NCBI GenBank assembly: GCA_028716665.1
Contig: JAQUPP010000001.1
Coordinates: 282,860-346,859, forward strand
DNA from: Patescibacteria group bacterium
GTDB lineage: Bacteria > Patescibacteriota > Patescibacteriia > UBA2591 > JAQUPP01
Length of the DNA: 64,000 bases
Direction: 5' to 3'
In this document: one piece after another, positions 1 through 64,000 of the stretch
Position numbering within the stretch: the stretch's first letter is position 1
How the letters are laid out: the number at the start of each line of letters is the position of its first letter
Translations under genes and position numbers: made by a program
The notes under the pieces: model-generated
Database searches by the model: none
The model's input: the letters and a program-made list of their open reading frames with translations, nothing else
What the model was told of the DNA's origin: nothing

Positions 1-828
1 AGTGTTCTAGCCGGACTTCAAGCATCTGAGCTGATTATTTTGGCCGCCAGACCTTCTATCGGAAAAAGCGCCTTGGCTCTTGATATTGCCAGACGCGCGG
101 CCGTTTATCATAAAATTCCGGTGGGAATTTTCAGTTTTGAAATGTCAAAAGATCAAATTTGCGACAGAATAATTTGCGCTCAAGCAGGGGTTAATCTTTG
201 GAAAATCAGAACAGGAAATATTGCCAAAGACGGCGACGGAGATTTTAAAAAATTGGGAGAAGCTTTCAGTGTTTTGGCTGAAACGCCTATTTTTATTGAT
301 GATTCGCCAACCGCGAGCGTGAATGAAATCAGAACAAAAGCCAGAAGATTGCAATCAGAACACGGACTCGGTTTATTGATTATAGATTATTTACAATTAA
401 TGGAAGGCGCCAGCGGTACTGAAAATCGTGTTCAAGAAGTTTCAGAAATTTCTCGAGCGCTTAAAGCTATTGCCCGTGAACTTAATATTCCGGTCTTGGC
501 TCTTTCTCAGCTTTCCCGCGCCACGGAAGCGAGAACTCCGGCTATTCCCAAATTGGCTGACTTAAGAGAAAGCGGCAGTTTGGAACAAGACGCTGACGTG
601 GTTCTCTTTATTTATCGGAAAGCAATGGATAAAAGCATTAAATTTTGTCCGCCTGAAGAAAAAAATGTTGCGGAAATTCATATTGGCAAACATCGTCACG
701 GCCCGGCCGGAGGAATTGTTAAATTATATTTTGAAGCGGAAACAGCCAGTTATAAAAATTTAGACAAAAAAATGTTAGATAATTTGGAAGGAGATAGCAG
801 TGATATTGAAGAATCAGGGCCATTCTAA
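1..828 (+). CDS. dnaB: Replicative DNA helicase DnaB, C-terminal RecA-like domain (5' end lies outside the window)
   Basis: In-frame from base 1; Walker A 'GKSALALD'; DnaB motifs 'LLIIDYLQLM' and 'SQLSR...ESGSLEQDADVVLFIYR'; TAA stop at 826-828. Confidence 0.9.
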   Translation, partial: SVLAGLQASELIILAARPSIGKSALALDIARRAAVYHKIPVGIFSFEMSKDQICDRIICAQAGVNLWKIRTGNIAKDGDGDFKKLGEAFSVLAETPIFIDDSPTASVNEIRTKARRLQSEHGLGLLIIDYLQLMEGASGTENRVQEVSEISRALKAIARELNIPVLALSQLSRATEARTPAIPKLADLRESGSLEQDADVVLFIYRKAMDKSIKFCPPEEKNVAEIHIGKHRHGPAGGIVKLYFEAETASYKNLDKKMLDNLEGDSSDIEESGPF

Positions 829-1006
829 AGAGTTTTGTCTTCGGACGTTAAGTCGGAGCAACAAAACCTTCCCCCTCCTTTATCCCAATGATAAATTTTC
901 GATAATCGTTAGGATAAAAGGCGAAGCCGCTTCGCTTACGGAATATTGTAAAATAAAAGGCTTTCGATGGAGTAAAGGAGGGGGCGTAAATTTCGACAAA
1001 TTTAGT

Positions 1007-1615
1007 ATGTTCTACCCAAAAGACATAAAAAATTTAATTGAGGAATTCAGTAAATTCCCCGGCATAGGACCGAAGTCAGCTCAGCGGTTCGTTTTTTATT
1101 TATTAAGAAAAAGTCCGGAAGATATAAAAAAATTGATTTTGAGTCTTGAAGGAATTAAAAATATTCACATTTGCAGCGTTTGCGGAAATTTTTCCGATCA
1201 AAATATTTGTTCCATTTGCCAAGATAAAAATCGCGATCATTCGGTGGTGGCGGTCATTGCCGAGCCGCAAGATTTAATGGCCATAGAAAAAACAGGAGAA
1301 TATCAAGGAACTTATCACGTTCTTGGCGGCTTGATTGACATGATTGAAAACAAAAGTCCGGAACAAATTAAAATAAAAGAATTATTGACAAGATTGAAAA
1401 ATTCTCCGATTAAAGAATTAATTTTTGCTTTAAACGCCACCATAGAAGGCGAAAGCACAATACTTTATATTACTAATTTAATCAAGGAAGATAAAATTTT
1501 AAGCAGTAAAATAAAACTAACCAGAATAGCGCGCGGCTTGCCTTTGGGAGGAGAACTAGAATATGCGGACGAAATTACTTTAACCGAAGCGCTAAAAGGA
1601 AGAAGGGGAGTTTAA
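1007..1615 (+). CDS. recR: Recombination protein RecR
   Basis: 'MFYPKDIKNLIEEFSKFPGIGPKSAQRFVFYLL' matches the RecR N-terminus/HhH; C4 zinc finger 'CSVCGNFSDQNICSIC'; Toprim region. ORF-track start at 800 is a GTG extension through intergenic DNA; ATG at 1007 gives a canonical ~200 aa RecR. Confidence 0.9.
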   Translation: MFYPKDIKNLIEEFSKFPGIGPKSAQRFVFYLLRKSPEDIKKLILSLEGIKNIHICSVCGNFSDQNICSICQDKNRDHSVVAVIAEPQDLMAIEKTGEYQGTYHVLGGLIDMIENKSPEQIKIKELLTRLKNSPIKELIFALNATIEGESTILYITNLIKEDKILSSKIKLTRIARGLPLGGELEYADEITLTEALKGRRGV

Positions 1616-1643
1616 AAAATATGATAGGCGTATAACTATAGGA

Positions 1644-1672
1644 TTGACAAAAAGTTTAAAATTTGCTACAAT
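1644..1672 (+). promoter_or_regulatory. Sigma70-type promoter (TTGACA-N17-TACAAT) of the conserved 'GGxTTGACAAAA...TGCTAnAAT' family
   Basis: ttgaca at 1644-1649, 17-nt spacer, tacaat at 1667-1672, upstream of the 1745 gene. Confidence 0.5.
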
Positions 1673-1744
1673 TTTAGAGTAAAATAGAAGCACAAATTAA
1701 AGGTTAAAGATATCATTAAATTTTTAAAAGTAAATAAAAAATAT

Positions 1745-2581
1745 ATGGAAAAAAATCATTTAATCCATAAAGAATTTACTAATAACATTGAAGGTGGTGG
1801 GAATGTTAAAAAAAATGTTAAAGAAGAAGCAAAAGGATATGATTTAGAAAGAGACAAGTTGTTGGCAGCAATAGAAAAAGATGAGTTCGCCCTTATGGAT
1901 GTCTCGGCTGAACTTAGAAATGATAAAGAAGTTATTTTGGCAGCAATAAAACAAGATAGTCAGGCTCTTCAACATGCCTCAAAGGAACTTAGGAATGATA
2001 AAGAATTTATTTTAGCGGCAATAAAAGCAGATGGCCCTTCTAAGCGTTATATTCTTCAATATGCCTCAGAGGAACTTAAAAATGACAAAGATATTGTTTT
2101 GGCAGCAGTGAAACAAGATAGTAGGGCTCTTGAATATTCTTCAGATGAATTTAGAAATGATAAAGAAATTATTTTAGCGGTAATAAAAGCAAGAGCAGCT
2201 AATTTTTCTAACTCTTCTGACGATTTGGGTCTTGGATATGCCTCAGAGGAACTTAAAAATGACAAAGATATTGTTTTGGCAGCAGTGAAACAAGATGGCC
2301 ATGCTCTTCAATATGCCTCAGAGGAACTTAAAAATGACAAAGATATTGTTTTGGCAGCAATAAAACAAGACTACTATGCCTTTGAACATGCCTCAAAGGA
2401 ACTTAGGAGTGATAAAAAATTTGTTTTGGCAGCAATGACAAAAACAGTCAATACCTTTCTATATGCCTCAGAGGAACTTAGGAATGATAAAGAAGTTATT
2501 TTGGCGGCAGAGAAATGTGGCTACCCGACGGATGACGAAAGGACAAAGCACAATTTAGATGATGGCCTCTATGGATATTAG
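1745..2581 (+). CDS. DUF4116-like tandem-repeat protein (eight ~25-34 aa 'ELRNDKEIILAAVKQDGxALQYAS' repeats)
   Basis: Strongly periodic protein repeats visible in the translation; the ORF ends at an in-frame TAG (2579-2581) that is followed by 31 more in-frame repeat-like codons. Confidence 0.7.
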   Translation: MEKNHLIHKEFTNNIEGGGNVKKNVKEEAKGYDLERDKLLAAIEKDEFALMDVSAELRNDKEVILAAIKQDSQALQHASKELRNDKEFILAAIKADGPSKRYILQYASEELKNDKDIVLAAVKQDSRALEYSSDEFRNDKEIILAVIKARAANFSNSSDDLGLGYASEELKNDKDIVLAAVKQDGHALQYASEELKNDKDIVLAAIKQDYYAFEHASKELRSDKKFVLAAMTKTVNTFLYASEELRNDKEVILAAEKCGYPTDDERTKHNLDDGLYGY

Positions 2582-2745
2582 AATAATAAAGAAATTATTT
2601 TAGCGGCGGTGAGAGAAAATCCAGACGCTATTATTGAAGCTTCTATAGAAATACAAGATAAATTAAAAATTATTTAAGTAGACTGGATGACTACTTAGCA
2701 TTTATGCTTCAATTTTGTTCCGATCCGCTAGCTGGCGTCTTAAAG

Positions 2746-2777
2746 AATCCCAACGTTTTGCGTTGGGATTCTTTTTT
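2746..2777 (+). terminator. Rho-independent terminator
   Basis: aatcccaacg/cgttgggatt stem followed by a T-run. Confidence 0.7.
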
Positions 2778-2794
2778 GTGATTAATTTTATTAG

Positions 2795-2823
2795 TTGACA
2801 TAATGCTTTTTTTCTTGTATTAT
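2795..2823 (+). promoter_or_regulatory. Sigma70-type promoter (TTGACA-N17-TATTAT); the predicted transcript is near-leaderless for femAB
   Basis: ttgaca 2795-2800, tattat 2818-2823, ATG at 2833. Confidence 0.5.
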
Positions 2824-2832
2824 GAAATCAAG

Positions 2833-3795
2833 ATGACAATTGCTTCTATCAATAATCAAAAAGAATGGGACGATTTTGTTCTCTTAAACGGAGAACAATT
2901 TTTACAATCTTGGCAATGGGGAGAATTCCAAAAAAATCTCGGCCGAAAAATTTGGCGTATGGCTGTTTACGAAGGCAATGAAATTATCGCCGCCGCTTTA
3001 ATCATAAAATATCAATTGCCATTTAATAAAAATTATTTTTATTCTCCGCGCGGGCCAATACTGAAAGAATCTGGAATATGGAATTTAGAATATGGAATAT
3101 TATTGGAAAAAATAAAAGAATTGGCTAAGCAAGAAAATGCGATTTTTTGGCGAATTGAGTCTCCAAATTCCAAATTCTATATTCCAAATTCTAAGCGGAT
3201 TTCTGATGTCCAACCGTCAAAAACAGTGATTCTGGATTTAAAAAAGACAAGTGATGAAATTTTTACCAAAATGCATTCTAAAACCAGATATAATATTCGT
3301 TTAGCCGAAAAACAAGGCGTAAAAATATATGAAAAAACAGGAGAAGGAGCGGAAGTTTTTTTAAAACTTCTTAAAGAAACTTCTCTGCGCGATCAATTCA
3401 GGGCGCACCCGGATAATTATTATTCTCATCTTTTGAATTTTAATCCGCAATTTGTCAGATTGTACGTGGCCGAATATGAAAATAAAATTTTGGCAGCCAA
3501 TTTGATGATTTTCTCTTCAAAAACGGTGACTTATCTTCACGGCGCTTCTTCAAATCTTCATCGCAATGTGATGGCACCTTATCTTTTGCATTGGTTTATT
3601 ATTCAGGAAGCTGTTAAAAACGGTTATTTTTATTATGATTTTTGGGGAATAGACGAAAAAAAATGGCCGGGTGTAACTCGTTTTAAAAAAGGATTTAACG
3701 GTGAAGAAGTTATTTATCCGGGAACTTTTGATTTACCATTTTCTAATTTTTGGTACACTATATATAGGGTCGGAAGGGTAGTAAAAAAGATATAA
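2833..3795 (+). CDS. FemAB-family peptidoglycan interpeptide-bridge aminoacyltransferase
   Basis: Length and motifs resemble FemA/FemX ('KTRYNIRLAEKQGV', 'LYVAEYENKILAANLMIFSSKTVTYLHGASS', 'RFKKGFNG'). Contains two in-frame heptamer-repeat patches: 3072-3098 'SGIWNLEYGILL' and 3163-3195 'SPNSKFYIPNSK'. Confidence 0.75.
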   Translation: MTIASINNQKEWDDFVLLNGEQFLQSWQWGEFQKNLGRKIWRMAVYEGNEIIAAALIIKYQLPFNKNYFYSPRGPILKESGIWNLEYGILLEKIKELAKQENAIFWRIESPNSKFYIPNSKRISDVQPSKTVILDLKKTSDEIFTKMHSKTRYNIRLAEKQGVKIYEKTGEGAEVFLKLLKETSLRDQFRAHPDNYYSHLLNFNPQFVRLYVAEYENKILAANLMIFSSKTVTYLHGASSNLHRNVMAPYLLHWFIIQEAVKNGYFYYDFWGIDEKKWPGVTRFKKGFNGEEVIYPGTFDLPFSNFWYTIYRVGRVVKKI

Positions 3796-3901
3796 ATTAA
3801 ACAGTTTTTGGTTATTAGTTCTTAGTTTTAGTTTATTAGTTTCCAGTTTCAAAATGAATAACCAAATAACCATAACCGTCAACTAAAAACTACAAACTAT
3901 T

Positions 3902-4807
3902 ATGGTCTCCTTGCTTCTGTCAATAATTATCGGTTTTTTTCCATCAAATAATTTGAGTAATTTTAATTTTTTAAAAGACGCAGTTAAAACACCGGTTAAT
4001 ATTTCCGAGTTTCCTTATTCATTCGGTCCAAAATTAACGGCCAAGAGTGCCATTGTTATAGATGTTGATTCGGGTAAAGTTCTATTTGAAAAAAATTCTG
4101 AAGAAAAATTGCCCATTGCCAGTATTACCAAATTGATGACTGCCTTGGTTTTTTTGGAAAATAAAACAAAAACTTGGAATGATACGATAGAAGTAAAAAA
4201 AGAAGATTCGGTGGGAAGTGGAGGATTGTCAAATCAACTCGAACCGGCAAGTTTGGCGGTCAAAGAAGGAGATATTTTAACAGTTAAAGATATTTTTTAC
4301 GGAGGACTGATAAAATCAGCCAATAATGCCATGAAAATTTTAGCTCGCGTAGTATCAAATGACAGCGGAAAAAATTTTATTGACTTAATGAATAATAAAG
4401 CGCAAGATTTATCAATGCTTAACACGCACTTTGAAGAACCGACCGGACTTGATCCGAAAAATTATTCTACGGCTCGAGATTTGGCAAAATTAATTGTTGA
4501 AGCAATGGAGAGGTCGGAAATCAGAGAAGCGCTTGAAAAAAAAGATTATGATGTTCAAATAATAAAATCGGATAAATCTTTGACTCATCTTCATATTCAA
4601 AACACTGACAAATTGCTGGGAAGTTTTATCAATATTAAAGGAGCTAAAACCGGTTATATTAATGAAAGTGATTATTGTTTAGCCGCTTTAAGCCAAATAG
4701 ACAATCATAATTTGGCAGTAATAATTTTGGGGGCAAAAACAAGTGAAAATAGATTTCAAGAAGCAAAAAGTTTAATTTTTTGGGCTAATCAACAATTGAA
4801 CAAATAA
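3902..4807 (+). CDS. D-alanyl-D-alanine carboxypeptidase (peptidase S11, PBP5/6-like)
   Basis: Active-site 'SITKLMT' (SxxK), 'SAN' in 'IKSANNAM', 'KTG' in 'GAKTGYI'; N-terminal signal/TM. Confidence 0.8.
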   Translation: MVSLLLSIIIGFFPSNNLSNFNFLKDAVKTPVNISEFPYSFGPKLTAKSAIVIDVDSGKVLFEKNSEEKLPIASITKLMTALVFLENKTKTWNDTIEVKKEDSVGSGGLSNQLEPASLAVKEGDILTVKDIFYGGLIKSANNAMKILARVVSNDSGKNFIDLMNNKAQDLSMLNTHFEEPTGLDPKNYSTARDLAKLIVEAMERSEIREALEKKDYDVQIIKSDKSLTHLHIQNTDKLLGSFINIKGAKTGYINESDYCLAALSQIDNHNLAVIILGAKTSENRFQEAKSLIFWANQQLNK

Positions 4808-4827
4808 ACAAATAATTTTAAATATAT

Positions 4828-5643
4828 ATGAAACGTCCGATTGTCATCGCTAATTGGAAAATGCAACTGGGATTAAAGGAAGGAGAGTCCTTAATGGATG
4901 ACATTTTGAATCGTCTTGGAAAAATAAAAACAATTGCGGAAAAAGTTGATATTATTTTTTGTCCGCCATTTTTTGCCTTGGAATCTATTTCAAAAAAATT
5001 AAAAGGCAGCTTCTCTTTGCTTAACAGAAAAAATCAAATGACTAATTTATTTTTGGGAGCACAGGATTGTTTTTGGGAGCATAAAGGAGCTTTTACCGGA
5101 GAAATTTCTCCTGATCAATTAAAAGAATTAGGTTGTCAATATGTTATTATCGGCCATTCGGAGCGCAGACAGAATTTGGGAGAAACCGATGAAATGGTTC
5201 ATCACAAAATAAAAACAGTTTTGGAAAGCGAATTAACTCCGATTCTTTGTGTTGGCGAGACTTTTGAAGAACGTCAAAATGGAGCCAAAGATTACGTGAT
5301 TATCAATCAAGTTACCAGAGCTCTAGAGGGAAATGTTTTAAAAGCGGATCAGGAAATAATTGTCGCTTACGAACCGATTTGGGTTATTGGCAGCGGCCAA
5401 GTCGTGACCCAAGAAGAAGCCCAATACACAAATCAAGTTATTCAACAAAGAATGATTGATTTTTATCCTTTACCGTTAATAAAAAATAACATTCGTTTAC
5501 TTTACGGCGGCGGAATTGACTCAACAAATGTCGGTCAATTTATTGAGAAAGACATTATTGACGGAATTTTAGTCGGCAATACGAGTTTAAAAGCGGAAGA
5601 ATTCGTTAAAATGATTGAGGCTATCGGTCTTAAAACTAAATAA
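4828..5643 (+). CDS. tpiA: Triosephosphate isomerase
   Basis: 'IANWKMQ', 'IIGHSERR', 'VAYEPIWVIGSG', 'LYGGGI'. Confidence 0.9.
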   Translation: MKRPIVIANWKMQLGLKEGESLMDDILNRLGKIKTIAEKVDIIFCPPFFALESISKKLKGSFSLLNRKNQMTNLFLGAQDCFWEHKGAFTGEISPDQLKELGCQYVIIGHSERRQNLGETDEMVHHKIKTVLESELTPILCVGETFEERQNGAKDYVIINQVTRALEGNVLKADQEIIVAYEPIWVIGSGQVVTQEEAQYTNQVIQQRMIDFYPLPLIKNNIRLLYGGGIDSTNVGQFIEKDIIDGILVGNTSLKAEEFVKMIEAIGLKTK

Positions 5644-5658
5644 TAATTTAAATTTCAA

Positions 5659-5967
5659 ATGTTAATCAATATTATTCTCTTCATTATTTTTATATTTTCT
5701 CTCGGAGGCATTATTTTTATAATTAAACCGAAATTGCCCTTGATATCCAATCTTGATTTATCTCAAGTCCCCCAGGAAAAAATTGCTCAAGTTAAAAAAG
5801 ATCTTTTAGATAAAAAAATAGACAGGCAAATTATTGAAGTGGTGTATAGGCTTAGAATAAAAAGAGATAATTTGAAAATAAACACGAAAAATGTTTTTTG
5901 GAAACTGAAAAATTTATCATCAAAAATTGCCTTCAAGGCCCTTGCTTTTTTTAGAAAAAAGAAGTAG
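5659..5967 (+). CDS. Small hypothetical membrane protein
   Basis: N-terminal TM helix with a K/R-rich tail; sits at the position SecG often occupies after tpiA but has no SecG motif. Confidence 0.3.
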   Translation: MLINIILFIIFIFSLGGIIFIIKPKLPLISNLDLSQVPQEKIAQVKKDLLDKKIDRQIIEVVYRLRIKRDNLKINTKNVFWKLKNLSSKIAFKALAFFRKKK

Positions 5968-5992
5968 AATATTTAAAATAGTTATCCGATTT

Positions 5993-6064
5993 GCCCAAGT
6001 AGCTCAGTGGTAGAGCAACTCCATGGTAAGGAGTAGGTCGTCGGTTCAATCCCGACCTTGGGCT
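5993..6064 (+). tRNA. tRNA-Thr (anticodon GGT)
   Basis: Cloverleaf folded by hand: acceptor gcccaag/cttgggc, anticodon arm actcc-atGGTaa-ggagt, T-arm gtcgg-ttcaatc-ccgac; no encoded CCA. Confidence 0.85.
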
Positions 6065-6069
6065 TTTTT

Positions 6070-6152
6070 GGGTGGGTAGCAAAGTAGTCAAATGCGGCAG
6101 ACTGTAAATCTGCTGGCTTCGGTCTTCGTAGGTGCAAATCCTACCCCACCCA
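6070..6152 (+). tRNA. tRNA-Tyr (anticodon GTA), long variable arm
   Basis: Acceptor gggtggg/cccaccc; anticodon arm gcaga-ctGTAaa-tctgc; class-II variable arm; T-arm gtagg-tgcaaat-cctac. Confidence 0.85.
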
Positions 6153-6156
6153 CTTT

Positions 6157-6227
6157 GCCGTCCTAGCTCAACTCCGACGTTTTAGAGTCGGAGTCCCGAC
6201 CTCCAATGGAGCGTCGGGATGGACAGG
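6157..6227 (+). pseudogene. tRNA-like remnant: the first 15 nt of tRNA-Thr(TGT), 'gccgtcctagctcaa', fused to a ~56-bp double-hairpin repeat element
   Basis: 18-nt direct repeat 'tttgccgtcctagctcaa' (6154-6171 and 6250-6267); hairpins ctccgac..gtcggag and tcccgac..gtcggga; the 3' 'ggacagg' is a degenerate acceptor strand. Confidence 0.6.
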
Positions 6228-6252
6228 AAATTTATTATGATTTAAATTTTTT

Positions 6253-6324
6253 GCCGTCCTAGCTCAATGGTAGAGCAACAGTTTTGTAAACTGTAGGTTC
6301 TCGGTCCGATCCCGAGGGACGGCT
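6253..6324 (+). tRNA. tRNA-Thr (anticodon TGT)
   Basis: Acceptor gccgtcc/ggacggc; anticodon arm acagt-ttTGTaa-actgt; T-arm ctcgg-tccgatc-ccgag. Confidence 0.85.
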
Positions 6325-6367
6325 TATAAATAATTTTTTAATTTTATTTAATTGTTAATTCAAATAT

Positions 6368-6523
6368 ATGTCTCAAGAAAATTTGATTAAATTAGAATGT
6401 ACAGAGTGCCACAAGATAAACTATTATTCTAAAAAGAATAAAAAGACAATTAAGGAACGTCTTCAATTGAAAAAATATTGCCGTTCTTGCCGAAAACACG
6501 TTTTGCACAAAGAAACGAAATAG
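6368..6523 (+). CDS. rpmG: 50S ribosomal protein L33
   Basis: 51-aa ORF '[51 protein letters not shown]' with the L33 CxxC...CxxC zinc ribbon; absent from the ORF track because it is under 60 aa; conserved rpmG-tRNATrp synteny. Confidence 0.85.
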
Positions 6524-6563
6524 TAGTTTTATTTAATGGTAAAATAAACCCCGCCAGAGCTTT

Positions 6564-6634
6564 GGGGGTGTCGTTCAATGGTAGAATAGCGGTCTCCAAA
6601 ACCGTTGATGAGGGTTCGATTCCTTCCACCCCCG
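6564..6634 (+). tRNA. tRNA-Trp (anticodon CCA)
   Basis: Acceptor gggggtg/caccccc; anticodon arm gcggt-ctCCAaa-accgt; T-arm gaggg-ttcgatt-ccttc. Confidence 0.85.
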
Positions 6635-6922
6635 TGGCATTGGCGGGTAATTATTATCGGAAATATAATTTCTTTTATTTCCGTTTTTATTTTTTCTTGA
6701 CAAATTCTGATAAAATGTTATAGTTTCAATAACTAAAACAACCCACGCAGCAAATCCGAATAAAATTTTTAAAAATAGAAAGCCATTTGCGCGGTACACG
6801 CCTTCGGCTTCATCTATTTTAAAAAATAGTTTATTAATTGATTTGTACGGGGTGCTCCAATTTGTAGCGAAATTTTTAAAAGAAAAAATTTCGAAAAATT
6901 GGGCAAAATAGGAGGTATTTTT

Positions 6923-7621
6923 ATGAAAAGAAAGGAAATTGTAGTTTTAAGTTTAGGAGGATCAATTATCCTCACTAAAGAAGGTCGGCCGGACATTCCC
7001 TTTTTAAAAAGTTTCAAGGAATTAATTGAAACTGAAATTAAAAAAGGGAAACAGTTTATTATTGTTACCGGCGGTGGATCACTTTGCCGTATTCTTAATG
7101 AAGAAATGGCAAAAGATTTCTCCGTTTCTCCGGAAAATTTGGATTGGTTGGGTATTAGCGTCACCAGAGTTAACGCTCAATTAATAAAAATTGTTTTTGG
7201 CGATTTGGTGATGCCGGAAGTAGTTACTGACCCGACAAAGAAAATTGTTTTTAACAAAAAAATTCTTTTGTCCGGCGGTTGGAAACCGGGCCGATCCACT
7301 GATTTTGTGGCGACAAAATTAGCCGAGGTTTATGAGGCAAATACGGTAATAAATCTGAGCAATACTGATTATGTTTATGACAAAGATCCGCGGAAATTTT
7401 CTGACGCTCAGCCAATTAAAAAAATTAATTGGAGCCGTTTTCGCAAGGAAATTGTTGGCACAAAATGGGTGCCGGGTTTAAATAAGCCTTTTGACCCAAT
7501 TGCCAGTAAATTGGCAGAGAAATTAGGCCTTACAGTCGCTTGTTTAAAGGGGACTGATCTCCAGAATTTAGCCAATTTTTTGGAAGGAAGACCTTTCAAC
7601 GGCACAGTAATTGAAAAATAA
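6923..7621 (+). CDS. pyrH: UMP kinase, archaeal-type (amino-acid-kinase fold)
   Basis: 'VLSLGGS', 'IIVTGGGS', 'ISVTRVNAQL', 'GGWKPGRSTDFVATKLAE', 'INLSNTDYVYDKDP', C-terminal 'GTVIE': collinear with archaeal PyrH; SD 'ggaggt' 8 nt upstream of the ATG at 6923. Confidence 0.75.
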   Translation: MKRKEIVVLSLGGSIILTKEGRPDIPFLKSFKELIETEIKKGKQFIIVTGGGSLCRILNEEMAKDFSVSPENLDWLGISVTRVNAQLIKIVFGDLVMPEVVTDPTKKIVFNKKILLSGGWKPGRSTDFVATKLAEVYEANTVINLSNTDYVYDKDPRKFSDAQPIKKINWSRFRKEIVGTKWVPGLNKPFDPIASKLAEKLGLTVACLKGTDLQNLANFLEGRPFNGTVIEK

Positions 7622-7634
7622 AAATTAAAACAAA

Positions 7635-7665
7635 AGAGGCGGTCATCAAAACCGCCTCTTTTTCT
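7635..7665 (+). terminator. Rho-independent terminator
   Basis: agaggcggt/accgcctct stem plus T6. Confidence 0.8.
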
Positions 7666-7666
7666 A

Positions 7667-7695
7667 TTGACAAAACCCAAAAAATATGCTATTAT
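7667..7695 (+). promoter_or_regulatory. Sigma70 promoter with extended -10 (TTGACA-N17-TGcTATTAT), conserved family
   Basis: ttgaca 7667-7672, 'aaaatatgc' spacer, tattat 7690-7695. Confidence 0.55.
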
Positions 7696-7733
7696 TTAAA
7701 CATAATAACCGTTCTTAAAAAAGGGAGGGGAAA

Positions 7734-8363
7734 ATGTTTAATCAGATATTACTAATAGTGAAAATAGCAGCACTAGTGGTTGTTGTGAGCTGTTGGATTG
7801 TATGTGTTGTGGCAAGGAACAACAAAAGTATAAGTTGGAAGGTCTGCATAATTGCCATAGGTACGTCGGTTGCTACTACTGTTATGATGAGTATTTTTGA
7901 GTTTAAACATGGCGATAAGGTGGGGTTTTGCTTTTTAATAGCTTGGACAGTTCTTTTTTTGTTCTTTTTTAAGATGAGTATATTAAAACTTAAAAAGATT
8001 AAAGAAGCTAATCTTATTGGATCTACTAAAACAGGTATAATTCCAAGTTTATATGAGGGAGACACTCTGACGTATAACCTTAAGGGACTTGATCTTCCGA
8101 GACAAGAGGGTGAGTCAGATTGGGAATACCGTCAACGGGTTTTCCCCGAGTTGTACTTCAAAAAGGGATTTACTGTGGCTATTTCAATGCTTATGGGTTG
8201 CAGTGTAACGGAGCTAAGTGACACAGAAAAGATGGTTCTTCTTTCCTCTATGCCCAATGAACCTGAGAACATGAATAGTCATGGGAGGAAGCAGTTTCTT
8301 TTCCAGCTTAAGAATTTCGCTCGAGGTTTTTCAGAAGACCCGCTTAAAACTCGCTCAAAATAA
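7734..8363 (+). CDS. Hypothetical membrane protein
   Basis: Three N-terminal TM helices; strong SD 'gggagggg'; no recognisable domain. Confidence 0.4.
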   Translation: MFNQILLIVKIAALVVVVSCWIVCVVARNNKSISWKVCIIAIGTSVATTVMMSIFEFKHGDKVGFCFLIAWTVLFLFFFKMSILKLKKIKEANLIGSTKTGIIPSLYEGDTLTYNLKGLDLPRQEGESDWEYRQRVFPELYFKKGFTVAISMLMGCSVTELSDTEKMVLLSSMPNEPENMNSHGRKQFLFQLKNFARGFSEDPLKTRSK

Positions 8364-8377
8364 TAAGTAAATAATCA

Positions 8378-8411
8378 GGAGCCTTTCTATACATAATGGA
8401 AGGCTCCTTTT
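8378..8411 (+). terminator. Rho-independent terminator
   Basis: ggagcctt...aaggctcc stem followed by TTTT. Confidence 0.7.
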
Positions 8412-8552
8412 GCATTTGGAAAAAAGTTTCAAGATAAATGTAGATATAGATATTTTCATAAAGAAGTATAGAAAATAAATTACTAATTTTAATAAAAATA
8501 AAAATCTATTTATTACGAGTTCTTATTACTTTTTTAAAAAGTAATGTAGGTG

Positions 8553-8580
8553 TTGACTTTAAGAAAAAAAATAGTATAAT
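8553..8580 (+). promoter_or_regulatory. Sigma70-type promoter (TTGACT-N16-TATAAT) for dnaJ
   Basis: Read directly from the sequence. Confidence 0.45.
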
Positions 8581-8611
8581 TAAAATAAATATTAATTTAG
8601 AATTCTAATTT

Positions 8612-9763
8612 ATGACTGACTACTACAAAATATTGGGGGTTGATAAGGGCGCTTCGGAAGAAGAAATAAAGAGGGCTTATCGCCAGGCGGCGCAAAAATA
8701 TCATCCGGATAAACCGGGTGGTAATGCGGAAAAATTCAAAGAAATAAGCGAAGCTTATCAAACTCTTTCTGATCCTGAAAAAAGAAAGTTGTATGAAGAA
8801 TACGGCTCGGCTTTTAAAAATGCCAAAACTCAAGGCGGTTTTAGCGGTTTTGATAATTTCCGTGATTTTGCCAGTTATGCCGAGGCAATGAAAAATCAAG
8901 GCGAAAGAGGAAATGCTTATGGCGGAGAAGATTTTGGTTTTGGAGATTTGGGAGATATTTTCAACAGTTTTTTTTCGTCCCAAGGACGACCAGCCTCGGG
9001 CTGGGGCTTCGGTCAAACCCATCAATCAAGGACACAACATGGCAGGAATATTGAAATAGAAATAACGGTTAATTTTTTTGAATCGGTTTTTGGTGTTGAA
9101 AAAGATATTGAATTTGAAAAATATGTTAAATGCGAAAAATGCAGTGGCAACGGTTTGGAACCGGGCAGCAAATTTTCCACTTGTAAAACTTGCAACGGAC
9201 AAGGACAAGTAATTAAAACTCAATCAACATTTTTAGGAACTTTTCAAAGCGCTGAAGTTTGCTCGTCATGTCACGGCGAAGGACAAATTGCGGAAAAAAA
9301 ATGCAGTCATTGCCGGGGCGAAGGCAGAGTAAAACAATTTTCAAAAATTAAAATAAAAATTCCAGCCGGAATCAGCAGCGGGCAGACAATCAGATTATCG
9401 GGTCAGGGCGAAGCGGGTAAAAAAAGCGGCCGAGCCGGAGATTTATATGTTAGAGTTAAAGTAACTTCAGATATTCGTTTCAATCGCCAAGGAGATGATA
9501 TTTTATCCGAAAAAGAAATTTCCGTTTCTCAAGCAATTTTGGGCGGAGTGGTTGAAGTGGAAACCATTGACGGAATGGTAAAATTAAAAATTGCGCCCGG
9601 TACTACATCGGGTCAAGAAATCCGTTTAAAAGGAAGAGGAGTTATTCATTTGAATTCTCACGGCCGAGGCGATCATATTGTTACGGTTAAAATTCAAATA
9701 CCCAAGTCATTAACCAGAAAGCAAAAAGATATTTTAGAAACCTTGTCCAAAGAAGGATTGTAA
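8612..9763 (+). CDS. dnaJ: Chaperone DnaJ (J-domain, G/F region, four CxxCxGxG zinc-finger repeats, C-terminal domains)
   Basis: 'DYYKILGV...HPDK' J-domain with HPD; 'CEKCSGNG', 'CKTCNGQG', 'CSSCHGEG', 'CSHCRGEG'. Confidence 0.95.
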
Positions 9764-9793
9764 TTTTTTTTGTTAATGTTAAAATAATATAAT

Positions 9794-10102
9794 ATGCCCA
9801 GTAATACAACTTCCAGTATATTCTTCTATTACGTTTATGTTTTGGAAAGCTCCAAAGATAGGGAAAAGTATATTGGGTTTACCTCAAATCTCAAGAAAAG
9901 GATAGAAGAACATAAAAAAGGCCTATCTTCCGCCACTAAACTACGTTTACCCTTAAAGCTTATTTATTATGAGGCATGCTCAAATTTACAAGATGCCAAA
10001 CGCCGTGAACAATATCTAAAAGGCACCCAAGGACGTCGATTCCTTGGTTTAAGACTTCAAGAGTATAAACGCAATCAGAAAGCGTTTGGCTCTGGAAGAT
10101 GA
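9794..10102 (+). CDS. GIY-YIG nuclease-superfamily small protein (YhbQ/UPF0213-like)
   Basis: 'FYYVYVLESSKDREKYIGFTSNLKKRIEEH' GIY-YIG core. Confidence 0.65.
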   Translation: MPSNTTSSIFFYYVYVLESSKDREKYIGFTSNLKKRIEEHKKGLSSATKLRLPLKLIYYEACSNLQDAKRREQYLKGTQGRRFLGLRLQEYKRNQKAFGSGR

Positions 10103-11426
10103 TATACTGGGTATGGATATTACCATCAATGCAGAATGGTTAGTAACAATCATCACTCATCCGCTTTTTCCGCTGATTTCGATGATGATTTTAGCTATTT
10201 TAGGGCTATTATTTTTATCATTGATTTTCAGGATTACTATGCATAATTATAGTAAGCGTCTTCAGGATCAATACGTGTCCAAACAAGAATATGTTCTATT
10301 GGCTCTTGATGTGCCAAGGAATAACGAGCAAGGACCGGAAGCAGTGGAAAGAATGTTCGCTTATCTGTCCGGCGCCAAAGGTACCGGACCGGCAGAACTT
10401 CCTATTTCCGTAGAAATTATTAGTGTGGCATCCCATATTCAATTTCTTATCAGAATTGCGTCTCAATTTCGAGATTTGGCCGAAGCGGCGATTTATGCGT
10501 CTTATCCGGACGCTGAGATAGTAGAAGTGGAAGATTACACAAAAGAAATGCCCGATAAATTTCCGAATGATAAATATGATTTATGGGGAGCGGATTTCAC
10601 TCTTTACAATAAAAATGCTTATCCGATCAGGACATATACAAATTTCGAACATACCATGAGCGGAGAGTTAAAAGATCCAATGATTGATATGTTGGAAATT
10701 TTAGGAAAACTGCAAGAAGGCGAACAAGTTTGGATACAGATTATTATTAAAGTTTCTGCCAAGGGAACCAAAAAAGAATCAGAAACTGTGATTAAAAAAA
10801 TAATGGGAGAAAAAGTTAAATCGCAAAAAACAATTTCCGAACAGTTAATTAATATACCGATTGAATTTTTACAAGCCGCGACTATTATAACTCCTCCGAC
10901 TGCGGGTTCAAGTTCGCCGGAAAAACAAAAAACGGTTTCTCCGGGAGAAAGAAAAATTATTGAAGCGATTCAAAATAAAGCTTCTAAAATTTCTTTTGAA
11001 ACAAAAATGAGAATAATTTATATCGCGGAAAAAGAAGTATTCAATAAATCCAGAGGAGTAATTGGTGTTTTGGGTGCTTTAAATACGGTTAATACTTTGG
11101 ATATGAATGGATTGATGCCGGATAAAACGGCAAAAACGCTTATTAATATGTATGAAACCAGCAAGTCTTCCAGTCCCAAACAGACGGCGATTATGGCCGC
11201 TTATAAGAAAAGAGGGGGTAACTGGAAAATTGAATCGCAATCCCAAAAAGATTGGAAAAAGTTTTTAGATTTTTTGACTATTTCATCACCAAGTAAAAAA
11301 GATATTTTAAATATTGAAGAATTGGCAACGCTTTATCATTTTCCGGTTATTGCTTCAAGAGTTCCTTTGGTTAAGAAAACAGGCAGTAAACGAGGAGAAC
11401 CGCCATTTAGTTTACCAACAAAATAA
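10086..11426 (+). CDS. Hypothetical membrane-anchored protein (446 aa; one N-terminal TM pair)
   Basis: Long ORF with no recognisable motif; start ambiguous (overlaps the previous gene by 17 nt; ATG at 10113 is an alternative). Confidence 0.4.
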   Translation: MALEDDILGMDITINAEWLVTIITHPLFPLISMMILAILGLLFLSLIFRITMHNYSKRLQDQYVSKQEYVLLALDVPRNNEQGPEAVERMFAYLSGAKGTGPAELPISVEIISVASHIQFLIRIASQFRDLAEAAIYASYPDAEIVEVEDYTKEMPDKFPNDKYDLWGADFTLYNKNAYPIRTYTNFEHTMSGELKDPMIDMLEILGKLQEGEQVWIQIIIKVSAKGTKKESETVIKKIMGEKVKSQKTISEQLINIPIEFLQAATIITPPTAGSSSPEKQKTVSPGERKIIEAIQNKASKISFETKMRIIYIAEKEVFNKSRGVIGVLGALNTVNTLDMNGLMPDKTAKTLINMYETSKSSSPKQTAIMAAYKKRGGNWKIESQSQKDWKKFLDFLTISSPSKKDILNIEELATLYHFPVIASRVPLVKKTGSKRGEPPFSLPTK

Positions 11427-11430
11427 TTTT

Positions 11431-12105
11431 ATGTTATATATTGTTGCCACTCCTATTGGAAATTTACAGGACGTTACCCTAAGAGCATTAGAAATATTGA
11501 AAGAGGCAGATTTTATACTTTGCGAAGACACTCGTCATAGCCGAATTTTTTTAGATCATTATCAAATAAAAATTCCAACCATCAGTTATCACCAGCATTC
11601 CAAATTATCTAAAATGGACTATATTTTGGAATTGATTCAACAGGGTAAAAATTTGGCCTTGATTTGTGATGCCGGCACACCCGGTATTTCCGACCCGGGA
11701 AATAAACTAATCAGTCATTTGGTTGCGCAATTACCTGATTTGAAAATTATTTCCATTCCCGGACCGGCTGCTGTTATTTCAGCTTTAAGCATCTCCGGAT
11801 TTGAAACCGACAAATTTATTTTTTTAGGTTTTCCTCCTCATAAAAAGGGGAGGAAAACATTTTTTGAACAAGCAGCTGAATTCAAATATACTCTTGCTTT
11901 TTATGAATCGCCTTATCGGATTTTAAAAGCTTTAAATGAAATGGCGAATTTGGAAAATTTTAAAGACAGGGAATTAATGGTTGCCAGAGAATTGACGAAA
12001 AAATTTGAAAGTATTTATCGGGGAACGGCTGAGAATATAATAAACAACCTGCCCAAGAACGAAATCAAAGGAGAATTTGTGGTCGTGGTCAGGGCTAAAA
12101 AATAA
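11431..12105 (+). CDS. rsmI: 16S rRNA (cytidine1402-2'-O)-methyltransferase RsmI (tetrapyrrole-methylase fold)
   Basis: 'MLYIVATPIGNLQDVTLRALEILKEADFILCEDTRHS', 'GTPGISDPG'; start 4 nt after the upstream stop (the 11314 extension is an artefact). Confidence 0.85.
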   Translation: MLYIVATPIGNLQDVTLRALEILKEADFILCEDTRHSRIFLDHYQIKIPTISYHQHSKLSKMDYILELIQQGKNLALICDAGTPGISDPGNKLISHLVAQLPDLKIISIPGPAAVISALSISGFETDKFIFLGFPPHKKGRKTFFEQAAEFKYTLAFYESPYRILKALNEMANLENFKDRELMVARELTKKFESIYRGTAENIINNLPKNEIKGEFVVVVRAKK

Positions 12106-12136
12106 TTTTTTGTTTTTTAAAAATTATTGTAATTTA

Positions 12137-12166
12137 AAACCCGCGCTATTATATAGCACGGGTTTG
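12137..12166. terminator. Bidirectional hairpin terminator between convergent genes
   Basis: aaacccgcgct...agcacgggttt. Confidence 0.6.
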
Positions 12167-12173
12167 ATAAGAA

Positions 12174-12893
12174 TTACAAATGAGAATTCCAGGTCGGAGT
12201 AATTTTTTCAGCTATTTTCGGATTATAAGCGCTGAATTGACTGGCGATTGCCACTCCGACAAGTGAGCCGACAATATCAAAAACAGTATTTTGCCAATGA
12301 ATATTTTCTTTTTTTGGGAAAAACAGCAGTTGATTTGCAGTCCAAGAAATATCAGGAATAGTAGTGGCAAAAAAAGTGTAACAAAATAAATCTTTATCAG
12401 AAATAACGCCCGGTGGTTCAATAGTTTTTTCCATAGCATAATGAGCTCCGCTGATTATGCCATTCACCCCAAATCTCAGCCAATTATTTTTTCTGTATTC
12501 TGTGGTGATTTGTTGCAAAAAGTGAGATTCGGGTTTACGATATACGAGCATAATACCTACCCCGATAAAAGACCCCCCTACATCGGAGATAAAATCTCTT
12601 ACAGAAAATCCATCATTTATCAAAGGATAAAAACCGCTTGTTGTTTCATAGGTTATTCCGAAAACAACAGAACTCATAAACGCGTAAGAAAGCAGTTGAG
12701 AATATTGTTCTGTCGGCCATTCTGATTTATCGGCAAGGCAAATATATGAAGTAAAACCAAGATGAGCGAAACAGTGCCAAGCTTTATCTGAGGCCCAAGA
12801 ATCTTCTTCAGTCGGTGTGAAAATAAAACAGGCAGTCTTAACAGGAATAATTAAACTGATAATGATTAATCCCCAAAATAGAATTTTATTCAT
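12174..12893 (-). CDS. Membrane protein, putative VanZ-like family (two repeated halves)
   Basis: Polytopic; 'SDKAWHCFAHLGF' and 'RDFISDVGGSFIGV' resemble VanZ-like motifs; strong SD 'aaggaggaaaaaatg'. Confidence 0.35.
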   Translation of the reverse strand: MNKILFWGLIIISLIIPVKTACFIFTPTEEDSWASDKAWHCFAHLGFTSYICLADKSEWPTEQYSQLLSYAFMSSVVFGITYETTSGFYPLINDGFSVRDFISDVGGSFIGVGIMLVYRKPESHFLQQITTEYRKNNWLRFGVNGIISGAHYAMEKTIEPPGVISDKDLFCYTFFATTIPDISWTANQLLFFPKKENIHWQNTVFDIVGSLVGVAIASQFSAYNPKIAEKITPTWNSHL

Positions 12894-12951
12894 TTTTTCC
12901 TCCTTTTAAAGATCTATTTAAACTATAACAAACTATATAAAATAATCAAAT

Positions 12952-14469
12952 ATGAATAATAAATTTTATATCACTACTCCCATTTATTACGTTAATGATA
13001 AGCCTCATGTCGGAGGAGCATACACGACAATCGCGGCTGATGTTTTAGCGCGATTTCATCGAATGAAAGGCGATCAAGTTTTTTTCTTGACCGGCACTGA
13101 CGAGCATGGTGAAAAAATAGCTATTTCCGCTGAAGCCAATCATAAAACTCCAAAAGAATGGTGCGATGAAAATTCCGCCAAATATGAAGAAGCTTGGGAT
13201 GTTTTAAAAATTTCTCATGATAATTTTATCAGAACCACGGATCCAAAGCATGAAAAAGCAGTAGTGAAAGTTTTGGAAAAATTATTTGAAAAAAAATTAA
13301 TTTATACAGGAACCTACCAGGGGCTTTATTGTATAGATTGCGAAAGATATTATACGCCCAAAGAATTGGTTGACGGTAAATGTCCGTTTCATCATCATGA
13401 ATTAGTAACACTCTCAGAAGATTGTTACTTTTTTAAATTATCAGCCTTTCAGGATATTTTGTTAAAATTGATTTCCAGTAATGAATTTTTAATTGAACCG
13501 GAAGAAAGAAAAAATGAAATTTTAGGTTTTTTAAAATCTGAAAAATTAGAAGACTTGGCTGTTTCCAGAAAAAAGGTAAAATGGGGTATTGAATTCCCAC
13601 TGAACAAAGAACAAACTATTTATGTTTGGGTTGACGCATTGTTTAATTATTTATCAGGTATTGATTGGGATGGCGACGTTAAAAAATTGCCGAAATTTTG
13701 GCCGCCGGAGGTGCAATTAATCGGCAAGGATATTTTACGTTTTCATGCCGTAATGTGGCCGGCACTTCTTTTGGCTCTGGAATTGCCTTTGCCGAAAAAA
13801 CTTTTTGCTCACGGATTTTTTACCGTTAATGGCCAAAAAATGTCCAAATCTTTAGGCACGGGAGTTAATCCGGAAGAATTAGCTGTAACTTTTGGCGCTG
13901 ATTCTCTAAGATGGTTATTGCTTTCTTTATTTCCTTTTGGCCAGGACGGAGATCTCTCAGAGTCAAGACTTTATGATAAATATAATTCCGATTTATCCAA
14001 TGGTTTAGGAAATTTAGTCAGACGAGTTTTGACTTTAGCTCAAGACGGCTCGGAATTTGTCTCTTCCAAAATTATTAATGTTGAATTCAAAGAAAAAATT
14101 GATTCTGTTTGGCAAAAATACGAAAAAGCTTTGGACGGACTGCATTTTGAAATAGCTATTGCGCAAATCAATGATTTGATTTTTTTCTGCGATAAATATA
14201 TCAATCAGGAAGAACCTTGGAAATTGTCAAAAACAAATCCGGAAAAACTGAAAGATGTATTATATAATCTACTTGAATCTTTACGACATTTATCATGTTT
14301 GGCTTGGCCGTTTATGCCGGATAAGAGTAATTTAATATTGGAATCTTTGGGAATTTTAAATCAGGAACACAAGAAAAGTCTTTCAGAAATAAAAAAATTC
14401 GGTGAAGTAAATTTTGAAAAAGTCAGCCAAGGAAAAGTTTTATTTCCGAAAATTGAGAGTGTTAAATAA
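12952..14469 (+). CDS. metG: Methionyl-tRNA synthetase (short form, no C-terminal EMAP domain)
   Basis: 'YYVNDKPHVGGAYTTIAADVLARF' (HIGH-type), zinc knuckle 'CIDCERYYT...CPFHHHE', 'KMSKSLGT'. Confidence 0.9.
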   Translation: MNNKFYITTPIYYVNDKPHVGGAYTTIAADVLARFHRMKGDQVFFLTGTDEHGEKIAISAEANHKTPKEWCDENSAKYEEAWDVLKISHDNFIRTTDPKHEKAVVKVLEKLFEKKLIYTGTYQGLYCIDCERYYTPKELVDGKCPFHHHELVTLSEDCYFFKLSAFQDILLKLISSNEFLIEPEERKNEILGFLKSEKLEDLAVSRKKVKWGIEFPLNKEQTIYVWVDALFNYLSGIDWDGDVKKLPKFWPPEVQLIGKDILRFHAVMWPALLLALELPLPKKLFAHGFFTVNGQKMSKSLGTGVNPEELAVTFGADSLRWLLLSLFPFGQDGDLSESRLYDKYNSDLSNGLGNLVRRVLTLAQDGSEFVSSKIINVEFKEKIDSVWQKYEKALDGLHFEIAIAQINDLIFFCDKYINQEEPWKLSKTNPEKLKDVLYNLLESLRHLSCLAWPFMPDKSNLILESLGILNQEHKKSLSEIKKFGEVNFEKVSQGKVLFPKIESVK

Positions 14470-14488
14470 TTAACTAATTTTAAAATTT

Positions 14489-15001
14489 ATGACATTTTTT
14501 GATTTAGTTTTATTATTAGTCCTTTTTGGTTTTATTTGGTTTAATTTTTGGCAAGGCTTGGTTACCAGTCTGGGCGGAATTATCAGTTTAATTTTGGGCG
14601 TAACTTTTGCCACCCGTTGGTATGATATAATTGCTTCAAATTTTTTAGTTTCAATAATTCATAATCAGAATATTTCAAGGCTTATTGCTTTTATTCTGAT
14701 TTTTATTATTGCTCGTTTTATTGTAATTTTAATATTCAAAATTATAAATAAAATTTTTGATTTACTGTCTCTGATTCCGTTTCTACAACCCATTAATCAT
14801 TTAGGCGGAGGAATTTTTGGTTTAATAGAAGGAGGACTGTCGATTGGTCTAGTTTTAGATTTTTTAAGCAAATTTCCTTGGGGGAATTGGTTGGCTAAAC
14901 TTTTAGCCTCTTCAAATATTGCTCCGATTCTGGTAAAATTCAGTCATATTTTATCTCCGCTTTTGCCCGAAGTTTTCAAACAAATTAAATCTTTAATATA
15001 A
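14489..15001 (+). CDS. CvpA-family membrane protein (putative)
   Basis: Four TM helices with an N-terminal 'FDLVLLLVLFGFIW' pattern typical of CvpA. Confidence 0.45.
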   Translation: MTFFDLVLLLVLFGFIWFNFWQGLVTSLGGIISLILGVTFATRWYDIIASNFLVSIIHNQNISRLIAFILIFIIARFIVILIFKIINKIFDLLSLIPFLQPINHLGGGIFGLIEGGLSIGLVLDFLSKFPWGNWLAKLLASSNIAPILVKFSHILSPLLPEVFKQIKSLI

Positions 15002-15027
15002 TTTGATAATAATTTAAAATTAAGCCT

Positions 15028-17121
15028 ATGAAAAAAATCGCTCCTTTAACCAAAGTAAAAAAAAGAGATGGCCAATTGGCGCCGTTTGATCAAAGTCGAA
15101 TTGAAAACGCAATTTTTAAGGCCATTACGGCTGTTTCCGGAAAAGACGGGAACATATCAAAAAAATTATCCGCTAAAGTGGTTAAAATTATTGGACGACG
15201 TTTTAGAGATATTATTCCAAGCGTGGAAGACATTCAAAATATCGTTGAAGAAGTTTTAATTTTATCGGATTTGGTTAAAGAAGCTAAAGCTTATATTTTA
15301 TATCGAGAACAACACAGTAATATAAGAGACATGGCTTTGTCCATGGAAAACGTGGCAGTCGTGGATCAATATTTGGGCGAAAAAGATTGGGAAGTGAAAG
15401 AAAATGCCAATATGAGTTATTCTCTTCAAGGCTTGAATAACTATATTTCAAACACCATTACAAAAAATTATTGGTTGCATAAAATTTATCCGGGGGAAAT
15501 TCGCGATGCGGTTAAAAGCGGCGATTTTCATCTTCATAATTTAGGCATTTTGGCTCCTTATTGCATGGGTTGGGATCTCTATGATTTTTTATCTCAGGGT
15601 TTCACTGGTGTTTTTGGAAAAATTTCTTCAAAACCGCCGAAACATTTCAGAGCTGCCTTGGGTCAGATAGTTAATTTTATTTATACTGTTCAAGGGGAAT
15701 GCGCCGGCGCGGTCGCTTTTTCTTCTTTCGATACTTTCCTTGCTCCTTTTATCAGATATGACAAATTAACTTATCCGCAAGTCAAACAAGCAATGCAGGA
15801 ATTTTTATTTAATTGCAATGTTCCAACTAGAGTTGGTTTCCAGACGCCTTTTGAAAATGTAACTATTGATTTGACTCCGCCCGAGGCCCTGGCAAAATCA
15901 CCGGTAATTATCGGGGGCAAACTTCAAAAAGAAACTTATGGTGAATTCCAAAAAGAAATGGATATGTTTAATCGGGCTTTTGCCGAAGTAATGTGCGAGG
16001 GAGATGCTCATTCCAGAATTTTTACTTTTCCGATTCCGACTTACAATATCACTAAAAATTTTGATTGGGAAAATCCGGCCTTAAAACCTCTTTGGGAAAT
16101 GACGGCAAAATTCGGCATACCTTATTTTTCTAATTTTATTAATTCTGATTTAAACCCGGAAGATGTCCGTTCAATGTGCTGCCGTCTCAGATTGGAAACA
16201 AAAACACTTCATCATCGCGGCGGCGGACTTTTTGGTTCAGCTCCATTGACCGGTTCTATCGGTGTGGTAACAATTAATCTTCCAAGAATCGGTTATTTGG
16301 CCAAAACTGATCAAGAATTTTTTGAGAAACTTGGTCGAGTGATGGATTTAGCCAGAGAAAGTTTGGAAATTAAAAGAAAAACTTTGGAAGAATTGATTGA
16401 AAAAGGACTTTATCCTTATTCCAAATTTTATTTGCGAAATATCAAACAATTGCGCGGCAATTATTGGGCCAATCATTTCTCAACCATCGGATTAATCGGC
16501 ATGAATGAAGCATTGATTAATTTTATGGGCGAAAATATTGTTTCAAAGCCAGGCAGAGAATTCGCTCTAAAAGTTTTAGATTTTATGCGCGAGAAATTGG
16601 TGACATACCAAAATGAGACCGGTAATATTTATAATTTGGAAGCTACTCCGGCTGAAGGGACAAGTTATCGCTTGGCTAGACAAGACAAAAAAATATATCC
16701 GGATATTATCACTGCCGGAAAAGAAGTGCCGTATTATACTAACTCCACTCAATTCCCGGTTAATGATCAAAACGGATTATTTGAGATTTTAAAAGCTCAA
16801 GATGGTTTTCAGACAAAATATAACGGTGGCACGGTTTTTCATGCTTTTTTGGGAGAAAGAATCAATGATATCTCGGTGGTAAAAACAATAATTAAAAAAG
16901 TTTTTGAGAATTTCCGTTTACCGTATTTTACCTTGTCGCCGACATTCAGTATTTGTCCGAATCACGGTTATTTAAGCGGTGAACAATTCAAATGTCCGCA
17001 ATGCGGCGCTGAAAACGAAGTTTATTCTCGCGTGGTCGGTTATTATCGTCCGGTTCAACAATGGAACAAAGGGAAGCAAGAAGAATATCAAGACAGACAA
17101 GAATTTGATATTACTCTATAA
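15028..17121 (+). CDS. nrdD: Anaerobic ribonucleoside-triphosphate reductase (class III), with ATP-cone and C-terminal glycyl-radical domain
   Basis: ATP-cone 'VKKRDGQLAPFDQSRIENAIFKA'; C-terminal 'CPQCGAENEVYSRVVGYYRPVQQWNKGKQEE' (zinc ribbon plus glycyl-radical motif). Confidence 0.9.
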   Translation: MKKIAPLTKVKKRDGQLAPFDQSRIENAIFKAITAVSGKDGNISKKLSAKVVKIIGRRFRDIIPSVEDIQNIVEEVLILSDLVKEAKAYILYREQHSNIRDMALSMENVAVVDQYLGEKDWEVKENANMSYSLQGLNNYISNTITKNYWLHKIYPGEIRDAVKSGDFHLHNLGILAPYCMGWDLYDFLSQGFTGVFGKISSKPPKHFRAALGQIVNFIYTVQGECAGAVAFSSFDTFLAPFIRYDKLTYPQVKQAMQEFLFNCNVPTRVGFQTPFENVTIDLTPPEALAKSPVIIGGKLQKETYGEFQKEMDMFNRAFAEVMCEGDAHSRIFTFPIPTYNITKNFDWENPALKPLWEMTAKFGIPYFSNFINSDLNPEDVRSMCCRLRLETKTLHHRGGGLFGSAPLTGSIGVVTINLPRIGYLAKTDQEFFEKLGRVMDLARESLEIKRKTLEELIEKGLYPYSKFYLRNIKQLRGNYWANHFSTIGLIGMNEALINFMGENIVSKPGREFALKVLDFMREKLVTYQNETGNIYNLEATPAEGTSYRLARQDKKIYPDIITAGKEVPYYTNSTQFPVNDQNGLFEILKAQDGFQTKYNGGTVFHAFLGERINDISVVKTIIKKVFENFRLPYFTLSPTFSICPNHGYLSGEQFKCPQCGAENEVYSRVVGYYRPVQQWNKGKQEEYQDRQEFDITL

Positions 17122-17173
17122 TAGAATTTTTAATTTTAAATTTTCAATCCGCCAACTTTAAAATAGTGGCGGA

Positions 17174-17905
17174 TTGGATTTAAACAGCATTATTATGATA
17201 TTCAAGGGTTGGCGAAAAGAGTCTTTTATTGAATGGCCGGGCAAAATTACGACGGTCGTTTTTGTCGGAGGATGTAATTTTTGCTGCCCTTTTTGTTATA
17301 ATAGAACTTTAGTCTTGCATCCTCAAGAATTACCTGACATTGACGAGAAAGAGGTTCTGCAATATTTGGAAGAAAATAAAAAAATGATTGAAGGTGTGGT
17401 AATCACCGGAGGAGAACCGCTTACTTCATTTAATTTGAAGTCTCCTTTGATTGAATTTATTAAAAAAGTTAAAGAATTAGAATTGGTAGTTGGGATTGAA
17501 ACCAACGGGACAAATCCGGCCGCGATTGAATATTTGATAAAAAATAAACTGATTGATTACATAGCCATGGATATTAAAGCGCCGCTGGAATCAAAAAAAT
17601 ATCAACAGCTTTCTCAAAAATCGGTTAATTTGGGAAATATCAAAAAAAGCATTAAAATGATTATCGCCTCAAAACTTGATTATGAATTTAGAACTACGGT
17701 TGTCCCGGGCTTGTTGAATCAAGATGATATTTTAAAAATTGCCAAACAAATAAAAGGCGCCAAGAAATATGCCTTGAACCAATTTAATCCTAAAGACGTA
17801 ATAGATAAAAAGACAGGATTGATAAAACCGTATTCCAAAAAATGGTTTAATGAAACTGCTAAAAAAATAAAACCGTATTGTCTTCAAATAGAAGCGAGAA
17901 TATGA
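17174..17905 (+). CDS. nrdG: Anaerobic RNR-activating radical-SAM protein
   Basis: 'GGCNFCCPFCYN' CxxxCxxC cluster; directly follows nrdD. Confidence 0.85.
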   Translation: MDLNSIIMIFKGWRKESFIEWPGKITTVVFVGGCNFCCPFCYNRTLVLHPQELPDIDEKEVLQYLEENKKMIEGVVITGGEPLTSFNLKSPLIEFIKKVKELELVVGIETNGTNPAAIEYLIKNKLIDYIAMDIKAPLESKKYQQLSQKSVNLGNIKKSIKMIIASKLDYEFRTTVVPGLLNQDDILKIAKQIKGAKKYALNQFNPKDVIDKKTGLIKPYSKKWFNETAKKIKPYCLQIEARI

Positions 17906-17991
17906 TTGTTCAAAAACTGGGATTGTATCCTTTGAAATAAGGGTTTATAATATAATTATTAGTTAAAGTTAATAAAATTATCTTAAAATTT

Positions 17992-19383
17992 ATGTTCAAA
18001 AAAATATTTAGGAACAATGAACCAATAGATAATTCTTTGGGGGCAGATGAAGCCCAAGTTATCTGGACGGAAAAACCGAGAGAACAAAAAAAATCACCAC
18101 CCTTTTTAACTTTTACTTTGGCGCTTCGACCGGTGGTAGTGATAATTATGATCAGTATTTTAATCGGTGCTGCCGCTGGCGCGGTAACAGGATTTTATGC
18201 CGGCAGTTACGCATTGACTAAATTTGTTTCTTACTCTACTCCGACTATTCTTCACTCTTCGTCTCAGGTTGCGACTCAAAGCCAAATAGATCCAACCAAT
18301 ACAATCGCACCGATTATTTTAGGCAATCAAGAGGAGAGCGACATTGTTTCCGCAGTTAAAAAAACCAGCCCAGCCGTGGTTAATGTTATTGTTTCAAAAT
18401 ATGTAACCACTTATTATAGCGATACTACCAGTCCTTTTGATGAATTATTCAATGACTGGTTTGGACAGAGCACGCCTACTCCAACTCCAAATAGCAGTCA
18501 AAAACAAAAACAAGAAGTCGGCGGCGGAACAGGATTTGTTGTTTCTTCCAAGGATGGTTTGATTTTGACCAACAAGCATGTGGCCAGCGATGAAACCGCA
18601 GAATACACGGTTGTGACAAATGACGGGAAAAAATATGACGCGAAAATTTTAGCCCAAGATCCATTTAATGACATTGCCATTTTAAAGATTGAAATTAAGG
18701 ATTTACCTGAAGTTAAATTGGGTGATTCTGAAAAAATTCAAATTGGTCAAACAGTTATTGCTATCGGTAATGCTTTGGGCGAATACAGAAACACGGTTAC
18801 CAAGGGCGTGATCAGCGGTGTCGGCAGACGGGTGGTGGCTGGTGATAATGCCGGTCTGTCAGAAGTCTTGGAAAATGTAATCCAAACAGATGCGGCGATT
18901 AATTTGGGTAATTCCGGCGGACCATTAATTAATACTCATGGCGAAGTGATTGGTATCAATACCGCCATTAACAGTCAGGGGCAAATGATAGGTTTTGCCA
19001 TTCCGATCAATCAGGCCAAGCAAGTGATTGAAAGCGTCAAAAAATACGGTAAGATTGTCAGGCCGTATTTGGGCGTAAGGTATGTTTTAATTAATGAAGA
19101 AATAGTTAAAAAAAATAATTTATCCGTTAATTACGGGGCTTTAGTTTTGCGCGGCAGTGATCAGACTGAATTGGCCATTATCCCGGGCGGACCGGCCGAT
19201 AAAGCGGGTATTGAAGAAGGCGATATTATTTTAGAAGTTAATGGCGCAAAAATTACTGAAGAGAATTCTTTAAGCAAAACGATTCAAAATCTTAAACCCG
19301 GAGATGAAGTGGAATTAAAAATTTTACACAAAGGCGCGGAAAAAACAGTTAAGGTGGAATTAGAAGAATATTTACCCCGTTAG
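17992..19383 (+). CDS. HtrA/DegP-family serine protease with PDZ domain, N-terminal membrane anchor
   Basis: Catalytic 'GNSGGPLIN', His in 'TNKHVA', C-terminal PDZ 'GDIILEVNGAKI'. Confidence 0.85.
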   Translation: MFKKIFRNNEPIDNSLGADEAQVIWTEKPREQKKSPPFLTFTLALRPVVVIIMISILIGAAAGAVTGFYAGSYALTKFVSYSTPTILHSSSQVATQSQIDPTNTIAPIILGNQEESDIVSAVKKTSPAVVNVIVSKYVTTYYSDTTSPFDELFNDWFGQSTPTPTPNSSQKQKQEVGGGTGFVVSSKDGLILTNKHVASDETAEYTVVTNDGKKYDAKILAQDPFNDIAILKIEIKDLPEVKLGDSEKIQIGQTVIAIGNALGEYRNTVTKGVISGVGRRVVAGDNAGLSEVLENVIQTDAAINLGNSGGPLINTHGEVIGINTAINSQGQMIGFAIPINQAKQVIESVKKYGKIVRPYLGVRYVLINEEIVKKNNLSVNYGALVLRGSDQTELAIIPGGPADKAGIEEGDIILEVNGAKITEENSLSKTIQNLKPGDEVELKILHKGAEKTVKVELEEYLPR

Positions 19384-19513
19384 AAATTTAACAAAAAATT
19401 TTCTTTTTAAAACAACCAGAGCCAGAGGCGTCTTCGCTCTTGGACTTTCTGCATCAGGAATCGATTGATGAATTTCTGATGGGGCAAAGGATAAAATCAT
19501 TCTGACAAATTAA

Positions 19514-19544
19514 AAAAGAGTCCCGATTTTTTGGGACTCTTTTG
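19514..19544. terminator. Bidirectional terminator hairpin
   Basis: agagtcccgattttttgggactct. Confidence 0.7.
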
Positions 19545-19551
19545 ATTTACG

Positions 19552-20022
19552 TTATTGAAAAAAGAATTTTTTGAGAAGACCAATAACTTCTTCGTTTTGT
19601 TTTATCATTTGATCATGCTGTTGTACTATCTGTTCATTTTGATAATAAATAGCTCTAAGATAATCTATAGTGGCAAGATCATACATATTACATGGACGAT
19701 TATCCCCATCTATCTTAGTTATCATCTTCCTCTGATGTTCTGCTATTTGTAACGCGTCCATTTTCTCCAACTGATTATGATCTGTCTTAGAGGAGATGAT
19801 CGGTAAAGAAGTTGACCTGGGCTTTATTATAGGAATAATCCTTTTCTGGCGAGTGGGCCACGCAGTAGCTGATGTACTTGGTTTAGACTGATTATTAACA
19901 GATTGAGTAATAAAGGGATTATTTGTATCCTTGCGACATTCGGTTGCAGATACAAATGAAACCGTTCCAATCGCGCATAAACTTATTACTGAAATTACCA
20001 GTATTGTGAGAATTTTTCTCAT
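19552..20022 (-). CDS. Hypothetical secreted protein
   Basis: Signal peptide; perfect SD 'aaaggaggaaaaaatg'. Confidence 0.45.
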   Translation of the reverse strand: MRKILTILVISVISLCAIGTVSFVSATECRKDTNNPFITQSVNNQSKPSTSATAWPTRQKRIIPIIKPRSTSLPIISSKTDHNQLEKMDALQIAEHQRKMITKIDGDNRPCNMYDLATIDYLRAIYYQNEQIVQQHDQMIKQNEEVIGLLKKFFFQ

Positions 20023-20034
20023 TTTTTCCTCCTT

Positions 20035-20556
20035 TTATTTTAAACTATAAATAATAGTTCCTTTAAATGCCTGTTTGTTTGGAGTTGCTGAAGGAATTAT
20101 TATTGTTAAGCAAAGCTTCGCTTTTCCTCCAAGCTTGTATGAAGAACCAATCAGAGTCGAGTAACTCTTTTTATTTGAGTACGCTTTAAAGCTAATTGCC
20201 TCATTGATCGAGATATCTCCTTTACCGATAGTTTTTCCAATTCCAATACTTGTTGTGTATTGTATGGGTTCAAACGAAGGGTCCACATTTATTTTTTCAA
20301 CAGCACTTAAAGAATATCCCTTACTTAAAGGATAAGCGCAGATTGCTTGAAAATCCAAAAGTGAATTTTCTATTTTTTCTGCTTTCAGCCTTAAATTCAA
20401 TTTTCCTTCTTTATATGGCTGGCTTAATGTAACCAAGCGATTTGTTTTTCCCTGGTTATACATCGCGCCTATTTCAAAATCAATCGCCCTTAGCGGTAAA
20501 GTCAATACAAATAAAGCGATAAGTACGCAAAAAATCTTTATCTTATTGATTCTCAT
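20035..20556 (-). CDS. Hypothetical secreted beta-rich protein
   Basis: Signal peptide 'MRINKIKIFCVLIALFVLTLPLRA'; SD 'aaggaggaaag' precedes the ATG at 20556 (the ORF-track start at 20592 is likely an extension). Confidence 0.45.
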   Translation of the reverse strand: MRINKIKIFCVLIALFVLTLPLRAIDFEIGAMYNQGKTNRLVTLSQPYKEGKLNLRLKAEKIENSLLDFQAICAYPLSKGYSLSAVEKINVDPSFEPIQYTTSIGIGKTIGKGDISINEAISFKAYSNKKSYSTLIGSSYKLGGKAKLCLTIIIPSATPNKQAFKGTIIYSLK

Positions 20557-20702
20557 CTTTCCTCCTTTTGTAAAAGTACTATATTTCCCCAAACCATTTT
20601 TGTTTGGTTACTATTATTTAAGCAAATTTTTCGGTTTTTGTCAACCCTCTCGCCTAAAACGCTGATAAACAATTAATTTTGTATTTTTCGAATCTCTAAA
20701 TT

Positions 20703-20735
20703 AAAAAAGAGTCCTGATTATAAGGACTCTTTTTG
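20703..20735 (-). terminator. Rho-independent terminator
   Basis: agagtcct...aggactct stem plus T-run on the minus strand. Confidence 0.65.
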
Positions 20736-20740
20736 TTTAT

Positions 20741-21055
20741 TTAGGATGAAAAATATACAGCATATAAATAGAATATCCACCAGAATACCGCTGTTTCAAA
20801 AAATAATAAAACAAACACTACCCATTTTTTAACCCTGAGTTCAGTGGCAATGGCAATAACCCTGACAATAATGGTGGCAATAATAAGAATGGCAAGAATA
20901 ACAAAGACGATCCAGATTTTAGGGGGCGCGATAAAAGGGACAACAAAGGCGATAAACAACAGAGTGCTGATTGGGGTGAACAAGATTGCCATAATTACGG
21001 CAGTTGGAATACAGTGGACCAGAATTGAAATCAGTTTTTTCATTCTTCCTCCCAT
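20741..21055 (-). CDS. Small hypothetical membrane protein (three to four TM helices)
   Basis: ORF with hydrophobic helices; no recognisable motif. Confidence 0.4.
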   Translation of the reverse strand: MGGRMKKLISILVHCIPTAVIMAILFTPISTLLFIAFVVPFIAPPKIWIVFVILAILIIATIIVRVIAIATELRVKKWVVFVLLFFETAVFWWIFYLYAVYFSS

Positions 21056-21064
21056 ACATTTAAC

Positions 21065-21274
21065 TCAACCAATGAATCTTTTTGTTTCCCAAGGTAATTT
21101 TGAAGAATCTTTTTCTAGTTCAGCTTGAGCAGATATCGCGCATCTATAGTTTCTTTCTTCCTTAGAAATTGGGCGGAATCCTTTTAAAAAGTTTTTTCGT
21201 TTTTCACTGACAGAAATGTTTTTAAGTATTTCTTTTAATTTTCCTAATTTCGTCACCTTCTTTAACTTTTTCAT
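21065..21274 (-). CDS. Small basic hypothetical protein
   Basis: SD 'aaaggaggaaaag' before the ATG at 21274. Confidence 0.35.
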   Translation of the reverse strand: MKKLKKVTKLGKLKEILKNISVSEKRKNFLKGFRPISKEERNYRCAISAQAELEKDSSKLPWETKRFIG

Positions 21275-21381
21275 CTTTTCCTCCTTTTTGAAAATAACTG
21301 TTTTCAATTATAAATGAAGCTAAAAAAAAGTCAAATTAACAGGGGATTGCTTTTCTCTTACAATGATTTATAATAATTAAT

Positions 21382-22471
21382 ATGCAGGAATTAATCGCTG
21401 AATTAAAAGATTTTAAGCAGAGGCTCGGAAAGGTCCGAGACTGTCTTTGACATTGATAAAAAAAAGCAAAAAATAAAGGAAATTGAATTTGAAATGGCTG
21501 AACCGGATTTTTGGCAAAACAGAACAGTGGCGGAAAAAAAATCGCGTGAATTCAGCCAATTAAAAGAAGAAGTGGAAAAATGGGAGAAAATAGAAAAGTC
21601 GGTTAGAGATTTCTTGGAAATAGCCCAAGAAGACGAGAAAGATCAATCAGTAAATTTAAGAGAAGACATTAAAGAGCAATTGAATTTAATCAGAAAAGAA
21701 TTGGAAAATTTGGAAAAAACCACTTTTTTCAGCGGAAAATACGACAAAGAAAATGTGATTTTATCAATTTTTGCCGGCGCGGGCGGAGTGGATGCGCAAG
21801 ATTGGGCAGAAATGCTTTTGAGAATGTATTTGAGATATATTGAGAAAAAAAATTGGCGGGCGGCGATTATTGATCAATCGCGCGGCACTGAAGCGGGAAT
21901 AAAAAGCGTTACTTTGGAAATTCAGGGAAATTATGTTTACGGTTTTTTAAAAGGCGAAGCAGGAGTTCATCGTTTGGTGCGCATTTCTCCTTTTGATGCG
22001 GAAAAAATGCGCCACACTTCTTTCGCTTTGATTGAAATTTTACCGGAAATAGAAGAGGTGGAAATTGAAATTAATCCTGATGATTTAAGAATGGATACTT
22101 TTTTGGCTTCCGGACACGGCGGACAAAACGTTCAAAAAACAGAATCGGCCATCAGAATCACTCATTTGCCGACAAAAATTTCCGTCAGTTGCCAATCAGA
22201 AAGAAGTCAATCTCAAAACAAAGAAAAAGCTCTTAAAATTTTAAAATCAAAACTTTTCAGATATTATCAGGCTGAGCAGGAAGAAGAAAAAGAACGGCTG
22301 AGGGGTGAATTCAAATCCGCGTCTTGGGGGAATCAAATTCGTTCTTATGTTATTCATCCGTATAAAATGGTTAAAGATTTGCGGACCGGTTATGAAACAT
22401 CAGATGCTCAAAAAATTTTAGACGGCGAACTGGATGAAATAATTGAAAGTTATCTTAAATTTAAAAAATAA
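21382..22471 (+). CDS. prfB: Peptide chain release factor 2, expressed through a programmed +1 ribosomal frameshift at CUU UGA C (21445-21451)
   Basis: ORF0 'MQELIAELKDFKQRLGKVRDCL' ends at TGA 21448-21450; the +1 frame continues 'DIDKKK...MAEPDFWQN' into the 21494 ORF; RF2-specific 'SPF' and universal 'GGQ' motifs present. Confidence 0.9.
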
Positions 22472-22498
22472 TACAATTGACTCAATAATTGATTTTAT

Positions 22499-23239
22499 AT
22501 GTATCCAACAAGCCGAAAGACTGTCAATCAAATGGAGAAAGAAATTATTCGACGCGCTAAAAGTTTTTTGGGTAAAAATTTAGTTGCTTTATTGGCGGAA
22601 GGAAGTTATGGCAGTTATGATTTTGTGGAAGGGTATAGCGATTATGATCTTTCAATTTTTGTTAAAAATTTTAATAAAATTAAAGAAATTAATTTTACAG
22701 ATATATCTGAGAGATATCATATAGATATTCAATGCGTTGTTAGGTCATATGAAGATTTTCAAAATAGAGTAAAAAATAATCATAAAGCCACAAGATTTAT
22801 CGGTAATTTGGACTTAATCAATATAAAAAAGAAAAAAACAAGATTATTGGTCGGAATGAATATCGCTAATTCGGTGCCCGATATTAAAAAAATAATTAAG
22901 AGGGATTTAGGTTGCGAATTAAGAGCGGAATATTATCATGCCACAAATCTGAATCCCAGTTGGAATATTTACAGAAGAGAACCGAGAAAGTGGGTTAATT
23001 ATATTATCAATCTCAGTGATAGGCTCTTGTTAAGCAAGGGAGTAATATCCAAGAAAGACGATATACCGAAAATGCTGGCCAAATATTATCCGTATTTTAG
23101 GGGCATAAAGTATATCAGAGAAGCGCTTGTTTTAAGAAAAACAAAAAGAGTTTTGAAATTAAATGAAACAGAAAAGAAACACTTGAAAAATATATTAAAT
23201 CAATTTTTAGAAGAATATAAAAGACAAGTTTTTTGCTAG
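22499..23239 (+). CDS. Nucleotidyltransferase-domain protein (Pol-beta superfamily, ANT/KNTase-like architecture)
   Basis: 'LLAEGSYGSYDFVEGYSDYDLSIFV' (GS...DxD). Confidence 0.45.
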   Translation: MYPTSRKTVNQMEKEIIRRAKSFLGKNLVALLAEGSYGSYDFVEGYSDYDLSIFVKNFNKIKEINFTDISERYHIDIQCVVRSYEDFQNRVKNNHKATRFIGNLDLINIKKKKTRLLVGMNIANSVPDIKKIIKRDLGCELRAEYYHATNLNPSWNIYRREPRKWVNYIINLSDRLLLSKGVISKKDDIPKMLAKYYPYFRGIKYIREALVLRKTKRVLKLNETEKKHLKNILNQFLEEYKRQVFC

Positions 23240-23275
23240 ATATTCGTAATGTATAATTTTTTAAAATAATTTATT

Positions 23276-25114
23276 ATGTGTGGAATTGTAGGTTATATTG
23301 GCTTGAAAAATGGAGTGCCAATTGCGATGCAAGGACTCAAAAGATTGGAATACCGAGGATATGACTCGGCCGGTTTAGCCGTGCTAACAAAAAATGGAAT
23401 TAATTCAATCAAAGTTAAGGGCAGAGTCAAAGATTTGGAAGAAAAAATCGGGCAAGAACAATTATCCAGTAATTTGGTAATTGCCCACACTCGCTGGGCC
23501 ACTCACGGAGAACCGAATGAAATTAACGCTCATCCGCATTTTGATTGTAAAAAAGAAATATTCTTGGTTCATAATGGAATTATTGAAAATTATCGAACTT
23601 TAAAAAAATGGCTGGAACAACGCGGTCATAATTTTTATTCAGAAACCGACACAGAGGTGATTGCGCATTTAATTGAAGAATATTATCAAAAAGATTTATT
23701 AACCGCAACGCAAAAAGCTCTAAGTTTGATTGACGGCGCTTATGGTTTGGCTATTATTTCTTCCCGCGAACCGGATAAATTGGTTGTCGCAAAAATGGGC
23801 AGTCCTTTGATTATCGGTTTAATAGGGGAGGGAGAATATCTGGTGGCTTCGGATCCGGCCGCAGTTGTTGAATATACTCGTAAGGTAATTTATTTGGCTG
23901 ACGGAGAAATCGCTGTTTTAACTCGAGACGGTTATCAGGTTACTACGGTTGACAATCAACCGATTCAGAAAAAAGCGGATGAAGTTTCTTGTGATCTGTC
24001 GCAAATAGAAAAAGGCGGTTTTGATCATTTTATGTTGAAAGAAATTTTTGAGCAGCCGGAAACGATTAAAAATGCTATTCGCGGCAGAGTTTTAATAAAT
24101 GAAAATAAAATTCAATTGGGCGGTATCACGGATTGGTTGGATTTTTTAACCAATGTAAAAAGAGTGGTGTTTTTGGCCTGCGGAACTTCTTGGCATGCCG
24201 GAATGATCGGCGAATATTTATTTGAGCATTTAGCCTCTTTACCGGCCGAAATTGAATATGCTTCTGAATTCAGATATAAAAATGTACCCATTAATAATGA
24301 AACGGCTTATTTTGTTATTTCTCAATCCGGAGAAACGGCGGACACGTTGGAGTCGCTTCGAAAAATAAAAAAAGCCGGTGGACACGTTTTTGGAATTGTA
24401 AACACGGTTGGTTCAACAATTGCTCGGGAAACCGATGCCGGAATTTATTTGCATGCCGGACCGGAAATCGGAGTTGCCTCAACCAAAGCCTTTACTTCGC
24501 AAGTTACGGTTTTGGCGGAATTGGCCTTGCTCTTGGGAATAAATAGGAATAAAATAAAGAAAGAAGAAATAGAATCAAGAATTAAAGCAATCAGTGAGAT
24601 TCCGGAAAAAATAAAAATAATTCTTGATAAAAATGAAGAAATTAAAAAAATCGCCAAAAAATATTATAAGTTTAATAATTTTCTTTACTTGGGTCGCGGT
24701 TATAATTTTCCAACCGCCTTGGAAGGAGCTTTAAAATTAAAAGAAATTTCTTATATTCATGCCGAAGGTTATCCGGCGGCGGAAATGAAACATGGGCCGA
24801 TTGCCCTGATTGATAAAAATATGCCGGTAGTGGTCATCGCCACTGACACAGAGGATGTTATTTATCAAAAAGTCGTCAGTAATATTGAAGAAGTGAAAGC
24901 TCGAGGGGGAAATATTATCGCCATTGCCACTGAAGGGAATGGAGAAATTAATAAAATGGCGGAAAATGTCATTTATGTTCCCAAAACCAATGGATTTTTA
25001 ACCCCGCTTTTAAGCGTTATCCCGCTTCAATTATTGGCTTATCATATGGCTGTTTTAAGAGGCTGTGATGTGGATAAACCCAGAAATTTAGCCAAGAGTG
25101 TGACTGTAGAATAA
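23276..25114 (+). CDS. glmS: Glutamine--fructose-6-phosphate aminotransferase
   Basis: N-terminal 'MCGIVGYIG' with nucleophile Cys2, two SIS domains, C-terminal 'KSVTVE'. Confidence 0.95.
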   Translation: MCGIVGYIGLKNGVPIAMQGLKRLEYRGYDSAGLAVLTKNGINSIKVKGRVKDLEEKIGQEQLSSNLVIAHTRWATHGEPNEINAHPHFDCKKEIFLVHNGIIENYRTLKKWLEQRGHNFYSETDTEVIAHLIEEYYQKDLLTATQKALSLIDGAYGLAIISSREPDKLVVAKMGSPLIIGLIGEGEYLVASDPAAVVEYTRKVIYLADGEIAVLTRDGYQVTTVDNQPIQKKADEVSCDLSQIEKGGFDHFMLKEIFEQPETIKNAIRGRVLINENKIQLGGITDWLDFLTNVKRVVFLACGTSWHAGMIGEYLFEHLASLPAEIEYASEFRYKNVPINNETAYFVISQSGETADTLESLRKIKKAGGHVFGIVNTVGSTIARETDAGIYLHAGPEIGVASTKAFTSQVTVLAELALLLGINRNKIKKEEIESRIKAISEIPEKIKIILDKNEEIKKIAKKYYKFNNFLYLGRGYNFPTALEGALKLKEISYIHAEGYPAAEMKHGPIALIDKNMPVVVIATDTEDVIYQKVVSNIEEVKARGGNIIAIATEGNGEINKMAENVIYVPKTNGFLTPLLSVIPLQLLAYHMAVLRGCDVDKPRNLAKSVTVE

Positions 25115-25117
25115 AAT

Positions 25118-25642
25118 ATGCCTAAAATGAGATTTAAAATATTATTTTTTGTTTTATTAATCCTTCTATTTTTAGTTGATTTTTTTGTAGTGGGAAATTA
25201 TGATTCGATTTGCCGCCAGCATAAAGGTTATAATTACAATTATTTTTCTGATGGGGTAACATTTAAACCTGTCGCTCAATTCGGGTTAGAAAGAATTCAA
25301 TATAATTTTAAAAACTTTTTTATTTTTTGGATATCTCCGCCTATTGCTCAAACATTCAGTAATTTAAAAGAATTTATTACTTGTGATGGAAATACGGCGG
25401 CGGAAAATATTTTTCATTTTGTCGGATTCTTTATTTTGACTCTTGTCCTTTTATATTTATTCCGTATTAATATCTGGTATACGTTATTGATTGTTGTCAT
25501 ATTTAATATTTTTCATGAATATGTGGCGGAAGGAGTTTGCTGTGATCCTTCGTTTTTAGATCTTTGGCTGGACAGCGGCGGCATTGCTTTGGGTGTTTTG
25601 TTTTTCTTTTTCAAGAGAGTTATATGGCTGTTTCGAGAATAG
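25118..25642 (+). CDS. Hypothetical membrane protein
   Basis: ORF with TM helices; no assignable motif. Confidence 0.35.
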   Translation: MPKMRFKILFFVLLILLFLVDFFVVGNYDSICRQHKGYNYNYFSDGVTFKPVAQFGLERIQYNFKNFFIFWISPPIAQTFSNLKEFITCDGNTAAENIFHFVGFFILTLVLLYLFRINIWYTLLIVVIFNIFHEYVAEGVCCDPSFLDLWLDSGGIALGVLFFFFKRVIWLFRE

Positions 25643-27087
25643 TTTTTTATTGTTTGCTATTTTTTATCGGGGGCATTGGATTAGCCTCTTTTTTCTATCT
25701 GCCATTTTTCGTTTATTTGCCGGTATTTTTATTAATTTTATTTTTTTGCGTTTTAAAAAGGCCATTTAGAAATATTTGGCCTTTTGTCTTTTTTGTCATC
25801 TTTTTTACTTTGGGTGTTATTCGTTATAATTTAAGTTTTCCAAAAATTGATGAAAATAACGTGGCTTTTTACAATAACACAAATCTTATTTTTGAGGGAC
25901 AAGTTATCAGTGAGCCGGATGTGAAAACGGACAAAACCCAACTGACTGTCGGTAAAATAAATAATAATCAATTTAAAGGTAAGGTTCTAATTTCTGCACC
26001 GCTTTATTCTGATTATCAATATGGCGATTTATTGGAAGTTGATTGTCAACTTAAGGGCGTGCTTGATAATGGATTTAAAAATAATGCGGCAATTGTTAAT
26101 GATATTTATTCGGTTTGTTATTTTCCAAAAATAACAAACTTAAATCATAATCAGGGAAATTTTTTATATCAAAAAATATTTTTATTTAAAAATCAGGTAA
26201 AGAATCTAATTGACCAAAGTTTTTCCGAACCCCAAGGATCTGTTTTTTCCGCTTTATTATTGGGGCTTCAGCGCCAAATTCCTCAAGAAGTCAGAAATTG
26301 GTTTTCTACAACCGGTACAACCCATATTTTATCAGTTTCCGGATTGCATGTGGCGATTTTATCTCAATTGATAATGATTTTTATTGTCAGTGTTTTATTG
26401 ATTCGCCGTCAAATAGCTTTTTGGCTGGCGGCAATATTAATTATATTTTTTGTTATTTTGGTTGGTGCGCCCGCCGCGGCAGTTCGAGCGGCGATTATGG
26501 GCTTGGGTATTCTCTATGCCCAGAAAATCGGCCGTCCCCAGTCAGGATTAAGAATTGTTATTTGGGCTGCGGCGATTATGCTTTTAATTAATCCGAAACT
26601 TTTAGTTCTAGACATCGGCTTCCAATTATCGTTCGCTTCAATTTTGGGTTTAATATTTTTTACTCCGATTTTTAATCAATATTTTAAAAAAATACCCAAT
26701 CTTAGGTATTTACCGATTAAGGATTGCTTGTCAGCCACTTTCAGCGCTCAGGTTTTTGTCTTTCCTTTGATTTTATATTATTTCGGCACCTTATCGCTAG
26801 CCGCGCCTTTGGCGAATATTTTAATTTTGCCCATTATTCCGGTTTTAATGTTTTTGGGAATATTTTTTATTTTATTCGGAACAATTTCTGTTTTTTTGGC
26901 GAAAATTTTATTTTGGCCGATTTGGCTCGGTCTAACCTTTTTGATTTTAACGGTGAAAATAATCGCCAAGATTTTTTATTTTTCGCCCATCATTATCAAT
27001 TTTCCTTTGATTGCCGCTTTAATTTTATATTTTTTTATTGTTTGGTGGTTAATTTATGCTCAAAAAACTCAGTCCAAAAATTCTTAA
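25624..27087 (+). CDS. comEC: ComEC/Rec2 competence channel (DUF4131 and Competence domains only)
   Basis: 'TGTTHILSVSGLHVAILSQ' Competence-domain signature; many TM helices. Confidence 0.8.
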   Translation: MAVSRIVFYCLLFFIGGIGLASFFYLPFFVYLPVFLLILFFCVLKRPFRNIWPFVFFVIFFTLGVIRYNLSFPKIDENNVAFYNNTNLIFEGQVISEPDVKTDKTQLTVGKINNNQFKGKVLISAPLYSDYQYGDLLEVDCQLKGVLDNGFKNNAAIVNDIYSVCYFPKITNLNHNQGNFLYQKIFLFKNQVKNLIDQSFSEPQGSVFSALLLGLQRQIPQEVRNWFSTTGTTHILSVSGLHVAILSQLIMIFIVSVLLIRRQIAFWLAAILIIFFVILVGAPAAAVRAAIMGLGILYAQKIGRPQSGLRIVIWAAAIMLLINPKLLVLDIGFQLSFASILGLIFFTPIFNQYFKKIPNLRYLPIKDCLSATFSAQVFVFPLILYYFGTLSLAAPLANILILPIIPVLMFLGIFFILFGTISVFLAKILFWPIWLGLTFLILTVKIIAKIFYFSPIIINFPLIAALILYFFIVWWLIYAQKTQSKNS

Positions 27088-27949
27088 AATAATCATTTTC
27101 TCAGTCACCGGACTTTTATTGATTAATCTGGTTATTTTGGGTTATTGGTTGATTTTGACCCAGAATAATTATAATTCTTTAAGAGTTGTTTTTTTTGATG
27201 TCGGGCAAGGCGACTCAGCCTTGATACAGACGCCGGAAGGGAAGAATATTCTAATAGACGGCGGGCCGGACAAAAATGTTATTTATAAATTGGATAAATA
27301 TATTCCCATTACTCGCCGAAAAATTGATTTAATGATTTTGACTCATCCGGACCCCGATCATCTGATCGGCCTGGTTGAAGTTCTGCGACGCTGGCCGGTT
27401 GATCAAATCGTAACCAACAATACTGAAGAAACTGACTCTCTTTATTTCGAATGGAAGAAATTAATTCAAGAAAAAAATATTACGCCTGTTATTATTTCAG
27501 AACAGCGAAAAATTTGGTTGAATGATAAAATTTATTTGGATTTTTTGTGGCCGATTCAAGAGTTGGCCGGTCAATCCAATAAAGACGATAATAATCCCAA
27601 TTCTTTGGTTTTTAAGTTGGTTGATAATCAAAATAAAATTCTTTTTACCGGCGACGCCACCAGTGAAATAGAAAAAATATTATTGGACAATAATTATGAT
27701 TTGCAATCACAGGTTTTAAAAGTCGGGCATCACGGTTCCAAATATTCTTCGGATTTGAATTTTTTGGAAAAAATCAGCCCGATTTACGGCGTTATTTCGG
27801 TTGGCCAAAATAATAAATTCGGACATCCCAGCTTGAGGGCTTTAACAAGCTTGGAAGAAGTTGGCGCAGAAATATTAAGAACAGATCAAAACGGCGACAT
27901 TGTTTTTATTGACAAAAACGGGAAATTAATCTTAAAAATTGAGAAATAA
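27056..27949 (+). CDS. Metallo-beta-lactamase domain protein corresponding to the ComEC C-terminal MBL domain, encoded as a separate overlapping ORF
   Basis: 'VVFFDVGQGDSALIQTPEGKNILIDGGPD', 'LTHPDPDHLIGL', 'VGHHGSKYS'; N-terminal TM; different frame from the comEC ORF, with a 32-nt overlap. Confidence 0.75.
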   Translation: MLKKLSPKILKIIIFSVTGLLLINLVILGYWLILTQNNYNSLRVVFFDVGQGDSALIQTPEGKNILIDGGPDKNVIYKLDKYIPITRRKIDLMILTHPDPDHLIGLVEVLRRWPVDQIVTNNTEETDSLYFEWKKLIQEKNITPVIISEQRKIWLNDKIYLDFLWPIQELAGQSNKDDNNPNSLVFKLVDNQNKILFTGDATSEIEKILLDNNYDLQSQVLKVGHHGSKYSSDLNFLEKISPIYGVISVGQNNKFGHPSLRALTSLEEVGAEILRTDQNGDIVFIDKNGKLILKIEK

Positions 27950-27999
27950 TTCATATTTCGGCCATTGATTAATCGTGTGATTGTTATAAAATATCTCTT

Positions 28000-28725
28000 A
28001 TGACATTGTCCATTGTTATCCCGGTTTACAATGAAAAGAAAACGATTTTGGAAATTTTAAAACGCCTTGAAGTGGTAAATTTTGGCTGTGATTACGAAAT
28101 TATTATTATTGACGATTGTTCTACTGACGGCACTGCTGCTTTATTAAAATCCGAAATTCTAAATCCAAAATCCGAAACAAATTCCAAATTCCAAATTCTA
28201 AATTCTAAAATCAGAATTTTTTTTCAAAATAAAAATTCTGGCAAGGGAGCGGCATTGAGACGCGGATTCCAAGAGGCGAGCGGTGAAATAATTGTTGTTC
28301 AGGACGCGGATTTGGAATATAATCCACAAGATTTACCAAAACTTATTCAACTGATTCTGGAAGGAAAAACGGATATAGTTTACGGTTCGCGGTTTTTAAT
28401 TAAACAAAAAGCAAAATATAAAATATTTTATTGGGGTAATCGTTTGATCGCCTTTTTGTTTTTTCTTTTTTACGGTCAGAAAATTACCGATCCCTGGACT
28501 TGCTATAAAGTTTTTAAAAAATCAATTACCCAAAATTTAAAATTAGAATCAAATGGTTTTGAGATGGAGCTTGAGATGACGGCTAAATTTTTGCGTAGAG
28601 GTTATAAAATTTTAGAACTGCCTATTTCATATCGAAGCCGAACTTATACTGAAGGAAAAAAAATCAAATGGATTGATGGAATAAAGGCTATTTTTACTAT
28701 TATTAAGTATAAATTTCATGATTGA
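28000..28725 (+). CDS. Family-2 glycosyltransferase (DPM1/GtrB-like)
   Basis: 'LSIVIPVYNE', 'IIIIDDCSTDGT', 'VVQDADLEY' (DxD). Carries an in-frame heptamer-repeat patch 28151-28212 'ILNPKSETNSKFQILNSKIRIFF'. Confidence 0.85.
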   Translation: MTLSIVIPVYNEKKTILEILKRLEVVNFGCDYEIIIIDDCSTDGTAALLKSEILNPKSETNSKFQILNSKIRIFFQNKNSGKGAALRRGFQEASGEIIVVQDADLEYNPQDLPKLIQLILEGKTDIVYGSRFLIKQKAKYKIFYWGNRLIAFLFFLFYGQKITDPWTCYKVFKKSITQNLKLESNGFEMELEMTAKFLRRGYKILELPISYRSRTYTEGKKIKWIDGIKAIFTIIKYKFHD

Positions 28726-29344
28726 ATTTTTTAAAAATTATTTTTCTTTACCGATTAAACAATATTTTTATATTAACGTTATTCCGGAGTATAATATTGC
28801 CGGAATTTTTGATTCTTTATATTTTTATTTTATTATTATTTTGGCTATTGTTATAATTATTATTTTTAGTAGAATTTTTTTAATTAAATATCGCCACAAG
28901 ATAAATTTTAATAAAACTTTTTTATATTTTCTGTTGATTTTTTGGCTGATTACTTCTTTACGCTGGTTTGGTATTGAAGCAGAATTGTTAAAAAAAGATT
29001 TTAAAGAATTATTCGGACAAAATTTAGCTGTTCAACGCACCAATTTAACAATAAGAGCAATGCGGTCAACGGAATTACCGCCAAATTGGTATGATTTGTA
29101 TGATTTTTTGCAATTTGTCCAAAAAGAAATTCCTGTTGGAAAGACCGCTTATTTTTTACCCGATGATAATACTTTAAAATTTTGGACAAAATATTGGCTT
29201 TATCCGAATTTATGGGTTGAAACTACCTATTTGTTCAGGGCAGATTATATTCTTGTTTTTAATTTAGAAATAAAAGAAATACCTAAAAATTTTGAAAAAT
29301 ATCGCGAATTTGCGCCAAATCAATTCATTTTAAAAAAGATTTAG
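28718..29344 (+). CDS. Hypothetical membrane protein
   Basis: ORF in a glycosyltransferase operon context. Confidence 0.35.
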   Translation: MIEFFKNYFSLPIKQYFYINVIPEYNIAGIFDSLYFYFIIILAIVIIIIFSRIFLIKYRHKINFNKTFLYFLLIFWLITSLRWFGIEAELLKKDFKELFGQNLAVQRTNLTIRAMRSTELPPNWYDLYDFLQFVQKEIPVGKTAYFLPDDNTLKFWTKYWLYPNLWVETTYLFRADYILVFNLEIKEIPKNFEKYREFAPNQFILKKI

Positions 29345-29346
29345 AT

Positions 29347-30705
29347 ATGAATATATTGAAATTAATTTTATTTTTATTCATTCCCGGTTTATTAGGCTGG
29401 GGTATTTTAAGACCATTAATAGGTCAAAAAGAAAAATTTAATTTTTTTAAATTAATGATTTTGTCTTTTGGCTTGGGCACCGGAATACTTACTTTTTTAA
29501 TGTTTTTTTGGGGATTTTTAAATTTGCCTATTAAATATTTTATAATTTTTATTTCAATTTTGGCCGGTTTGATTTTAATATTTTACATATTCTTGGGCGG
29601 GCGTTGGAAAATGCCGAAAATTAAAATGCGCCGGTTTGATTTTAATTGGTTGGAAATGATTTTAATTTTAATTATTCTTTTCCAGGTTTTTTATGTTTTT
29701 TCCACCAGTATGATGCGGCCGATTATAAATTTTGACGCTGTAGCCAATTACGGTCTTAAGGCAAAAATGATTTTTTATGAAATTAAAAACTTTTTCAACT
29801 TGGATTCCAATATATTTTTAGGCGGCGATTCGCATATTAATTATCCTCTTCATATTCCTTTGTTGATGGCTTGGACTTATTTCGGCATGGGCCAGGTAAA
29901 TGATGTTTTAGTAAACATAATTTTTGCTTTTTATTTTTTGGCTTTAATCGGTTTTGTTTATTTAAGTTTAAAAGAAAAAATCGGCCGTCAAAATTCTTTG
30001 ATTTTTACCATGTTTTTGGCTACTCTGCCGCTTTTAAATTATCACGGTTTTAACGCTTATTGCGATTTGCCCTTGGCTTTTTATTTTACCGTGGCCGCCA
30101 TTTCCTTGTTTAAATATTTTAAAAATAAAAACAAAACCGACCTGATTTTGGCCGGTATTTTTGCCGGATTAACAACCTGGATTAAAAACGAAGGATTGAT
30201 TTTGGCCGGTATTTTAATTATTGTTTTCGTAATTTATTTGATTCTTGAAAAAATAATAAAATTTAAATTTAAAAGTTTTTTGTTGTTTATTTTTTGTTTT
30301 TTGATTTTCTTTTTGCCATGGTTTCTTTTTAAAATAATTTTCGGTTTCGGTTACAGCAATCTTTCTCCGGAGGCCGTATTTTTAAACGGTTTTCATCCCG
30401 AAATTTTTTCAAAAATTTTGGAGCAATTATTTATTTTTCATTCTTTCCATATTTGGCCTGGCATTTTTTTGATAATTTTAATTTTAAATTGGCGACAAGT
30501 TTTTATTAAACCTAATATTTATTTGTTTTTAATTATTTTTGGCGCTTTGACCGGTTTTTTATTTATTTATCTTTTTACTTCGGCTTATCAATTTGTGATA
30601 GATAGCACGGCCAGCAGCCGCAATTTATTGGTTATTATGCCGTTAACCGTTTTTTTGGCAGGCCTGCTTTATAAGGGTGGTAAGAAAGAGGAAAATTTGT
30701 TATAA
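29347..30705 (+). CDS. Polytopic membrane protein, putative GT-C-type (ArnT/PMT-like) glycosyltransferase
   Basis: More than 10 TM helices; follows a GT2 that would make a lipid-linked sugar donor. Confidence 0.35.
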   Translation: MNILKLILFLFIPGLLGWGILRPLIGQKEKFNFFKLMILSFGLGTGILTFLMFFWGFLNLPIKYFIIFISILAGLILIFYIFLGGRWKMPKIKMRRFDFNWLEMILILIILFQVFYVFSTSMMRPIINFDAVANYGLKAKMIFYEIKNFFNLDSNIFLGGDSHINYPLHIPLLMAWTYFGMGQVNDVLVNIIFAFYFLALIGFVYLSLKEKIGRQNSLIFTMFLATLPLLNYHGFNAYCDLPLAFYFTVAAISLFKYFKNKNKTDLILAGIFAGLTTWIKNEGLILAGILIIVFVIYLILEKIIKFKFKSFLLFIFCFLIFFLPWFLFKIIFGFGYSNLSPEAVFLNGFHPEIFSKILEQLFIFHSFHIWPGIFLIILILNWRQVFIKPNIYLFLIIFGALTGFLFIYLFTSAYQFVIDSTASSRNLLVIMPLTVFLAGLLYKGGKKEENLL

Positions 30706-30715
30706 TTAAGTCATT

Positions 30716-31489
30716 ATGAATGTTTTTTATTGGTTCTTCAGTTTTATTTTTGGCTTGTCAATCGGCAGTTTTTTGAACTGTTTGATTTGGCGTTTGCATA
30801 TTAAAAAATCAATTCAAGGACGTTCTGTTTGTCCTGATTGCGGCCATCAAATTGCCGGGTATGATAATATTCCTGTTTTAAGTTTTATTTTTTTAAAAGG
30901 GCGTTGCCGTCATTGCCATCAAAAAATTTCTTGGCAGTATCCGATAGTTGAATTGGCGACTGGTCTTCTTTTTGTATTTTCTTTTTTAATTTTAGATTCC
31001 AGGCTTCATATTTTAGACTCTATATTTTATATTTCACTTTTTCGCTATTGGATTATCTCAGCCGTTTTAATCTTTACTTTTGTTTATGATTTTAAATATC
31101 TTGAAATTGAAGATGTTGTTCTTCTGCCTTCGGCCGGAATAGTTTTTGTCTTGGATTTATTGCTCGGTTATTCGGCGATTAAAATATTTTTAACTGTTTT
31201 AATCGCTGTTCTTTTTTTTCTTCTCCAATATTGGATAACCAAAGGCAAAGGAGTTGGACTGGGCGATTATAGAATCGGTATTTTTATGGGCATGGCTTTG
31301 GGTAATTGGTCACAGTTGGCAGTGGCGATTTTTATTTCTTACATTGTCGGCACTTTAATCAGTTTAATTTTATTGATTGGCAAAAAGAAAGGAATAAAAA
31401 GCATGATTCCCCTGGGGCCGTTTTTGGCTATCGGAACATTTGCCGCAATTTTTTACGGTCAACAAATAATTAATTGGTACTTGTATTAG
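30716..31489 (+). CDS. pilD: Type IV prepilin peptidase (A24 family)
   Basis: N-terminal zinc motif 'CPDCGHQ...CRHCHQKI', catalytic 'GLGDYRI' region. Confidence 0.9.
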   Translation: MNVFYWFFSFIFGLSIGSFLNCLIWRLHIKKSIQGRSVCPDCGHQIAGYDNIPVLSFIFLKGRCRHCHQKISWQYPIVELATGLLFVFSFLILDSRLHILDSIFYISLFRYWIISAVLIFTFVYDFKYLEIEDVVLLPSAGIVFVLDLLLGYSAIKIFLTVLIAVLFFLLQYWITKGKGVGLGDYRIGIFMGMALGNWSQLAVAIFISYIVGTLISLILLIGKKKGIKSMIPLGPFLAIGTFAAIFYGQQIINWYLY

Positions 31490-31499
31490 AATTTAGAAT

Positions 31500-32069
31500 A
31501 TGGCAAATAAAAATATACTAAAACCGATTCCAAATTCCAATCCGCCAGCTGGCGGACCAAATTCCGGTAAAAGAGCTTTCACTCTTATTGAGCTTGTTGT
31601 TGTTATCAGTATTACAGCTTTAATTGCCGGGATGGTTTTTGCCAATATGAGAAGCGGCGGTCGTTCCGTAAATATTAATTCCGACGCGGAAAAATTAGCA
31701 GGAGTTATTAAACAGGCCCAAATGATGTCTTTAAGCGGCCAGCAAATTAATGGGATCAGGCCGGACGATGGATACGGCGTTTATATTACAACTAATTCTT
31801 ATAAACTTTTTGTTAATGATAATTTAGGCTCCAGTCATTTATATGAAGCCGAAGATACGGTTGTTCAATCTTTTGATTTTACTCAGTATGTGGAAGCGAG
31901 TCCGACCGGAACGACCATAATTTTTATTCCACCTCAGAGTACAATTTATGTTGATGGAAGCCAACTTGGGGATCCGAAAACATTAATCCTCACTCAAACT
32001 CAAGAAAATTTAAATGCTTATGTGAGAATTAAGGCTTATGGCGAAGTTGATGTCCGCAAGTCGCCATAG
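31500..32069 (+). CDS. Type IV pilin-like protein with a 27-aa leader 'MANKNILKPIPNSNPPAGGPNSGKRA|FTLIELVVV'
   Basis: FTLIEL with Glu+5 and a hydrophobic helix; the leader DNA carries the heptamer repeat and the CCGCCAGCTGGCGG palindrome. Confidence 0.8.
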   Translation: MANKNILKPIPNSNPPAGGPNSGKRAFTLIELVVVISITALIAGMVFANMRSGGRSVNINSDAEKLAGVIKQAQMMSLSGQQINGIRPDDGYGVYITTNSYKLFVNDNLGSSHLYEAEDTVVQSFDFTQYVEASPTGTTIIFIPPQSTIYVDGSQLGDPKTLILTQTQENLNAYVRIKAYGEVDVRKSP

Positions 32070-32114
32070 TAATCAAAATCTTAAAAATTATTTTAGAAAT
32101 CAAAATTATAAATT

Positions 32115-32645
32115 ATGAAACGCAGCGCGCAAAGTTTAATTGAGACCATTGTTGCTATTGGCATGATCACGGTCGCCATAGTGGCTATTTTATCTGTAGG
32201 TTTAAGCAATTTAATGTTAAGCGGACAAACCTCGGAAAGAGTGATAGCGACAAATTTGGCTCGCGAAGGGGTTGAAATTATTAATGCCATCAGGAGTAGC
32301 CAAAGATTGGATCCGGATCAAACCTGGCCTTATGGTATGACAAATGGCAATTGGATAGTTGATTACGACGATTCCAGTTTAACCGCAGCCGATTCCGCTA
32401 CAATTGGTGCATGTGATAATTGCAGTCTTTATATAACCGGTAATGATGTTTATACTCGTGATTCCGGCAGTAATACATTAACGATTTATCGCAGATTAAT
32501 TAATATTTCTGATGGCGATATTTTAGGCGGAAATTGTCTTAACGTGGGAGATTGCGAAAAAATAATTACCTCCACGGTTTATTGGACAGAGAGAGGAAGA
32601 CCGCACAGTATTGAACTTAAAACTCATTTAACAGATTGGAGATAA
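32115..32645 (+). CDS. Minor pilin / pseudopilin-like protein (non-canonical 'KRSA|QSLIETIVAIG')
   Basis: Glu at +5 of a hydrophobic N-terminal helix; small size. Confidence 0.6.
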   Translation: MKRSAQSLIETIVAIGMITVAIVAILSVGLSNLMLSGQTSERVIATNLAREGVEIINAIRSSQRLDPDQTWPYGMTNGNWIVDYDDSSLTAADSATIGACDNCSLYITGNDVYTRDSGSNTLTIYRRLINISDGDILGGNCLNVGDCEKIITSTVYWTERGRPHSIELKTHLTDWR

Positions 32646-32703
32646 AGATGGAATCTAGAATATGGAATTTAGAATTTAGAATAAAAAACAAAAAATTTAA
32701 AAT

Positions 32704-33762
32704 ATGGAAGAAAGAACAATAATAAAATCATTTACTGATTTGATGGTGTGGCAGGAAAGCCATAAGCTTATTTTATTGATTTATAAAATTACCAAAAAAT
32801 TTCCAAAAGAAGAACTTTTTGGTTTAACAAATCAAATGCGTCGAGCCGGAGTTTCAATTACGTCTAATATCGCTGAAGGATTTTCCAGACAAAGTTTTAA
32901 AGAAAAATTACAGTTTTATTATATGGCTCTTGGCTCACTGACTGAAGTCCAAAATCAATTTTTAATAGCCAAAGATTTAAAATATTTAGATCAAATAGAG
33001 TTTAGAGAAGCTATTGGGCAAATAACAAGCGTTCATAAATTATTGAATGCTTTTATTAAAAAATCTAAATTGATTCTAAGTTCTAATCCAAATTCCAAAT
33101 TCCAAATTCCAAATTCTAGTAATAAGGGTTTCACCCTCATTGAGCTTTTGATTTCTTTAAGTATTTTAGTAGTAGTGATCTTATCAGCAGTTGGTATTTA
33201 TATTAATATTATCGGCACGCGCAGTAAAAGTTTGGGGCAATTGAATCTTCAGGAAGATGGGCAGTATATCATGAGCTTGATTGTGAAAGATATCCGCGCC
33301 AATAAAATAGATTATGATGAATATGGCGATAGTGATGAGAAAGATTGCGGAATTATAAACGTGAGCACCCTGAAAGTAGGAGACAATACTTCATCAAGAG
33401 TGGCAAAATTATGTTTACTTGATTTTAGTGCGACGCCGAATAAAATCAGATATAAAAGATGTCTTGATCCGAATAATGCAAACAGAGGTGTCCTAAAAAT
33501 ATGCAGAGGTGTTGACTGCACGACCAATGATTGTCCCTCCACGGGCGATACTTATCAAACAATAACTATGGCTAATTTGGGTGTTGAGCGCCTTGATTTT
33601 TATATCAATCCGTTTACTAATCCTTTTACGGCCGGTTCTATTACTTATATTCATCCTCGGGTTACTATAATTTTAAAATTAAAATCTTTAATTGAGAAAC
33701 CCGGTGAAAAACAAATAATTCTTGAGCAGACGGTTCCCCAGAGATACGAGCTCAAAAAATAG
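32704..33762 (+). CDS. In-frame fusion ORF: N-terminal four-helix-bundle protein (PF05635, '23S rRNA IVS'/Avd-like, ~120 aa), a heptamer-repeat-encoded linker 'SSNPNSKFQIPNSSNK', then a type IV pilin ('GFTLIELLISLSILVVV...')
   Basis: Family signature 'VSITSNIAEGFSR' in the N-terminal half; canonical prepilin cleavage/helix motif at aa ~142; the linker is a 4-unit 'ccaaatt' tandem (33088-33119). Confidence 0.7.
   Translation: MEERTIIKSFTDLMVWQESHKLILLIYKITKKFPKEELFGLTNQMRRAGVSITSNIAEGFSRQSFKEKLQFYYMALGSLTEVQNQFLIAKDLKYLDQIEFREAIGQITSVHKLLNAFIKKSKLILSSNPNSKFQIPNSSNKGFTLIELLISLSILVVVILSAVGIYINIIGTRSKSLGQLNLQEDGQYIMSLIVKDIRANKIDYDEYGDSDEKDCGIINVSTLKVGDNTSSRVAKLCLLDFSATPNKIRYKRCLDPNNANRGVLKICRGVDCTTNDCPSTGDTYQTITMANLGVERLDFYINPFTNPFTAGSITYIHPRVTIILKLKSLIEKPGEKQIILEQTVPQRYELKK
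33088..33119. repeat. AAATTCC/AAATTCT heptanucleotide tandem repeat (4 units); member of a dispersed family
   Basis: 'ccaaattccaaattccaaattccaaattctag'. Confidence 0.9.
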
Positions 33763-33821
33763 AATTTGGAATTTAGAATATAGAATTTAGAAAAAATAAA
33801 AATAAGAAAATAACATAAAAT

Positions 33822-34598
33822 ATGGAAAATAAAAATATACTAAAACTGGTTCCAAATTCCAATCCGCCAGCTGGCGGACCAAATTCTAGTAAAGATGGTC
33901 TTTCCATAATTTTAATTCTTTTGATTATTTCTTCTATTTTAACGGGCACGGTTATCGTTGGAGAAACTATTGTTAGACATACGCAGATAGTCAAAGGCGC
34001 TGAAGTTTCCGAAAAAGCCTTTTTTGCCGCTGAAACCGCGGTTGAAAAAGCGATTTATGGAGTGTTTAAAAATTACGCCAGTGTTACCACCGTTACCGAG
34101 GGCAGTATAATTTATGGCGCGACTTCCGCGACTTATTCAGCCAGTGTTAGCATCGACGTTGAAAATCCCGATACGGGTATTGATATAACAAATAGTGATC
34201 CTTGGATAATTTCTTTGGGAGAAGGAGAATCCTTTCAATTGAATTTGGATCTAAACAGCACGGCTTATCCTACGGCCTTGAGAATTGATCGGACGGGCGA
34301 TGGTTTTGGTGATTTGATTTTTTATCAATGTACCGCTTCCAGTAACGGATGTTCTTCTACGGAAAATCAAATTTTTTACTCGAATTTTACCGGACAGGAT
34401 ATTACTTTTAGTCCGTCTATTCCGACAAATTATTATCGAATTAGAATAAATAATTCAGGCGGAACCGGCACTTATACTTTAAAACCAAATTCCGCTACCC
34501 TGCCGATTGGTGTAAATATCACGGCGGAAGGATTCTATGGCGGTTACGAACGTCAGATAAATGACAATTATCCGAAGTGGCAGAAATTCGGGATATAA
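33822..34598 (+). CDS. Pilin-like protein with a duplicated leader 'MENKNILKLVPNSNPPAGGPNSSKDG'
   Basis: The first 23 codons are nearly identical at DNA level to the 31500 gene, including the CCGCCAGCTGGCGG palindrome; a hydrophobic helix follows. Confidence 0.6.
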   Translation: MENKNILKLVPNSNPPAGGPNSSKDGLSIILILLIISSILTGTVIVGETIVRHTQIVKGAEVSEKAFFAAETAVEKAIYGVFKNYASVTTVTEGSIIYGATSATYSASVSIDVENPDTGIDITNSDPWIISLGEGESFQLNLDLNSTAYPTALRIDRTGDGFGDLIFYQCTASSNGCSSTENQIFYSNFTGQDITFSPSIPTNYYRIRINNSGGTGTYTLKPNSATLPIGVNITAEGFYGGYERQINDNYPKWQKFGI

Positions 34599-34705
34599 TT
34601 TTTTTAATGTTTTTATCCACCCTTAAAGAATTGTAAATTTTATAATTAGTAATATACTTAATAGTATAATAATTAAAATTCTCAGAAAGAATTTTTAATA
34701 AAAAT

Positions 34706-37700
34706 ATGAAAATTTCCAATAAAGCGATAACTAATAAATTTTTAGTAAAAAGTTTTTTTATCGCTATTTTAATTATCAGTGCCAGCGCAATGGTTGTTTT
34801 TGCCTGGACAGAACCGACTTTAAGTCCGCCGGACGGAAATACTTCGCCGCCGATTAATGAGGGTTTAACCAGCCAGGGCAAGCTGGGTAATTTAGGTGTT
34901 GGAACAACAAGTCCGATAGAAAAACTTGAAATATATTCCGGAAATATTAATATTCGCCGTCCGGATAATAGCGCTACTATGGGCCTTCTTTTTTCTCAAG
35001 GAGTTAATGATTTATGGAGAACTTATATAACCAATGATAGCGCATCTGACTTAAGATTCCGGGCAGGCGCTACCGACCATATGACAATTCAATATTCTAC
35101 TGGCAATGTCGGCATCGGAACAACAGTTCCAGGATATCCATTGACAGTCAATGGCATTGTCCAAATTGGAACTAATTTATATCTTAATGGCGGAACGACA
35201 AAATATCTTTATGCCTCAGGGAGTGAATTAAGGATTGGAAGCCTCGGCGGCGGTGGTTTTATTTCATTTTACGGCAATGACGGTTCAAATCGCGAAATGA
35301 TGAGAATGACAGGCGCGAATTTGGGTATCGGGACAACAATTCCGGCATACAAGTTAGATGTGGTAGATAATACAAATGATATTAATGTTGGAGTTCGCGC
35401 AACGGCTGCTTCTAAAGCCGTTTATCTTAGATTAGAAGGTACTCACACTACCTATGGTGGTGTTATATATAAGACATCGGGGGCTGATACTTGGAAATTG
35501 GGAAATTTCGGAGATACTGCCGATTCCTTTAATATTTATACAGCAGGTTCAAATAGAATGACAGTATTATCCGGTGGCAACATCGGCATCGGGACAACAA
35601 TCCCGACTACGGTCTTAGATATTAATGGTGCTTTAACCGCTCGAGGTATGGCTGCTCCTTCAACTTCACCTGCGGGTCAAGGCAGAATATATTTTGATTC
35701 AACGGCCAATGTATTTAAGGTTTCAGAACATGGTGGCGTTTATACTAATCTTGTGGGTGGAAATTATTGGACCCGCGATAGTGGAAATGGATATCTTTAT
35801 TCTACGACTCTTACTGACAAAGTCGGTATCGGGACAACGGTTCCGGGGTATAAATTACAGATCAACAATACAGCAAAATCCGGGGCTGATAATGCGTTAG
35901 TCGCGATTAGCAGTTCTGATGCGACAAATCCTTTTCAATTTATTATTGGTAGGTCTGCGGCAGGAGCAGATTCTTATTACTCACTCCAATCAGTCGAGCA
36001 GAATACTGGTTATCGGGATATCGTGTTGCAACCAAATGGCGGCAATGTCGGAATTGGAACAACGGATCCGGGAGCGTATAAATTAAATGTAAATGGACAA
36101 ATTTTAGCCACTAGCTATATTCGCAGTGATAGTTATGTCCAAAGTCGTTCAACCACTCCTTATCTTGATTTATATCAAGATGGACAACAAGAGTGGAAAA
36201 TTGGACAACTTACAGCTGGCAGTAAAACTTTAACATTACAAGCTACTGGAGCAGCATCTCCAGATGTAATGACTTTATTGTCAACGGGTAATGTCGGTAT
36301 TGGGACAACAGTACCGGTTTCACCGTTGCATATTTATAAAGCAGTTGGCGGTGGAGGTATTACTACTTTTCTTACATTAGATCCGCATAGCGGAACCAAT
36401 GAAGATGGTTCAGCTATTGATTTTATTACTTCAACAGATACGGCAACTGTGGGAACTAAAATTGCAGGGGTGCGCGATGCGGCAGGTGCGTATGCTTCTT
36501 TAAGATTTACAACAAGAGGTTCAGATGGATTATTAGAACGAGTCAGAATAGCAAATAACGGCAAAGTCGGCATCGGGACGACAATACCGGGATATAAACT
36601 TGATGTTTGGGATTCCGGAGATGCGGCTATAACCAGAATTAATAATAATAACACAACCCATTACTATACCGGTTTGCGATTAGACAGAGAAGCTTCAGAG
36701 AAATGGTTTGTGGGTATGAATGCCACTGCCAGTAATGATAATTTAGTATTCAGGCGAGCAGGCACTACTGATGATATGGTAATCAGCACGAGCGGTTATG
36801 TCGGCATTGGAACAACCGCGCCAATATCGCAATTATCCGTAGCCATACCATACGCAAAAACCGATACCACAGAGCGCGATGCAATTAACATGGTGACCAA
36901 TGATACAAATCCCTTTAAACTGAATTTTTCAATTACAGGAGCGGCCACCATAGCCAATCGAGCGGCAATTTTACAAACCAGCGATAGTGGCTTGGCTTAT
37001 GGCGGAAATTTAATTCTTCAACCGAATACGGGCAATGTCGGTATTGGGACAACTGGACCAAGTGCTAATAAATTAGTTGTTGATGGCGGCGGACTTACTT
37101 TTCAAGGCGGCGGTTCTCATTATATTACCGGTTTAACGCCATTGGGAGCTGGCGATCCTGATACTTATGCCGCGAATAAAGGTTATGTTGATGCTATCGC
37201 AACGGGCAGTGTTGGTCTTTGGCAAGGTAGTATGACTGGCAATATTTATAAGGCTAATTCCGGCAATGTCGGCATCGGAACGACAGTGCCAGTAGAATTA
37301 TTGCATCTTAAAAAAGACCAAGCAGCTTATACAAATATAAAAATTGAAAATGCCAATTCTGCTGGAGCTGCGCAGGTATTTATGATTAATGATTTAGGTA
37401 GTGCCTACACTCAAGGACTATATGGTTCTACTCATGACGCCTATGGTGCCGTTTCTGCAAATGGTGGATTTACATATTTTAATGGGGCTGGTGGATTAAC
37501 CCTAATGGCAGATAATGCTGCGGGAATTATTAAATTTGCTACAGGAGGTAATAGTGAAAAGGTTCGAATTAATAGTACTGGTTATGTCGGCATCGGAACA
37601 ACAAACCCCTTAGAAAAACTTGAAGTATATTCTGGGAATATTCGTACTCACCGACCGGATAATAGCACCACCATGGGCTATCTTTACGCTCAAGCAGGCA

Positions 37701-38752
37701 CTGATTTATGGAGAACCTATACAACAAATGATAGCGCATCTGATTTAAGATTCCGAGCAGGCGCTACCGACCACATGGCAATTAAATATTCTACCGGCTA
37801 TGTCGGTATTGGAACGACAGGCCCGACACATAATTTACAAGTAAATGGGTATAATACTACTGGTACAAGCGTTGTTAATACAAAGGGGAACTATGATTTT
37901 TATGCTCCGGCTGGTCAATATCCTAGAGATTTGGGATTTGGGGTGATAGCCGGACCTGTTACGGGTAATGTTAATTTATATGGCCTTACTGACTGGAAAA
38001 GTGGTTATGGCGGTTATATAGGTGCTTGGTCAGATGTTACTGCTGCAACCGAGGGGAATACTAATGCGGCAGGTGTTGTTTCTATTTTACGAGGAAGTCC
38101 AACTAACAGTAATGCCTTTGGTTTTTATTCTGATTTGTCTAATTTTTCTGGGGCAGGAGGTAATACAAAATATGGTATTTATAGTACTGGAGAAACTTAT
38201 GATTATTTTGCCGGCAATGTTGGTATTGGGACAACGGTACCTTCTAATCTTTTAAGTGTTTGGGGGCAATTGGCTGTTGGTGAAATAGACATGCTAGATG
38301 CTCCTGATGGTGATAGAAATATTACAAATGTTAATAAACTTACCGTTGCAACCATTGATCCGGTCTATGAAATTAATGGTAAAAAGTATGCGACTTATGC
38401 CGCTTCAATTGCTGGCGGAGTGAAAGAAGAATACACCGGCAAAGCAAAACTTTTTGAAACAAAAACTTCAGAATACGAATACATAATTGATTTTAATAAA
38501 ATAGAGATTGGCTCTGACTTATGGGTTTGGAGGAATGCAGTGGATTTCTCGCGCGATAACGTGGATATATTGATTACCCCTTATGGAGAATCAGCTGATA
38601 TATATTATTTGATTGAAGGCGATAAAATAATTATTCGCGGCGACAAAATGGTTGAATTTTCTTACCGTTTAACCGGCAAAAGATTTGATTGGCAAAATTG
38701 GCCAACCTTATCTAAAGACCAAAATGAAAAAGCTTCATTTATTATCAAATAG
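34706..38752 (+). CDS. Giant secreted surface protein (1348 aa) with more than 15 copies of a Gly-rich 'xGNVGIGTT(I/V)PxxKLxVxG' repeat; phage-tail-fibre/beta-helix-like
   Basis: Signal peptide; the periodic repeats are readable in the translation; internal ~230-bp duplication (34901-35128 versus 37601-37828). Confidence 0.7.
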   Translation: MKISNKAITNKFLVKSFFIAILIISASAMVVFAWTEPTLSPPDGNTSPPINEGLTSQGKLGNLGVGTTSPIEKLEIYSGNINIRRPDNSATMGLLFSQGVNDLWRTYITNDSASDLRFRAGATDHMTIQYSTGNVGIGTTVPGYPLTVNGIVQIGTNLYLNGGTTKYLYASGSELRIGSLGGGGFISFYGNDGSNREMMRMTGANLGIGTTIPAYKLDVVDNTNDINVGVRATAASKAVYLRLEGTHTTYGGVIYKTSGADTWKLGNFGDTADSFNIYTAGSNRMTVLSGGNIGIGTTIPTTVLDINGALTARGMAAPSTSPAGQGRIYFDSTANVFKVSEHGGVYTNLVGGNYWTRDSGNGYLYSTTLTDKVGIGTTVPGYKLQINNTAKSGADNALVAISSSDATNPFQFIIGRSAAGADSYYSLQSVEQNTGYRDIVLQPNGGNVGIGTTDPGAYKLNVNGQILATSYIRSDSYVQSRSTTPYLDLYQDGQQEWKIGQLTAGSKTLTLQATGAASPDVMTLLSTGNVGIGTTVPVSPLHIYKAVGGGGITTFLTLDPHSGTNEDGSAIDFITSTDTATVGTKIAGVRDAAGAYASLRFTTRGSDGLLERVRIANNGKVGIGTTIPGYKLDVWDSGDAAITRINNNNTTHYYTGLRLDREASEKWFVGMNATASNDNLVFRRAGTTDDMVISTSGYVGIGTTAPISQLSVAIPYAKTDTTERDAINMVTNDTNPFKLNFSITGAATIANRAAILQTSDSGLAYGGNLILQPNTGNVGIGTTGPSANKLVVDGGGLTFQGGGSHYITGLTPLGAGDPDTYAANKGYVDAIATGSVGLWQGSMTGNIYKANSGNVGIGTTVPVELLHLKKDQAAYTNIKIENANSAGAAQVFMINDLGSAYTQGLYGSTHDAYGAVSANGGFTYFNGAGGLTLMADNAAGIIKFATGGNSEKVRINSTGYVGIGTTNPLEKLEVYSGNIRTHRPDNSTTMGYLYAQAGTDLWRTYTTNDSASDLRFRAGATDHMAIKYSTGYVGIGTTGPTHNLQVNGYNTTGTSVVNTKGNYDFYAPAGQYPRDLGFGVIAGPVTGNVNLYGLTDWKSGYGGYIGAWSDVTAATEGNTNAAGVVSILRGSPTNSNAFGFYSDLSNFSGAGGNTKYGIYSTGETYDYFAGNVGIGTTVPSNLLSVWGQLAVGEIDMLDAPDGDRNITNVNKLTVATIDPVYEINGKKYATYAASIAGGVKEEYTGKAKLFETKTSEYEYIIDFNKIEIGSDLWVWRNAVDFSRDNVDILITPYGESADIYYLIEGDKIIIRGDKMVEFSYRLTGKRFDWQNWPTLSKDQNEKASFIIK

Positions 38753-38780
38753 AATAATTAATAATCTAATTATAAAATAT

Positions 38781-39398
38781 ATGAACAAAAAAATTATTTG
38801 GATAATTATAATTGTCGTGGTGATTATTGGCGCAGTTATCGTTATTTTAAATCTTCCCAAAAAATCAACTATTCCTGCCACAGGCCAGGGAGAAAAAACA
38901 ACTCCCGTGGTAGTTCCTGAAGGAACTGTAGCCGCCCCGGAATTAAATCTTTCGCAAATTGTAGAACCGAAAGCGATTGTGCCTGGTGCCAGTCCGGTTA
39001 CCGGAGAAGGAAAAATTTTAACTGATGAAGGAAAAATAGCCAGTCCGGAGGGCGTTGCCCCGGGGGCGAAAGAAACCCCAAAACCATCCGCGCCGATTGA
39101 AGAAAATAAAATTCCTAAATCAGCTTTGACGATAAAAGTGAGCGCTCAAAATGGTTATGAACCTTCTCAATTTCGGGCCAAGGCCGGCCAAGTAGTAACT
39201 CTTTGCTTAGTGGGACTTGATGATAAATCGCATAGTCTTAATTTTCGTCATCCGAGTTTAAGCGGGCTGGTGATTACTATTATTGGAACAGAAACAAGAT
39301 GTCTTACCTTTAATGCGCCGATCGCGGGAACTTATGAATTTGCTTGCAGCAATCCGGATCATTCCAAGGAAGTTGGCCAAATGTTTATTACAGAGTAA
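38781..39398 (+). CDS. Membrane-anchored azurin-like cupredoxin (type-1 copper protein)
   Basis: N-terminal TM, Pro/Glu/Thr-rich linker, copper ligands His ('DKSHSLNF'), Cys/His ('FACSNPDH'), Met ('GQMF'); compare azurin C-x-x-P-G-H. Confidence 0.7.
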   Translation: MNKKIIWIIIIVVVIIGAVIVILNLPKKSTIPATGQGEKTTPVVVPEGTVAAPELNLSQIVEPKAIVPGASPVTGEGKILTDEGKIASPEGVAPGAKETPKPSAPIEENKIPKSALTIKVSAQNGYEPSQFRAKAGQVVTLCLVGLDDKSHSLNFRHPSLSGLVITIIGTETRCLTFNAPIAGTYEFACSNPDHSKEVGQMFITE

Positions 39399-39418
39399 CT
39401 TTAAAGGGTTTTGCCCTT

Positions 39419-41194
39419 ATGATTAAAAAAAATAGTAAAAAATTTAGAATAAAACATTTTTTACTATTTTTTATTTTTATAATTTTAGTTTTGCTTGCGA
39501 TAATTTTGCTTGCCAAAAACGCTCAAGCGCCGGGATTTTTTTATAATACTGAACCGCAGCCGGAAACAAAATCTAACCCTGAGCCTGTCAAAGGGACTAA
39601 CTCTGAGCCCGTCGAAGGGGCGAAAAATTCTCTTTCCGAATATTCTTCGGCCACTTTTAGTGATTCATTCTCGGGCCAGGCTTGGTTGGATACAACTCGG
39701 ACCAATTTATATTTTGATTGGACCAGCCAAAATCTTATTTTCCCGCCGGTTTTAGATACTGAAGAAGTTTCGGCCGGTGATTTTTTAATTAATTTTATTC
39801 CGGAAAAAATCAGTTCTGAAGGTGATTTTGCTCTGTTTGTCGGCACTCACCGCATCAGTCAGAAAAAACAATTGTTGATTTGGCAGATTAAAGAAAATCA
39901 CTGGTCAAAATTTGATGTTTCGACTTTGCTCAACATCAACCCTGAGTCTGCCGAACGGGTTGACTTTTCAACTTTAGGTCTTAGTGATACCGCGTCAATT
40001 CTCGGTTTGGAAAAAATTACTTCATCTTCAAATTGGCTGCTTTTCAGCCAAGACCCTTCAACCAACACTTCGGCCGTGAGCTCAGTGCCAAACGGCTCAG
40101 GGCAAGCCAACAATCTTAAAATTGATATTTTAAAAATTACGGATTCAGAAACAGATCATCCACGGATTGAATTAATAGCTGAAAAATCATGGCCGATTTC
40201 ATCTTTTAAAGATATTCAAATAGAATGCGGCGAAAAAAATTGTTTAATTGCCATCAGCGAGCCGTTAACTATTTTTAAAGTTGACACTAATGGCAGTTTA
40301 ACGACTTTAGAAAATTTGACAAAATCTTTAAAAGAAAATAATCCTGATCAAGTGGTTATTTCTAAGGGATTATCAGCGGAAAATTGGCTGGTGGTTCTAT
40401 CTAAGAAAATTCCGCGTCAGTCCGCGTCAAGTCCGTCTGAGTCCGCGCCTTTGTATCAATATGAGATTAATGAAATTAAAAATGAAACTCTAAATAACAA
40501 AGGTATCACTTTTACGGCCGAATATCCGGGCCGGCCGTCACTTTTAATTTTAAAAAATAAAAACATTTTTCTTTTTTGGGGAAGTTATTTTACTCAGGCC
40601 TATGAAATTACTCCTCAAAATAAACTGATTGATTTATCCGGCGATTTTGGTTGGCGAATTTCAGCCAATAAGCCGTTTCATCTTTATCAACTTTCTCATT
40701 CAATTTACATAAAAAATGAAGACCGTTCCATTATTCGCTGGGGAGGCGGAACCAATGTCAGAATTGATCCGAAATTTTGGTTTACTTTTAATCCCGATTT
40801 TTTAAAAATTATTCCTTATCCTCAAAATCAAGATTCAGGCTATCTTATTGCCGGGGTACCGTCAGGCGGAACAAAAATTTATCAATTTAACGATTTGGGT
40901 TTTGATTTATCCAAACCTCGCCAAATCGTTTCCGCTAAAATTAATTTTTCCGTAACTGAAATTAAAGCGGCTCAAATCACCAATTTACAAGGCAAAATAG
41001 ACAGCGCTCAAACAGAATATTGGCTTTCAAATGATGGCGGAAAAAATTGGGAAAAAGCGGAAATAGGCAAGCCGGTTATTTTTAAGACAGTTGGCAATGA
41101 CCTTCGCTATAAAATTATTTTAACGCCAAATTCCAATGATTCTTATACTGTCCCGGTTTTAAACTCAATCTATCTTTGGTATTGGTATAAATAG
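39419..41194 (+). CDS. Hypothetical membrane-anchored extracellular protein (592 aa)
   Basis: N-terminal TM followed by a large non-repetitive domain; no recognisable motif. Confidence 0.4.
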   Translation: MIKKNSKKFRIKHFLLFFIFIILVLLAIILLAKNAQAPGFFYNTEPQPETKSNPEPVKGTNSEPVEGAKNSLSEYSSATFSDSFSGQAWLDTTRTNLYFDWTSQNLIFPPVLDTEEVSAGDFLINFIPEKISSEGDFALFVGTHRISQKKQLLIWQIKENHWSKFDVSTLLNINPESAERVDFSTLGLSDTASILGLEKITSSSNWLLFSQDPSTNTSAVSSVPNGSGQANNLKIDILKITDSETDHPRIELIAEKSWPISSFKDIQIECGEKNCLIAISEPLTIFKVDTNGSLTTLENLTKSLKENNPDQVVISKGLSAENWLVVLSKKIPRQSASSPSESAPLYQYEINEIKNETLNNKGITFTAEYPGRPSLLILKNKNIFLFWGSYFTQAYEITPQNKLIDLSGDFGWRISANKPFHLYQLSHSIYIKNEDRSIIRWGGGTNVRIDPKFWFTFNPDFLKIIPYPQNQDSGYLIAGVPSGGTKIYQFNDLGFDLSKPRQIVSAKINFSVTEIKAAQITNLQGKIDSAQTEYWLSNDGGKNWEKAEIGKPVIFKTVGNDLRYKIILTPNSNDSYTVPVLNSIYLWYWYK

Positions 41195-41227
41195 AATTTT
41201 CTGATAATTTAAAATTGAAAAATCAAA

Positions 41228-41599
41228 ATGGAAAATGACAATGTAAATTTTAAAAATGAATTCAAAAAACGCCTTTATAACTGGGTTTTAAGATTAATCA
41301 AGTTTATAGACAAGCTTCCCAAAGACTCCGTATGTAATGTCTTGGGAAAACAGCTTCTAAGAAGTGGAACAAGCATTTTGGCAAATTATATTGAGGCAAA
41401 CTCAGCCAGCTCAAAGAAAGATTTTATTAATTTTTTCACTCATTCTTTAAAATCAGCCAATGAATCTAAGGTTTGGCTGACATTATTAAGAGATACTGAC
41501 AAAGGAGATAAAAATGAATTGCAGTGGTCATTAAAAGAACTGATAGAAATAGCCAATATTCTGGCTTCCAGCATTTTAACTCTCAAGGGTAAGAAATAA
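41228..41599 (+). CDS. Four-helix-bundle protein (PF05635 / TIGR02436, '23S rRNA IVS' / Avd-like)
   Basis: 'LRSGTSILANYIEANSASSKKDFINFF' family signature; 123 aa. Confidence 0.7.
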   Translation: MENDNVNFKNEFKKRLYNWVLRLIKFIDKLPKDSVCNVLGKQLLRSGTSILANYIEANSASSKKDFINFFTHSLKSANESKVWLTLLRDTDKGDKNELQWSLKELIEIANILASSILTLKGKK

Positions 41600-41673
41600 T
41601 TTTGACATTTTGAATTGTAATTTTAATTTTTGATATTTACATTTTGCATTTTTTAATTATCCACTTTATATTA

Positions 41674-41702
41674 TTGACCCACCCATAAAAAGGGGATACA
41701 AT
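41674..41702 (+). promoter_or_regulatory. Sigma70-type promoter (TTGACC-N17-TACAAT) for the giant fibre gene
   Basis: Read directly from the sequence. Confidence 0.45.
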
Positions 41703-41751
41703 ATAAGAGTAAAGTTAGTATTTTTAAGTATAAAATTGATTGTTTAAATAT

Positions 41752-44700
41752 ATGAAAAAACAAATATTTTCTTCAAAAATTATTTATTTTTCGATTTTTT
41801 TAATTTTAATTTGTTTTTCTTATTGGGGAGTAGAAAAAGTAAGGGCAGCTGATCCGCTGGACAATGATCAGATTGATATGCTGAAATATTTAGACATGAA
41901 TGAGCACGGGATTTTTAATTTAGCTACTCCGGTAGATGATGATAACGCCGCGACACAAGGATATGTTAAATCAGTAGTTTTAACAAATACTGGTTGGACG
42001 GCTACTGACAGCTATATTTATTTAACTACTATTGGTAATAGCGTCGGTATTGGAACAACAATTCCGGTCGCAAAATTGGAAGTTGCCAATAATTATAGCA
42101 GCACGGCAACGCTACCTTCGGCTAATATTGGTATAGTTGGGCGTAATTATACAGGTTCCGGCGCTGATGTTATTGGTGTCTATGGACAAGGAAAAACCAA
42201 TGACGCTTCTTATAACAGTTATGGCGGTTATTTTTATGGCACTTATAGCAGTAATAGAAATAAAGCGATTGGTATTTATGCTTATGGAAATGATTATGCG
42301 GCTATTTTGGATGGTACTGTCGGAATCGGATCATCAATACCGGCTACAAAATTAGATGTTAATGGCAATATTGCGGCGAATACCTATTATTCTCGTGGTG
42401 ATCCAATCGGTTATTTTCTTAATCCTGCCGCAGGTGGTACGGGTTGGGGATTATATTCCAATGGTTCTGTATATGCTTCTGGAAGTGATGATAATTATTT
42501 TGCCGGAAGCGTCGGAATTGGAATAACAAATCCGGGAGCAAAACTTTCAATCGTAACACCGGATACCAATTATTCAACAATATGGTCTAATAACGGTGGT
42601 GCAAATAATGAATATCTTTCTTTATATCAAACTGTTGATGATTTTATATTTACTTCCAATAAAAATGGTTCAGGAGTTCGTAAGGGTATAGGAATTACTG
42701 CCACAGGTGCGGATAATACCATGCCTAGTGGAATATATTTAAAAACAGACGGTTATGTCGGAATAGGAACAACAATTCCGGGTTTTAATCTTGATGTTTA
42801 TGGTTCAGGGGTTGTGGCATCGCAAATTGTAAGCACTAATAATTATTCAGCTCAATATATTAAAGGTGGTCAGAGCGGAGATGTACGCTGGGGATTATTT
42901 AGCGGATATCCGAATGTGGGAGATTTTACAATCAGAGAGACAGGAGTTGCTGATTATTTGACAGTCAAAAAAACTACCGGCAATGTCGGTATTGGGACGA
43001 CGATTCCAGGCATGGTATTAACAGTTAATACGAGTACTAATGATCAAGGTATTCAAATTCAAGGAGCAGCATCAAATATTAGTCCTGTACTTAAATTCGC
43101 AACTTCGGCAGGTACTGCTTATGCTCGTATTGGTATTGCGGGTGCAGCTGGTAATTTAGCTACAAACAGTGGTCAAAATGATTTAGTTATTAGAACAGAA
43201 GGTACTCAAAAACTTCATCTTGCTCCAGGAGCCGTTATTACTGAAACTTTGCTTTCTACTGGTTATGTCGGCATTGGAACAACAATCCCATCAACAAATC
43301 TTGATGTTAATGGCCAAATAAAAATCAGAGGAGGGGTACCTGGCGCTGGTAAAATTTTAATTTCGGATGCAGTTGGTTTAGCTACTTGGTCTCCTGCCAC
43401 TTCTATCAGCGATGGCGACTGGACAATTTCCGGCAATAATCAATATTCTGCTGTTTCCGGCAACGTCGGTATTGGGACAACGGATCCGACGGCAATTTTA
43501 CAAATTAATAAATCCACTGGCGGTAGTGGACAAAAATGGTTGATTCTTTCTACGACTGGAGCTTCCAGTGAAGGAATGGTTTTTAGAACTGACAATGGTG
43601 ATATTAATCGTATCACGTCTTATGGTGATTTGTATTTAGAATCCAATAATGGTTCAGGTGCTACTTTAGGACTTGATAGTGGTGGTCATTCTAGTTTTGG
43701 AGGTTATGTTTATGCACCCAGTTTGACTGTAGGTGGACTGGACATTACCCCACCGACAGAGGGAGCTATTATTTCCGGCAATGTCGGTATCGGGGTGACG
43801 GATCCAGTTAGTAAATTAGCAATTTTATCCGGAGCGGGTGTTGGCGGAATTTCAATCGGCACTGATGAAACTTATGCTGCTGTAGCTGCTCCCGACGGCG
43901 GAGCAATAATTGAAGGCAATGTCGGTATCGGTTATACAACTGCTTCTATAGATAAATTAAGAGTTAATGGTTCTATTATGTCTACGGGTCCTGCTGGTGG
44001 GAGTCCGTTGCTTACATCGGCTATTAGAATGTCAGTGGAAGGATCCGGAGCTTATGGACAAGTTCAAACTTATAATTCTGTGCCCTTAGTGTTAAACCCC
44101 ACAACTGCGGGCGGTAATGTCGGTATTGGCGTGACAAATCCGGGTAATAAATTAAGTGTTTATGGAGGCACAATAGGTGCTTATAATTTTGACGGAACCG
44201 ATGGTCTATTAATTGAAGGATATAGCGCTTCAGCTAGCGATGATGCAATGATGCAATTTCATACTTCGGGAGCGCTTTATAAAATGGGAATAGATTATTC
44301 TGATGAAGGAAAATTTAAGCTTACTTATGGTAGTGAAGATAATGGACAGACACAAATTGTAATGACTGGCTCCGGTAAGGTTGGAATTGGATTAGCAAAT
44401 CATACTCCGTTATCCAAACTGGACGTGTCGGGTAATATGGCTATTGGTTCTTATGCCGGGGCTAGCGCCGCACCTTCAAATAGTTTAATAGTTAGTGGCA
44501 ATATTGGTATTGGAACAACAGCACCGGGAATAGATTTAGCTATTGGCGATACTGATACCGGTTTAGATTGGGCGAGTGATGGTAATTTAAAAGTAATGAC
44601 TAATAATTCAGAAAGAATAAGAATCGCTTCAGATGGTAAGGTTGGAATTGGAACAACCGGGCCGGTAAATCCACTTCATATTTATTCGTCATCATCTTCT

Positions 44701-45963
44701 GTAATTCCATTGAGAGTTGACGATTATTATTATACTTATTCAATAGGAGCTGGAACTTTTTCATCGCCCAATACAAATGGATGGCAATTATACAAAGCAA
44801 GCTCGGAAACTTATTATGACAGCGTAGTGGGTGGGCATCATTTTTTGACCTCAGGATCTGAAAAAGTTACATTTACGAGTGATGGTAAGCTTGGAATCGG
44901 AACAGCTACGCCAGCAACATATTTAGACATCAAAGGAACACAAGTTGCCGGAAGCTACGGAGATGCCGCAACAGCGATAAAGATTAATATGACAAATGAT
45001 GCTTCATCAATCTATGGTGGAATTGCATGGAAGGACAGCGAAACAGCGGCCGAGACTTGCGGGATTTATCCTATGCGTTCGGGCGGAGTGAATTATTTCG
45101 ATTTTTTAAATACAGGTACAGTTTATATGAGGTTATTAGGCGGAACAGGAACAATCTTGAATGACAACAGCGCTGACTTGGATTTTCGCGTAGAAAGCAA
45201 TGATAACGCAAATATGTTTTTTGTTGATGGTGGGGCAAATACAGTAACAGTAGGATATAACGGATCACTTGGTTCTAAATTTAATGTTTATTCGGCGACA
45301 AATAACACAACACAATTTACCGGTCATCTATTGAATGTCAGAGCAGGAGATGGAACCACTAATACAATTAGTGAAATTGATTTCGGAGTAGCCAATACAG
45401 TAGCACCAGTTATTATCGGAAGTAAAGTTATAGACGGTTCCGGTGCTACAAAGGGAGATTTTTATATCGGGACAAGAGATTCGACAGATGGAGCAACGCT
45501 TCCAACAGAAAGATTAAGAGTAACAACCGCTGGCAAAGTCGGTATCGGGATAACAAATCCGGGACAAGCATTGGATGTTACTGGAACTATTCGCCAATCA
45601 GCTTGTAAAACAGCCGGTACTCTTTCCGCAAATACTTCAGGTGATATTATTTGTACATCTGATGAGCGATTGAAAAATATTTATGGATATTATCAAGGCG
45701 GACTTGCCGCGCTTTCCGCAATTAATCCGATAAAATTTTCTTATAAAGGAGAAGATTTCGTTCATGTGGGATTCTCGGCGCAGAATGTAAAAAGTGTTTT
45801 ACCTGAAGCCAGCGCCTTGCAGGATAGCGGTTATTGGAGCTTGGACGATACATCAATTACGGCATTAACTGTAAATGCCATCAAAGAACAACAAAAAGAA
45901 ATCGAAGATTTGAAAAATGTTGTCTGTCAATTAAAACCCGATGCAGATGTCTGCAATAAGTAA
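41752..45963 (+). CDS. Giant tail-fibre-like surface protein (about 1400 aa) with a C-terminal peptidase-S74 intramolecular-chaperone (autoproteolytic) domain
   Basis: Signal peptide; N-terminal 'IFNLATPVDDDNAATQGYVKS' tail-fibre-like motif; many GNVGIGTT repeats; C-terminal 'CTSDERLKNIYGY...HVGFSAQNVKSVLPEAS...ITALTVNAIKEQQKEIEDLKN' matches the endosialidase-chaperone domain. Confidence 0.75.
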   Translation: MKKQIFSSKIIYFSIFLILICFSYWGVEKVRAADPLDNDQIDMLKYLDMNEHGIFNLATPVDDDNAATQGYVKSVVLTNTGWTATDSYIYLTTIGNSVGIGTTIPVAKLEVANNYSSTATLPSANIGIVGRNYTGSGADVIGVYGQGKTNDASYNSYGGYFYGTYSSNRNKAIGIYAYGNDYAAILDGTVGIGSSIPATKLDVNGNIAANTYYSRGDPIGYFLNPAAGGTGWGLYSNGSVYASGSDDNYFAGSVGIGITNPGAKLSIVTPDTNYSTIWSNNGGANNEYLSLYQTVDDFIFTSNKNGSGVRKGIGITATGADNTMPSGIYLKTDGYVGIGTTIPGFNLDVYGSGVVASQIVSTNNYSAQYIKGGQSGDVRWGLFSGYPNVGDFTIRETGVADYLTVKKTTGNVGIGTTIPGMVLTVNTSTNDQGIQIQGAASNISPVLKFATSAGTAYARIGIAGAAGNLATNSGQNDLVIRTEGTQKLHLAPGAVITETLLSTGYVGIGTTIPSTNLDVNGQIKIRGGVPGAGKILISDAVGLATWSPATSISDGDWTISGNNQYSAVSGNVGIGTTDPTAILQINKSTGGSGQKWLILSTTGASSEGMVFRTDNGDINRITSYGDLYLESNNGSGATLGLDSGGHSSFGGYVYAPSLTVGGLDITPPTEGAIISGNVGIGVTDPVSKLAILSGAGVGGISIGTDETYAAVAAPDGGAIIEGNVGIGYTTASIDKLRVNGSIMSTGPAGGSPLLTSAIRMSVEGSGAYGQVQTYNSVPLVLNPTTAGGNVGIGVTNPGNKLSVYGGTIGAYNFDGTDGLLIEGYSASASDDAMMQFHTSGALYKMGIDYSDEGKFKLTYGSEDNGQTQIVMTGSGKVGIGLANHTPLSKLDVSGNMAIGSYAGASAAPSNSLIVSGNIGIGTTAPGIDLAIGDTDTGLDWASDGNLKVMTNNSERIRIASDGKVGIGTTGPVNPLHIYSSSSSVIPLRVDDYYYTYSIGAGTFSSPNTNGWQLYKASSETYYDSVVGGHHFLTSGSEKVTFTSDGKLGIGTATPATYLDIKGTQVAGSYGDAATAIKINMTNDASSIYGGIAWKDSETAAETCGIYPMRSGGVNYFDFLNTGTVYMRLLGGTGTILNDNSADLDFRVESNDNANMFFVDGGANTVTVGYNGSLGSKFNVYSATNNTTQFTGHLLNVRAGDGTTNTISEIDFGVANTVAPVIIGSKVIDGSGATKGDFYIGTRDSTDGATLPTERLRVTTAGKVGIGITNPGQALDVTGTIRQSACKTAGTLSANTSGDIICTSDERLKNIYGYYQGGLAALSAINPIKFSYKGEDFVHVGFSAQNVKSVLPEASALQDSGYWSLDDTSITALTVNAIKEQQKEIEDLKNVVCQLKPDADVCNK

Positions 45964-46054
45964 TCTATTGATTATTAAAGAATTAACGAGTTATGAAAAT
46001 AAAGAACATAAGCTAATTTCTAATTTTCAATTTCTAATTTCTATTGAATTTTAA

Positions 46055-46433
46055 ATGAATCAATTTTCAAACCCGAAAAACAAGGAATATAATTTAGAAG
46101 AAAGAACAGCCAAATTCAGCGAAGACATAATAGAATTCATAAGAAGCATTAAGAGAGACGATATTAATCGTAATATTATTACTCAATTAGCGCGTGCCAT
46201 AACTTCAATCGGCGCTAATTATTGCGAAGCTAATGCTTCCAGCTCAAAAAAGGATTTTCGCAATAAAATATATATTTGCAAAAAAAGAGGCCAATGAAGC
46301 AAAATATTGGTTAAGGATATTGGCTAAATATCATCCTGAATTGAAAGAAAAAATAAGAATTTTTTGGCAAGAAGCCCATGAATTTCATCTGATTTTTCAG
46401 AAAATTACCAACACCCTGGATAAAAAAGTTTAA
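46055..46433 (+). pseudogene. Four-helix-bundle (PF05635) gene disrupted by a frameshift in an A7 run near 46270 (two overlapping ORFs, 46055-46297 and 46233-46433)
   Basis: 'ITSIGANYCEANASSSKKDFRNK' continues in the +1 frame as 'IYIAKKEANEAKYWLRIL...'; paralogue of the 41228 gene. Confidence 0.6.
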
Positions 46434-46537
46434 AAATTAAAGAATTGAAAATTTAATAAAAATTAAAAATTAGAAATTGAAAATTAATTAAGTATTTATA
46501 ATCCGTTAATTTATAAATTAATAATCTAATTAAAGTT

Positions 46538-47140
46538 ATGAACAAAAAAACAATTTTGACAATCGTCATTATCGTGATACTCGTGGTGGTTGGTATTATT
46601 CTCGTGAAGAATATGCCTGCGCAAAAAACCATTAAAACAACCGTGCCAAAAGAAACGGTTACGCCAGGGACAACTCCAAATGTTGAAACCCCGATCGCTC
46701 CGGTTGAAGGAGCCAAACAAGCCGCGCCTGGGACAAGTTTTGTCACCAAGGAAGGCGAAGTTGTTACTCCGGAAGGAACGCCGGTTAAGCAAGATGCTTT
46801 GCCTGGTGCGCCTGAAGCGCCGAAACAATCAAAATCTTTAACTGAAACAGAAATTCCCGCCGGTTCAGTTCAATTAAACGTAACTGCCAGCGGTTTTACT
46901 CCGAATGAATTTTCCGTCAAAGCCGGTCAAGTTGTCACTTTAACCGTTACTGCCGGTGATGAGAAAACTCACGTTTTTAAATTTGATGACGCCAGTTTAT
47001 CCGCCGTGGCAATCGGTATTGCCGGACACGAAACTCGGGCGATTACTTTTAAAGCACCAGCCAAGGGAGATTATTCTTTCTTTTGTGATGTTCCGGGTCA
47101 TTCCCAGAGAGGCGAGAAAGGCGTGATGCATGTTAAATAG
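46538..47140 (+). CDS. Membrane-anchored azurin-like cupredoxin, paralogue of the 38781 gene
   Basis: 'EKTHVFKF', 'FFCDVPGH', 'GVMHV' ligands; N-terminal TM; conserved 5' region 'attaataatctaatta..atgaacaaaaaaa' shared with 38760-38790. Confidence 0.7.
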   Translation: MNKKTILTIVIIVILVVVGIILVKNMPAQKTIKTTVPKETVTPGTTPNVETPIAPVEGAKQAAPGTSFVTKEGEVVTPEGTPVKQDALPGAPEAPKQSKSLTETEIPAGSVQLNVTASGFTPNEFSVKAGQVVTLTVTAGDEKTHVFKFDDASLSAVAIGIAGHETRAITFKAPAKGDYSFFCDVPGHSQRGEKGVMHVK

Positions 47141-47221
47141 ATTAACGAGTTAACGGATTAATGAATTAAAGAATTTATAACTCGTTAATACGTTAATTCA
47201 TAATTAACAATTTAATTAAAA

Positions 47222-47262
47222 TAGAGGATGAGCTTTTTTAAGCCACATCCTCTATTTAATTT
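47222..47262 (+). terminator. Rho-independent terminator
   Basis: tagaggatg...catcctcta stem followed by TTTAATTT. Confidence 0.6.
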
Positions 47263-47312
47263 GAATTAATTTAAAATCCCTCCACTTGATATTTTGAAGC
47301 GGAGGGATTGTT

Positions 47313-49001
47313 TTAATTTACAAGTTTTACAAATTTCAAACTTTTCTTTCCGATTTTCAGGAAATAAATTCCTGAATTAATCGTTTTCCCTAACTCATCT
47401 TCGCCATCCCAAACTGATTCTTTCGGCGATAATTTTTTGACAACCCTTCCGGATATGTCATAGATAGTCGCTTCCGATTCTGAACCCATATTTACAATAT
47501 GCAGTTCTTTTTGGAATGGGTTTGGCCAAACGGAGAAATCTGTGGTTATCTGAATTTTTTCTTCCGTTTCTGCGATGCCGATAATTTCTTCATCCGATGT
47601 CCAGCTAAAATTGTCTAAACAAAAACAATTTTGCGGTATGGGAAATTGTCCCCTGAATTCAACTGTGACGATAGTATCCATTCTTGGAGTAAAAAATTCT
47701 CCTTTTTTGCCCGTATATCGGAAAGTTTTTCCTTTGTTATCAGAAATTACAATCGTATCTCCATCTGCCAAATCAAGATAATTGAAATGAAATCTTGTGC
47801 CCTTGATTCCGCCATTTGAGAAACAATAATGTTTTTCTTTAATCGTGTCATTGATAGTAGGATTCCAATATGGATGATAATAATCATCCGACCGACCAAA
47901 GTACCAATAATATGGGAAATTATTAGTTTTCAGATACTCGTCCCAATTGGTATTTACACTGGATGAAAGCCCATTATAAGTCGTATCGTAATTTCTAGCT
48001 GTCTGCGGGAAATAAATACCAATTACTTCTTGAAGTTTTTGTGAGGCTGGATCATAAACAATCATCTCATCAATATCTTTGACGATGTTATTAGCTATTG
48101 CTCTGATTGAAACAGAAAGTAATGGATCATCGCGAAGTTTTATAGCAAAACTTCCCAATCTTGTTCTTTCGTTAATATATCCTACGTCGTTAATTAGAAT
48201 TTCATCATCGATAATTTGTTGTTTAACACTATCTGATTCTGTTTTTAGAATCAATGCTAAACTGTTAATATCCTGAGTTAATTGATCTATTCCCGAAGTT
48301 TTGATTGCCGAGAATCCATCTGTCTTAGCAAGCGCTACGGCCAAACTTTCTTGACACCAAGATGGATTTTCAAGCAGTCTAATGAAATAAGTCAATCTCT
48401 GGGGGGCATTAGCAGTTGTCCAGCAACCTACTGTCAAATCTACGAGACTTAATAATTCTTGTTGAACTTCCCACTGCTGCATCTGACAGGCCATTAATCC
48501 GAGAATATTGATGTTTTGACCGATTGCTTGTTTTACTCCCGTAATCGCTGTTTTAAATCTTTTATTGGGAATACTCATCCAATCAAAAGGATTTTTATCC
48601 TGAATGATACCATGCCAATTACAGCCATGGCCGTAGAGTATTAGGGCATATTTAGATGTGGTACCCATTTTTTGAATCGCCGCTTGCGAAAATTTTATCA
48701 GTTCGTTTTCATCAGCCATATTAATTTCAGAATCAATAATTTCTTCTACTGATGAATCCCCAAATAAATAATATCTTCGAGTTGGTATGCTGTCGTCAAA
48801 AGCATCTATTTCTATGGCGACATTTACTGGATAAGATTTACCCACGAAATCCATATTACTAATTATGGATTTACAATATTTTTCAGTAATTTCTTGTAAA
48901 TTACCATCCCCACAGATATAGAAAAGCATTGTCCAATCTGCTGTTGCTTTTGGTGTAAAGTTAGAAACTTGTAATAAAATTGTAAAGAACAGGTTAAACA
49001 T
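47313..49001 (-). CDS. Secreted clostripain-like (C11, clan CD) cysteine peptidase with a T9SS-type C-terminal sorting domain
   Basis: 'WTMLFYICGDGNLQ' C11 N-terminal motif; catalytic His 'LILYGHGCNWHG' and Cys 'LGLMACQMQ'; C-terminal 'WPNPFQKELHIVNMG..ATIYDISGRVVKKL....GIYFLKIGKKSLKFVKLV' resembles the Por_Secre_tail domain; SD 'aagggggat'. Confidence 0.7.
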   Translation of the reverse strand: MFNLFFTILLQVSNFTPKATADWTMLFYICGDGNLQEITEKYCKSIISNMDFVGKSYPVNVAIEIDAFDDSIPTRRYYLFGDSSVEEIIDSEINMADENELIKFSQAAIQKMGTTSKYALILYGHGCNWHGIIQDKNPFDWMSIPNKRFKTAITGVKQAIGQNINILGLMACQMQQWEVQQELLSLVDLTVGCWTTANAPQRLTYFIRLLENPSWCQESLAVALAKTDGFSAIKTSGIDQLTQDINSLALILKTESDSVKQQIIDDEILINDVGYINERTRLGSFAIKLRDDPLLSVSIRAIANNIVKDIDEMIVYDPASQKLQEVIGIYFPQTARNYDTTYNGLSSSVNTNWDEYLKTNNFPYYWYFGRSDDYYHPYWNPTINDTIKEKHYCFSNGGIKGTRFHFNYLDLADGDTIVISDNKGKTFRYTGKKGEFFTPRMDTIVTVEFRGQFPIPQNCFCLDNFSWTSDEEIIGIAETEEKIQITTDFSVWPNPFQKELHIVNMGSESEATIYDISGRVVKKLSPKESVWDGEDELGKTINSGIYFLKIGKKSLKFVKLVN

Positions 49002-49131
49002 TTTATCCCCCTTTGTTTGAAAATGACCCTTTTTCGAGTCATTTATTGCCAAGCGAGCGAGGGAAAAGAAAATTTATTTTCTTTTCCGAGCGAGCGCTGG
49101 CAACACAGGGTCTAGTACCCTTTATAAATTA

Positions 49132-49160
49132 ATCTTAGCATAAAATTTTGATTTTGTCAA
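49132..49160 (-). promoter_or_regulatory. Conserved-family promoter on the minus strand (TTGACA-N17-TAAGAT) driving the C11 peptidase gene
   Basis: Reverse-complement of 49155-49160 is TTGACA; spacer 'aaatcaaaattttatgc'. Confidence 0.5.
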
Positions 49161-49213
49161 TCCCTTAAAAGATCGACAATAAAGCCTTTTCAGGGTTAAA
49201 AAGAAAAAGGGGG

Positions 49214-49242
49214 CTGACAAAACCATTAAAATATGCTTAAAT
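49214..49242 (+). promoter_or_regulatory. Conserved-family promoter (CTGACA-N17-TTAAAT), divergent from the previous one
   Basis: 'gggggctgacaaaaccattaaaatatgcttaaatga'. Confidence 0.5.
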
Positions 49243-49285
49243 GATAATAGTTGAACTAATAAGATTTATTATTTATAAAAATATT

Positions 49286-51343
49286 ATGCGCAATAAAATG
49301 AAGTCCGCCAAAGCCCTTGGCAAAAGTGGAAAAAAATTAATTTTATCTTCAAAACTTATTTATTTTCTGGTTTTTTTATTTGTTATTTGTTTGGGAATAG
49401 AAAGAGCGGGAGCAACCGTGCCGAGTCAATATATTATTTCCGACAAAGCGATAAAAATGGGAAATACCACGCCCTTGAAAATTTTTAATTTAGGCACTCC
49501 GGAAGAATCCACGGATGCCACGACAAAACAATATGTTGATTCAATTGCCACGGGCACGGGCGCGATTGGTCTTTGGATGTCCAATGGTGTTGATATTTAT
49601 AATAATAATTCCGGCAACGTCGGTATCGGATCAACAATACCTTCTGCCAAACTGGATGTTGCGGGAGATATTCGTTCAAAAGGAATTTCAAGTTTTCTCA
49701 TAAATACTCAGAATGAGGGTATTGCAATTTTATATCCCGAAACTGCCAATACATATACCCGAATCGGTCCGACCGGTTTTTCTCCAAGTCTTGCAAGCGG
49801 CGCAGATGATTTGGCAATTGTTGGTAAATTGGAAGTAGCGGGAATAGGTTATTTTAACTATAATGTCGGTATCGGAACAACCGGACCAACGCATCATTTG
49901 GAAGTTATTGAGAGAAATGATGGATATGGAGATTGGAGTCATGGTGTTTTGCCTTTTCAACCGGCGGGTGTTTTTATTCAAGCCAGCAATGTTAATTCAG
50001 CCGGTCTTTATGGCGAAGGTTATACTCGAGGTGTTTGGGGAGTGGCGCGAGCCAATGGAGGAAGTGGCTATGGTATTTTGGGAGAAATGGGAAGCGGAGA
50101 ATGCTCTTGGCCTCTTGATGATGCAACGGGTGGCGCTATTGTTGGTGTGACTAATTGTTCATCAGGTAATTCTGGGGTAGCAATAAGGGCAACTGTATTA
50201 ACCGGTGTTGAAGGGTATGGCATTTATTCTCAAGGAAATTTAAGTAAAAATTATTTTGAAGGCAATGTCGGTCTTGGATCGACAACACCGGCCGCTGATT
50301 TGGATATTAACGGTAATGCTCAATTGAATATTCTTTATGATCGCGTTAATTCAAATTATCATCTTGATCTTGGCGCAAATACATTTACCAGTTCTTTGAC
50401 TGTTGCCGGTAATATTGGTATTGGCGTGACGAATCCCGGATATAAATTAAGTATGGCTGACACTGGCAGTTATATTGGGGCGAGTTTTAAATTTGGCGGA
50501 TCTTATGTTCCGGTAAATATAGTTGGCGGTACAAATGTGGGAGCCTATTGGCGTGAAAATTTTATTGGTTCAAATATTGATTTAGATACGACTACTGGAA
50601 AACCCAAAACCAGTGTAAATGGTTATCGAGGAGGAGCGATCGGATTTGCTCCCGATCCCGGGCAAGGACAAATTCATTTTTTTACCAATGCGGGTTCTAC
50701 TGCCGGAACGGTCTTGTCTGAAAGAATGGTTATAGACAGCGCGGGTAATGTCGGTATTGGAATGGCGCCTTCGTACATACTTGATGTTACGGGCGGTCAT
50801 GGAGCAAAAGTCGCAAGATTTACGGGAGGCACCAGCGGAGATAAAAGTTTGTATATGTATGCGGATAGTGGCGGCTCCGGCATAACTGATGCGGATACTT
50901 ACAAAGAATTAATTTATCTTAAGCCGGCGGATAATTCTATAAATTTTTACAATAATGGCAGCGGCCCGAACGTGACGATAAATGCTACCGGCAAAGTCGG
51001 TATCGGAACAACCGCGCCGAATTCCACTCTTCATGTTAATGGTTCTTTCACGAGAGCAATAGTAACCAAAACTTCAACTTATACGGCAACCGCTTCGGAC
51101 GATATTATATTATGTGATGCATCCGGAGGAGGTTTTGTAATTACTCTTCCCACCGCAGTGGGTATTGCCGGAAGAGAATATACGATAAAAAAAATAGACA
51201 GTTCAGCAAATCAGTGCGGTTATACCACGACATCAGGTCAGACAATAGATGGAGTTGCGCTGACTTATCAATTAGGCACTCAATGGCAGACAAGAACAAT
51301 GGTTTCAGATGGAACGAATTGGATAAGATTGTCAAATATTTAA
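49286..51343 (+). CDS. Large tail-fibre-like surface protein (~685 aa) with GNVGIGTT repeats
   Basis: Signal/TM; 'IFNLGTPEESTDATTKQYVDS' tail-fibre-like N-terminal motif; repeats; the ORF-track start at 49241 overlaps its own promoter. Confidence 0.65.
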   Translation: MRNKMKSAKALGKSGKKLILSSKLIYFLVFLFVICLGIERAGATVPSQYIISDKAIKMGNTTPLKIFNLGTPEESTDATTKQYVDSIATGTGAIGLWMSNGVDIYNNNSGNVGIGSTIPSAKLDVAGDIRSKGISSFLINTQNEGIAILYPETANTYTRIGPTGFSPSLASGADDLAIVGKLEVAGIGYFNYNVGIGTTGPTHHLEVIERNDGYGDWSHGVLPFQPAGVFIQASNVNSAGLYGEGYTRGVWGVARANGGSGYGILGEMGSGECSWPLDDATGGAIVGVTNCSSGNSGVAIRATVLTGVEGYGIYSQGNLSKNYFEGNVGLGSTTPAADLDINGNAQLNILYDRVNSNYHLDLGANTFTSSLTVAGNIGIGVTNPGYKLSMADTGSYIGASFKFGGSYVPVNIVGGTNVGAYWRENFIGSNIDLDTTTGKPKTSVNGYRGGAIGFAPDPGQGQIHFFTNAGSTAGTVLSERMVIDSAGNVGIGMAPSYILDVTGGHGAKVARFTGGTSGDKSLYMYADSGGSGITDADTYKELIYLKPADNSINFYNNGSGPNVTINATGKVGIGTTAPNSTLHVNGSFTRAIVTKTSTYTATASDDIILCDASGGGFVITLPTAVGIAGREYTIKKIDSSANQCGYTTTSGQTIDGVALTYQLGTQWQTRTMVSDGTNWIRLSNI

Positions 51344-51443
51344 ATTTAAGATATTTTAAAAGGGTGGGTCGGTAATGGGCTTGCCCTTTTCTTTTTGTAA
51401 AGCTGCAAATTAATTCCTAAAGCCTAAAAAGATAATAACGGGC

Positions 51444-51472
51444 TTGACAAAACGTCTAAAATATGCTTAAAT
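51444..51472 (+). promoter_or_regulatory. Conserved-family promoter (TTGACA-N17-TTAAAT; alternative TATAAT at 51475)
   Basis: 'acgggcttgacaaaacgtctaaaatatgcttaaatgatataat'. Confidence 0.5.
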
Positions 51473-51560
51473 GATATAATAAATAGCTTGAACAATAATG
51501 TTTAGCTAAATAAAACTCGCCTACGCTTAGAAAGTTACGGCGTGGCAAGAAGGAGGAAAA

Positions 51561-52436
51561 ATGTTCTTTAAAATTTTACTAATTGTAGTTTTATCGGTTT
51601 TATTATCAGGATCTGTTTTTTCACAATCTGATTGGGTAGGAGTAGATTCAAATAATGCGCCATCAGCTATTAAAGCGCGTTATTCAAAGGATTGGTTTCG
51701 CAACACAAATACTGTAGAGATTTCTCAAGAACACGGGAATCTTTTTAACAGCCGGCAAAGCCTAAAAATCACCTATATATCAGGGAATATGCAATGCGGG
51801 GACTGTATGTTTATGAAAGTGTTTAACCCGCCAATTCAGATTCAAAGTGATACTCTTTTTTTGAATGCCGAGATTAAAGGTTTCCAAAATGACGATTCAG
51901 TTTATCAAATCAGGGTACATCCCTTCATGTTAAATAATGATAGTATTTTTGAGGCCGACAATTCCATGTGGACAGATACGTCTTGGACACAAGAGGAATG
52001 CGGGCCATTCAGGAAAGAATACAATTATGGTCTTTTTCCTAGAACGATAGATACTCTATTTTTTACTATTAACATATTGGTAAATGATGTTTCTAATCCT
52101 TATGGTATTTACATGGATAATATTTGGTATCTGGACTCTAATGGGGAACAGGTTATAATTGATTCTTGTGGAGAAGATATTGCCGCGGAAGAACCGGGGA
52201 AAATAAAGGATTTAGTTTCTGCTTTCCCAAATCCGTTCTACGATTTTTGCAAATTCAATGCGCCGGCAAATTCTTTGATTGAGATTTACAACCTCAGCGG
52301 TCAAAAAGTTAAGATGATTAAGAATTTTTCTTGGAACGGCCGGGATGAAAATGGCAAAAAATTGCCAAGAGGAATGTATTTTGCAAGTTTTAAAATTGGC
52401 GATAAAACTATGGTGAAGAAATTAGTTTTGATATGA
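51561..52436 (+). CDS. Secreted protein of unknown function with a T9SS-type C-terminal sorting domain
   Basis: Signal peptide; C-terminal 'FPNPFYDFCKFNAPANSLIEIYNLSGQKVKMI...GMYFASFKIGDKTMVKKLVLI'; strong SD 'aggaggaaaaatg'. Confidence 0.6.
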   Translation: MFFKILLIVVLSVLLSGSVFSQSDWVGVDSNNAPSAIKARYSKDWFRNTNTVEISQEHGNLFNSRQSLKITYISGNMQCGDCMFMKVFNPPIQIQSDTLFLNAEIKGFQNDDSVYQIRVHPFMLNNDSIFEADNSMWTDTSWTQEECGPFRKEYNYGLFPRTIDTLFFTINILVNDVSNPYGIYMDNIWYLDSNGEQVIIDSCGEDIAAEEPGKIKDLVSAFPNPFYDFCKFNAPANSLIEIYNLSGQKVKMIKNFSWNGRDENGKKLPRGMYFASFKIGDKTMVKKLVLI

Positions 52437-52566
52437 TGATTACTTATTATGTTGCGGGCAGGATGAAAACCTGCCCGTTTTTTTATTCATATAAAAATGT
52501 AAATATTTTATGTAGAAATTAGTAAATAATAAAACGTAGTATTCATCAGTATTCTAGGTGAGGGGC

Positions 52567-52595
52567 TTGACAAAAATCAAAAAATATGCTAATAT
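52567..52595 (+). promoter_or_regulatory. Conserved-family promoter with extended -10 (TTGACA-N17-TGcTAATAT)
   Basis: 'aggggcttgacaaaaatcaaaaaatatgctaatattta'. Confidence 0.55.
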
Positions 52596-52599
52596 TTAT

Positions 52600-52880
52600 A
52601 TAGAAAATAAAATAAATTCTTCACTTTTCTGTCTATCAGCGACAAAACCAGTCATCCCTCCTAACTGGGAAGTAGTCGCAATTCAAGGTTGATCTTGTTT
52701 GTCAAGCGTAGGCCTTGGGCTGATAGACATAAAAGTGGAGGATTTAAGGGAAGAGGTCATTGGCCTTGCCCCGTAGTGAACTGAGCTTGTCGAAGTTCTA
52801 CTACTGGGGTTCAAATCCAATGGCGGGTATTTGTACAAAGTTCATTTAAAATTAAAAACTAAAAAAGTAGTTTCGAAGAA
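52600..52880 (+). ncRNA. Candidate structured non-coding RNA or long structured 5' leader (~280 nt) with no plausible ORF
   Basis: 11-bp long-range helix tgtctatcagc (52631-52641) / gctgatagaca (52718-52728) enclosing nested hairpins gcgac...gtcgc and ccagt-catccctcctaa-ctgg (CCUCC loop); T-loop-like 'ggggttcaaatcc'; lies downstream of a strong promoter. Confidence 0.4.
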
Positions 52881-52897
52881 GAAGGAGGAGGACAAAG

Positions 52898-53002
52898 ATG
52901 CCAGGAATGAATTATCTGATAGTAATTTTAATAATTTTTATATTAGTAATTCATTTTACATTAGAGAATAGAAAAAATAGGAGAAAAAGGAGGATAAAAT
53001 GA
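52898..53002 (+). CDS. Small hydrophobic peptide (34 aa) whose stop overlaps the next start (ATGA)
   Basis: Strong SD 'gaaggaggagg' 6 nt upstream; 'MPGMNYLIVILIIFILVIHFTLENRKNRRKRRIK'. Confidence 0.4.
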   Translation: MPGMNYLIVILIIFILVIHFTLENRKNRRKRRIK

Positions 53003-53373
53003 AAAAACTTTTGATAGTAATGGGTATATTAGTGATATGTCTTTTTGCAGGGTGTACACAAACTCCAACACAGGTGACAACCACGCCAGAGTCAAAAATA
53101 GTGGAATTTCCCGATCTTGACATAACCGTTACTTTTTATTATGCCAAACCAGGAGAATTGCCAAAGATTAAAATAGATAATCATAATGAAAATGGCGCAG
53201 ATGTCCTGATTGAGAAGGAGACAAATGAATATGAGGAGTGGCTAAATGTCTTTCATGAAAACATAGGAGGAAATTCCTCGGTTATTAAAAACAAAGAATT
53301 CATACCAGGGAAAAAACACAAAATAACCATTAAATGCGAAGAAGTTACTCGAACAGGATATGTAACTCCGTAA
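52999..53373 (+). CDS. Lipoprotein of unknown function
   Basis: Signal peptide with lipobox 'LFAGC'. Confidence 0.5.
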   Translation: MKKLLIVMGILVICLFAGCTQTPTQVTTTPESKIVEFPDLDITVTFYYAKPGELPKIKIDNHNENGADVLIEKETNEYEEWLNVFHENIGGNSSVIKNKEFIPGKKHKITIKCEEVTRTGYVTP

Positions 53374-53438
53374 TAATAAAGAGCTCGAGATTTTAATCAA
53401 GTAAGATTAAAATTGAGAGCTCTTTTTTCTTACAAAAA

Positions 53439-54032
53439 CTAATTGTATAAACTCATGGTTTTTTCTATTCCTTGTTCCAGAGCCGCAGAGATTGCTTCAA
53501 CAGTTGATTCTTCTGTTTGTTTGAGAAGTTTTTTTTCGCCGACAGAGAAATTTTTTAAAACTAAATCCATAGCTTTCTCCGACGCTTTGGTCGGAGTCCC
53601 GACCCCTTGGCGTCGGGATTGATTTTGAGCGGAGTGATTAATGCCGATTCTGAATCTGACGAAATTTTTCGTTTTTAAATTATCAATAATTGACTGAACG
53701 CCATTATGACCGGCAGACGAGCGATTTATGGAAATCCGAATTTTTCCCAATGGCAAATCCATATCATCATGAATAACCCACAGATTGGAATTTGGAATTT
53801 GGAATTTAGAATTTAGAATTTTAACCGCCAGTCCGGATTCGTTCATAAATGTGGTTGGAATAACCAAACAAACTTCGCCTTTTTTTGAGATTTCAGCTTT
53901 AAAATTTTTGTTCAATTTGAAAGTTGGAAAATCAAAAGTTTTGGCAAAATCCATTACTATTTTTTGCCCGATATTATGGCGGGTATTTTTATATTGTTCG
54001 CCCGGATTTCCCAGACCGATAATAAAAATCAT
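53439..54032 (-). CDS. pth: Peptidyl-tRNA hydrolase carrying an in-frame ~14-aa repeat-element insertion
   Basis: 'IIGLGNPGEQYKNTRHNIG', 'PTTFMNESG', 'HDDMDLPLGKIR', 'GHNGVQSI', 'RFRIGI'; insertion 'SAQNQSRRQGVGTPTKAS' encoded by the double-hairpin element (53577-53620); heptamer tandem (5 units) at 53786-53823. Confidence 0.85.
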   Translation of the reverse strand: MIFIIGLGNPGEQYKNTRHNIGQKIVMDFAKTFDFPTFKLNKNFKAEISKKGEVCLVIPTTFMNESGLAVKILNSKFQIPNSNLWVIHDDMDLPLGKIRISINRSSAGHNGVQSIIDNLKTKNFVRFRIGINHSAQNQSRRQGVGTPTKASEKAMDLVLKNFSVGEKKLLKQTEESTVEAISAALEQGIEKTMSLYN

Positions 54033-54043
54033 AATATTTATTA

Positions 54044-55375
54044 TTAACCTATTAAATTCATTCTAATGGGAGTTCCTTCAAATTGCCAGTGCTTTCTTAT
54101 TTCTTTTTCCAAAATATTTATTTGAGCCGGATTGATTAATTTTCTTTTTAATGTATTGCGCGAAGCTTTTAGATTGAATGTCGGAGGCTTTGCCGAGTTT
54201 TGACTGATTTTGATTTTTTTCCAAATTTTTTGCTCGAATTTTTTATCGCTGATAACTTTTTTGAAAAATTCAGTAAGTTCTTCTTTCTCAATCAAGCGGT
54301 TGGAATTTTTTTCCACTTGCTCAATAAGATTGAAAATTATGTTTACATTTTTTCCCGTTTTGGCCGAGATAAAGACGATCGGCGCAAAGCTGGCTTGAGC
54401 GAAAACTTGCTGGTAATATCTGATAAACTTGTCAAATTTAGCTTCAAAATTGGAAATTTCATCGCATTTGTTAATGACCAAAATCAATCCCTTGCCCGTT
54501 TCCGTGGCCAAGTTTAACAATGATTTGTCTTGGTGGCTGATAATTTCTTTAACATCAAAAACATCAATAATAATATCGGCTTTTTGAGCGGCAAAAATTG
54601 ATTTTTTAACTCCGGTTTGTTCAATCTCTGATTGAATTTTTCTTTTTCTGCGAACACCGGCCGTGTCAACCAAAGTGATGAATTTTTCATTATGGCAAAT
54701 TAAAATATCTTGCGGCTCGCGGGTGGTGTGGGGGATATTGGAAACGATTACCCGTTCTTCTCCGATTAATTTATTTATCAAAGTTGATTTGCCGACATTC
54801 GGTTTGCCGAAAATCGCAACTTTCGTGCTGGACGGCGCGGATGTTTCAAATTTTTCCGGTTGATCGCCGAAAGATTCAAGCGTTTTTATGATTTCATCCA
54901 ATAAATCTCCGGTCCCGATGCCGGTAACGGCCGAAACAGGGTAAGCTTGATTGGTTCCTAATCTTTGCCATTTGAGTTCGTCAAGAAAATTTCTTTTTTT
55001 CAAAGAATCCGCTTTATTGAAAATTACAAAAAACGGTTTTTTGGATTTTTTTATTATCTGGCTTAATTTTAATTCAAAGTGAGAAATTTTTTCATTAACA
55101 TCCAAAACAAAAAGAAGAAGATCCGCTTCTTTAATCGCTACGGAAACTTGTTTTTCAACTTCTCTTTCCAGACTCGACGGTTCTGATTTTTCATTAATCA
55201 ATCCGCCGGTGTCAATCAAAATGAATTTTTTGGTTTGCCAAGAACAGATATCATAATTTCTGTCCCTGGTTGTTCCGGGCATTGACGAAACAAGCGCCTT
55301 TGATTTTGAAATCAGGCGATTAAATAAACTCGATTTTCCGACATTGACTTGACCCACTAAAGCAACTTTATACAT
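54044..55375 (-). CDS. der: Ribosome-biogenesis GTPase Der/EngA (tandem GTPase domains plus KH-like domain)
   Basis: Two P-loops 'GQVNVGKSSLFNRL' and 'GKPNVGKSTLINKL'. Confidence 0.9.
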   Translation of the reverse strand: MYKVALVGQVNVGKSSLFNRLISKSKALVSSMPGTTRDRNYDICSWQTKKFILIDTGGLINEKSEPSSLEREVEKQVSVAIKEADLLLFVLDVNEKISHFELKLSQIIKKSKKPFFVIFNKADSLKKRNFLDELKWQRLGTNQAYPVSAVTGIGTGDLLDEIIKTLESFGDQPEKFETSAPSSTKVAIFGKPNVGKSTLINKLIGEERVIVSNIPHTTREPQDILICHNEKFITLVDTAGVRRKRKIQSEIEQTGVKKSIFAAQKADIIIDVFDVKEIISHQDKSLLNLATETGKGLILVINKCDEISNFEAKFDKFIRYYQQVFAQASFAPIVFISAKTGKNVNIIFNLIEQVEKNSNRLIEKEELTEFFKKVISDKKFEQKIWKKIKISQNSAKPPTFNLKASRNTLKRKLINPAQINILEKEIRKHWQFEGTPIRMNLIG

Positions 55376-55385
55376 AATATTTTTT

Positions 55386-56792
55386 TTATTTTTCCCCCAG
55401 AACAATTAAAAAGTCATAATCATAACTACTGGTAAGAGTTTTTAAATTAGCCGGCATTTCTTGAATAATTTCGGCATTTAAATTTTCTTGAAGCTGGCTG
55501 AGCGCTCCCGGTTGATTGGATTTTTTCGGGAAAATAACGGTTTTTGTCCAATCTTGGGTCGGAGTATTGCCGGTAAAGACAACTTCATAACTGTCGGACA
55601 AAAGCGTATCTCCGATTTCTTTAGCCAAATTATTGATCGTAGTGCCGTTTAAAACAATAATCTTTGGAATGGCAATAATTTCCGGTGTTTCAGGGGTGGT
55701 GTTGGAAACAAATGTTTCCGGATTGAAAATATTTTTAGCCATCGCGGCCAATTCTTTGAAATCTCCGGTTCTTGTTTTTAAAATATAAGCGCCATTTGAA
55801 GCAATTTCATTTTTCAGCGGTCCCTTTGGGTCAATTTCGATTATTTGACTGCTGATATTTCCTTGTTCCACGGCTAAAAGCAATTTGGCCAATTTGACGG
55901 TTTCATTAAAACTTAGATTTGAACTGACGTTATCTTTGAAAAGATTATAAAATCTTAAAATTTTCGCCGGCTGGGACAGTAAATTCAATTTTTCCACTTT
56001 TTGTTTAATGGCGGAAATTATTTTTTGCTGCCGCTTGGAGCGGGCGAAATCAGAACCTTCATTATTTGATCCGTGTCTTGAACGGGCGAATACCAGGGCT
56101 CTGTCGCCATCCATTGTTTGCAAGCCTTTTTCAAATTTTATCACCCGATAGTTGTATCCCGCGCCGGGAAATTGATAATCAACAAAAGTTTTATCAACGT
56201 TCACTTCAACTCCTCCCAATTCGTCAACGATTTTTTTAAAAATATTGAAATCAACTCTTACCCAATAATGAATGGGAATATTGAAGATATTACTCACGAC
56301 TTGCGAAGCCAATTTGCCTCCATTGCCATTTTTCATCCCCAATGAATTGGCAGCATTTATTTTTTGCCAATCATAACCGGGAATCGGCACATATAAATCG
56401 CGGGGGATGGACAAAAGAGACAGTTGTTTTGTTGATGGTTTATAGCTGGCTAAAATCATGGTATCGGTCAAATAAGGTCCGTCATGATTCTCTCCGCCAA
56501 TGCCAAGAATTAAAATGTTAACTCGGTTTGAAAGTTCTCCTTGAAGTATTTGATCTCTGCTGATAATCAGATTGACCGCGTTTTTCCAAAAAGAAATTCG
56601 TCCCATATCGTTTATTAAACTGCTTTGCGAAATAATGGTATTGGTTGAGAATAAAGCAATAATTACTGCCAACACTACCAGTATTCTAAAAATCGGACGA
56701 GACAGTCTGATTTTTTTTGGTTGAATTTTAGCTTGAGGAATATCTTGGTTATCCTCAAGATTTTTAATTAAATCAATTTTATGGCTTGTCAT
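55386..56792 (-). CDS. LytR-CpsA-Psr (LCP) family cell-envelope polymer transferase with C-terminal LytR_C-like domain
   Basis: N-terminal TM; 'DTMILASY', 'LLSIPRDLYV'. Confidence 0.8.
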   Translation of the reverse strand: MTSHKIDLIKNLEDNQDIPQAKIQPKKIRLSRPIFRILVVLAVIIALFSTNTIISQSSLINDMGRISFWKNAVNLIISRDQILQGELSNRVNILILGIGGENHDGPYLTDTMILASYKPSTKQLSLLSIPRDLYVPIPGYDWQKINAANSLGMKNGNGGKLASQVVSNIFNIPIHYWVRVDFNIFKKIVDELGGVEVNVDKTFVDYQFPGAGYNYRVIKFEKGLQTMDGDRALVFARSRHGSNNEGSDFARSKRQQKIISAIKQKVEKLNLLSQPAKILRFYNLFKDNVSSNLSFNETVKLAKLLLAVEQGNISSQIIEIDPKGPLKNEIASNGAYILKTRTGDFKELAAMAKNIFNPETFVSNTTPETPEIIAIPKIIVLNGTTINNLAKEIGDTLLSDSYEVVFTGNTPTQDWTKTVIFPKKSNQPGALSQLQENLNAEIIQEMPANLKTLTSSYDYDFLIVLGEK

Positions 56793-56989
56793 CGAGAGTC
56801 ATTTTTAAACATAATAACAGTAGTAATATTATAGCAAAAAATCAAAATTGAGCAAGGAATATTAAATTTGTAATTCGTAGCAAGAAAACAAAGGACTGTG
56901 GATAACCTGGTTGTTTTAATCGTGGATAAGTTTATAATAAGATTTAAAGAGTCCTATTTTAGTAAAGGTTTTTTAATTTTAAATTATTT

Positions 56990-57475
56990 ATGGAAAAGAA
57001 GAATAAAAAAGGTTTTACCTTAATTGAGTTGTTAGTTGTCGTGGCGATTATGGGTTTAATGGCTGCCTTAGCTATTATTTCTTTAAATCAAGCCAGAGCC
57101 AAAGCTCGAGATGCTCGTCGCGTCGCGGATGTTAAACAAATCCAGACCGCGTTAGAATTGTATTATATGGATAAAGATAAATATCCAGATGCTCCTGCTC
57201 CTACTGTTTTGGATGGAAGTAAATGTTTAGGTAACGGTGGTTTTGCCGCACAAGGTTCTTGCACCGCTCCTATTTATATGGGTTTAATCCCGACAAATCC
57301 TGCTCCGATGAATGATGGCTCTTGCTCTACTCCTAACTCAAGTTATACTTACGCGATTGATGGTGGCGCTACTAACACAAGTTATCATATCCGATGGTGT
57401 CTTGGTGCCAAAACTGGCGAATTAGGCGCTGGAATTCATCATGCTACTCCGGCCGGTTTAGTCGATGGTTTATAA
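56990..57475 (+). CDS. Type IV pilin (major-pilin-like), canonical 'KKG|FTLIELLVVVAI'
   Basis: Short positively charged leader, G-F cleavage site, Glu+5, 'ALELYY' region. Confidence 0.85.
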   Translation: MEKKNKKGFTLIELLVVVAIMGLMAALAIISLNQARAKARDARRVADVKQIQTALELYYMDKDKYPDAPAPTVLDGSKCLGNGGFAAQGSCTAPIYMGLIPTNPAPMNDGSCSTPNSSYTYAIDGGATNTSYHIRWCLGAKTGELGAGIHHATPAGLVDGL

Positions 57476-57500
57476 TCTAGAACAGATTTAAATTTCTCTC

Positions 57501-57977
57501 ATGAAAAAAAGCGGATTTGGTTTTTTGAAAGTATTCATTGTTATTATTATTATAATCGGTTTAACTGTTGTTATTGTTAAAGCGATTATTGGCGGAGAAA
57601 TGGGGCTTAGAGATGCGGAACGCCTTTCCGATATTAGACGACTCAGAAATGCTTTACAACTTTATTATTTAGATCAAGGAATATATCCAATTAATAATAT
57701 TCCGCAAGGTTTAGGTGGAAAATGTTTAGACAATAGTCCGCAAGGTTTTAATGAATCTTGCGGACAAGTTGTTTATATGGAAATAGTTCCAACTGCTCCA
57801 TTTCCAAGAACAGAGGGAGTATGCGGCCAAGAAAATAATTCTTACGATCAAGACTATACTTATTTTGCCAAATTCGATGGCTCAAGTTACGCAATCAGAT
57901 ATTGTTTGGCAAAGAAAGTGGCTAATATGAAAGCCGGTTTGCACTGGGCAACTTCCAAAAATATCGCTGATCCGTAA
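57501..57977 (+). CDS. Pilin-like paralogue with a non-canonical N-terminus
   Basis: Hydrophobic N-terminal helix; C-terminal fold motifs shared with the 56990 gene ('RLRNALQLYY', 'IRYCLA'). Confidence 0.55.
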   Translation: MKKSGFGFLKVFIVIIIIIGLTVVIVKAIIGGEMGLRDAERLSDIRRLRNALQLYYLDQGIYPINNIPQGLGGKCLDNSPQGFNESCGQVVYMEIVPTAPFPRTEGVCGQENNSYDQDYTYFAKFDGSSYAIRYCLAKKVANMKAGLHWATSKNIADP

Positions 57978-57999
57978 TTGTCCGTTAATTTGCGCGAAT

Positions 58000-59394
58000 A
58001 TGGTTATTAATTTCAAGAATTTATCAAAGACGTTAGATAAAATTATAGAAGCCGGCTGGCTTCTAATTTTTGGTTTAAGCCCGATATTTTTTTGTCCTTG
58101 GGTTTACGGCACTTGGCAAGTCGGAGAATATTTTTTATTTCAAGTTTTAACGGAAATTATTTTATTTGTCTGGCTGATAAGAATCATTATTCAGCCCAAG
58201 TCTGATTTGCCTTGGATGGAAATATATAAGAAATACTGGCAAAAAATTAAATTTATTTTGCCGGCGATTATTTTTATCATTATTCTCGGTCTGGCGACAA
58301 TTTTTTCCAGATCTCCTTACCATAGTTTTTGGGGTTATTATCAACGTAAAATGGGGTATATCAGCTGGCTTCATTTTTTTGCTTTTTTTTCGATTTTATT
58401 TTTTAATCTTAAAAATAAAAAACAGATCGACAGAATTTTTTATGTCATTATTGGCGCTCTAACCGCCGTGGTTATTTACGGTTTTTTGCAAATTTTGGGA
58501 TTTGATCCGTTTTATTGGAGTGAGTCGCCATTTTTCAGTTACAGAATTTTTTCCACATTAGGACAACCCAATTTTTTAGCTTCTTGGCTTTTATTGGTGA
58601 TGCCGATAATTTTTTGGGCATTATTGAAAGCCAAAGAACATTTATCAAACAATAATCTTTTTGATAGAATTTTTAAAAGACCCCTGATTGCTTGTTTGCT
58701 ATTCGGATCTGTTATTATTTTAGTTTTAACTCAAAGTCGCGGAGGATGGATTGGTTTTTTTATTGCTTTTTTCTTTTTCAGTATTATTTGGGCTTATTTT
58801 CAAAAACAAAAACGTTTATCATTGATTTTATTGATTTTATTGGCAGTAATTATTTTATTTGTTATTTATTTGAATTTTAATCCCGTCACTCCGCGAGAGA
58901 GCGATTCTTTTTTAATCTCTCGTTTGAAAACTCTGACTAATTTTTCCGAGACCGGCCAGCTTAGGTTAATTTGGTGGAAAATAAGTTTGGGTCTGATCGA
59001 GAAAGCGCCGATTTTAGGATATGGACCGGAAATTCAAAGATTTCTTTTTATTCCTTATTATCAGCCTGATTTTGCGGTTTTGGAAGCGATTAACAGTTAT
59101 CCGGATCGGGCGCATAATGACATTTTGGACACGCTTTTAATCTCAGGTTTTTTGGGCTTAATCAGTTATTTGTTCTTGATTGGCAGCGCTTTTTATTTTG
59201 GGTTAAGAAAAATAAATCAATTAATCAAACAACCGGTTAACCGGGCCGCCATATTAGTTCTGCTTACGGGCCTAATCGGTTATTTTGTTTCTTTGCAGTT
59301 TTCTTTCCATGTCATTCCAACGGCTGTTTATTTTTGGGGTTACCTGGCGATTGTATTGAAATCGTATTTATTAACGGAAGAAAAAGATGAATAA
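58000..59394 (+). CDS. O-antigen-ligase (Wzy_C) domain membrane protein; candidate pilin O-oligosaccharyltransferase (PglL/TfpO-like)
   Basis: About 12 TM helices; Wzy_C-like 'RAHNDILDTLLISGFLGL'; immediately downstream of pilin genes. Confidence 0.55.
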   Translation: MVINFKNLSKTLDKIIEAGWLLIFGLSPIFFCPWVYGTWQVGEYFLFQVLTEIILFVWLIRIIIQPKSDLPWMEIYKKYWQKIKFILPAIIFIIILGLATIFSRSPYHSFWGYYQRKMGYISWLHFFAFFSILFFNLKNKKQIDRIFYVIIGALTAVVIYGFLQILGFDPFYWSESPFFSYRIFSTLGQPNFLASWLLLVMPIIFWALLKAKEHLSNNNLFDRIFKRPLIACLLFGSVIILVLTQSRGGWIGFFIAFFFFSIIWAYFQKQKRLSLILLILLAVIILFVIYLNFNPVTPRESDSFLISRLKTLTNFSETGQLRLIWWKISLGLIEKAPILGYGPEIQRFLFIPYYQPDFAVLEAINSYPDRAHNDILDTLLISGFLGLISYLFLIGSAFYFGLRKINQLIKQPVNRAAILVLLTGLIGYFVSLQFSFHVIPTAVYFWGYLAIVLKSYLLTEEKDE

Positions 59395-59396
59395 CT

Positions 59397-60338
59397 ATGA
59401 GAATTAATAAAATTATTTTAATAGCAGTAATAATTATTTTATTCGGCTCAAGCCTGTGGTTTTTTAATGTTAAAATTTTACTGGCTGATCATTATTTAAA
59501 AGAAGCAATTGCTTATCGTAAGGGGAACAGCTGGCCGGTTTCTTTATTAAATTATGAGAAAGTTTTATTATATCAACCCAAAGAACCGTATTATCAGCAA
59601 TTTTGGGCAATGAATTTATTAAGCGGGTTGGATTTTTATAAAAGCACTGATTCAAAAATTAAAATTCTCGACTTGGCCATTGACCAGATGAAAAAAATTC
59701 CTGAGAGAGACCAGGTTTTTGAGGTTAAAACGTATTTGGCCAGAATATATGGTCAAAAAGCGAAATTAACTAAGAATCAAAATGATTTTTTATTGGCCGA
59801 AAATACCCTTGAACAAGCGGCGGAAATGTCGCCCAAAATGGCGGCAATTTACAATGATTGGTGCCAGGTAAAAATTTATCAGGAAAATTGGTCTCAAGCT
59901 TTGAAAATGTGCGAAAAATCACTTTCTTTATATCCTGATTTGAATAATCCTCAAATGAATGATCTTCATCGCGAGATGGTGAAGTCTGAATTATCCACTC
60001 TCTATGATAAATTCGGCCAAATTTATTTTAATTTAAAAGATTATAAAAAATCAGAAGAAGCGTATAGTCAGGTTCTAGAACTTATGCCTTTGGGTCGGAT
60101 TGATGTTTGGAAAAAGATCGCCGACATTTATTATATTCGAGGCGATTTGGATACGGCTATTCAAAAAAATATGCACGGTTATGATTTAAATCTTGAAGAT
60201 CCGACATGGCCATTGGCGATCGGTGTGCTTTATAAAGAAAAAGGTAATTTAGAAATGGCTCGCAAATATGGACAAGAAGCTTTGAAATTAGTGCCGGAAG
60301 ATCCTCAAATTAAAGAATTTTTAGAAAAATTAAAATAA
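59397..60338 (+). CDS. TPR-repeat protein with N-terminal TM anchor
   Basis: Repeated 34-aa helical hairpins with an 'A..Y......G....A' pattern. Confidence 0.55.
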   Translation: MRINKIILIAVIIILFGSSLWFFNVKILLADHYLKEAIAYRKGNSWPVSLLNYEKVLLYQPKEPYYQQFWAMNLLSGLDFYKSTDSKIKILDLAIDQMKKIPERDQVFEVKTYLARIYGQKAKLTKNQNDFLLAENTLEQAAEMSPKMAAIYNDWCQVKIYQENWSQALKMCEKSLSLYPDLNNPQMNDLHREMVKSELSTLYDKFGQIYFNLKDYKKSEEAYSQVLELMPLGRIDVWKKIADIYYIRGDLDTAIQKNMHGYDLNLEDPTWPLAIGVLYKEKGNLEMARKYGQEALKLVPEDPQIKEFLEKLK

Positions 60339-60355
60339 GTATAAATTATTAAATA

Positions 60356-61288
60356 ATGTTTATGAATTTATTTGGAATTAAAAAAAAGATTAAAAATATA
60401 CTCCCGGAAAATTGTTTTCGTCAATTTAAATATTTCTATCGCAGATATGTTGTTCGGCGGAAAAGCGCGGTTTTTTATCTTTCTTATCAATGTAATTACA
60501 AATGTCCTTACTGTATTATCAGTCGCGCCGGCTATTCGGATATATATCCGAAGAAATGTGAACATTCTTGGAGCGAGTGGGTGGATATTTTTAAAAAATT
60601 GCCGCCATTGATTATTAGTTTGAGCGGCGGAGAGCCATTTCTTAATCTGGGCATCATTGATTTGATCAATAATTTACCCTCCAAACATATTGTCAATATT
60701 ACCACCAATTTATCTCTGCCGGTTGATGAATTTATTAATAGGGTTTCTAGAAAAATACAGATAACGGCAAGTCTTCATCTTTATGAAGCAGACGTGGAAA
60801 TTTTTAAAGAGAGGGTATTGAAATTAAAAAAAGCGAATTTTAGCGTATTCATTAATTTTGTCGGTTATCCTCAAAAGATTTCTCTCATACCGGAATTAAA
60901 ATTATTTTTTGAAAAACACGGAGTCCATTTTAATGTTGATCCGTATATTGACCCCGCTTATAAATATTCATCTCAAGAAATTGAATTAATAAAGAAATAT
61001 GCTAAAAAATTTCGCAAAATGGGTTTTAAAGATAATACGGGTCCTCAAAAATGTTATGCCGGTTCAATGCATTTTATAATTTTGCCCAACGGTGATTGTT
61101 ACGCTTGTCAATCCGGATTTTATTACAATACGTCAAAATTATATAAACATTTTGACGTCAGCAAGGATTTTTGTTTAGGCAATCTTTTTTCGGGTACATT
61201 CAAATTTTGGAACAAACCCGTCATTTGCTCTTTGCCTTGCAATGAAGCCTGCGACATAGAATCTGCTTTTGTTCGCCGTTTGAATTAG
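60356..61288 (+). CDS. Radical SAM protein with C-terminal Cys-rich SPASM/twitch-like domain
   Basis: 'CNYKCPYC' CxxxCxxC; C-terminal 'CYACQSG', 'CSLPCNEAC'. Confidence 0.65.
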   Translation: MFMNLFGIKKKIKNILPENCFRQFKYFYRRYVVRRKSAVFYLSYQCNYKCPYCIISRAGYSDIYPKKCEHSWSEWVDIFKKLPPLIISLSGGEPFLNLGIIDLINNLPSKHIVNITTNLSLPVDEFINRVSRKIQITASLHLYEADVEIFKERVLKLKKANFSVFINFVGYPQKISLIPELKLFFEKHGVHFNVDPYIDPAYKYSSQEIELIKKYAKKFRKMGFKDNTGPQKCYAGSMHFIILPNGDCYACQSGFYYNTSKLYKHFDVSKDFCLGNLFSGTFKFWNKPVICSLPCNEACDIESAFVRRLN

Positions 61289-61314
61289 TTAATTTTTATT
61301 TTTTCGAAAAAACA

Positions 61315-62766
61315 ATGGCTAAAATAATACTTATTGATCCCCAAGGTTGGCAGGGAGCGGTCAATAAACAAATAGCATATCCTAATATAGGAATTGCTTA
61401 TCTTGCTTCGGCGTTGCAAAAAAACGGTCATAATCCGTCAATTATTGATTTAAATAATAAAGATCTTGATTATCAACAGGTATTTAAGATTATAGAAGAC
61501 GGAGCGGCTGATCTTGTCGGATTCTCGGTAAAAACAGCCACCATGAAAAACGCAGAATTATTGGCCAAAGAAATAAAAAAGAAATGGCCGAAATTGCCTT
61601 TAATGGTCGGCGGTTCTCACGCAACCTTGTGTTGGCAAGAATTAATACAAAAAGATATTTTTGATATAGTTTTTGTCGGCGAAGGAGAACAAGTAATTCC
61701 GGTTGTCTGTCAATATTTGGACGAACAAAAACCAATTGAAGATTTGCCAGGAGTGATTACGAAAAAAAATTTTCAAAATAAATTAAATTCAGTTCCGCCT
61801 CTGATTGAAAATTTAGATGAACTTGCTTTTCCGGACTACGATTTTTTTCCAAAAAATATCCAAGAATTTATTCGTTCTGCTTATCCGTTATTAACCAGTC
61901 GGGGATGTGTCTACAATTGTATCTATTGCAGTGTCCCCTTAATCAGCGGAAGAATTTTCAGGAAAAGATCGCCCCAAAACGTTATTGAAGAGTTAAAATG
62001 GGCGATTGATAAATATAATATTAAAGGATTTGAGATTATTGATGATAATTTTAATTTTGACGTTGACCGAACTAAAGAAATTTGCCGGTTATTGATTCAA
62101 AACGATTTTAAATTTAAATGGTCTTGCCCAAATGGCGTGAGAGCGGATCGCGTTGATAAAGAATTGGCCGATCTGATGTTTAAATCAGGTTGTTACAGCG
62201 TTAATGTCGGCATAGAGAGCGGCGACCCAAAGGTTTTTACTAATATTAAAAAAGGAGAAACTTTAGATCAGATTAAAAAGGGAATTGAAATTTTCAAACA
62301 AGCCGGTTTACTTGTTACGGGATTTTTTATAATCGGCTTACCTGACGATTCAATCGAGTCTCAGAAAAAATCCATAGATTTTGCCCACCAACTCGGCATA
62401 GATGCTTTTTTCAGCATGTTGGTTCCTTATCCCAAAACAGAAGTTTGGAATTGGGCGCATAGAAATAATTTTTTTATCGGCAATCCGCAAGACGCGCTTC
62501 ATTTTGCCGACAGTAAAGATAAAGTCAATATTATTTTTGAAACAAAAGATTTTTCCAAAGAAGACAAAGCATTGGTTTATGAAATGGTAAATACCAAATT
62601 CGGACGCTTTGGCGTGTTGATTCCCAAAAACACGCCTTTTCTGCAATATTTAAAACAAGCCTGTTTATTGACTTGGAAATACAACAGATTGAATTTAAGA
62701 GATCAATATTTTTTATTTAAAAATATAATCAACAAATTAAGGCGTAAATTTAAAATTCATTTTTAG
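61315..62766 (+). CDS. B12-binding-domain radical SAM protein (class B)
   Basis: N-terminal cobalamin-binding Rossmann-like domain; 'TSRGCVYNCIYCSVP' cluster. Confidence 0.75.
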   Translation: MAKIILIDPQGWQGAVNKQIAYPNIGIAYLASALQKNGHNPSIIDLNNKDLDYQQVFKIIEDGAADLVGFSVKTATMKNAELLAKEIKKKWPKLPLMVGGSHATLCWQELIQKDIFDIVFVGEGEQVIPVVCQYLDEQKPIEDLPGVITKKNFQNKLNSVPPLIENLDELAFPDYDFFPKNIQEFIRSAYPLLTSRGCVYNCIYCSVPLISGRIFRKRSPQNVIEELKWAIDKYNIKGFEIIDDNFNFDVDRTKEICRLLIQNDFKFKWSCPNGVRADRVDKELADLMFKSGCYSVNVGIESGDPKVFTNIKKGETLDQIKKGIEIFKQAGLLVTGFFIIGLPDDSIESQKKSIDFAHQLGIDAFFSMLVPYPKTEVWNWAHRNNFFIGNPQDALHFADSKDKVNIIFETKDFSKEDKALVYEMVNTKFGRFGVLIPKNTPFLQYLKQACLLTWKYNRLNLRDQYFLFKNIINKLRRKFKIHF

Positions 62767-62824
62767 CATGTTATGACTCCGATAATGCCGTAAATTGCTC
62801 ACAAATTTTAATTATTTATTGATT

Positions 62825-63919
62825 ATGAAAATTGCCATTGATGCCCGACCGTTAACGGCAGGGGAACCGGTCGGCAAAGAAAAATTTACTATTAATGTTT
62901 TGGAGGAGTTATTTAGATTGGATAAATCTAACCAATATATTCTTTATTTAAATCAAGAATATAAGAAGCCCTTGCCGACTAATTTTTCTCCGCGAATAAT
63001 TAAAGTGCCGGATATTTTTTGGCACTTTTTTGTGTTAATTGATTTAATTTTTAAAAAGCCGAATTTATTTTTCGCGCCAATAAGCTATATTATTCCCGCT
63101 CTGAATTTCTTCGGCAAAAATATTATCGTTATTTATGATTTGTGCGTTTTTTTGCCGTTTCAGACCGGTTCGAGTTTTAAAACTAAGTTTATTGAAAAAA
63201 TGTTTTTGCGGTTTGCTATGCGAAATGCAAAAAAAATTATAACTATTTCAGAGAGCACAAAAAAAGATATTATAAAATATTTTCCGATTGCGCCGGAAAA
63301 TATATCGGTGATTTATCCGGCCGTTGCCGATAGTTTCAGGTTTATCGATGACCGTCAAAAACGTAAATCTGTCTTGGATAAATTCAGTTTGCCGGAAAAA
63401 TTTATCCTTTTTGTCGGAACATTGGAGCCGAGAAAAAATTTAGTAAGATTAATTTCAGCTTATCATAAATTGACAGATGGTTGCCCGTTGGTGATTGTCG
63501 GCAAAAAGGGATGGGATTATCAAGAGATATTTGACAAAATCAAAGAGCTGAATTTGGGGGAGAAGGTTATTTTCTTAAATTATGTTTCCAATGAAGATTT
63601 GCCATATCTATATAATGGCGCCGTTTGCTTCGTCTATCCCTCGCTTTATGAGGGTTTTGGGCTGCCGATTTTAGAAGCAATGGCTTGCGGAACACCCACT
63701 GTCACCTCGAATATATCATCCTTGCCTGAAGCAGCCGGTGAAGCGGCAATTTTGGTTGATCCTTGCAATATAGACGATATAACAAGGGATTTGAGTAAAA
63801 TTTTGACTGATGAAAATTTGCGTCAAGATTTACGAGAAAAAGGCCTTAAACAAGCTCAAAAATTTTCTTGGCAAAAAACTGCTCAAGAAGTTTTGAAAGC
63901 ACTTCAAGATATTAAATAA
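62825..63919 (+). CDS. Family-4 glycosyltransferase
   Basis: 'EGFGLPILEAMACGTPTVTSNISSLPE' GT4 signature. Confidence 0.85.
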   Translation: MKIAIDARPLTAGEPVGKEKFTINVLEELFRLDKSNQYILYLNQEYKKPLPTNFSPRIIKVPDIFWHFFVLIDLIFKKPNLFFAPISYIIPALNFFGKNIIVIYDLCVFLPFQTGSSFKTKFIEKMFLRFAMRNAKKIITISESTKKDIIKYFPIAPENISVIYPAVADSFRFIDDRQKRKSVLDKFSLPEKFILFVGTLEPRKNLVRLISAYHKLTDGCPLVIVGKKGWDYQEIFDKIKELNLGEKVIFLNYVSNEDLPYLYNGAVCFVYPSLYEGFGLPILEAMACGTPTVTSNISSLPEAAGEAAILVDPCNIDDITRDLSKILTDENLRQDLREKGLKQAQKFSWQKTAQEVLKALQDIK

Positions 63920-64000
63920 TCCCTTTATTTTTGGTAAAAACATTACGGATTTTTAGGGTCAACCCTAATGCGTCTCATCCGTTGGCTGTATAAAATTTTT

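Follow-up and report, generated by a model that had tools for sequence, protein, structure and literature searches.

A conserved structured RNA with an anti-Shine-Dalgarno-like loop next to pth in Parcubacteria

Bacteria of the Patescibacteria/CPR account for a large share of bacterial diversity and very few of their regulators are known. Here, we report that positions 52613 to 52747 of the window, a stretch of 64,000 nucleotides from a Patescibacteria contig with a GC content of 35.5%, almost certainly constitute a conserved structured RNA gene. The overall explanation that we find best, at a probability of roughly 0.45, is a stand-alone small RNA (sRNA) of Parcubacteria whose likeliest action is the pairing of one hairpin loop, that of its P2 arm, with Shine-Dalgarno (SD) sequences. 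The RNA is notable for its breadth in Parcubacteria, its fixed place near pth and its invariant loop resembling the anti-SD. We file it as a new, previously undescribed family among bacterial structured sRNAs; a full-text literature search found no description of this RNA and no conserved CPR-specific sRNA. The combination of a near-consensus promoter and an invariant loop that is almost an anti-SD makes it a concrete candidate for a lineage-wide function, either post-transcriptional or related to the ribosome. There is also a practical gain in that the covariance model annotates a region that is now left blank or mis-called as small ORFs.

The original prediction had treated 52600 to 52880, about 280 nt, as one structured unit. 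Comparison with relatives shows it to be made up instead of three parts of different origin, namely the conserved RNA, what is left of a tRNA-like element (52755-52829, a relic) and an A-rich spacer ending in an SD (52830-52897). Upstream lies a gene for a protein with a Por_Secre_tail domain (51561-52436), followed by its intrinsic terminator (52454-52478). The sigma-70-type promoter of the sRNA occupies 52567-52595 on the + strand, with TTGACA at 52567-52572, a 17-nt spacer and TGcTAATAT at 52587-52595. Its 10 of 12 matches and the TG of an extended -10 give it the best-equal score in a scan of 51000-54500, which bears out the strength first ascribed to it, and transcription is predicted to start at about 52602. 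The structured RNA, termed domain 1, was delimited on the + strand by covariation, the covariance model CM R1 and nhmmer. The spacer on the same strand has no terminator and leads to the SD gaaggaggagg (52881-52891) and the ATG at 52898, both of which had been recognized from the outset. They belong to a small ORF of 34 hydrophobic or basic amino acids (52898-53002, +) that overlaps the start of a lipoprotein gene (ATGA) and is specific to the window's species, being absent from the related loci L003, L004 and L007.

The lipoprotein (52999-53373, +) has 124 amino acids, a lipobox LFAGC and a predicted Ig-like beta-sandwich fold. It has no Pfam match, and its family comprises only 15 clusters among 5.8 billion proteins. 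Deducing its function from the fold was abandoned, as the matches were weak, pointed to a generic Ig-like beta sandwich and gave no hint of a ligand. An inverted repeat with a T run (53380-53423) reads as a putative terminator common to the lipoprotein gene and the convergent pth, the gene for peptidyl-tRNA hydrolase (53439-54032, - strand). This gene is the constant neighbour of the sRNA, and convergent to it, throughout the pth-anchored lineages examined. Between 52478 and 53373 the + strand yielded no terminator-like site, and from the lack of one between the sRNA promoter and the lipoprotein gene we infer co-transcription. The lipoprotein gene also has no separate promoter of comparable strength and is thus probably co-transcribed with the RNA, so that in the window the sRNA is probably the 5' part of a transcript for the small ORF and the lipoprotein. 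Two other MAG contigs at NCBI, GCA_028713475.1 and GCA_028690995.1, are identical to the window across 52437-53000.

When the 21 close sequences described below were folded with RNAalifold, domain 1 adopted a three-way junction of P1, P2/P2a and P3/P3a. P1 is a closing helix of 26-27 bp in which 52613-52640 pairs with 52719-52747, as supported by fold and covariation, and it includes two U-G wobbles that are compatible with the + strand alone. The long-range helix of 11 bp noticed initially does exist (52630-52640 with 52719-52729), its first arm having been placed one position too high and its second one too low; it is the inner part of P1. The P2 arm (52641-52677, +) starts from a base helix of 52641-52643 with 52675-52677. 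These are the three inner pairs of a gcgac/gtcgc stem that had been proposed, and they are supported; the outer two pairs compete with the top of P1. Above the base helix, an internal loop opposes AAAA (52644-52647) to GAAGUA (52669-52674), and the P2a helix (52648-52652 with 52664-52668; ccagt/actgg) carries the apical loop CAUCCCUCCUA (catccctccta, 52653-52663). The P3 arm (52684-52717, +) pairs 52684-52690 with 52711-52717 and encloses the inner hairpin P3a (52696-52700 with 52704-52708). Covariation supports both hairpins of the original prediction, ccagt/actgg with its CCUCC loop and caagg/ccttg at the base of P3.

The stretch 52600-52897 (298 nt) has a minimum free energy (MFE) of -93.5 kcal/mol (z = -4.7), and none of 200 dinucleotide shuffles folded as well. 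The single-sequence MFE structure of the window RNA favours a UCCC/GGGA pairing over the conserved CCAGU/ACUGG. It thereby mis-pairs part of the loop, and the accessibility of the loop thus rests on the comparative structure, the covariation-supported fold in which the apical loop is unpaired. Two further motifs were considered and rejected. A pseudoknot between CCUA of the loop and UAGG of P3 is contradicted by an uncompensated G to A change in P3 and by the absence of P3 from distant members, and a hammerhead-like CUGAUGA in L005 lies inside P1 and is not conserved.

Homologues were collected along several routes. A pth-anchored scan with one genome per species gave at least 12 loci, among which nhmmer located domain 1 (about 135 nt) in four distinct relatives; pth was on the other strand in each case. 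All eight members of the lipoprotein family that were looked up had the RNA just upstream. A pattern scan of metagenomes, the pattern being suited to the close type only, returned at least 24 stretches, and the RNA was recovered by nhmmer in 24 of 24. With CM R1, L009 and each of three further loci looked up by way of pth gave distant members (41-56 bits, E 1e-8 to 1e-11), one of these distant members being Parcubacteria GW2011_GWA2_42_11. The resulting set holds 26 distinct sequences, 21 close and 5 distant, from about 12 clearly distinct lineages. Within the window the RNA is present as a single copy; BLAST and CM R1 found no second one there, only a promoter look-alike at 7667-7698. In viral contigs the pattern ATCCCTCCTAN{4,14}AAGTAGYC had 13 matches, none of which was confirmed by the covariance model.

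Among the 21 close sequences 98.5% of cells were paired, compensatory double changes occurred in 16 of 42 pairs, none of 500 column shuffles matched this, and slid partners gave 33-51% paired. With all 26 sequences, 98.8% of cells were paired and compensatory changes affected 26 of 42 pairs (slid partners, 36-48% paired), in an alignment that was fitted to the model and so favours structure, a bias from which the MAFFT-based count of the 21 is free. The shuffle control ignores phylogeny; the slid control keeps relatedness. Covariation among the 26 extended to all five pairs of P2a and to 15 of the 22 modelled pairs of P1. The RNA is encoded on the + strand, as follows from the CM R1 score in the window (148.9 bits on + against 29.6 bits on -), the frequent G-U pairs in the domain 1 alignment and the co-oriented promoter.

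A covariation analysis in related genomes had been suggested as a check, and continuous coding potential in such genomes had been named as grounds for giving up the RNA. The pairing is conserved in the 26 distinct homologues and no reading frame stays open throughout them, an outcome that favours RNA. The statement that no ORF precedes 52898 also holds, for the window has only short mechanical ORFs ahead of it. An ORF of 193 amino acids that would make the RNA coding in L005 was discarded as a mechanical extension upstream of the real lipoprotein start with its SD and ATG.

Invariant in 26 of 26 sequences are the loop string AUCCCUCCU (alignment columns 50-58), a few P1 positions and, at the P2 internal loop, AGUAG of the 3' side with a single A of the 5' side; the flanks of the loop CCUCC (AU.. 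and ..UA) are invariant as well. In distant members the internal loop opposes AGUA to GAA, which may be a signature of an S-turn of the sarcin-ricin/loop-E type. P1 remains steady at 22-26 bp despite its many compensatory changes. P3 is kept in the lipoprotein-bearing clade, distant members having 1-3 unrelated hairpins instead, and the homologue of L009 folds into a five-way junction. The RNA is conserved far more tightly than the adjoining essential pth gene, and its conservation spans lineages with a Pth only 41-43% identical to that of the window (L009). In L052, L035 and L047 the RNA is 91-97% identical, as against 76-81% for the nucleotides of pth and 63-70% for its third codon positions. 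That RNA identity exceeds pth identity in these three indicates that strong purifying selection acts on the RNA itself.

The RNA is very probably an independent sRNA gene rather than a dedicated leader, because it is kept without a downstream gene and has its own promoter and terminator in distant lineages. L052 and L047 have the promoter and the RNA intact and lack the lipoprotein gene, and the RNA directly adjoins the convergent pth at its stop codon; the sequence of L035 reads as having the same layout. In L009, L069, L070, L071 and L073 a promoter of the form GGGGCTTGACA-17-TATAAT is combined with an intrinsic terminator 10-60 nt after P1, and nothing follows this terminator on the RNA strand in L009, L069/L070, L071 and L073. 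Eight lineages or more thus have the RNA and no gene downstream of it (L052, L035, L047, L009, L069/L070, L071 and L073). In L042, too, no lipoprotein start occurs within 180 nt downstream of it. The arrangement of GGGGCTTGACA with TATAAT or TAATAT is kept upstream of all homologues. The homologues therefore have what is expected of a stand-alone sRNA gene, which is a promoter and a terminator of its own, the latter seen in distant members, and no conserved ORF. The layout with the lipoprotein operon looks secondary, as if an older sRNA gene had been parted from its terminator by the insertion of genes.

In the mechanism that we propose, the stand-alone sRNA gene would be transcribed on the + strand from its near-consensus promoter (52567-52595), and the RNA would fold into the three-way junction, its two ends locked in the 26-bp helix. 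The P2 arm would be the functional core, with an AGUA/(G)AA internal loop below a short helix that presents the loop AUCCCUCCUA. As an abundant trans-acting RNA, it could pair through this anti-SD-like loop with the purine-rich SD regions of mRNAs, thereby damping or tuning the initiation of translation. The nearest targets would be the strong SDs of the following genes, apparently on the same transcript, and in relatives with a tRNA-like element a cut by RNase P/Z may free the sRNA. The ends, the abundance and the processing of the transcript are predictions, and SD pairing as the mode of action is put forward tentatively.

What suggests such pairing is that the loop string AUCCCUCCU equals the 3' tail of 16S rRNA, AUCACCUCCU, which holds the anti-SD (tail sequence of E. 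coli), minus one A. Duplexes of the loop with the local SDs were calculated at -10.6 to -11.2 kcal/mol, against -12.2 to -12.9 kcal/mol for a tail of the 16S type. A similar mode is known in Gram-positive bacteria from RsaE/RoxS and the hairpins of RNAIII, which likewise have an unpaired C/U-rich loop motif complementary to SD sequences and are likewise stand-alone genes with promoter and terminator (the latter in distant members here), independent of Hfq-type 5' seeds. For an action like that of RsaE, the C-rich motif is there, does not vary and stays unpaired in the consensus fold, and the duplex is of about -11 kcal/mol; targets in the window are not enriched. The extended target TAGGAGGGAT with at most one mismatch was observed four times in the 64 kb, against 2.75 expected, and the complementarity of the loop to the adjacent SDs is the generic 6 nt of AGGAGG. 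The present RNA differs from RsaE/RoxS and RNAIII in its lack of homology, in having a single loop rather than repeated C-rich motifs, in its 26-bp helix and three-way junction and in its occurrence in CPR. Since there is no homology to RsaE, the resemblance is one of mode of action and not of family membership.

The flanks of CCUCC are where generic SD pairing falls short, for it leaves their invariance unexplained, and a protein or a specific RNA partner fits them better. A reading with a somewhat smaller chance of being correct is that the P2 arm, with its S-turn-like loop and AUCCCUCCUA, is a protein-binding site, and that an abundant scaffold or decoy RNA titrates or delivers the protein. 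The invariance reaches beyond CCUCC to AUC..UA and AGUAG, the long closing helix sequesters both ends, and the window shows no enrichment for a specific mRNA target. Sarcin-ricin/loop-E motifs often serve to bind proteins, and a 26-bp closing helix together with an S-turn-like loop is seen more commonly in RNP or decoy RNAs than in sRNAs that pair through a seed. The likeness of the loop to AUCACCUCCU minus one A could also be turned in favour of a protein. The KH domain of Era binds the 3' end of 16S rRNA, and a KH-domain factor that normally reads this tail, as Era does with GAUCACCUCC, is a candidate partner. Against the protein-binding reading, the missing A falls within the GAUCA element read by Era, the RNA as a whole has no significant resemblance to the 16S 3' domain, and the conserved linkage encodes no partner besides pth and der. 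A protein decoy or scaffold accounts better for the invariant flanks, the S-turn and the lack of extended targets in the window; all evidence taken together, we slightly favour SD pairing.

Both actions could be united in a widely conserved and probably abundant Parcubacteria sRNA that mimics the 3' tail of 16S rRNA and either competes for SD sites or titrates a factor that reads the tail, which we regard as improbable. If true, it would be a global RNA-based throttle on translation initiation in ultra-small bacteria that are poor in regulators. To our knowledge, a throttle by an RNA mimic of the 16S tail has not been described for any bacterium. Like the tail, the loop can pair with AGGAGG, and it has the same string minus one A; unlike the free 3' end of 16S rRNA, it is a closed hairpin loop of 11-15 nt, and the rest of the RNA has no significant similarity. 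A local alignment of the consensus to the last 120 nt of E. coli 16S rRNA was no better than those of shuffles, and shared 6-mers gave p of about 0.07. Mimicry of the whole 16S 3' domain was rejected on this ground, the exception being the 9-nt loop string.

The region had been thought to be either a cis-regulatory leader, for example one that sequesters the SD, or an independent sRNA. The second option is the one supported; the SD sits outside all covarying helices. In its general form, a leader or riboswitch of the lipoprotein operon would sense a ligand or temperature through the junction and sequester the SD by the CCUCC loop. Such an arrangement is suggested by 16 of the 21 distinct close-clade sequences, in which the RNA precedes a gene homologous to that of the lipoprotein on the same strand, 8-45 nt before its SD and with no terminator in between; most members of the window's clade have no terminator separating the RNA from the lipoprotein gene. 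The loop is able to pair with AGGAGG, and the nucleotides of junction and loop are highly conserved, as in aptamers. In these respects the RNA resembles leaders and riboswitches built on a three-way junction, which also have conserved junction and loop nucleotides and, as one clade does here, lie directly upstream of an SD. A leader would, however, always be upstream of a co-oriented gene that it controls, and this RNA persists without a downstream gene in the eight or more lineages listed above and has its own terminator in distant members. The SD takes no part in the covarying helices and its complementarity to the loop is generic, and between the RNA and the SD lies a tRNA-like gene in L003/L004, or the relic plus 150 nt in the window. 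An expression platform was not found either, as no terminator lies between P1 and the SD and the only pairing available is the 6-nt one, and a P1 of 22-26 bp is atypical of a switching aptamer. As a primary function a cis leader is thus largely refuted, and we consider it very unlikely; within the window's clade the RNA may have a cis role.

No more credible is a role of the element at the level of DNA or of transcript ends, with no function in trans, be it as a buffer of convergent transcription, an antisense regulator of pth, a 5' stabiliser or a stalk for RNase III. The convergent placement of pth in every pth-anchored lineage would suit such a role, and the near-perfect helix of 26 bp is long enough for RNase III. 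Neither a terminator nor a stalk needs the invariant unpaired loop, AGUAG or the covarying P2a, however, and separate terminators exist. The RNA moreover lies anywhere between 3 nt and 1.1 kb from pth, other genes intervening in L009 and L069.

A divergent, lineage-specific housekeeping RNA (6S, SRP/4.5S, Y RNA or similar) missed by the Rfam models would agree with the strong promoter of constitutive type, the closing helix that joins the 5' and 3' ends, the conservation across lineages with Pth 41-43% identical and, in some genomes, a shared transcript with a tRNA-like element of the kind known from stable-RNA operons, but is the least probable of the readings, since no Rfam 15 family appeared at E = 10 for the RNA of the window and none that was meaningful at E = 5 for L009, ARAGORN finds no tmRNA, the three- to five-way junction is unlike the 6S rod with its bubble or the SRP GNRA hairpin, and no rsr/TROVE gene was found among the scanned neighbours. 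The known families were also gone through individually. A gathering-threshold scan of the whole window with Rfam 15 returned only four tRNAs (5993-6634), and a scan of 52400-53050 at E<=10 gave no meaningful match within 52600-52880, the hits there being mir-153 (19 bits) and tmRNA (5.5 bits). The homologue of L009 had no Rfam match above 23 bits. Rfam, one of the checks called for in the original prediction, thus matched no family on the RNA, and together with ARAGORN it concurs with the initial view that tmRNA, RNase P RNA and SRP RNA do not fit. For tmRNA, the RF00023 match comprised 11 nt at 5.5 bits, and no 5' strand complementary to GGCGGGT was present. SRP (4.5S) and RNase P RNAs had no Rfam match at E<=10, and neither domain IV/GNRA nor CR-I to CR-V motifs were found.

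Some likeness to 6S RNA and YrlA exists in the long helix pairing both ends, the strong promoter and the conserved internal loops, which are possible protein sites. From 6S RNA the present RNA is set apart by its three-way junction (five-way in L009) in place of a rod with a central bubble resembling an open promoter, and it has no Rfam match to it. It shares with YrlA an attached tRNA-like module, in some relatives; here the module lies outside the closing helix P1 and in one sub-clade only, no Rfam match to a Y RNA was found, and a TROVE/rsr gene was absent among ten neighbouring proteins (+/-6 kb).

The tRNA-like module itself is best seen in the relatives of the window. In L003, L004, L033 and L038 the RNA and the lipoprotein gene are separated by a tRNA-like gene. 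L003 and L004, with a Pth 81% identical, have domain 1 at 99-100% identity, followed by the tRNA-like element and then by a homologue of the lipoprotein; ARAGORN calls the element tRNA-Tyr in both. In L004 the call is Tyr-GTA, the anticodon loop has C33 and U37, and on inspection its stem pairs poorly. The element of L033 matches RF00005 with 44 bits, and 17 nt replace the 11-nt anticodon-loop segment of the model. The elements thus depart from the canonical anticodon loop of 7 nt with U33 and a purine at 37, and their loops differ between close relatives. L007 and L005 (Pth 52-55% identical) have no tRNA-like element, and domain 1 there ends 10-45 nt before the SD of the lipoprotein gene.

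Aligned to the intact elements of L003, L004 and L033, positions 52755-52829 (+) of the window appear as a relic. It keeps the T loop, the 3' strand of the T stem and the 3' acceptor strand (52808-52829); its 5' half has been replaced, and a long hairpin, ccccgtagtgaac...gttctactactgggg, has been inserted. The T-loop-like ggggttcaaatcc (52806-52818) had been singled out as a feature of the RNA. Its derivation from a tRNA is upheld, as ggggttcaaatcc and the following aatggcgggta align exactly to the T arm and 3' acceptor strand of the relatives, and GGTTCAAATCCAATGGCGGG is the T arm and acceptor strand of the tRNA-like gene in L003, L004 and L033; it is part of a separate, decayed element and not of the conserved RNA. 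ARAGORN found no tRNA or tmRNA and Rfam no tRNA in 52755-52829, where no cloverleaf was recognized, and L041 has a sister version of the relic, likewise with no tRNA call. To judge from these alignments, the tRNA-like element was inserted after the RNA in the window's clade and has decayed in the window. As in tRNA punctuation and MALAT1-mascRNA, an element with acceptor, D and T arms directly follows the sRNA in L003, L004, L033 and L038; here, in distinction, the cut by RNase P/Z, which would set the 3' end of the sRNA, is purely conjectural, the anticodon arm is aberrant and the copy in the window is decayed. The locus as such documents tRNA-like elements, and their decay, beside an sRNA gene.

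Directly 3′ of the conserved three-way-junction RNA (the sRNA), tRNA-like genes were found in four related loci: L003 (7138-7219, minus strand), L004 (7085-7166, minus strand), L033 (1572-1649, minus strand) and L038. Their acceptor, D and T arms are well kept and ARAGORN labels them tRNA-Tyr(GTA), while the "anticodon" arm consists of a 6-bp stem and a 9-10-nt loop that varies among close relatives. A role in decoding is unlikely for these genes, which may instead serve as processing signals.

The decayed tRNA-like element 3′ of the sRNA in the window (the relic) carries the 14-mer TGAGCTTGTCGAAG at the apex of its hairpin (52782-52795). In the L005 clade (L005 5270-5358, minus strand; L030 2707-2795; L040, L051 and L053) the same 14-mer forms the core of a 25-nt unit present in four tandem copies, which occupy the exact site where the sRNA promoter would be expected. 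The 14-mer's expected number of chance occurrences in the window is 0.06; candidate identities for it are a small mobile repeat and a protein operator.

The sRNA promoter has a second copy at 7667-7698 (plus strand), which matches 52564-52595 at 29 of 32 bases. It is followed by a leader of only about 35 nt and then by an ORF for a 209-aa membrane protein (7734-8363), and the leader of about 300 nt at the sRNA locus is thus unusual for this genome. Upstream of the sRNA, a match to the wcaG RNA of Rfam at 52421-52510 (plus strand) reached 26.8 bits, below the gathering score of 42. It spans the hairpin that terminates the upstream gene, and has almost certainly arisen by chance.

Downstream, the 34-aa ORF MPGMNYLIVILIIFILVIHFTLENRKNRRKRRIK (52898-53002, plus strand) has a very strong SD and ends in an ATGA overlap with the start of the lipoprotein gene (52999-53373, plus strand). 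Its product, a single hydrophobic helix followed by a highly basic tail, looks like a candidate type I toxin or small membrane protein. All relatives lack this ORF and have a lipoprotein whose signal peptide is longer instead. With 15 clusters, all of them from Patescibacteria, the family of the lipoprotein is tiny, and it is fast-evolving (24-51% identity) beside the near-invariant RNA. The AlphaFold model is an Ig-like beta sandwich (pLDDT 82.7) with only weak PDB matches (DUF3244 3d33, E 0.009).

The public MAG records of L005, L007 and L010 are titled "uncultured Gammaproteobacteria". All three harbour the Parcubacteria-type pth-der-lytR locus with lipoprotein and sRNA, as in the window, and the labels are likely wrong. 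In the distant lineages L069-L075, ybeY, yqeY, rpsU (S21), a HIT-family gene and hisS lie upstream of lytR-pth, in the neighbourhood (about 4 kb) on the opposite side of pth. YbeY and S21 are both active at the 16S 3′ end. Since this arrangement is not shared by the window, it may be plain synteny.

Two secreted proteins in the window (47313-49052, minus strand, and 51561-52436, plus strand), one of them a clostripain-family peptidase, contain Por_Secre_tail / CHU_C domains (E about 3-5e-8). These domains are type IX secretion sorting signals, and as that system is known from Bacteroidota, their presence in Patescibacteria is unexpected.

What the first reader, a model, noticed from the sequence alone, without database searches (positions are those of the whole stretch)
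53577..53620. Essential gene pth carries an in-frame insertion of the double-hairpin element (the RPE-like phenomenon)
Aligning the Pth translation to canonical Pth, the segment between the conserved 'RIGI(G/N)H' and 'VLxxF' contains about 23 aa where E. coli has 9. The extra 'SAQNQSRRQGVGTPTKAS' is encoded exactly by the ctccgacg..tcggagtcccgac..cgtcggga element (minus-strand reading). The frame is preserved. This is analogous to Rickettsia palindromic elements that insert in-frame into protein-coding genes. By contrast, the heptamer patch in the same gene ('NSKFQIPNSN') replaces an equal-length native segment ('SFFRINPDE' in E. coli) rather than adding residues.
Basis: partly seen in the sequence, partly recalled or inferred. 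Interest (0 to 1): 0.55.

Follow-up and report, generated by a model that had tools for sequence, protein, structure and literature searches.

The report
Mobile double-hairpin inserted in-frame in pth
The peptidyl-tRNA hydrolase gene of this ultra-small (CPR/Patescibacteria) bacterium carries a 42-base, GC-rich double-hairpin repeat that adds 14 amino acids to a flexible surface loop, and it is one copy of an apparently undescribed element found across the whole CPR inside housekeeping genes, the RNase P RNA gene and tRNA-like sequences.

Summary
Window 53577-53618 is a 42-nt double hairpin (CTCCGAC..GTCGGAG + TCCCGAC..GTCGGGA, 69% GC in a 35% GC window). It forms codons 139-152 (SRRQGVGTPTKASE), in phase, of a 197-aa Pth (PF01195). 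A second copy lies at 6172-6219. Syntenic relatives lack it: two have nothing there, two keep only a decayed single hairpin, and an outgroup has a normal-length loop. The AF2 model puts the insert in the low-confidence lid loop.

The RPE-like reading is supported and is much broader than stated. A pattern scan found at least 120 copies, almost all in Patescibacteria. Copies inside open frames are multiples of 3 in 33 of 42 cases, against 13 of 38 non-coding copies. Hosts include DnaK, PNPase, UvrB, DnaG, DnaX, GAPDH and S16. Five to six copies sit in the RNase P RNA gene exactly where P13/P14 belong, while four unselected related rnpB genes show a clean empty site with no target duplication.

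I conclude it is a selfish mobile hairpin element that is translated and tolerated. The mobilising enzyme is unknown: a RAYT/Y1-transposase link was tested and not supported. No Rfam family or paper matched.

The parts
53577..53618 (-). The double-hairpin element inside pth. It is 42 nt and forms codons 139-152 (SRRQGVGTPTKASE) of Pth. GC content is 69%, against 34% for the rest of the gene.
   Evidence: 61.6 bits; RNA -26.6 kcal/mol, z -4.5; DNA -14.5 kcal/mol, z -4.7
53577..53596 (.). Hairpin B: CTCCGAC-GCTTTG-GTCGGAG on the + strand, with a 7-bp stem. A mutated orthologous remnant survives in pth of L001 (tCCGACCAGAGCGTCaaag) and L002 (tCaGACCAGAGCGTCGaaa).
53597..53618 (.). Hairpin A: TCCCGAC-CCCTTGGC-GTCGGGA on the + strand, with a 7-bp stem. 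It is present only in the window lineage among the five pth genes compared.
53439..54032 (-). pth gene, 197 aa. The residues at the family's invariant or near-invariant alignment positions (N9, H19, N64, D89, H109) are intact.
6172..6219 (+). Second copy of the element in the window (59 bits). It is inserted in the D-loop of a truncated duplicate of the 5' part of tRNA-Thr(tgt), just upstream of the intact tRNA-Thr at 6253-6324.
53785..53821 (-). Heptamer (GGAATTT/AGAATTT) tandem patch inside the same pth gene, encoding KILNSKFQIPNSN. It belongs to a different dispersed repeat family that also occurs at about 6 other sites in the window.

Best explanation
The extra 14 residues of Pth are the translation of one copy of a short, GC-rich, non-autonomous mobile DNA element made of two adjacent 7-bp-stem hairpins. 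Its consensus is (t)(a)(g)CTCCGAC-G-[variable stem-loop]-GTCGGAG TCCCGAC-[variable stem-loop]-C-GTCGGGA. The element is spread through the Candidate Phyla Radiation.

Shown:
- The element is repeated. There are 2 copies in the window and at least 120 elsewhere.
- It is present or absent at orthologous sites, in pth and in rnpB.
- At the cleanest empty-versus-filled site (rnpB) it leaves no target-site duplication.
- Its conserved stems contain no stop codon in any of the six frames.
- Copies inside genes preserve the frame and are used in all six frames and both orientations.
- In Pth it lies in the flexible lid loop, with the conserved active-site positions unchanged.

Inferred:
- Insertions occur more or less anywhere, and selection removes those that break frames or hit structured cores. 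What survives are in-frame copies in surface loops, copies between genes, and copies at tolerant positions of RNA genes.
- The pth copy is transcribed and translated as part of the protein and is neutral or nearly so.
- The insertion predates the split from L001/L002, where it has lost one hairpin and is decaying, and from L003/L004, where it is gone. In the window lineage it was either kept perfect by intrastrand correction or renewed by conversion from another copy.

Not known:
- The enzyme that moves it. My preferred guess is a trans-acting single-strand hairpin-specific (HUH/Y1-type) transposase, or hairpin-driven template switching during replication. This step has no direct support.
For: Repeat status: for the window.

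Flank and bulge conservation beyond the searched pattern: C 99% and T 88% before the core, G 95% and A 85% after it, bulged G in 111 of 123 copies and bulged C in 113 of 123.

Compensatory changes in the variable extension pairs: CG 61 / UA 16 / AU 6 at one pair and CG 48 / UA 26 / AU 11 / UG 9 at the other, with 95% of cells paired against 26-51% when the partner is slid.

Orthologous absence in pth.

Orthologous absence in rnpB: filled sites read GTGAAACGG[TCCCGAC..GTCGGAG]CTAAAT in L023, L025, L041, L089 and L118. Empty sites read GTGAAACGGCTAAAT in L134, L208, L209 and L212, which were fetched without reference to the element.

Frame preservation: 33 of 42 in-ORF copies are multiples of 3, against 13 of 38 non-coding copies (Fisher p = 9e-5). 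No frame-breaking copy was found.

Hosts: DnaK, PNPase, UvrB, RecG, DNA ligase, DnaX, CCA-adding enzyme, GatA, S16, RNase J-like, aaRS, GAPDH, ParB, DnaG, SpoU.

Signs of recent spread: three identical copies in one Taylorbacteria genome, plus tandem and nested copies.

Loop location. The lid loop is a length hot spot in CPR Pth, ranging from 11 to 48 residues.

Both orientations are about equally frequent in genes (33 versus 35), which argues against a strand-specific RNA function.
Against: - No mobilising gene was found. The Y1_Tnp/RAYT-like genes of CPR are not flanked by the element (1 perfect plus 1 weak copy in 80 loci, 397 kb), and none lies in the window.
- Copy number looks low: 2 per 64 kb here and about 2 per 458 kb of unselected CPR contigs. 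The stem sequence is the same across very distant CPR classes. This profile is unusual for a purely selfish repeat and could instead point to a function, or to a conserved host process that generates it.
- The pth history needs either two events or maintenance of a perfect palindrome over about 11% nucleotide divergence.
- Translation of the insert is inferred from frame statistics, not observed.
- The sample of copies was selected for perfect stems, so stem conservation cannot be measured from it.
Confidence: 0.78

Rival explanations
1. The dispersed element is a copy of, or shares origin with, the P13-P14 double-helix module of CPR RNase P RNA. On this view rnpB is the master copy, and the pth insert is a stray piece of the RNase P gene.
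For: - Infernal aligns the two hairpins of the rnpB copies to consensus P13 and P14, directly after the conserved GUGAAA.
- The architecture is the same: two abutting hairpins.
- Five of 6 rnpB copies carry GNRA tetraloops on the second hairpin, as expected for a docking helix.
- The 3' neighbour CUA in rnpB matches the weak flank consensus t-a-g of dispersed copies.
- 6 of 123 copies lie in rnpB, about what one master copy plus about 20 dispersed copies per genome would give.
Against: - All four rnpB genes obtained without selecting for the element lack P13/P14 and show a clean empty site. This includes L208 and L209, whose neighbouring MurJ is 73-74% identical to that of the filled L023.
- The literature says many CPR RNase P RNAs lack P13/P14 (PMC8172020).
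- Native helices should covary between lineages. Here the stems equal the dispersed consensus, although ascertainment bias applies.
Confidence: 0.1
2. The element is a functional site, either a protein-binding or cruciform DNA site or an mRNA hairpin that modulates translation or stability. On this view its presence in pth is selected rather than tolerated.
For: - Identical stems occur across all CPR classes at low copy number.
- The predicted hairpins are strong (z about -4.5).
- The stems in the window copy are perfect, although relatives' copies decayed.
- Compensatory changes occur in the extension pairs.
Against: - Presence at the pth site is not conserved among species about 11% apart.
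- Both orientations and all six frames are used in genes.
- There are identical multi-copy, tandem and nested arrangements typical of repeats.
- Copies sit in unrelated genes with no common theme.
Confidence: 0.08
3. The 42 nt are not part of the mature Pth protein. They are removed from the RNA like a mini-intron, or bypassed by the ribosome as in T4 gene 60 or the mitochondrial 'byp' elements.
For: The element also sits in RNA genes and tRNA-like sequences, where removal would be convenient. GC-rich hairpin inserts that are bypassed are known in a yeast mitochondrion (own knowledge).
Against: - There is a strong excess of multiples of 3 among in-ORF copies, and stops are absent. This constraint would not exist if the insert were removed or skipped.
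- No case was found where excision is needed to restore a gene. The two candidates are simply adjacent genes.
- Excision never restores a tRNA.
Confidence: 0.03
4. The segment is an old lineage-specific loop of Pth, or a local duplication of a pre-existing hairpin, and only resembles a repeat by chance.
For: The lid loop varies from 11 to 48 residues among CPR Pth. L001 and L002 already have one hairpin-like stretch at the site.
Against: - Both hairpins match the family consensus base for base, including the CTCC/TCCC asymmetry and the bulged G and C.
- The outgroup and L003/L004 have no trace of it.
- The chance expectation is about 0.
Confidence: 0.02

Closest known systems
Rickettsia palindromic elements (RPE; Ogata et al. 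2000, from my own knowledge)
   Same: A dispersed palindromic repeat that is found in-frame inside conserved protein-coding genes, adds a peptide in a surface region, is translated, and also occurs in RNA genes and between genes. No transposase is associated.
   Different: RPEs are about 100-150 bp, restricted to Rickettsia, and present in tens to hundreds of copies per genome. This element is about 36-60 nt, is built of two short hairpins with single-base bulges, has few copies per genome, and is shared by a whole superphylum. No sequence relationship was expected or seen; this was not formally tested.
REP / REPIN elements with RAYT (Y1, HUH) transposases
   Same: A short GC-rich imperfect palindrome, paired into a two-hairpin unit. 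It has a CGTC motif at the hairpin foot (compare the CGTC-tagged REPs of PMC3733652). It leaves no target duplication. CPR genomes do encode RAYT-like Y1_Tnp proteins with HUH and YxxxNP motifs.
   Different: REPs are by definition extragenic and usually number in the hundreds. Their RAYT gene is flanked by them. Here many copies are intragenic, copy number is low, and 80 RAYT-like loci are not flanked by the element.
Mobile GC clusters of yeast mitochondrial genomes (own knowledge)
   Same: Short GC-rich hairpin elements in a very AT-rich genome that insert into coding and rRNA genes, sometimes in-frame.
   Different: A different domain of life and a different sequence. Some mitochondrial relatives are bypassed in translation, for which there is evidence against here.
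MITEs such as Correia/NEMIS, and IS200/IS605-derived PATEs
   Same: Non-autonomous small elements with terminal structure. PATEs, like this element, consist of hairpins and make no target duplication.
   Different: MITEs have terminal inverted repeats and target-site duplications, and none is seen here. For PATEs a cognate TnpA and a conserved target tetranucleotide are expected. Only a weak t-a-g preference was seen, and no TnpA was linked.
P13-P14 helices of bacterial type-A RNase P RNA
   Same: Two abutting hairpins at the same position of rnpB. Infernal aligns them as P13/P14.
   Different: Related rnpB genes lack them cleanly. The same sequence also occurs in proteins, tRNA-like fragments and spacers.

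Membership tests
Peptidyl-tRNA hydrolase Pth1 (PF01195), the host gene | Sequence match to the family profile over its whole length | tested here: met
   E=5e-52, profile positions 2-183 of 183. 36 PDB Pth sequences match at E<=1e-18.
Peptidyl-tRNA hydrolase Pth1 (PF01195), the host gene | Pth fold with conserved active-site residues | tested here: met
   AF2 pLDDT 90.5. TM 0.85-0.90 to 7y52, 2pth and 4qt4. N9, H19, N64, D89 and H109 are invariant in the alignments.
RPE-like in-frame palindromic repeats (a behavioural class) | The same nucleotide element is repeated at unrelated loci | tested here: met
RPE-like in-frame palindromic repeats (a behavioural class) | The element lies inside ORFs with the frame preserved and is absent from orthologues | tested here: met
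RPE-like in-frame palindromic repeats (a behavioural class) | The insert is located at the protein surface or in a loop | tested here: met
   Shown for Pth only.
Rickettsia RPE families proper | Sequence homology to RPE-1..8 consensus, length about 100-150 bp, Rickettsia host | tested here: not met
   The length is 42 nt and the host is Patescibacteria. Sequence comparison to RPE consensus was not run.
REP/REPIN-RAYT system | Short imperfect palindromes in doublets | tested here: met
REP/REPIN-RAYT system | Extragenic location and high copy number | tested here: not met
   At least 42 of 123 copies lie inside long open frames. There are 2 copies in 64 kb here and about 2 in 458 kb of unselected CPR DNA.
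REP/REPIN-RAYT system | The cognate RAYT gene is flanked by the repeats | tested here: not met
   Of 80 Y1_Tnp loci, 1 holds a perfect copy and 1 a weak copy. There is no RAYT in the window.
MITE | Target-site duplication flanking the element | tested here: not met
   Empty versus filled rnpB sites show none. Flank matches are no more frequent than in shuffled pairs.
IS200/IS605-type hairpin element (PATE) | No target duplication, hairpins at both ends, insertion next to a fixed tetranucleotide, strand bias relative to replication | tested here: inconclusive
   There is no duplication and the element has two hairpins. The flank is only weakly conserved, t 44% / a 55% / g 59%. There is no orientation bias against GC skew, 67 of 123.
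Any Rfam RNA family | Match to a curated covariance model | tested here: not met
   Only tRNAs were found in the window. Nothing near significance was found at the second copy of the element, 6120-6260. rnpB copies match RF00010 as part of the whole RNase P gene.

The most novel reading that the evidence does not exclude
The double hairpin is a pan-CPR mobile module with a dedicated, still unidentified and CPR-wide mobilisation mechanism that makes no target duplication and has a liking for tRNA D-loops. It is not merely junk. It can be domesticated: it supplies a P13/P14-like pair of helices, with GNRA docking loops, to RNase P RNAs that had lost them, and it supplies loop extensions to housekeeping proteins. 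That would make it a recurrent source of structural novelty in the most reduced bacterial genomes. Alternatively, it originated from RNase P RNA itself.
Probability: 0.2. Interest if true: 0.85.

Novelty: new variant of a known kind. Interest (0 to 1): 0.66.

Why it matters
In-frame 'selfish' palindromes have been a textbook curiosity of Rickettsia. Finding the same behaviour in a different, much shorter element shared by the whole Candidate Phyla Radiation matters for three reasons.

- CPR genomes are among the smallest and most streamlined known, so the result suggests that this route of protein and RNA evolution is general in reduced genomes.
- It gives a concrete, searchable signature: a 49-position covariance model and a simple DNA pattern. 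This can be used to annotate odd insertions in CPR proteins, pseudo-tRNAs and divergent RNase P RNAs. These features currently confuse gene callers and RNA models.
- The clean empty and filled sites in rnpB and pth make the mobility mechanism experimentally addressable.

For Pth itself, the insert lengthens the lid loop that forms one wall of the substrate cleft, so it may also alter enzyme dynamics.

Tried and rejected
- **RAYT/Y1 transposase as mobiliser.** Four of 120 element loci carry a Y1_Tnp gene, two of them within 350 nt. But 80 metagenomic loci of that family (397 kb) contain only one perfect and one weak copy, and there is none in the window. There is no flanking association.
- **Replication-strand bias.** Orientation against GC skew is 67 of 123, and 22 of 34 at strong skew. 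Neither is significant.
- **Target-site duplication.** None was found beyond shuffled expectation, and none at the rnpB empty/filled sites.
- **Intron-like insertion in tRNAs.** Excision at +-4 nt offsets never restores a tRNA by ARAGORN. The tRNA-like hosts are truncated duplicates lying upstream of intact tRNAs.
- **Gene-splitting insertions.** Two cases where excision fuses long ORFs (L083, L116) are just neighbouring genes: a kinase with Tmk, and NusB/Nudix with RNase III.
- **Whole element as a perfect palindrome (REPIN-type long hairpin).** Loop 2 is the reverse complement of loop 1 in only 4 of 123 copies.
- **Phage vector.** There were 0 hits in viral contigs.
- **Known RNA family or published sequence.** None was found.
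- **More copies in the window.** Only a weak single hairpin, TCCCAAC..GTTGGGA at 2745-2771, scoring 9-11 bits.
- **A recurrent neighbouring gene.** All-against-all clustering of ORFs from the 120 loci gave only housekeeping families.

Full report
**What is at the coordinates.**
The minus-strand ORF 53439..54032 encodes a 197-aa protein that is an unambiguous peptidyl-tRNA hydrolase. Pfam PF01195 matches at E=5e-52 over the whole profile. PDB Pth sequences match at E down to 1e-29. The AF2 model (pLDDT 90.5) superposes on solved Pth structures with TM 0.85-0.90.

On the plus strand, 53577-53618 reads CTCCGAC-GCTTTG-GTCGGAG TCCCGAC-CCCTTGGC-GTCGGGA, which is two abutting hairpins with 7-bp stems. 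In the coding sense these 42 nt are exactly codons 139-152, SRRQGVGTPTKASE, in phase 0. The element is 69% G+C. The rest of the gene is 34% and the window 35.5%. As RNA it folds at -26.6 kcal/mol (z = -4.5) and as DNA at -14.5 kcal/mol (z = -4.7).

Between RIGI(G/N)H and VLxxF the window has 24 residues and E. coli has 10. The difference, 14 aa, equals the element. The same gene with the insert is 100% identical in two other assemblies.

**Is it a repeat?**
Yes. A second copy lies at 6172-6219. The two-hairpin core occurs twice in the window against 0.00 expected. CCGAC-N-GTCGG hairpins occur 4 times against 0.04 expected.

Of the 80 titles listed, 70 name CPR/Patescibacteria lineages: Paceibacteria groups, Saccharibacteria, Doudnabacteria, Berkelbacteria, Kaiserbacteria and others. 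Seven are unnamed 'bacterium' and three carry other names.

Bases not fixed by the pattern are also conserved. C (99%) and T (88%) precede the core, and G (95%) and A (85%) follow it. There is an unpaired G after the first CCGAC in 111 of 123 copies and an unpaired C before the last GTCGG in 113 of 123. The interior is variable but stays paired through compensatory changes: CG 61 / UA 16 / AU 6 at one pair and CG 48 / UA 26 / AU 11 / UG 9 at the other.

A covariance model of 96 copies (R1) scores the two window copies at 61.6 and 59 bits. It finds nothing else convincing in the window.

**Is it an insertion in pth?**
Four syntenic relatives (der-pth-small ORF) were fetched, and their pth genes are 89-93% identical in nucleotides outside the indels.
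- L003 and L004 have no trace of the element, and their loop has the family's usual length.
- L001 and L002 lack 27 nt, which is hairpin A plus adjoining bases. They keep a mutated hairpin B: tCCGACCAGAGCGTCaaag and tCaGACCAGAGCGTCGaaa.
- The outgroup L125 (63% aa identity) has an unrelated loop of normal length.

The site was therefore occupied in an ancestor of the window, L001 and L002, and the element is decaying or deleted in the relatives. The window copy is perfect, so it was either maintained or renewed. The small gene gives conflicting phylogenetic signal (9/4/3 informative sites), so the order of events is not resolved.

**Where in the protein?**
In the AF2 model, residues 133-146 are coil with pLDDT below 50 at 136-146. 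They lie between strand 125-132 and helix 147-158. Alignment to S. pyogenes Pth (4qt4) places window N132 at SpPth Gly136. That is the start of the 'lid loop' Gly136-Gly150, one of three loops that form the substrate cleft (PMC4226762).

Among 113 CPR Pth homologues this loop ranges from 11 to 48 residues, with a mode of 14-16. It is a tolerant hot spot. The invariant family residues (N9, H19, N64, D89, H109) are intact.

**Generality of in-frame copies.**
Among the 123 perfect-stem copies, 42 lie in open frames that extend at least 40 codons on both sides. Thirty-three of these have a length that is a multiple of 3. Among clearly non-coding copies the figure is 13 of 38 (Fisher p = 9e-5; binomial p = 2e-9 against one third).

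All six frames and both orientations are used. The conserved stems contain no stop codon in any frame, as the sequence shows directly. The commonest frames give PT..GVG(V/T)PT..VG peptides.

Host proteins identified by Pfam include DnaK, PNPase (twice), UvrB, RecG, ATP-dependent DNA ligase, DnaX, CCA-adding enzyme, GatA-type amidase, ribosomal protein S16, an RNase J-like beta-CASP nuclease, a class II aaRS, GAPDH, ParB, DnaG primase and a SpoU methylase.

No copy was found that breaks a gene. The two cases where excision fuses ORFs are adjacent genes. This is the pattern expected if the insert is translated and selection removes disruptive copies. It argues against RNA-level removal or ribosomal bypass.

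**RNA-gene copies and a clean empty site.**
Six loci share conserved flanks around the element. Rfam shows that in L023, L025, L041 and L089 the element lies inside the RNase P RNA gene (104-161 bits). nhmmer adds L111 and L118. The element sits exactly between GUGAAACGG and CUAAAU, and Infernal aligns the two hairpins to helices P13 and P14.

To remove ascertainment bias I collected rnpB genes without reference to the element. One lay in a transposase locus (L134). Three were fetched through the rnpB-murJ synteny of L023 (L208, L209 and L212; MurJ 65-74% identical). All four read GTGAAACGG|C(T/A)AAAT with nothing in between. Lui et al. 2021 report that many CPR RNase P RNAs lack P13 and P14 (PMC8172020).

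This is an empty-versus-filled orthologous site with the insert delimited to the base (TCCCGAC...GTCGGAG) and no target-site duplication. I read it as insertion into the vacant, structurally tolerant P13/P14 position. Five of six of these copies carry GNRA loops on the second hairpin, which hints at domestication. The reverse idea, that the element derives from native P13/P14, is kept as a rival at about 0.1.

**tRNA association.**
The window's second copy and at least seven other copies sit in the D-loop of a truncated duplicate of the 5' part of a tRNA, 20-60 nt upstream of the intact tRNA. The orientation is always the same (8 of 8, p = 0.008). L060 and L078 show tRNA-like pseudogenes with several inserts. 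Excision never restores a tRNA. I have no mechanism for this layout.

**Mechanism of spread.**
This is unknown. The hairpins, the bulged bases and the lack of duplication recall REP/REPIN and IS200/IS605-type elements moved by HUH Y1 transposases. CPR genomes do encode RAYT-like proteins. However, 80 loci of that family (397 kb) hold only one perfect and one weak copy, and the window has no such gene. Orientation is not tied to GC skew. No phage contig carries the element. No neighbouring gene family recurs. Hairpin-driven template switching during replication would also explain perfect stems, compensatory changes, and nested and tandem copies, but it is untested.

**Comparison with what is known.**
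In behaviour this is the Rickettsia-RPE phenomenon. In anatomy it is closest to REP doublets. It meets neither family's defining features: length and host for RPE; extragenic location, high copy number and a flanked RAYT gene for REP. It lacks the duplications of MITEs. Rfam 15 has no model for it. Full-text searches for the sequence, and for palindromic or in-frame elements in CPR, found nothing.

I therefore rate it a new variant of a known kind. The unusual traits are superphylum-wide sequence constancy at low copy number and the rnpB and tRNA contexts.

**Verdict.**
The pth insert is best explained as a translated, tolerated copy of a CPR-wide mobile double-hairpin element (confidence about 0.78). 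How the element moves remains open.

Noticed in passing
window 6155-6324: The second copy of the element (6172-6219) is embedded in the D-loop of a 17-24-nt duplicate of the 5' end of tRNA-Thr(tgt) (ttgccgtcctagctcaa|element|tgga...). It lies 33 nt upstream of the intact tRNA-Thr at 6253-6324. The same layout, a 5' tRNA fragment plus the element plus a spacer plus the intact tRNA, recurs in L055 (Lys), L101 (Pro), L104 (Met), L059 (Arg) and L123, always in the same orientation.
   Followed up: partly
L023 6082-6122, L025 7058-7098, L041 4069-4109, L089 4242-4283, L111, L118: The element lies inside the RNase P RNA gene exactly at the P13/P14 position, between GUGAAACGG and CUAAAU. Related rnpB genes (L134, L208, L209, L212) have a clean empty site. 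Five of six filled copies have GNRA loops on the second hairpin.
   Followed up: yes
L060 2430-2660; L078 6660-6900: These are tRNA-like pseudogenes riddled with hairpin inserts. L060 has three copies of the element, in the D-loop, the anticodon/variable region and the T-loop. L078 is followed about 250 nt downstream by an intact tRNA-Arg(tct).
   Followed up: partly
window 3067-3100, 3162-3193, 28146-28218, 32651-32682, 33087-33116, 33760-33792, 53785-53821: Dispersed tandem arrays of a heptamer (TCCAAAT / GGAATTT family). The one in pth is coding (KILNSKFQIPNSN). It is also present at the same site in L001 and in the 63%-identical outgroup L125, but absent from L002, L003 and L004.
   Followed up: partly
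window 31542 and 33864; L001 10235 (inside pth); L114 43 and 222; L034, L060, L141: A second palindromic element, TCCGCCAGCTGGCGGA, occurs 8 times in 1.41 Mb of CPR DNA, against about 0.005 expected for the 14-mer. It lies in-frame in the pth of L001 (KFHPPAGGPNS, within the heptamer patch) and in tRNA-like D-loops in L114. Its habits match those of the double hairpin.
   Followed up: partly
Pth homologues P0002-P0120 (alignment A4): The lid loop of CPR Pth proteins is a length hot spot, ranging from 11 to 48 residues. Several long versions look repeat-encoded, for example IKPNSKFKMQNAKLKFKIQNF in six proteins.
   Followed up: no
window 2745-2771: A single hairpin, TCCCAAC-GTTTTGC-GTTGGGA, resembles one arm of the element with a compensatory G:C to A:T change. 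It scores 9-11 bits with model R1. It lies just after a gene built of 75-nt repeats (1847-2620).
   Followed up: no
window 34900-51100: Very large genes carry dozens of copies of a repeat of about 60 nt encoding a GNVGIGTT(T/N)P-type motif (repeat families D1-D7). Relatives have Peptidase_S74 and Por_Secre_tail proteins in the neighbourhood.
   Followed up: no
window 1644, 7667, 51444, 52567 (and inverted at 20611, 49122): A recurrent 39-nt promoter-like box, TTGACAAAA-N-TATGCTAt/aAAT, lies upstream of several genes (repeat family D18, inverted pairs I6 and I7).
   Followed up: no
L057 3325-3650; L025 7058-7999: In two loci the element lies within 350 nt of a RAYT-like Y1_Tnp gene. This did not generalise to 80 further loci of that family.
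   Followed up: yes
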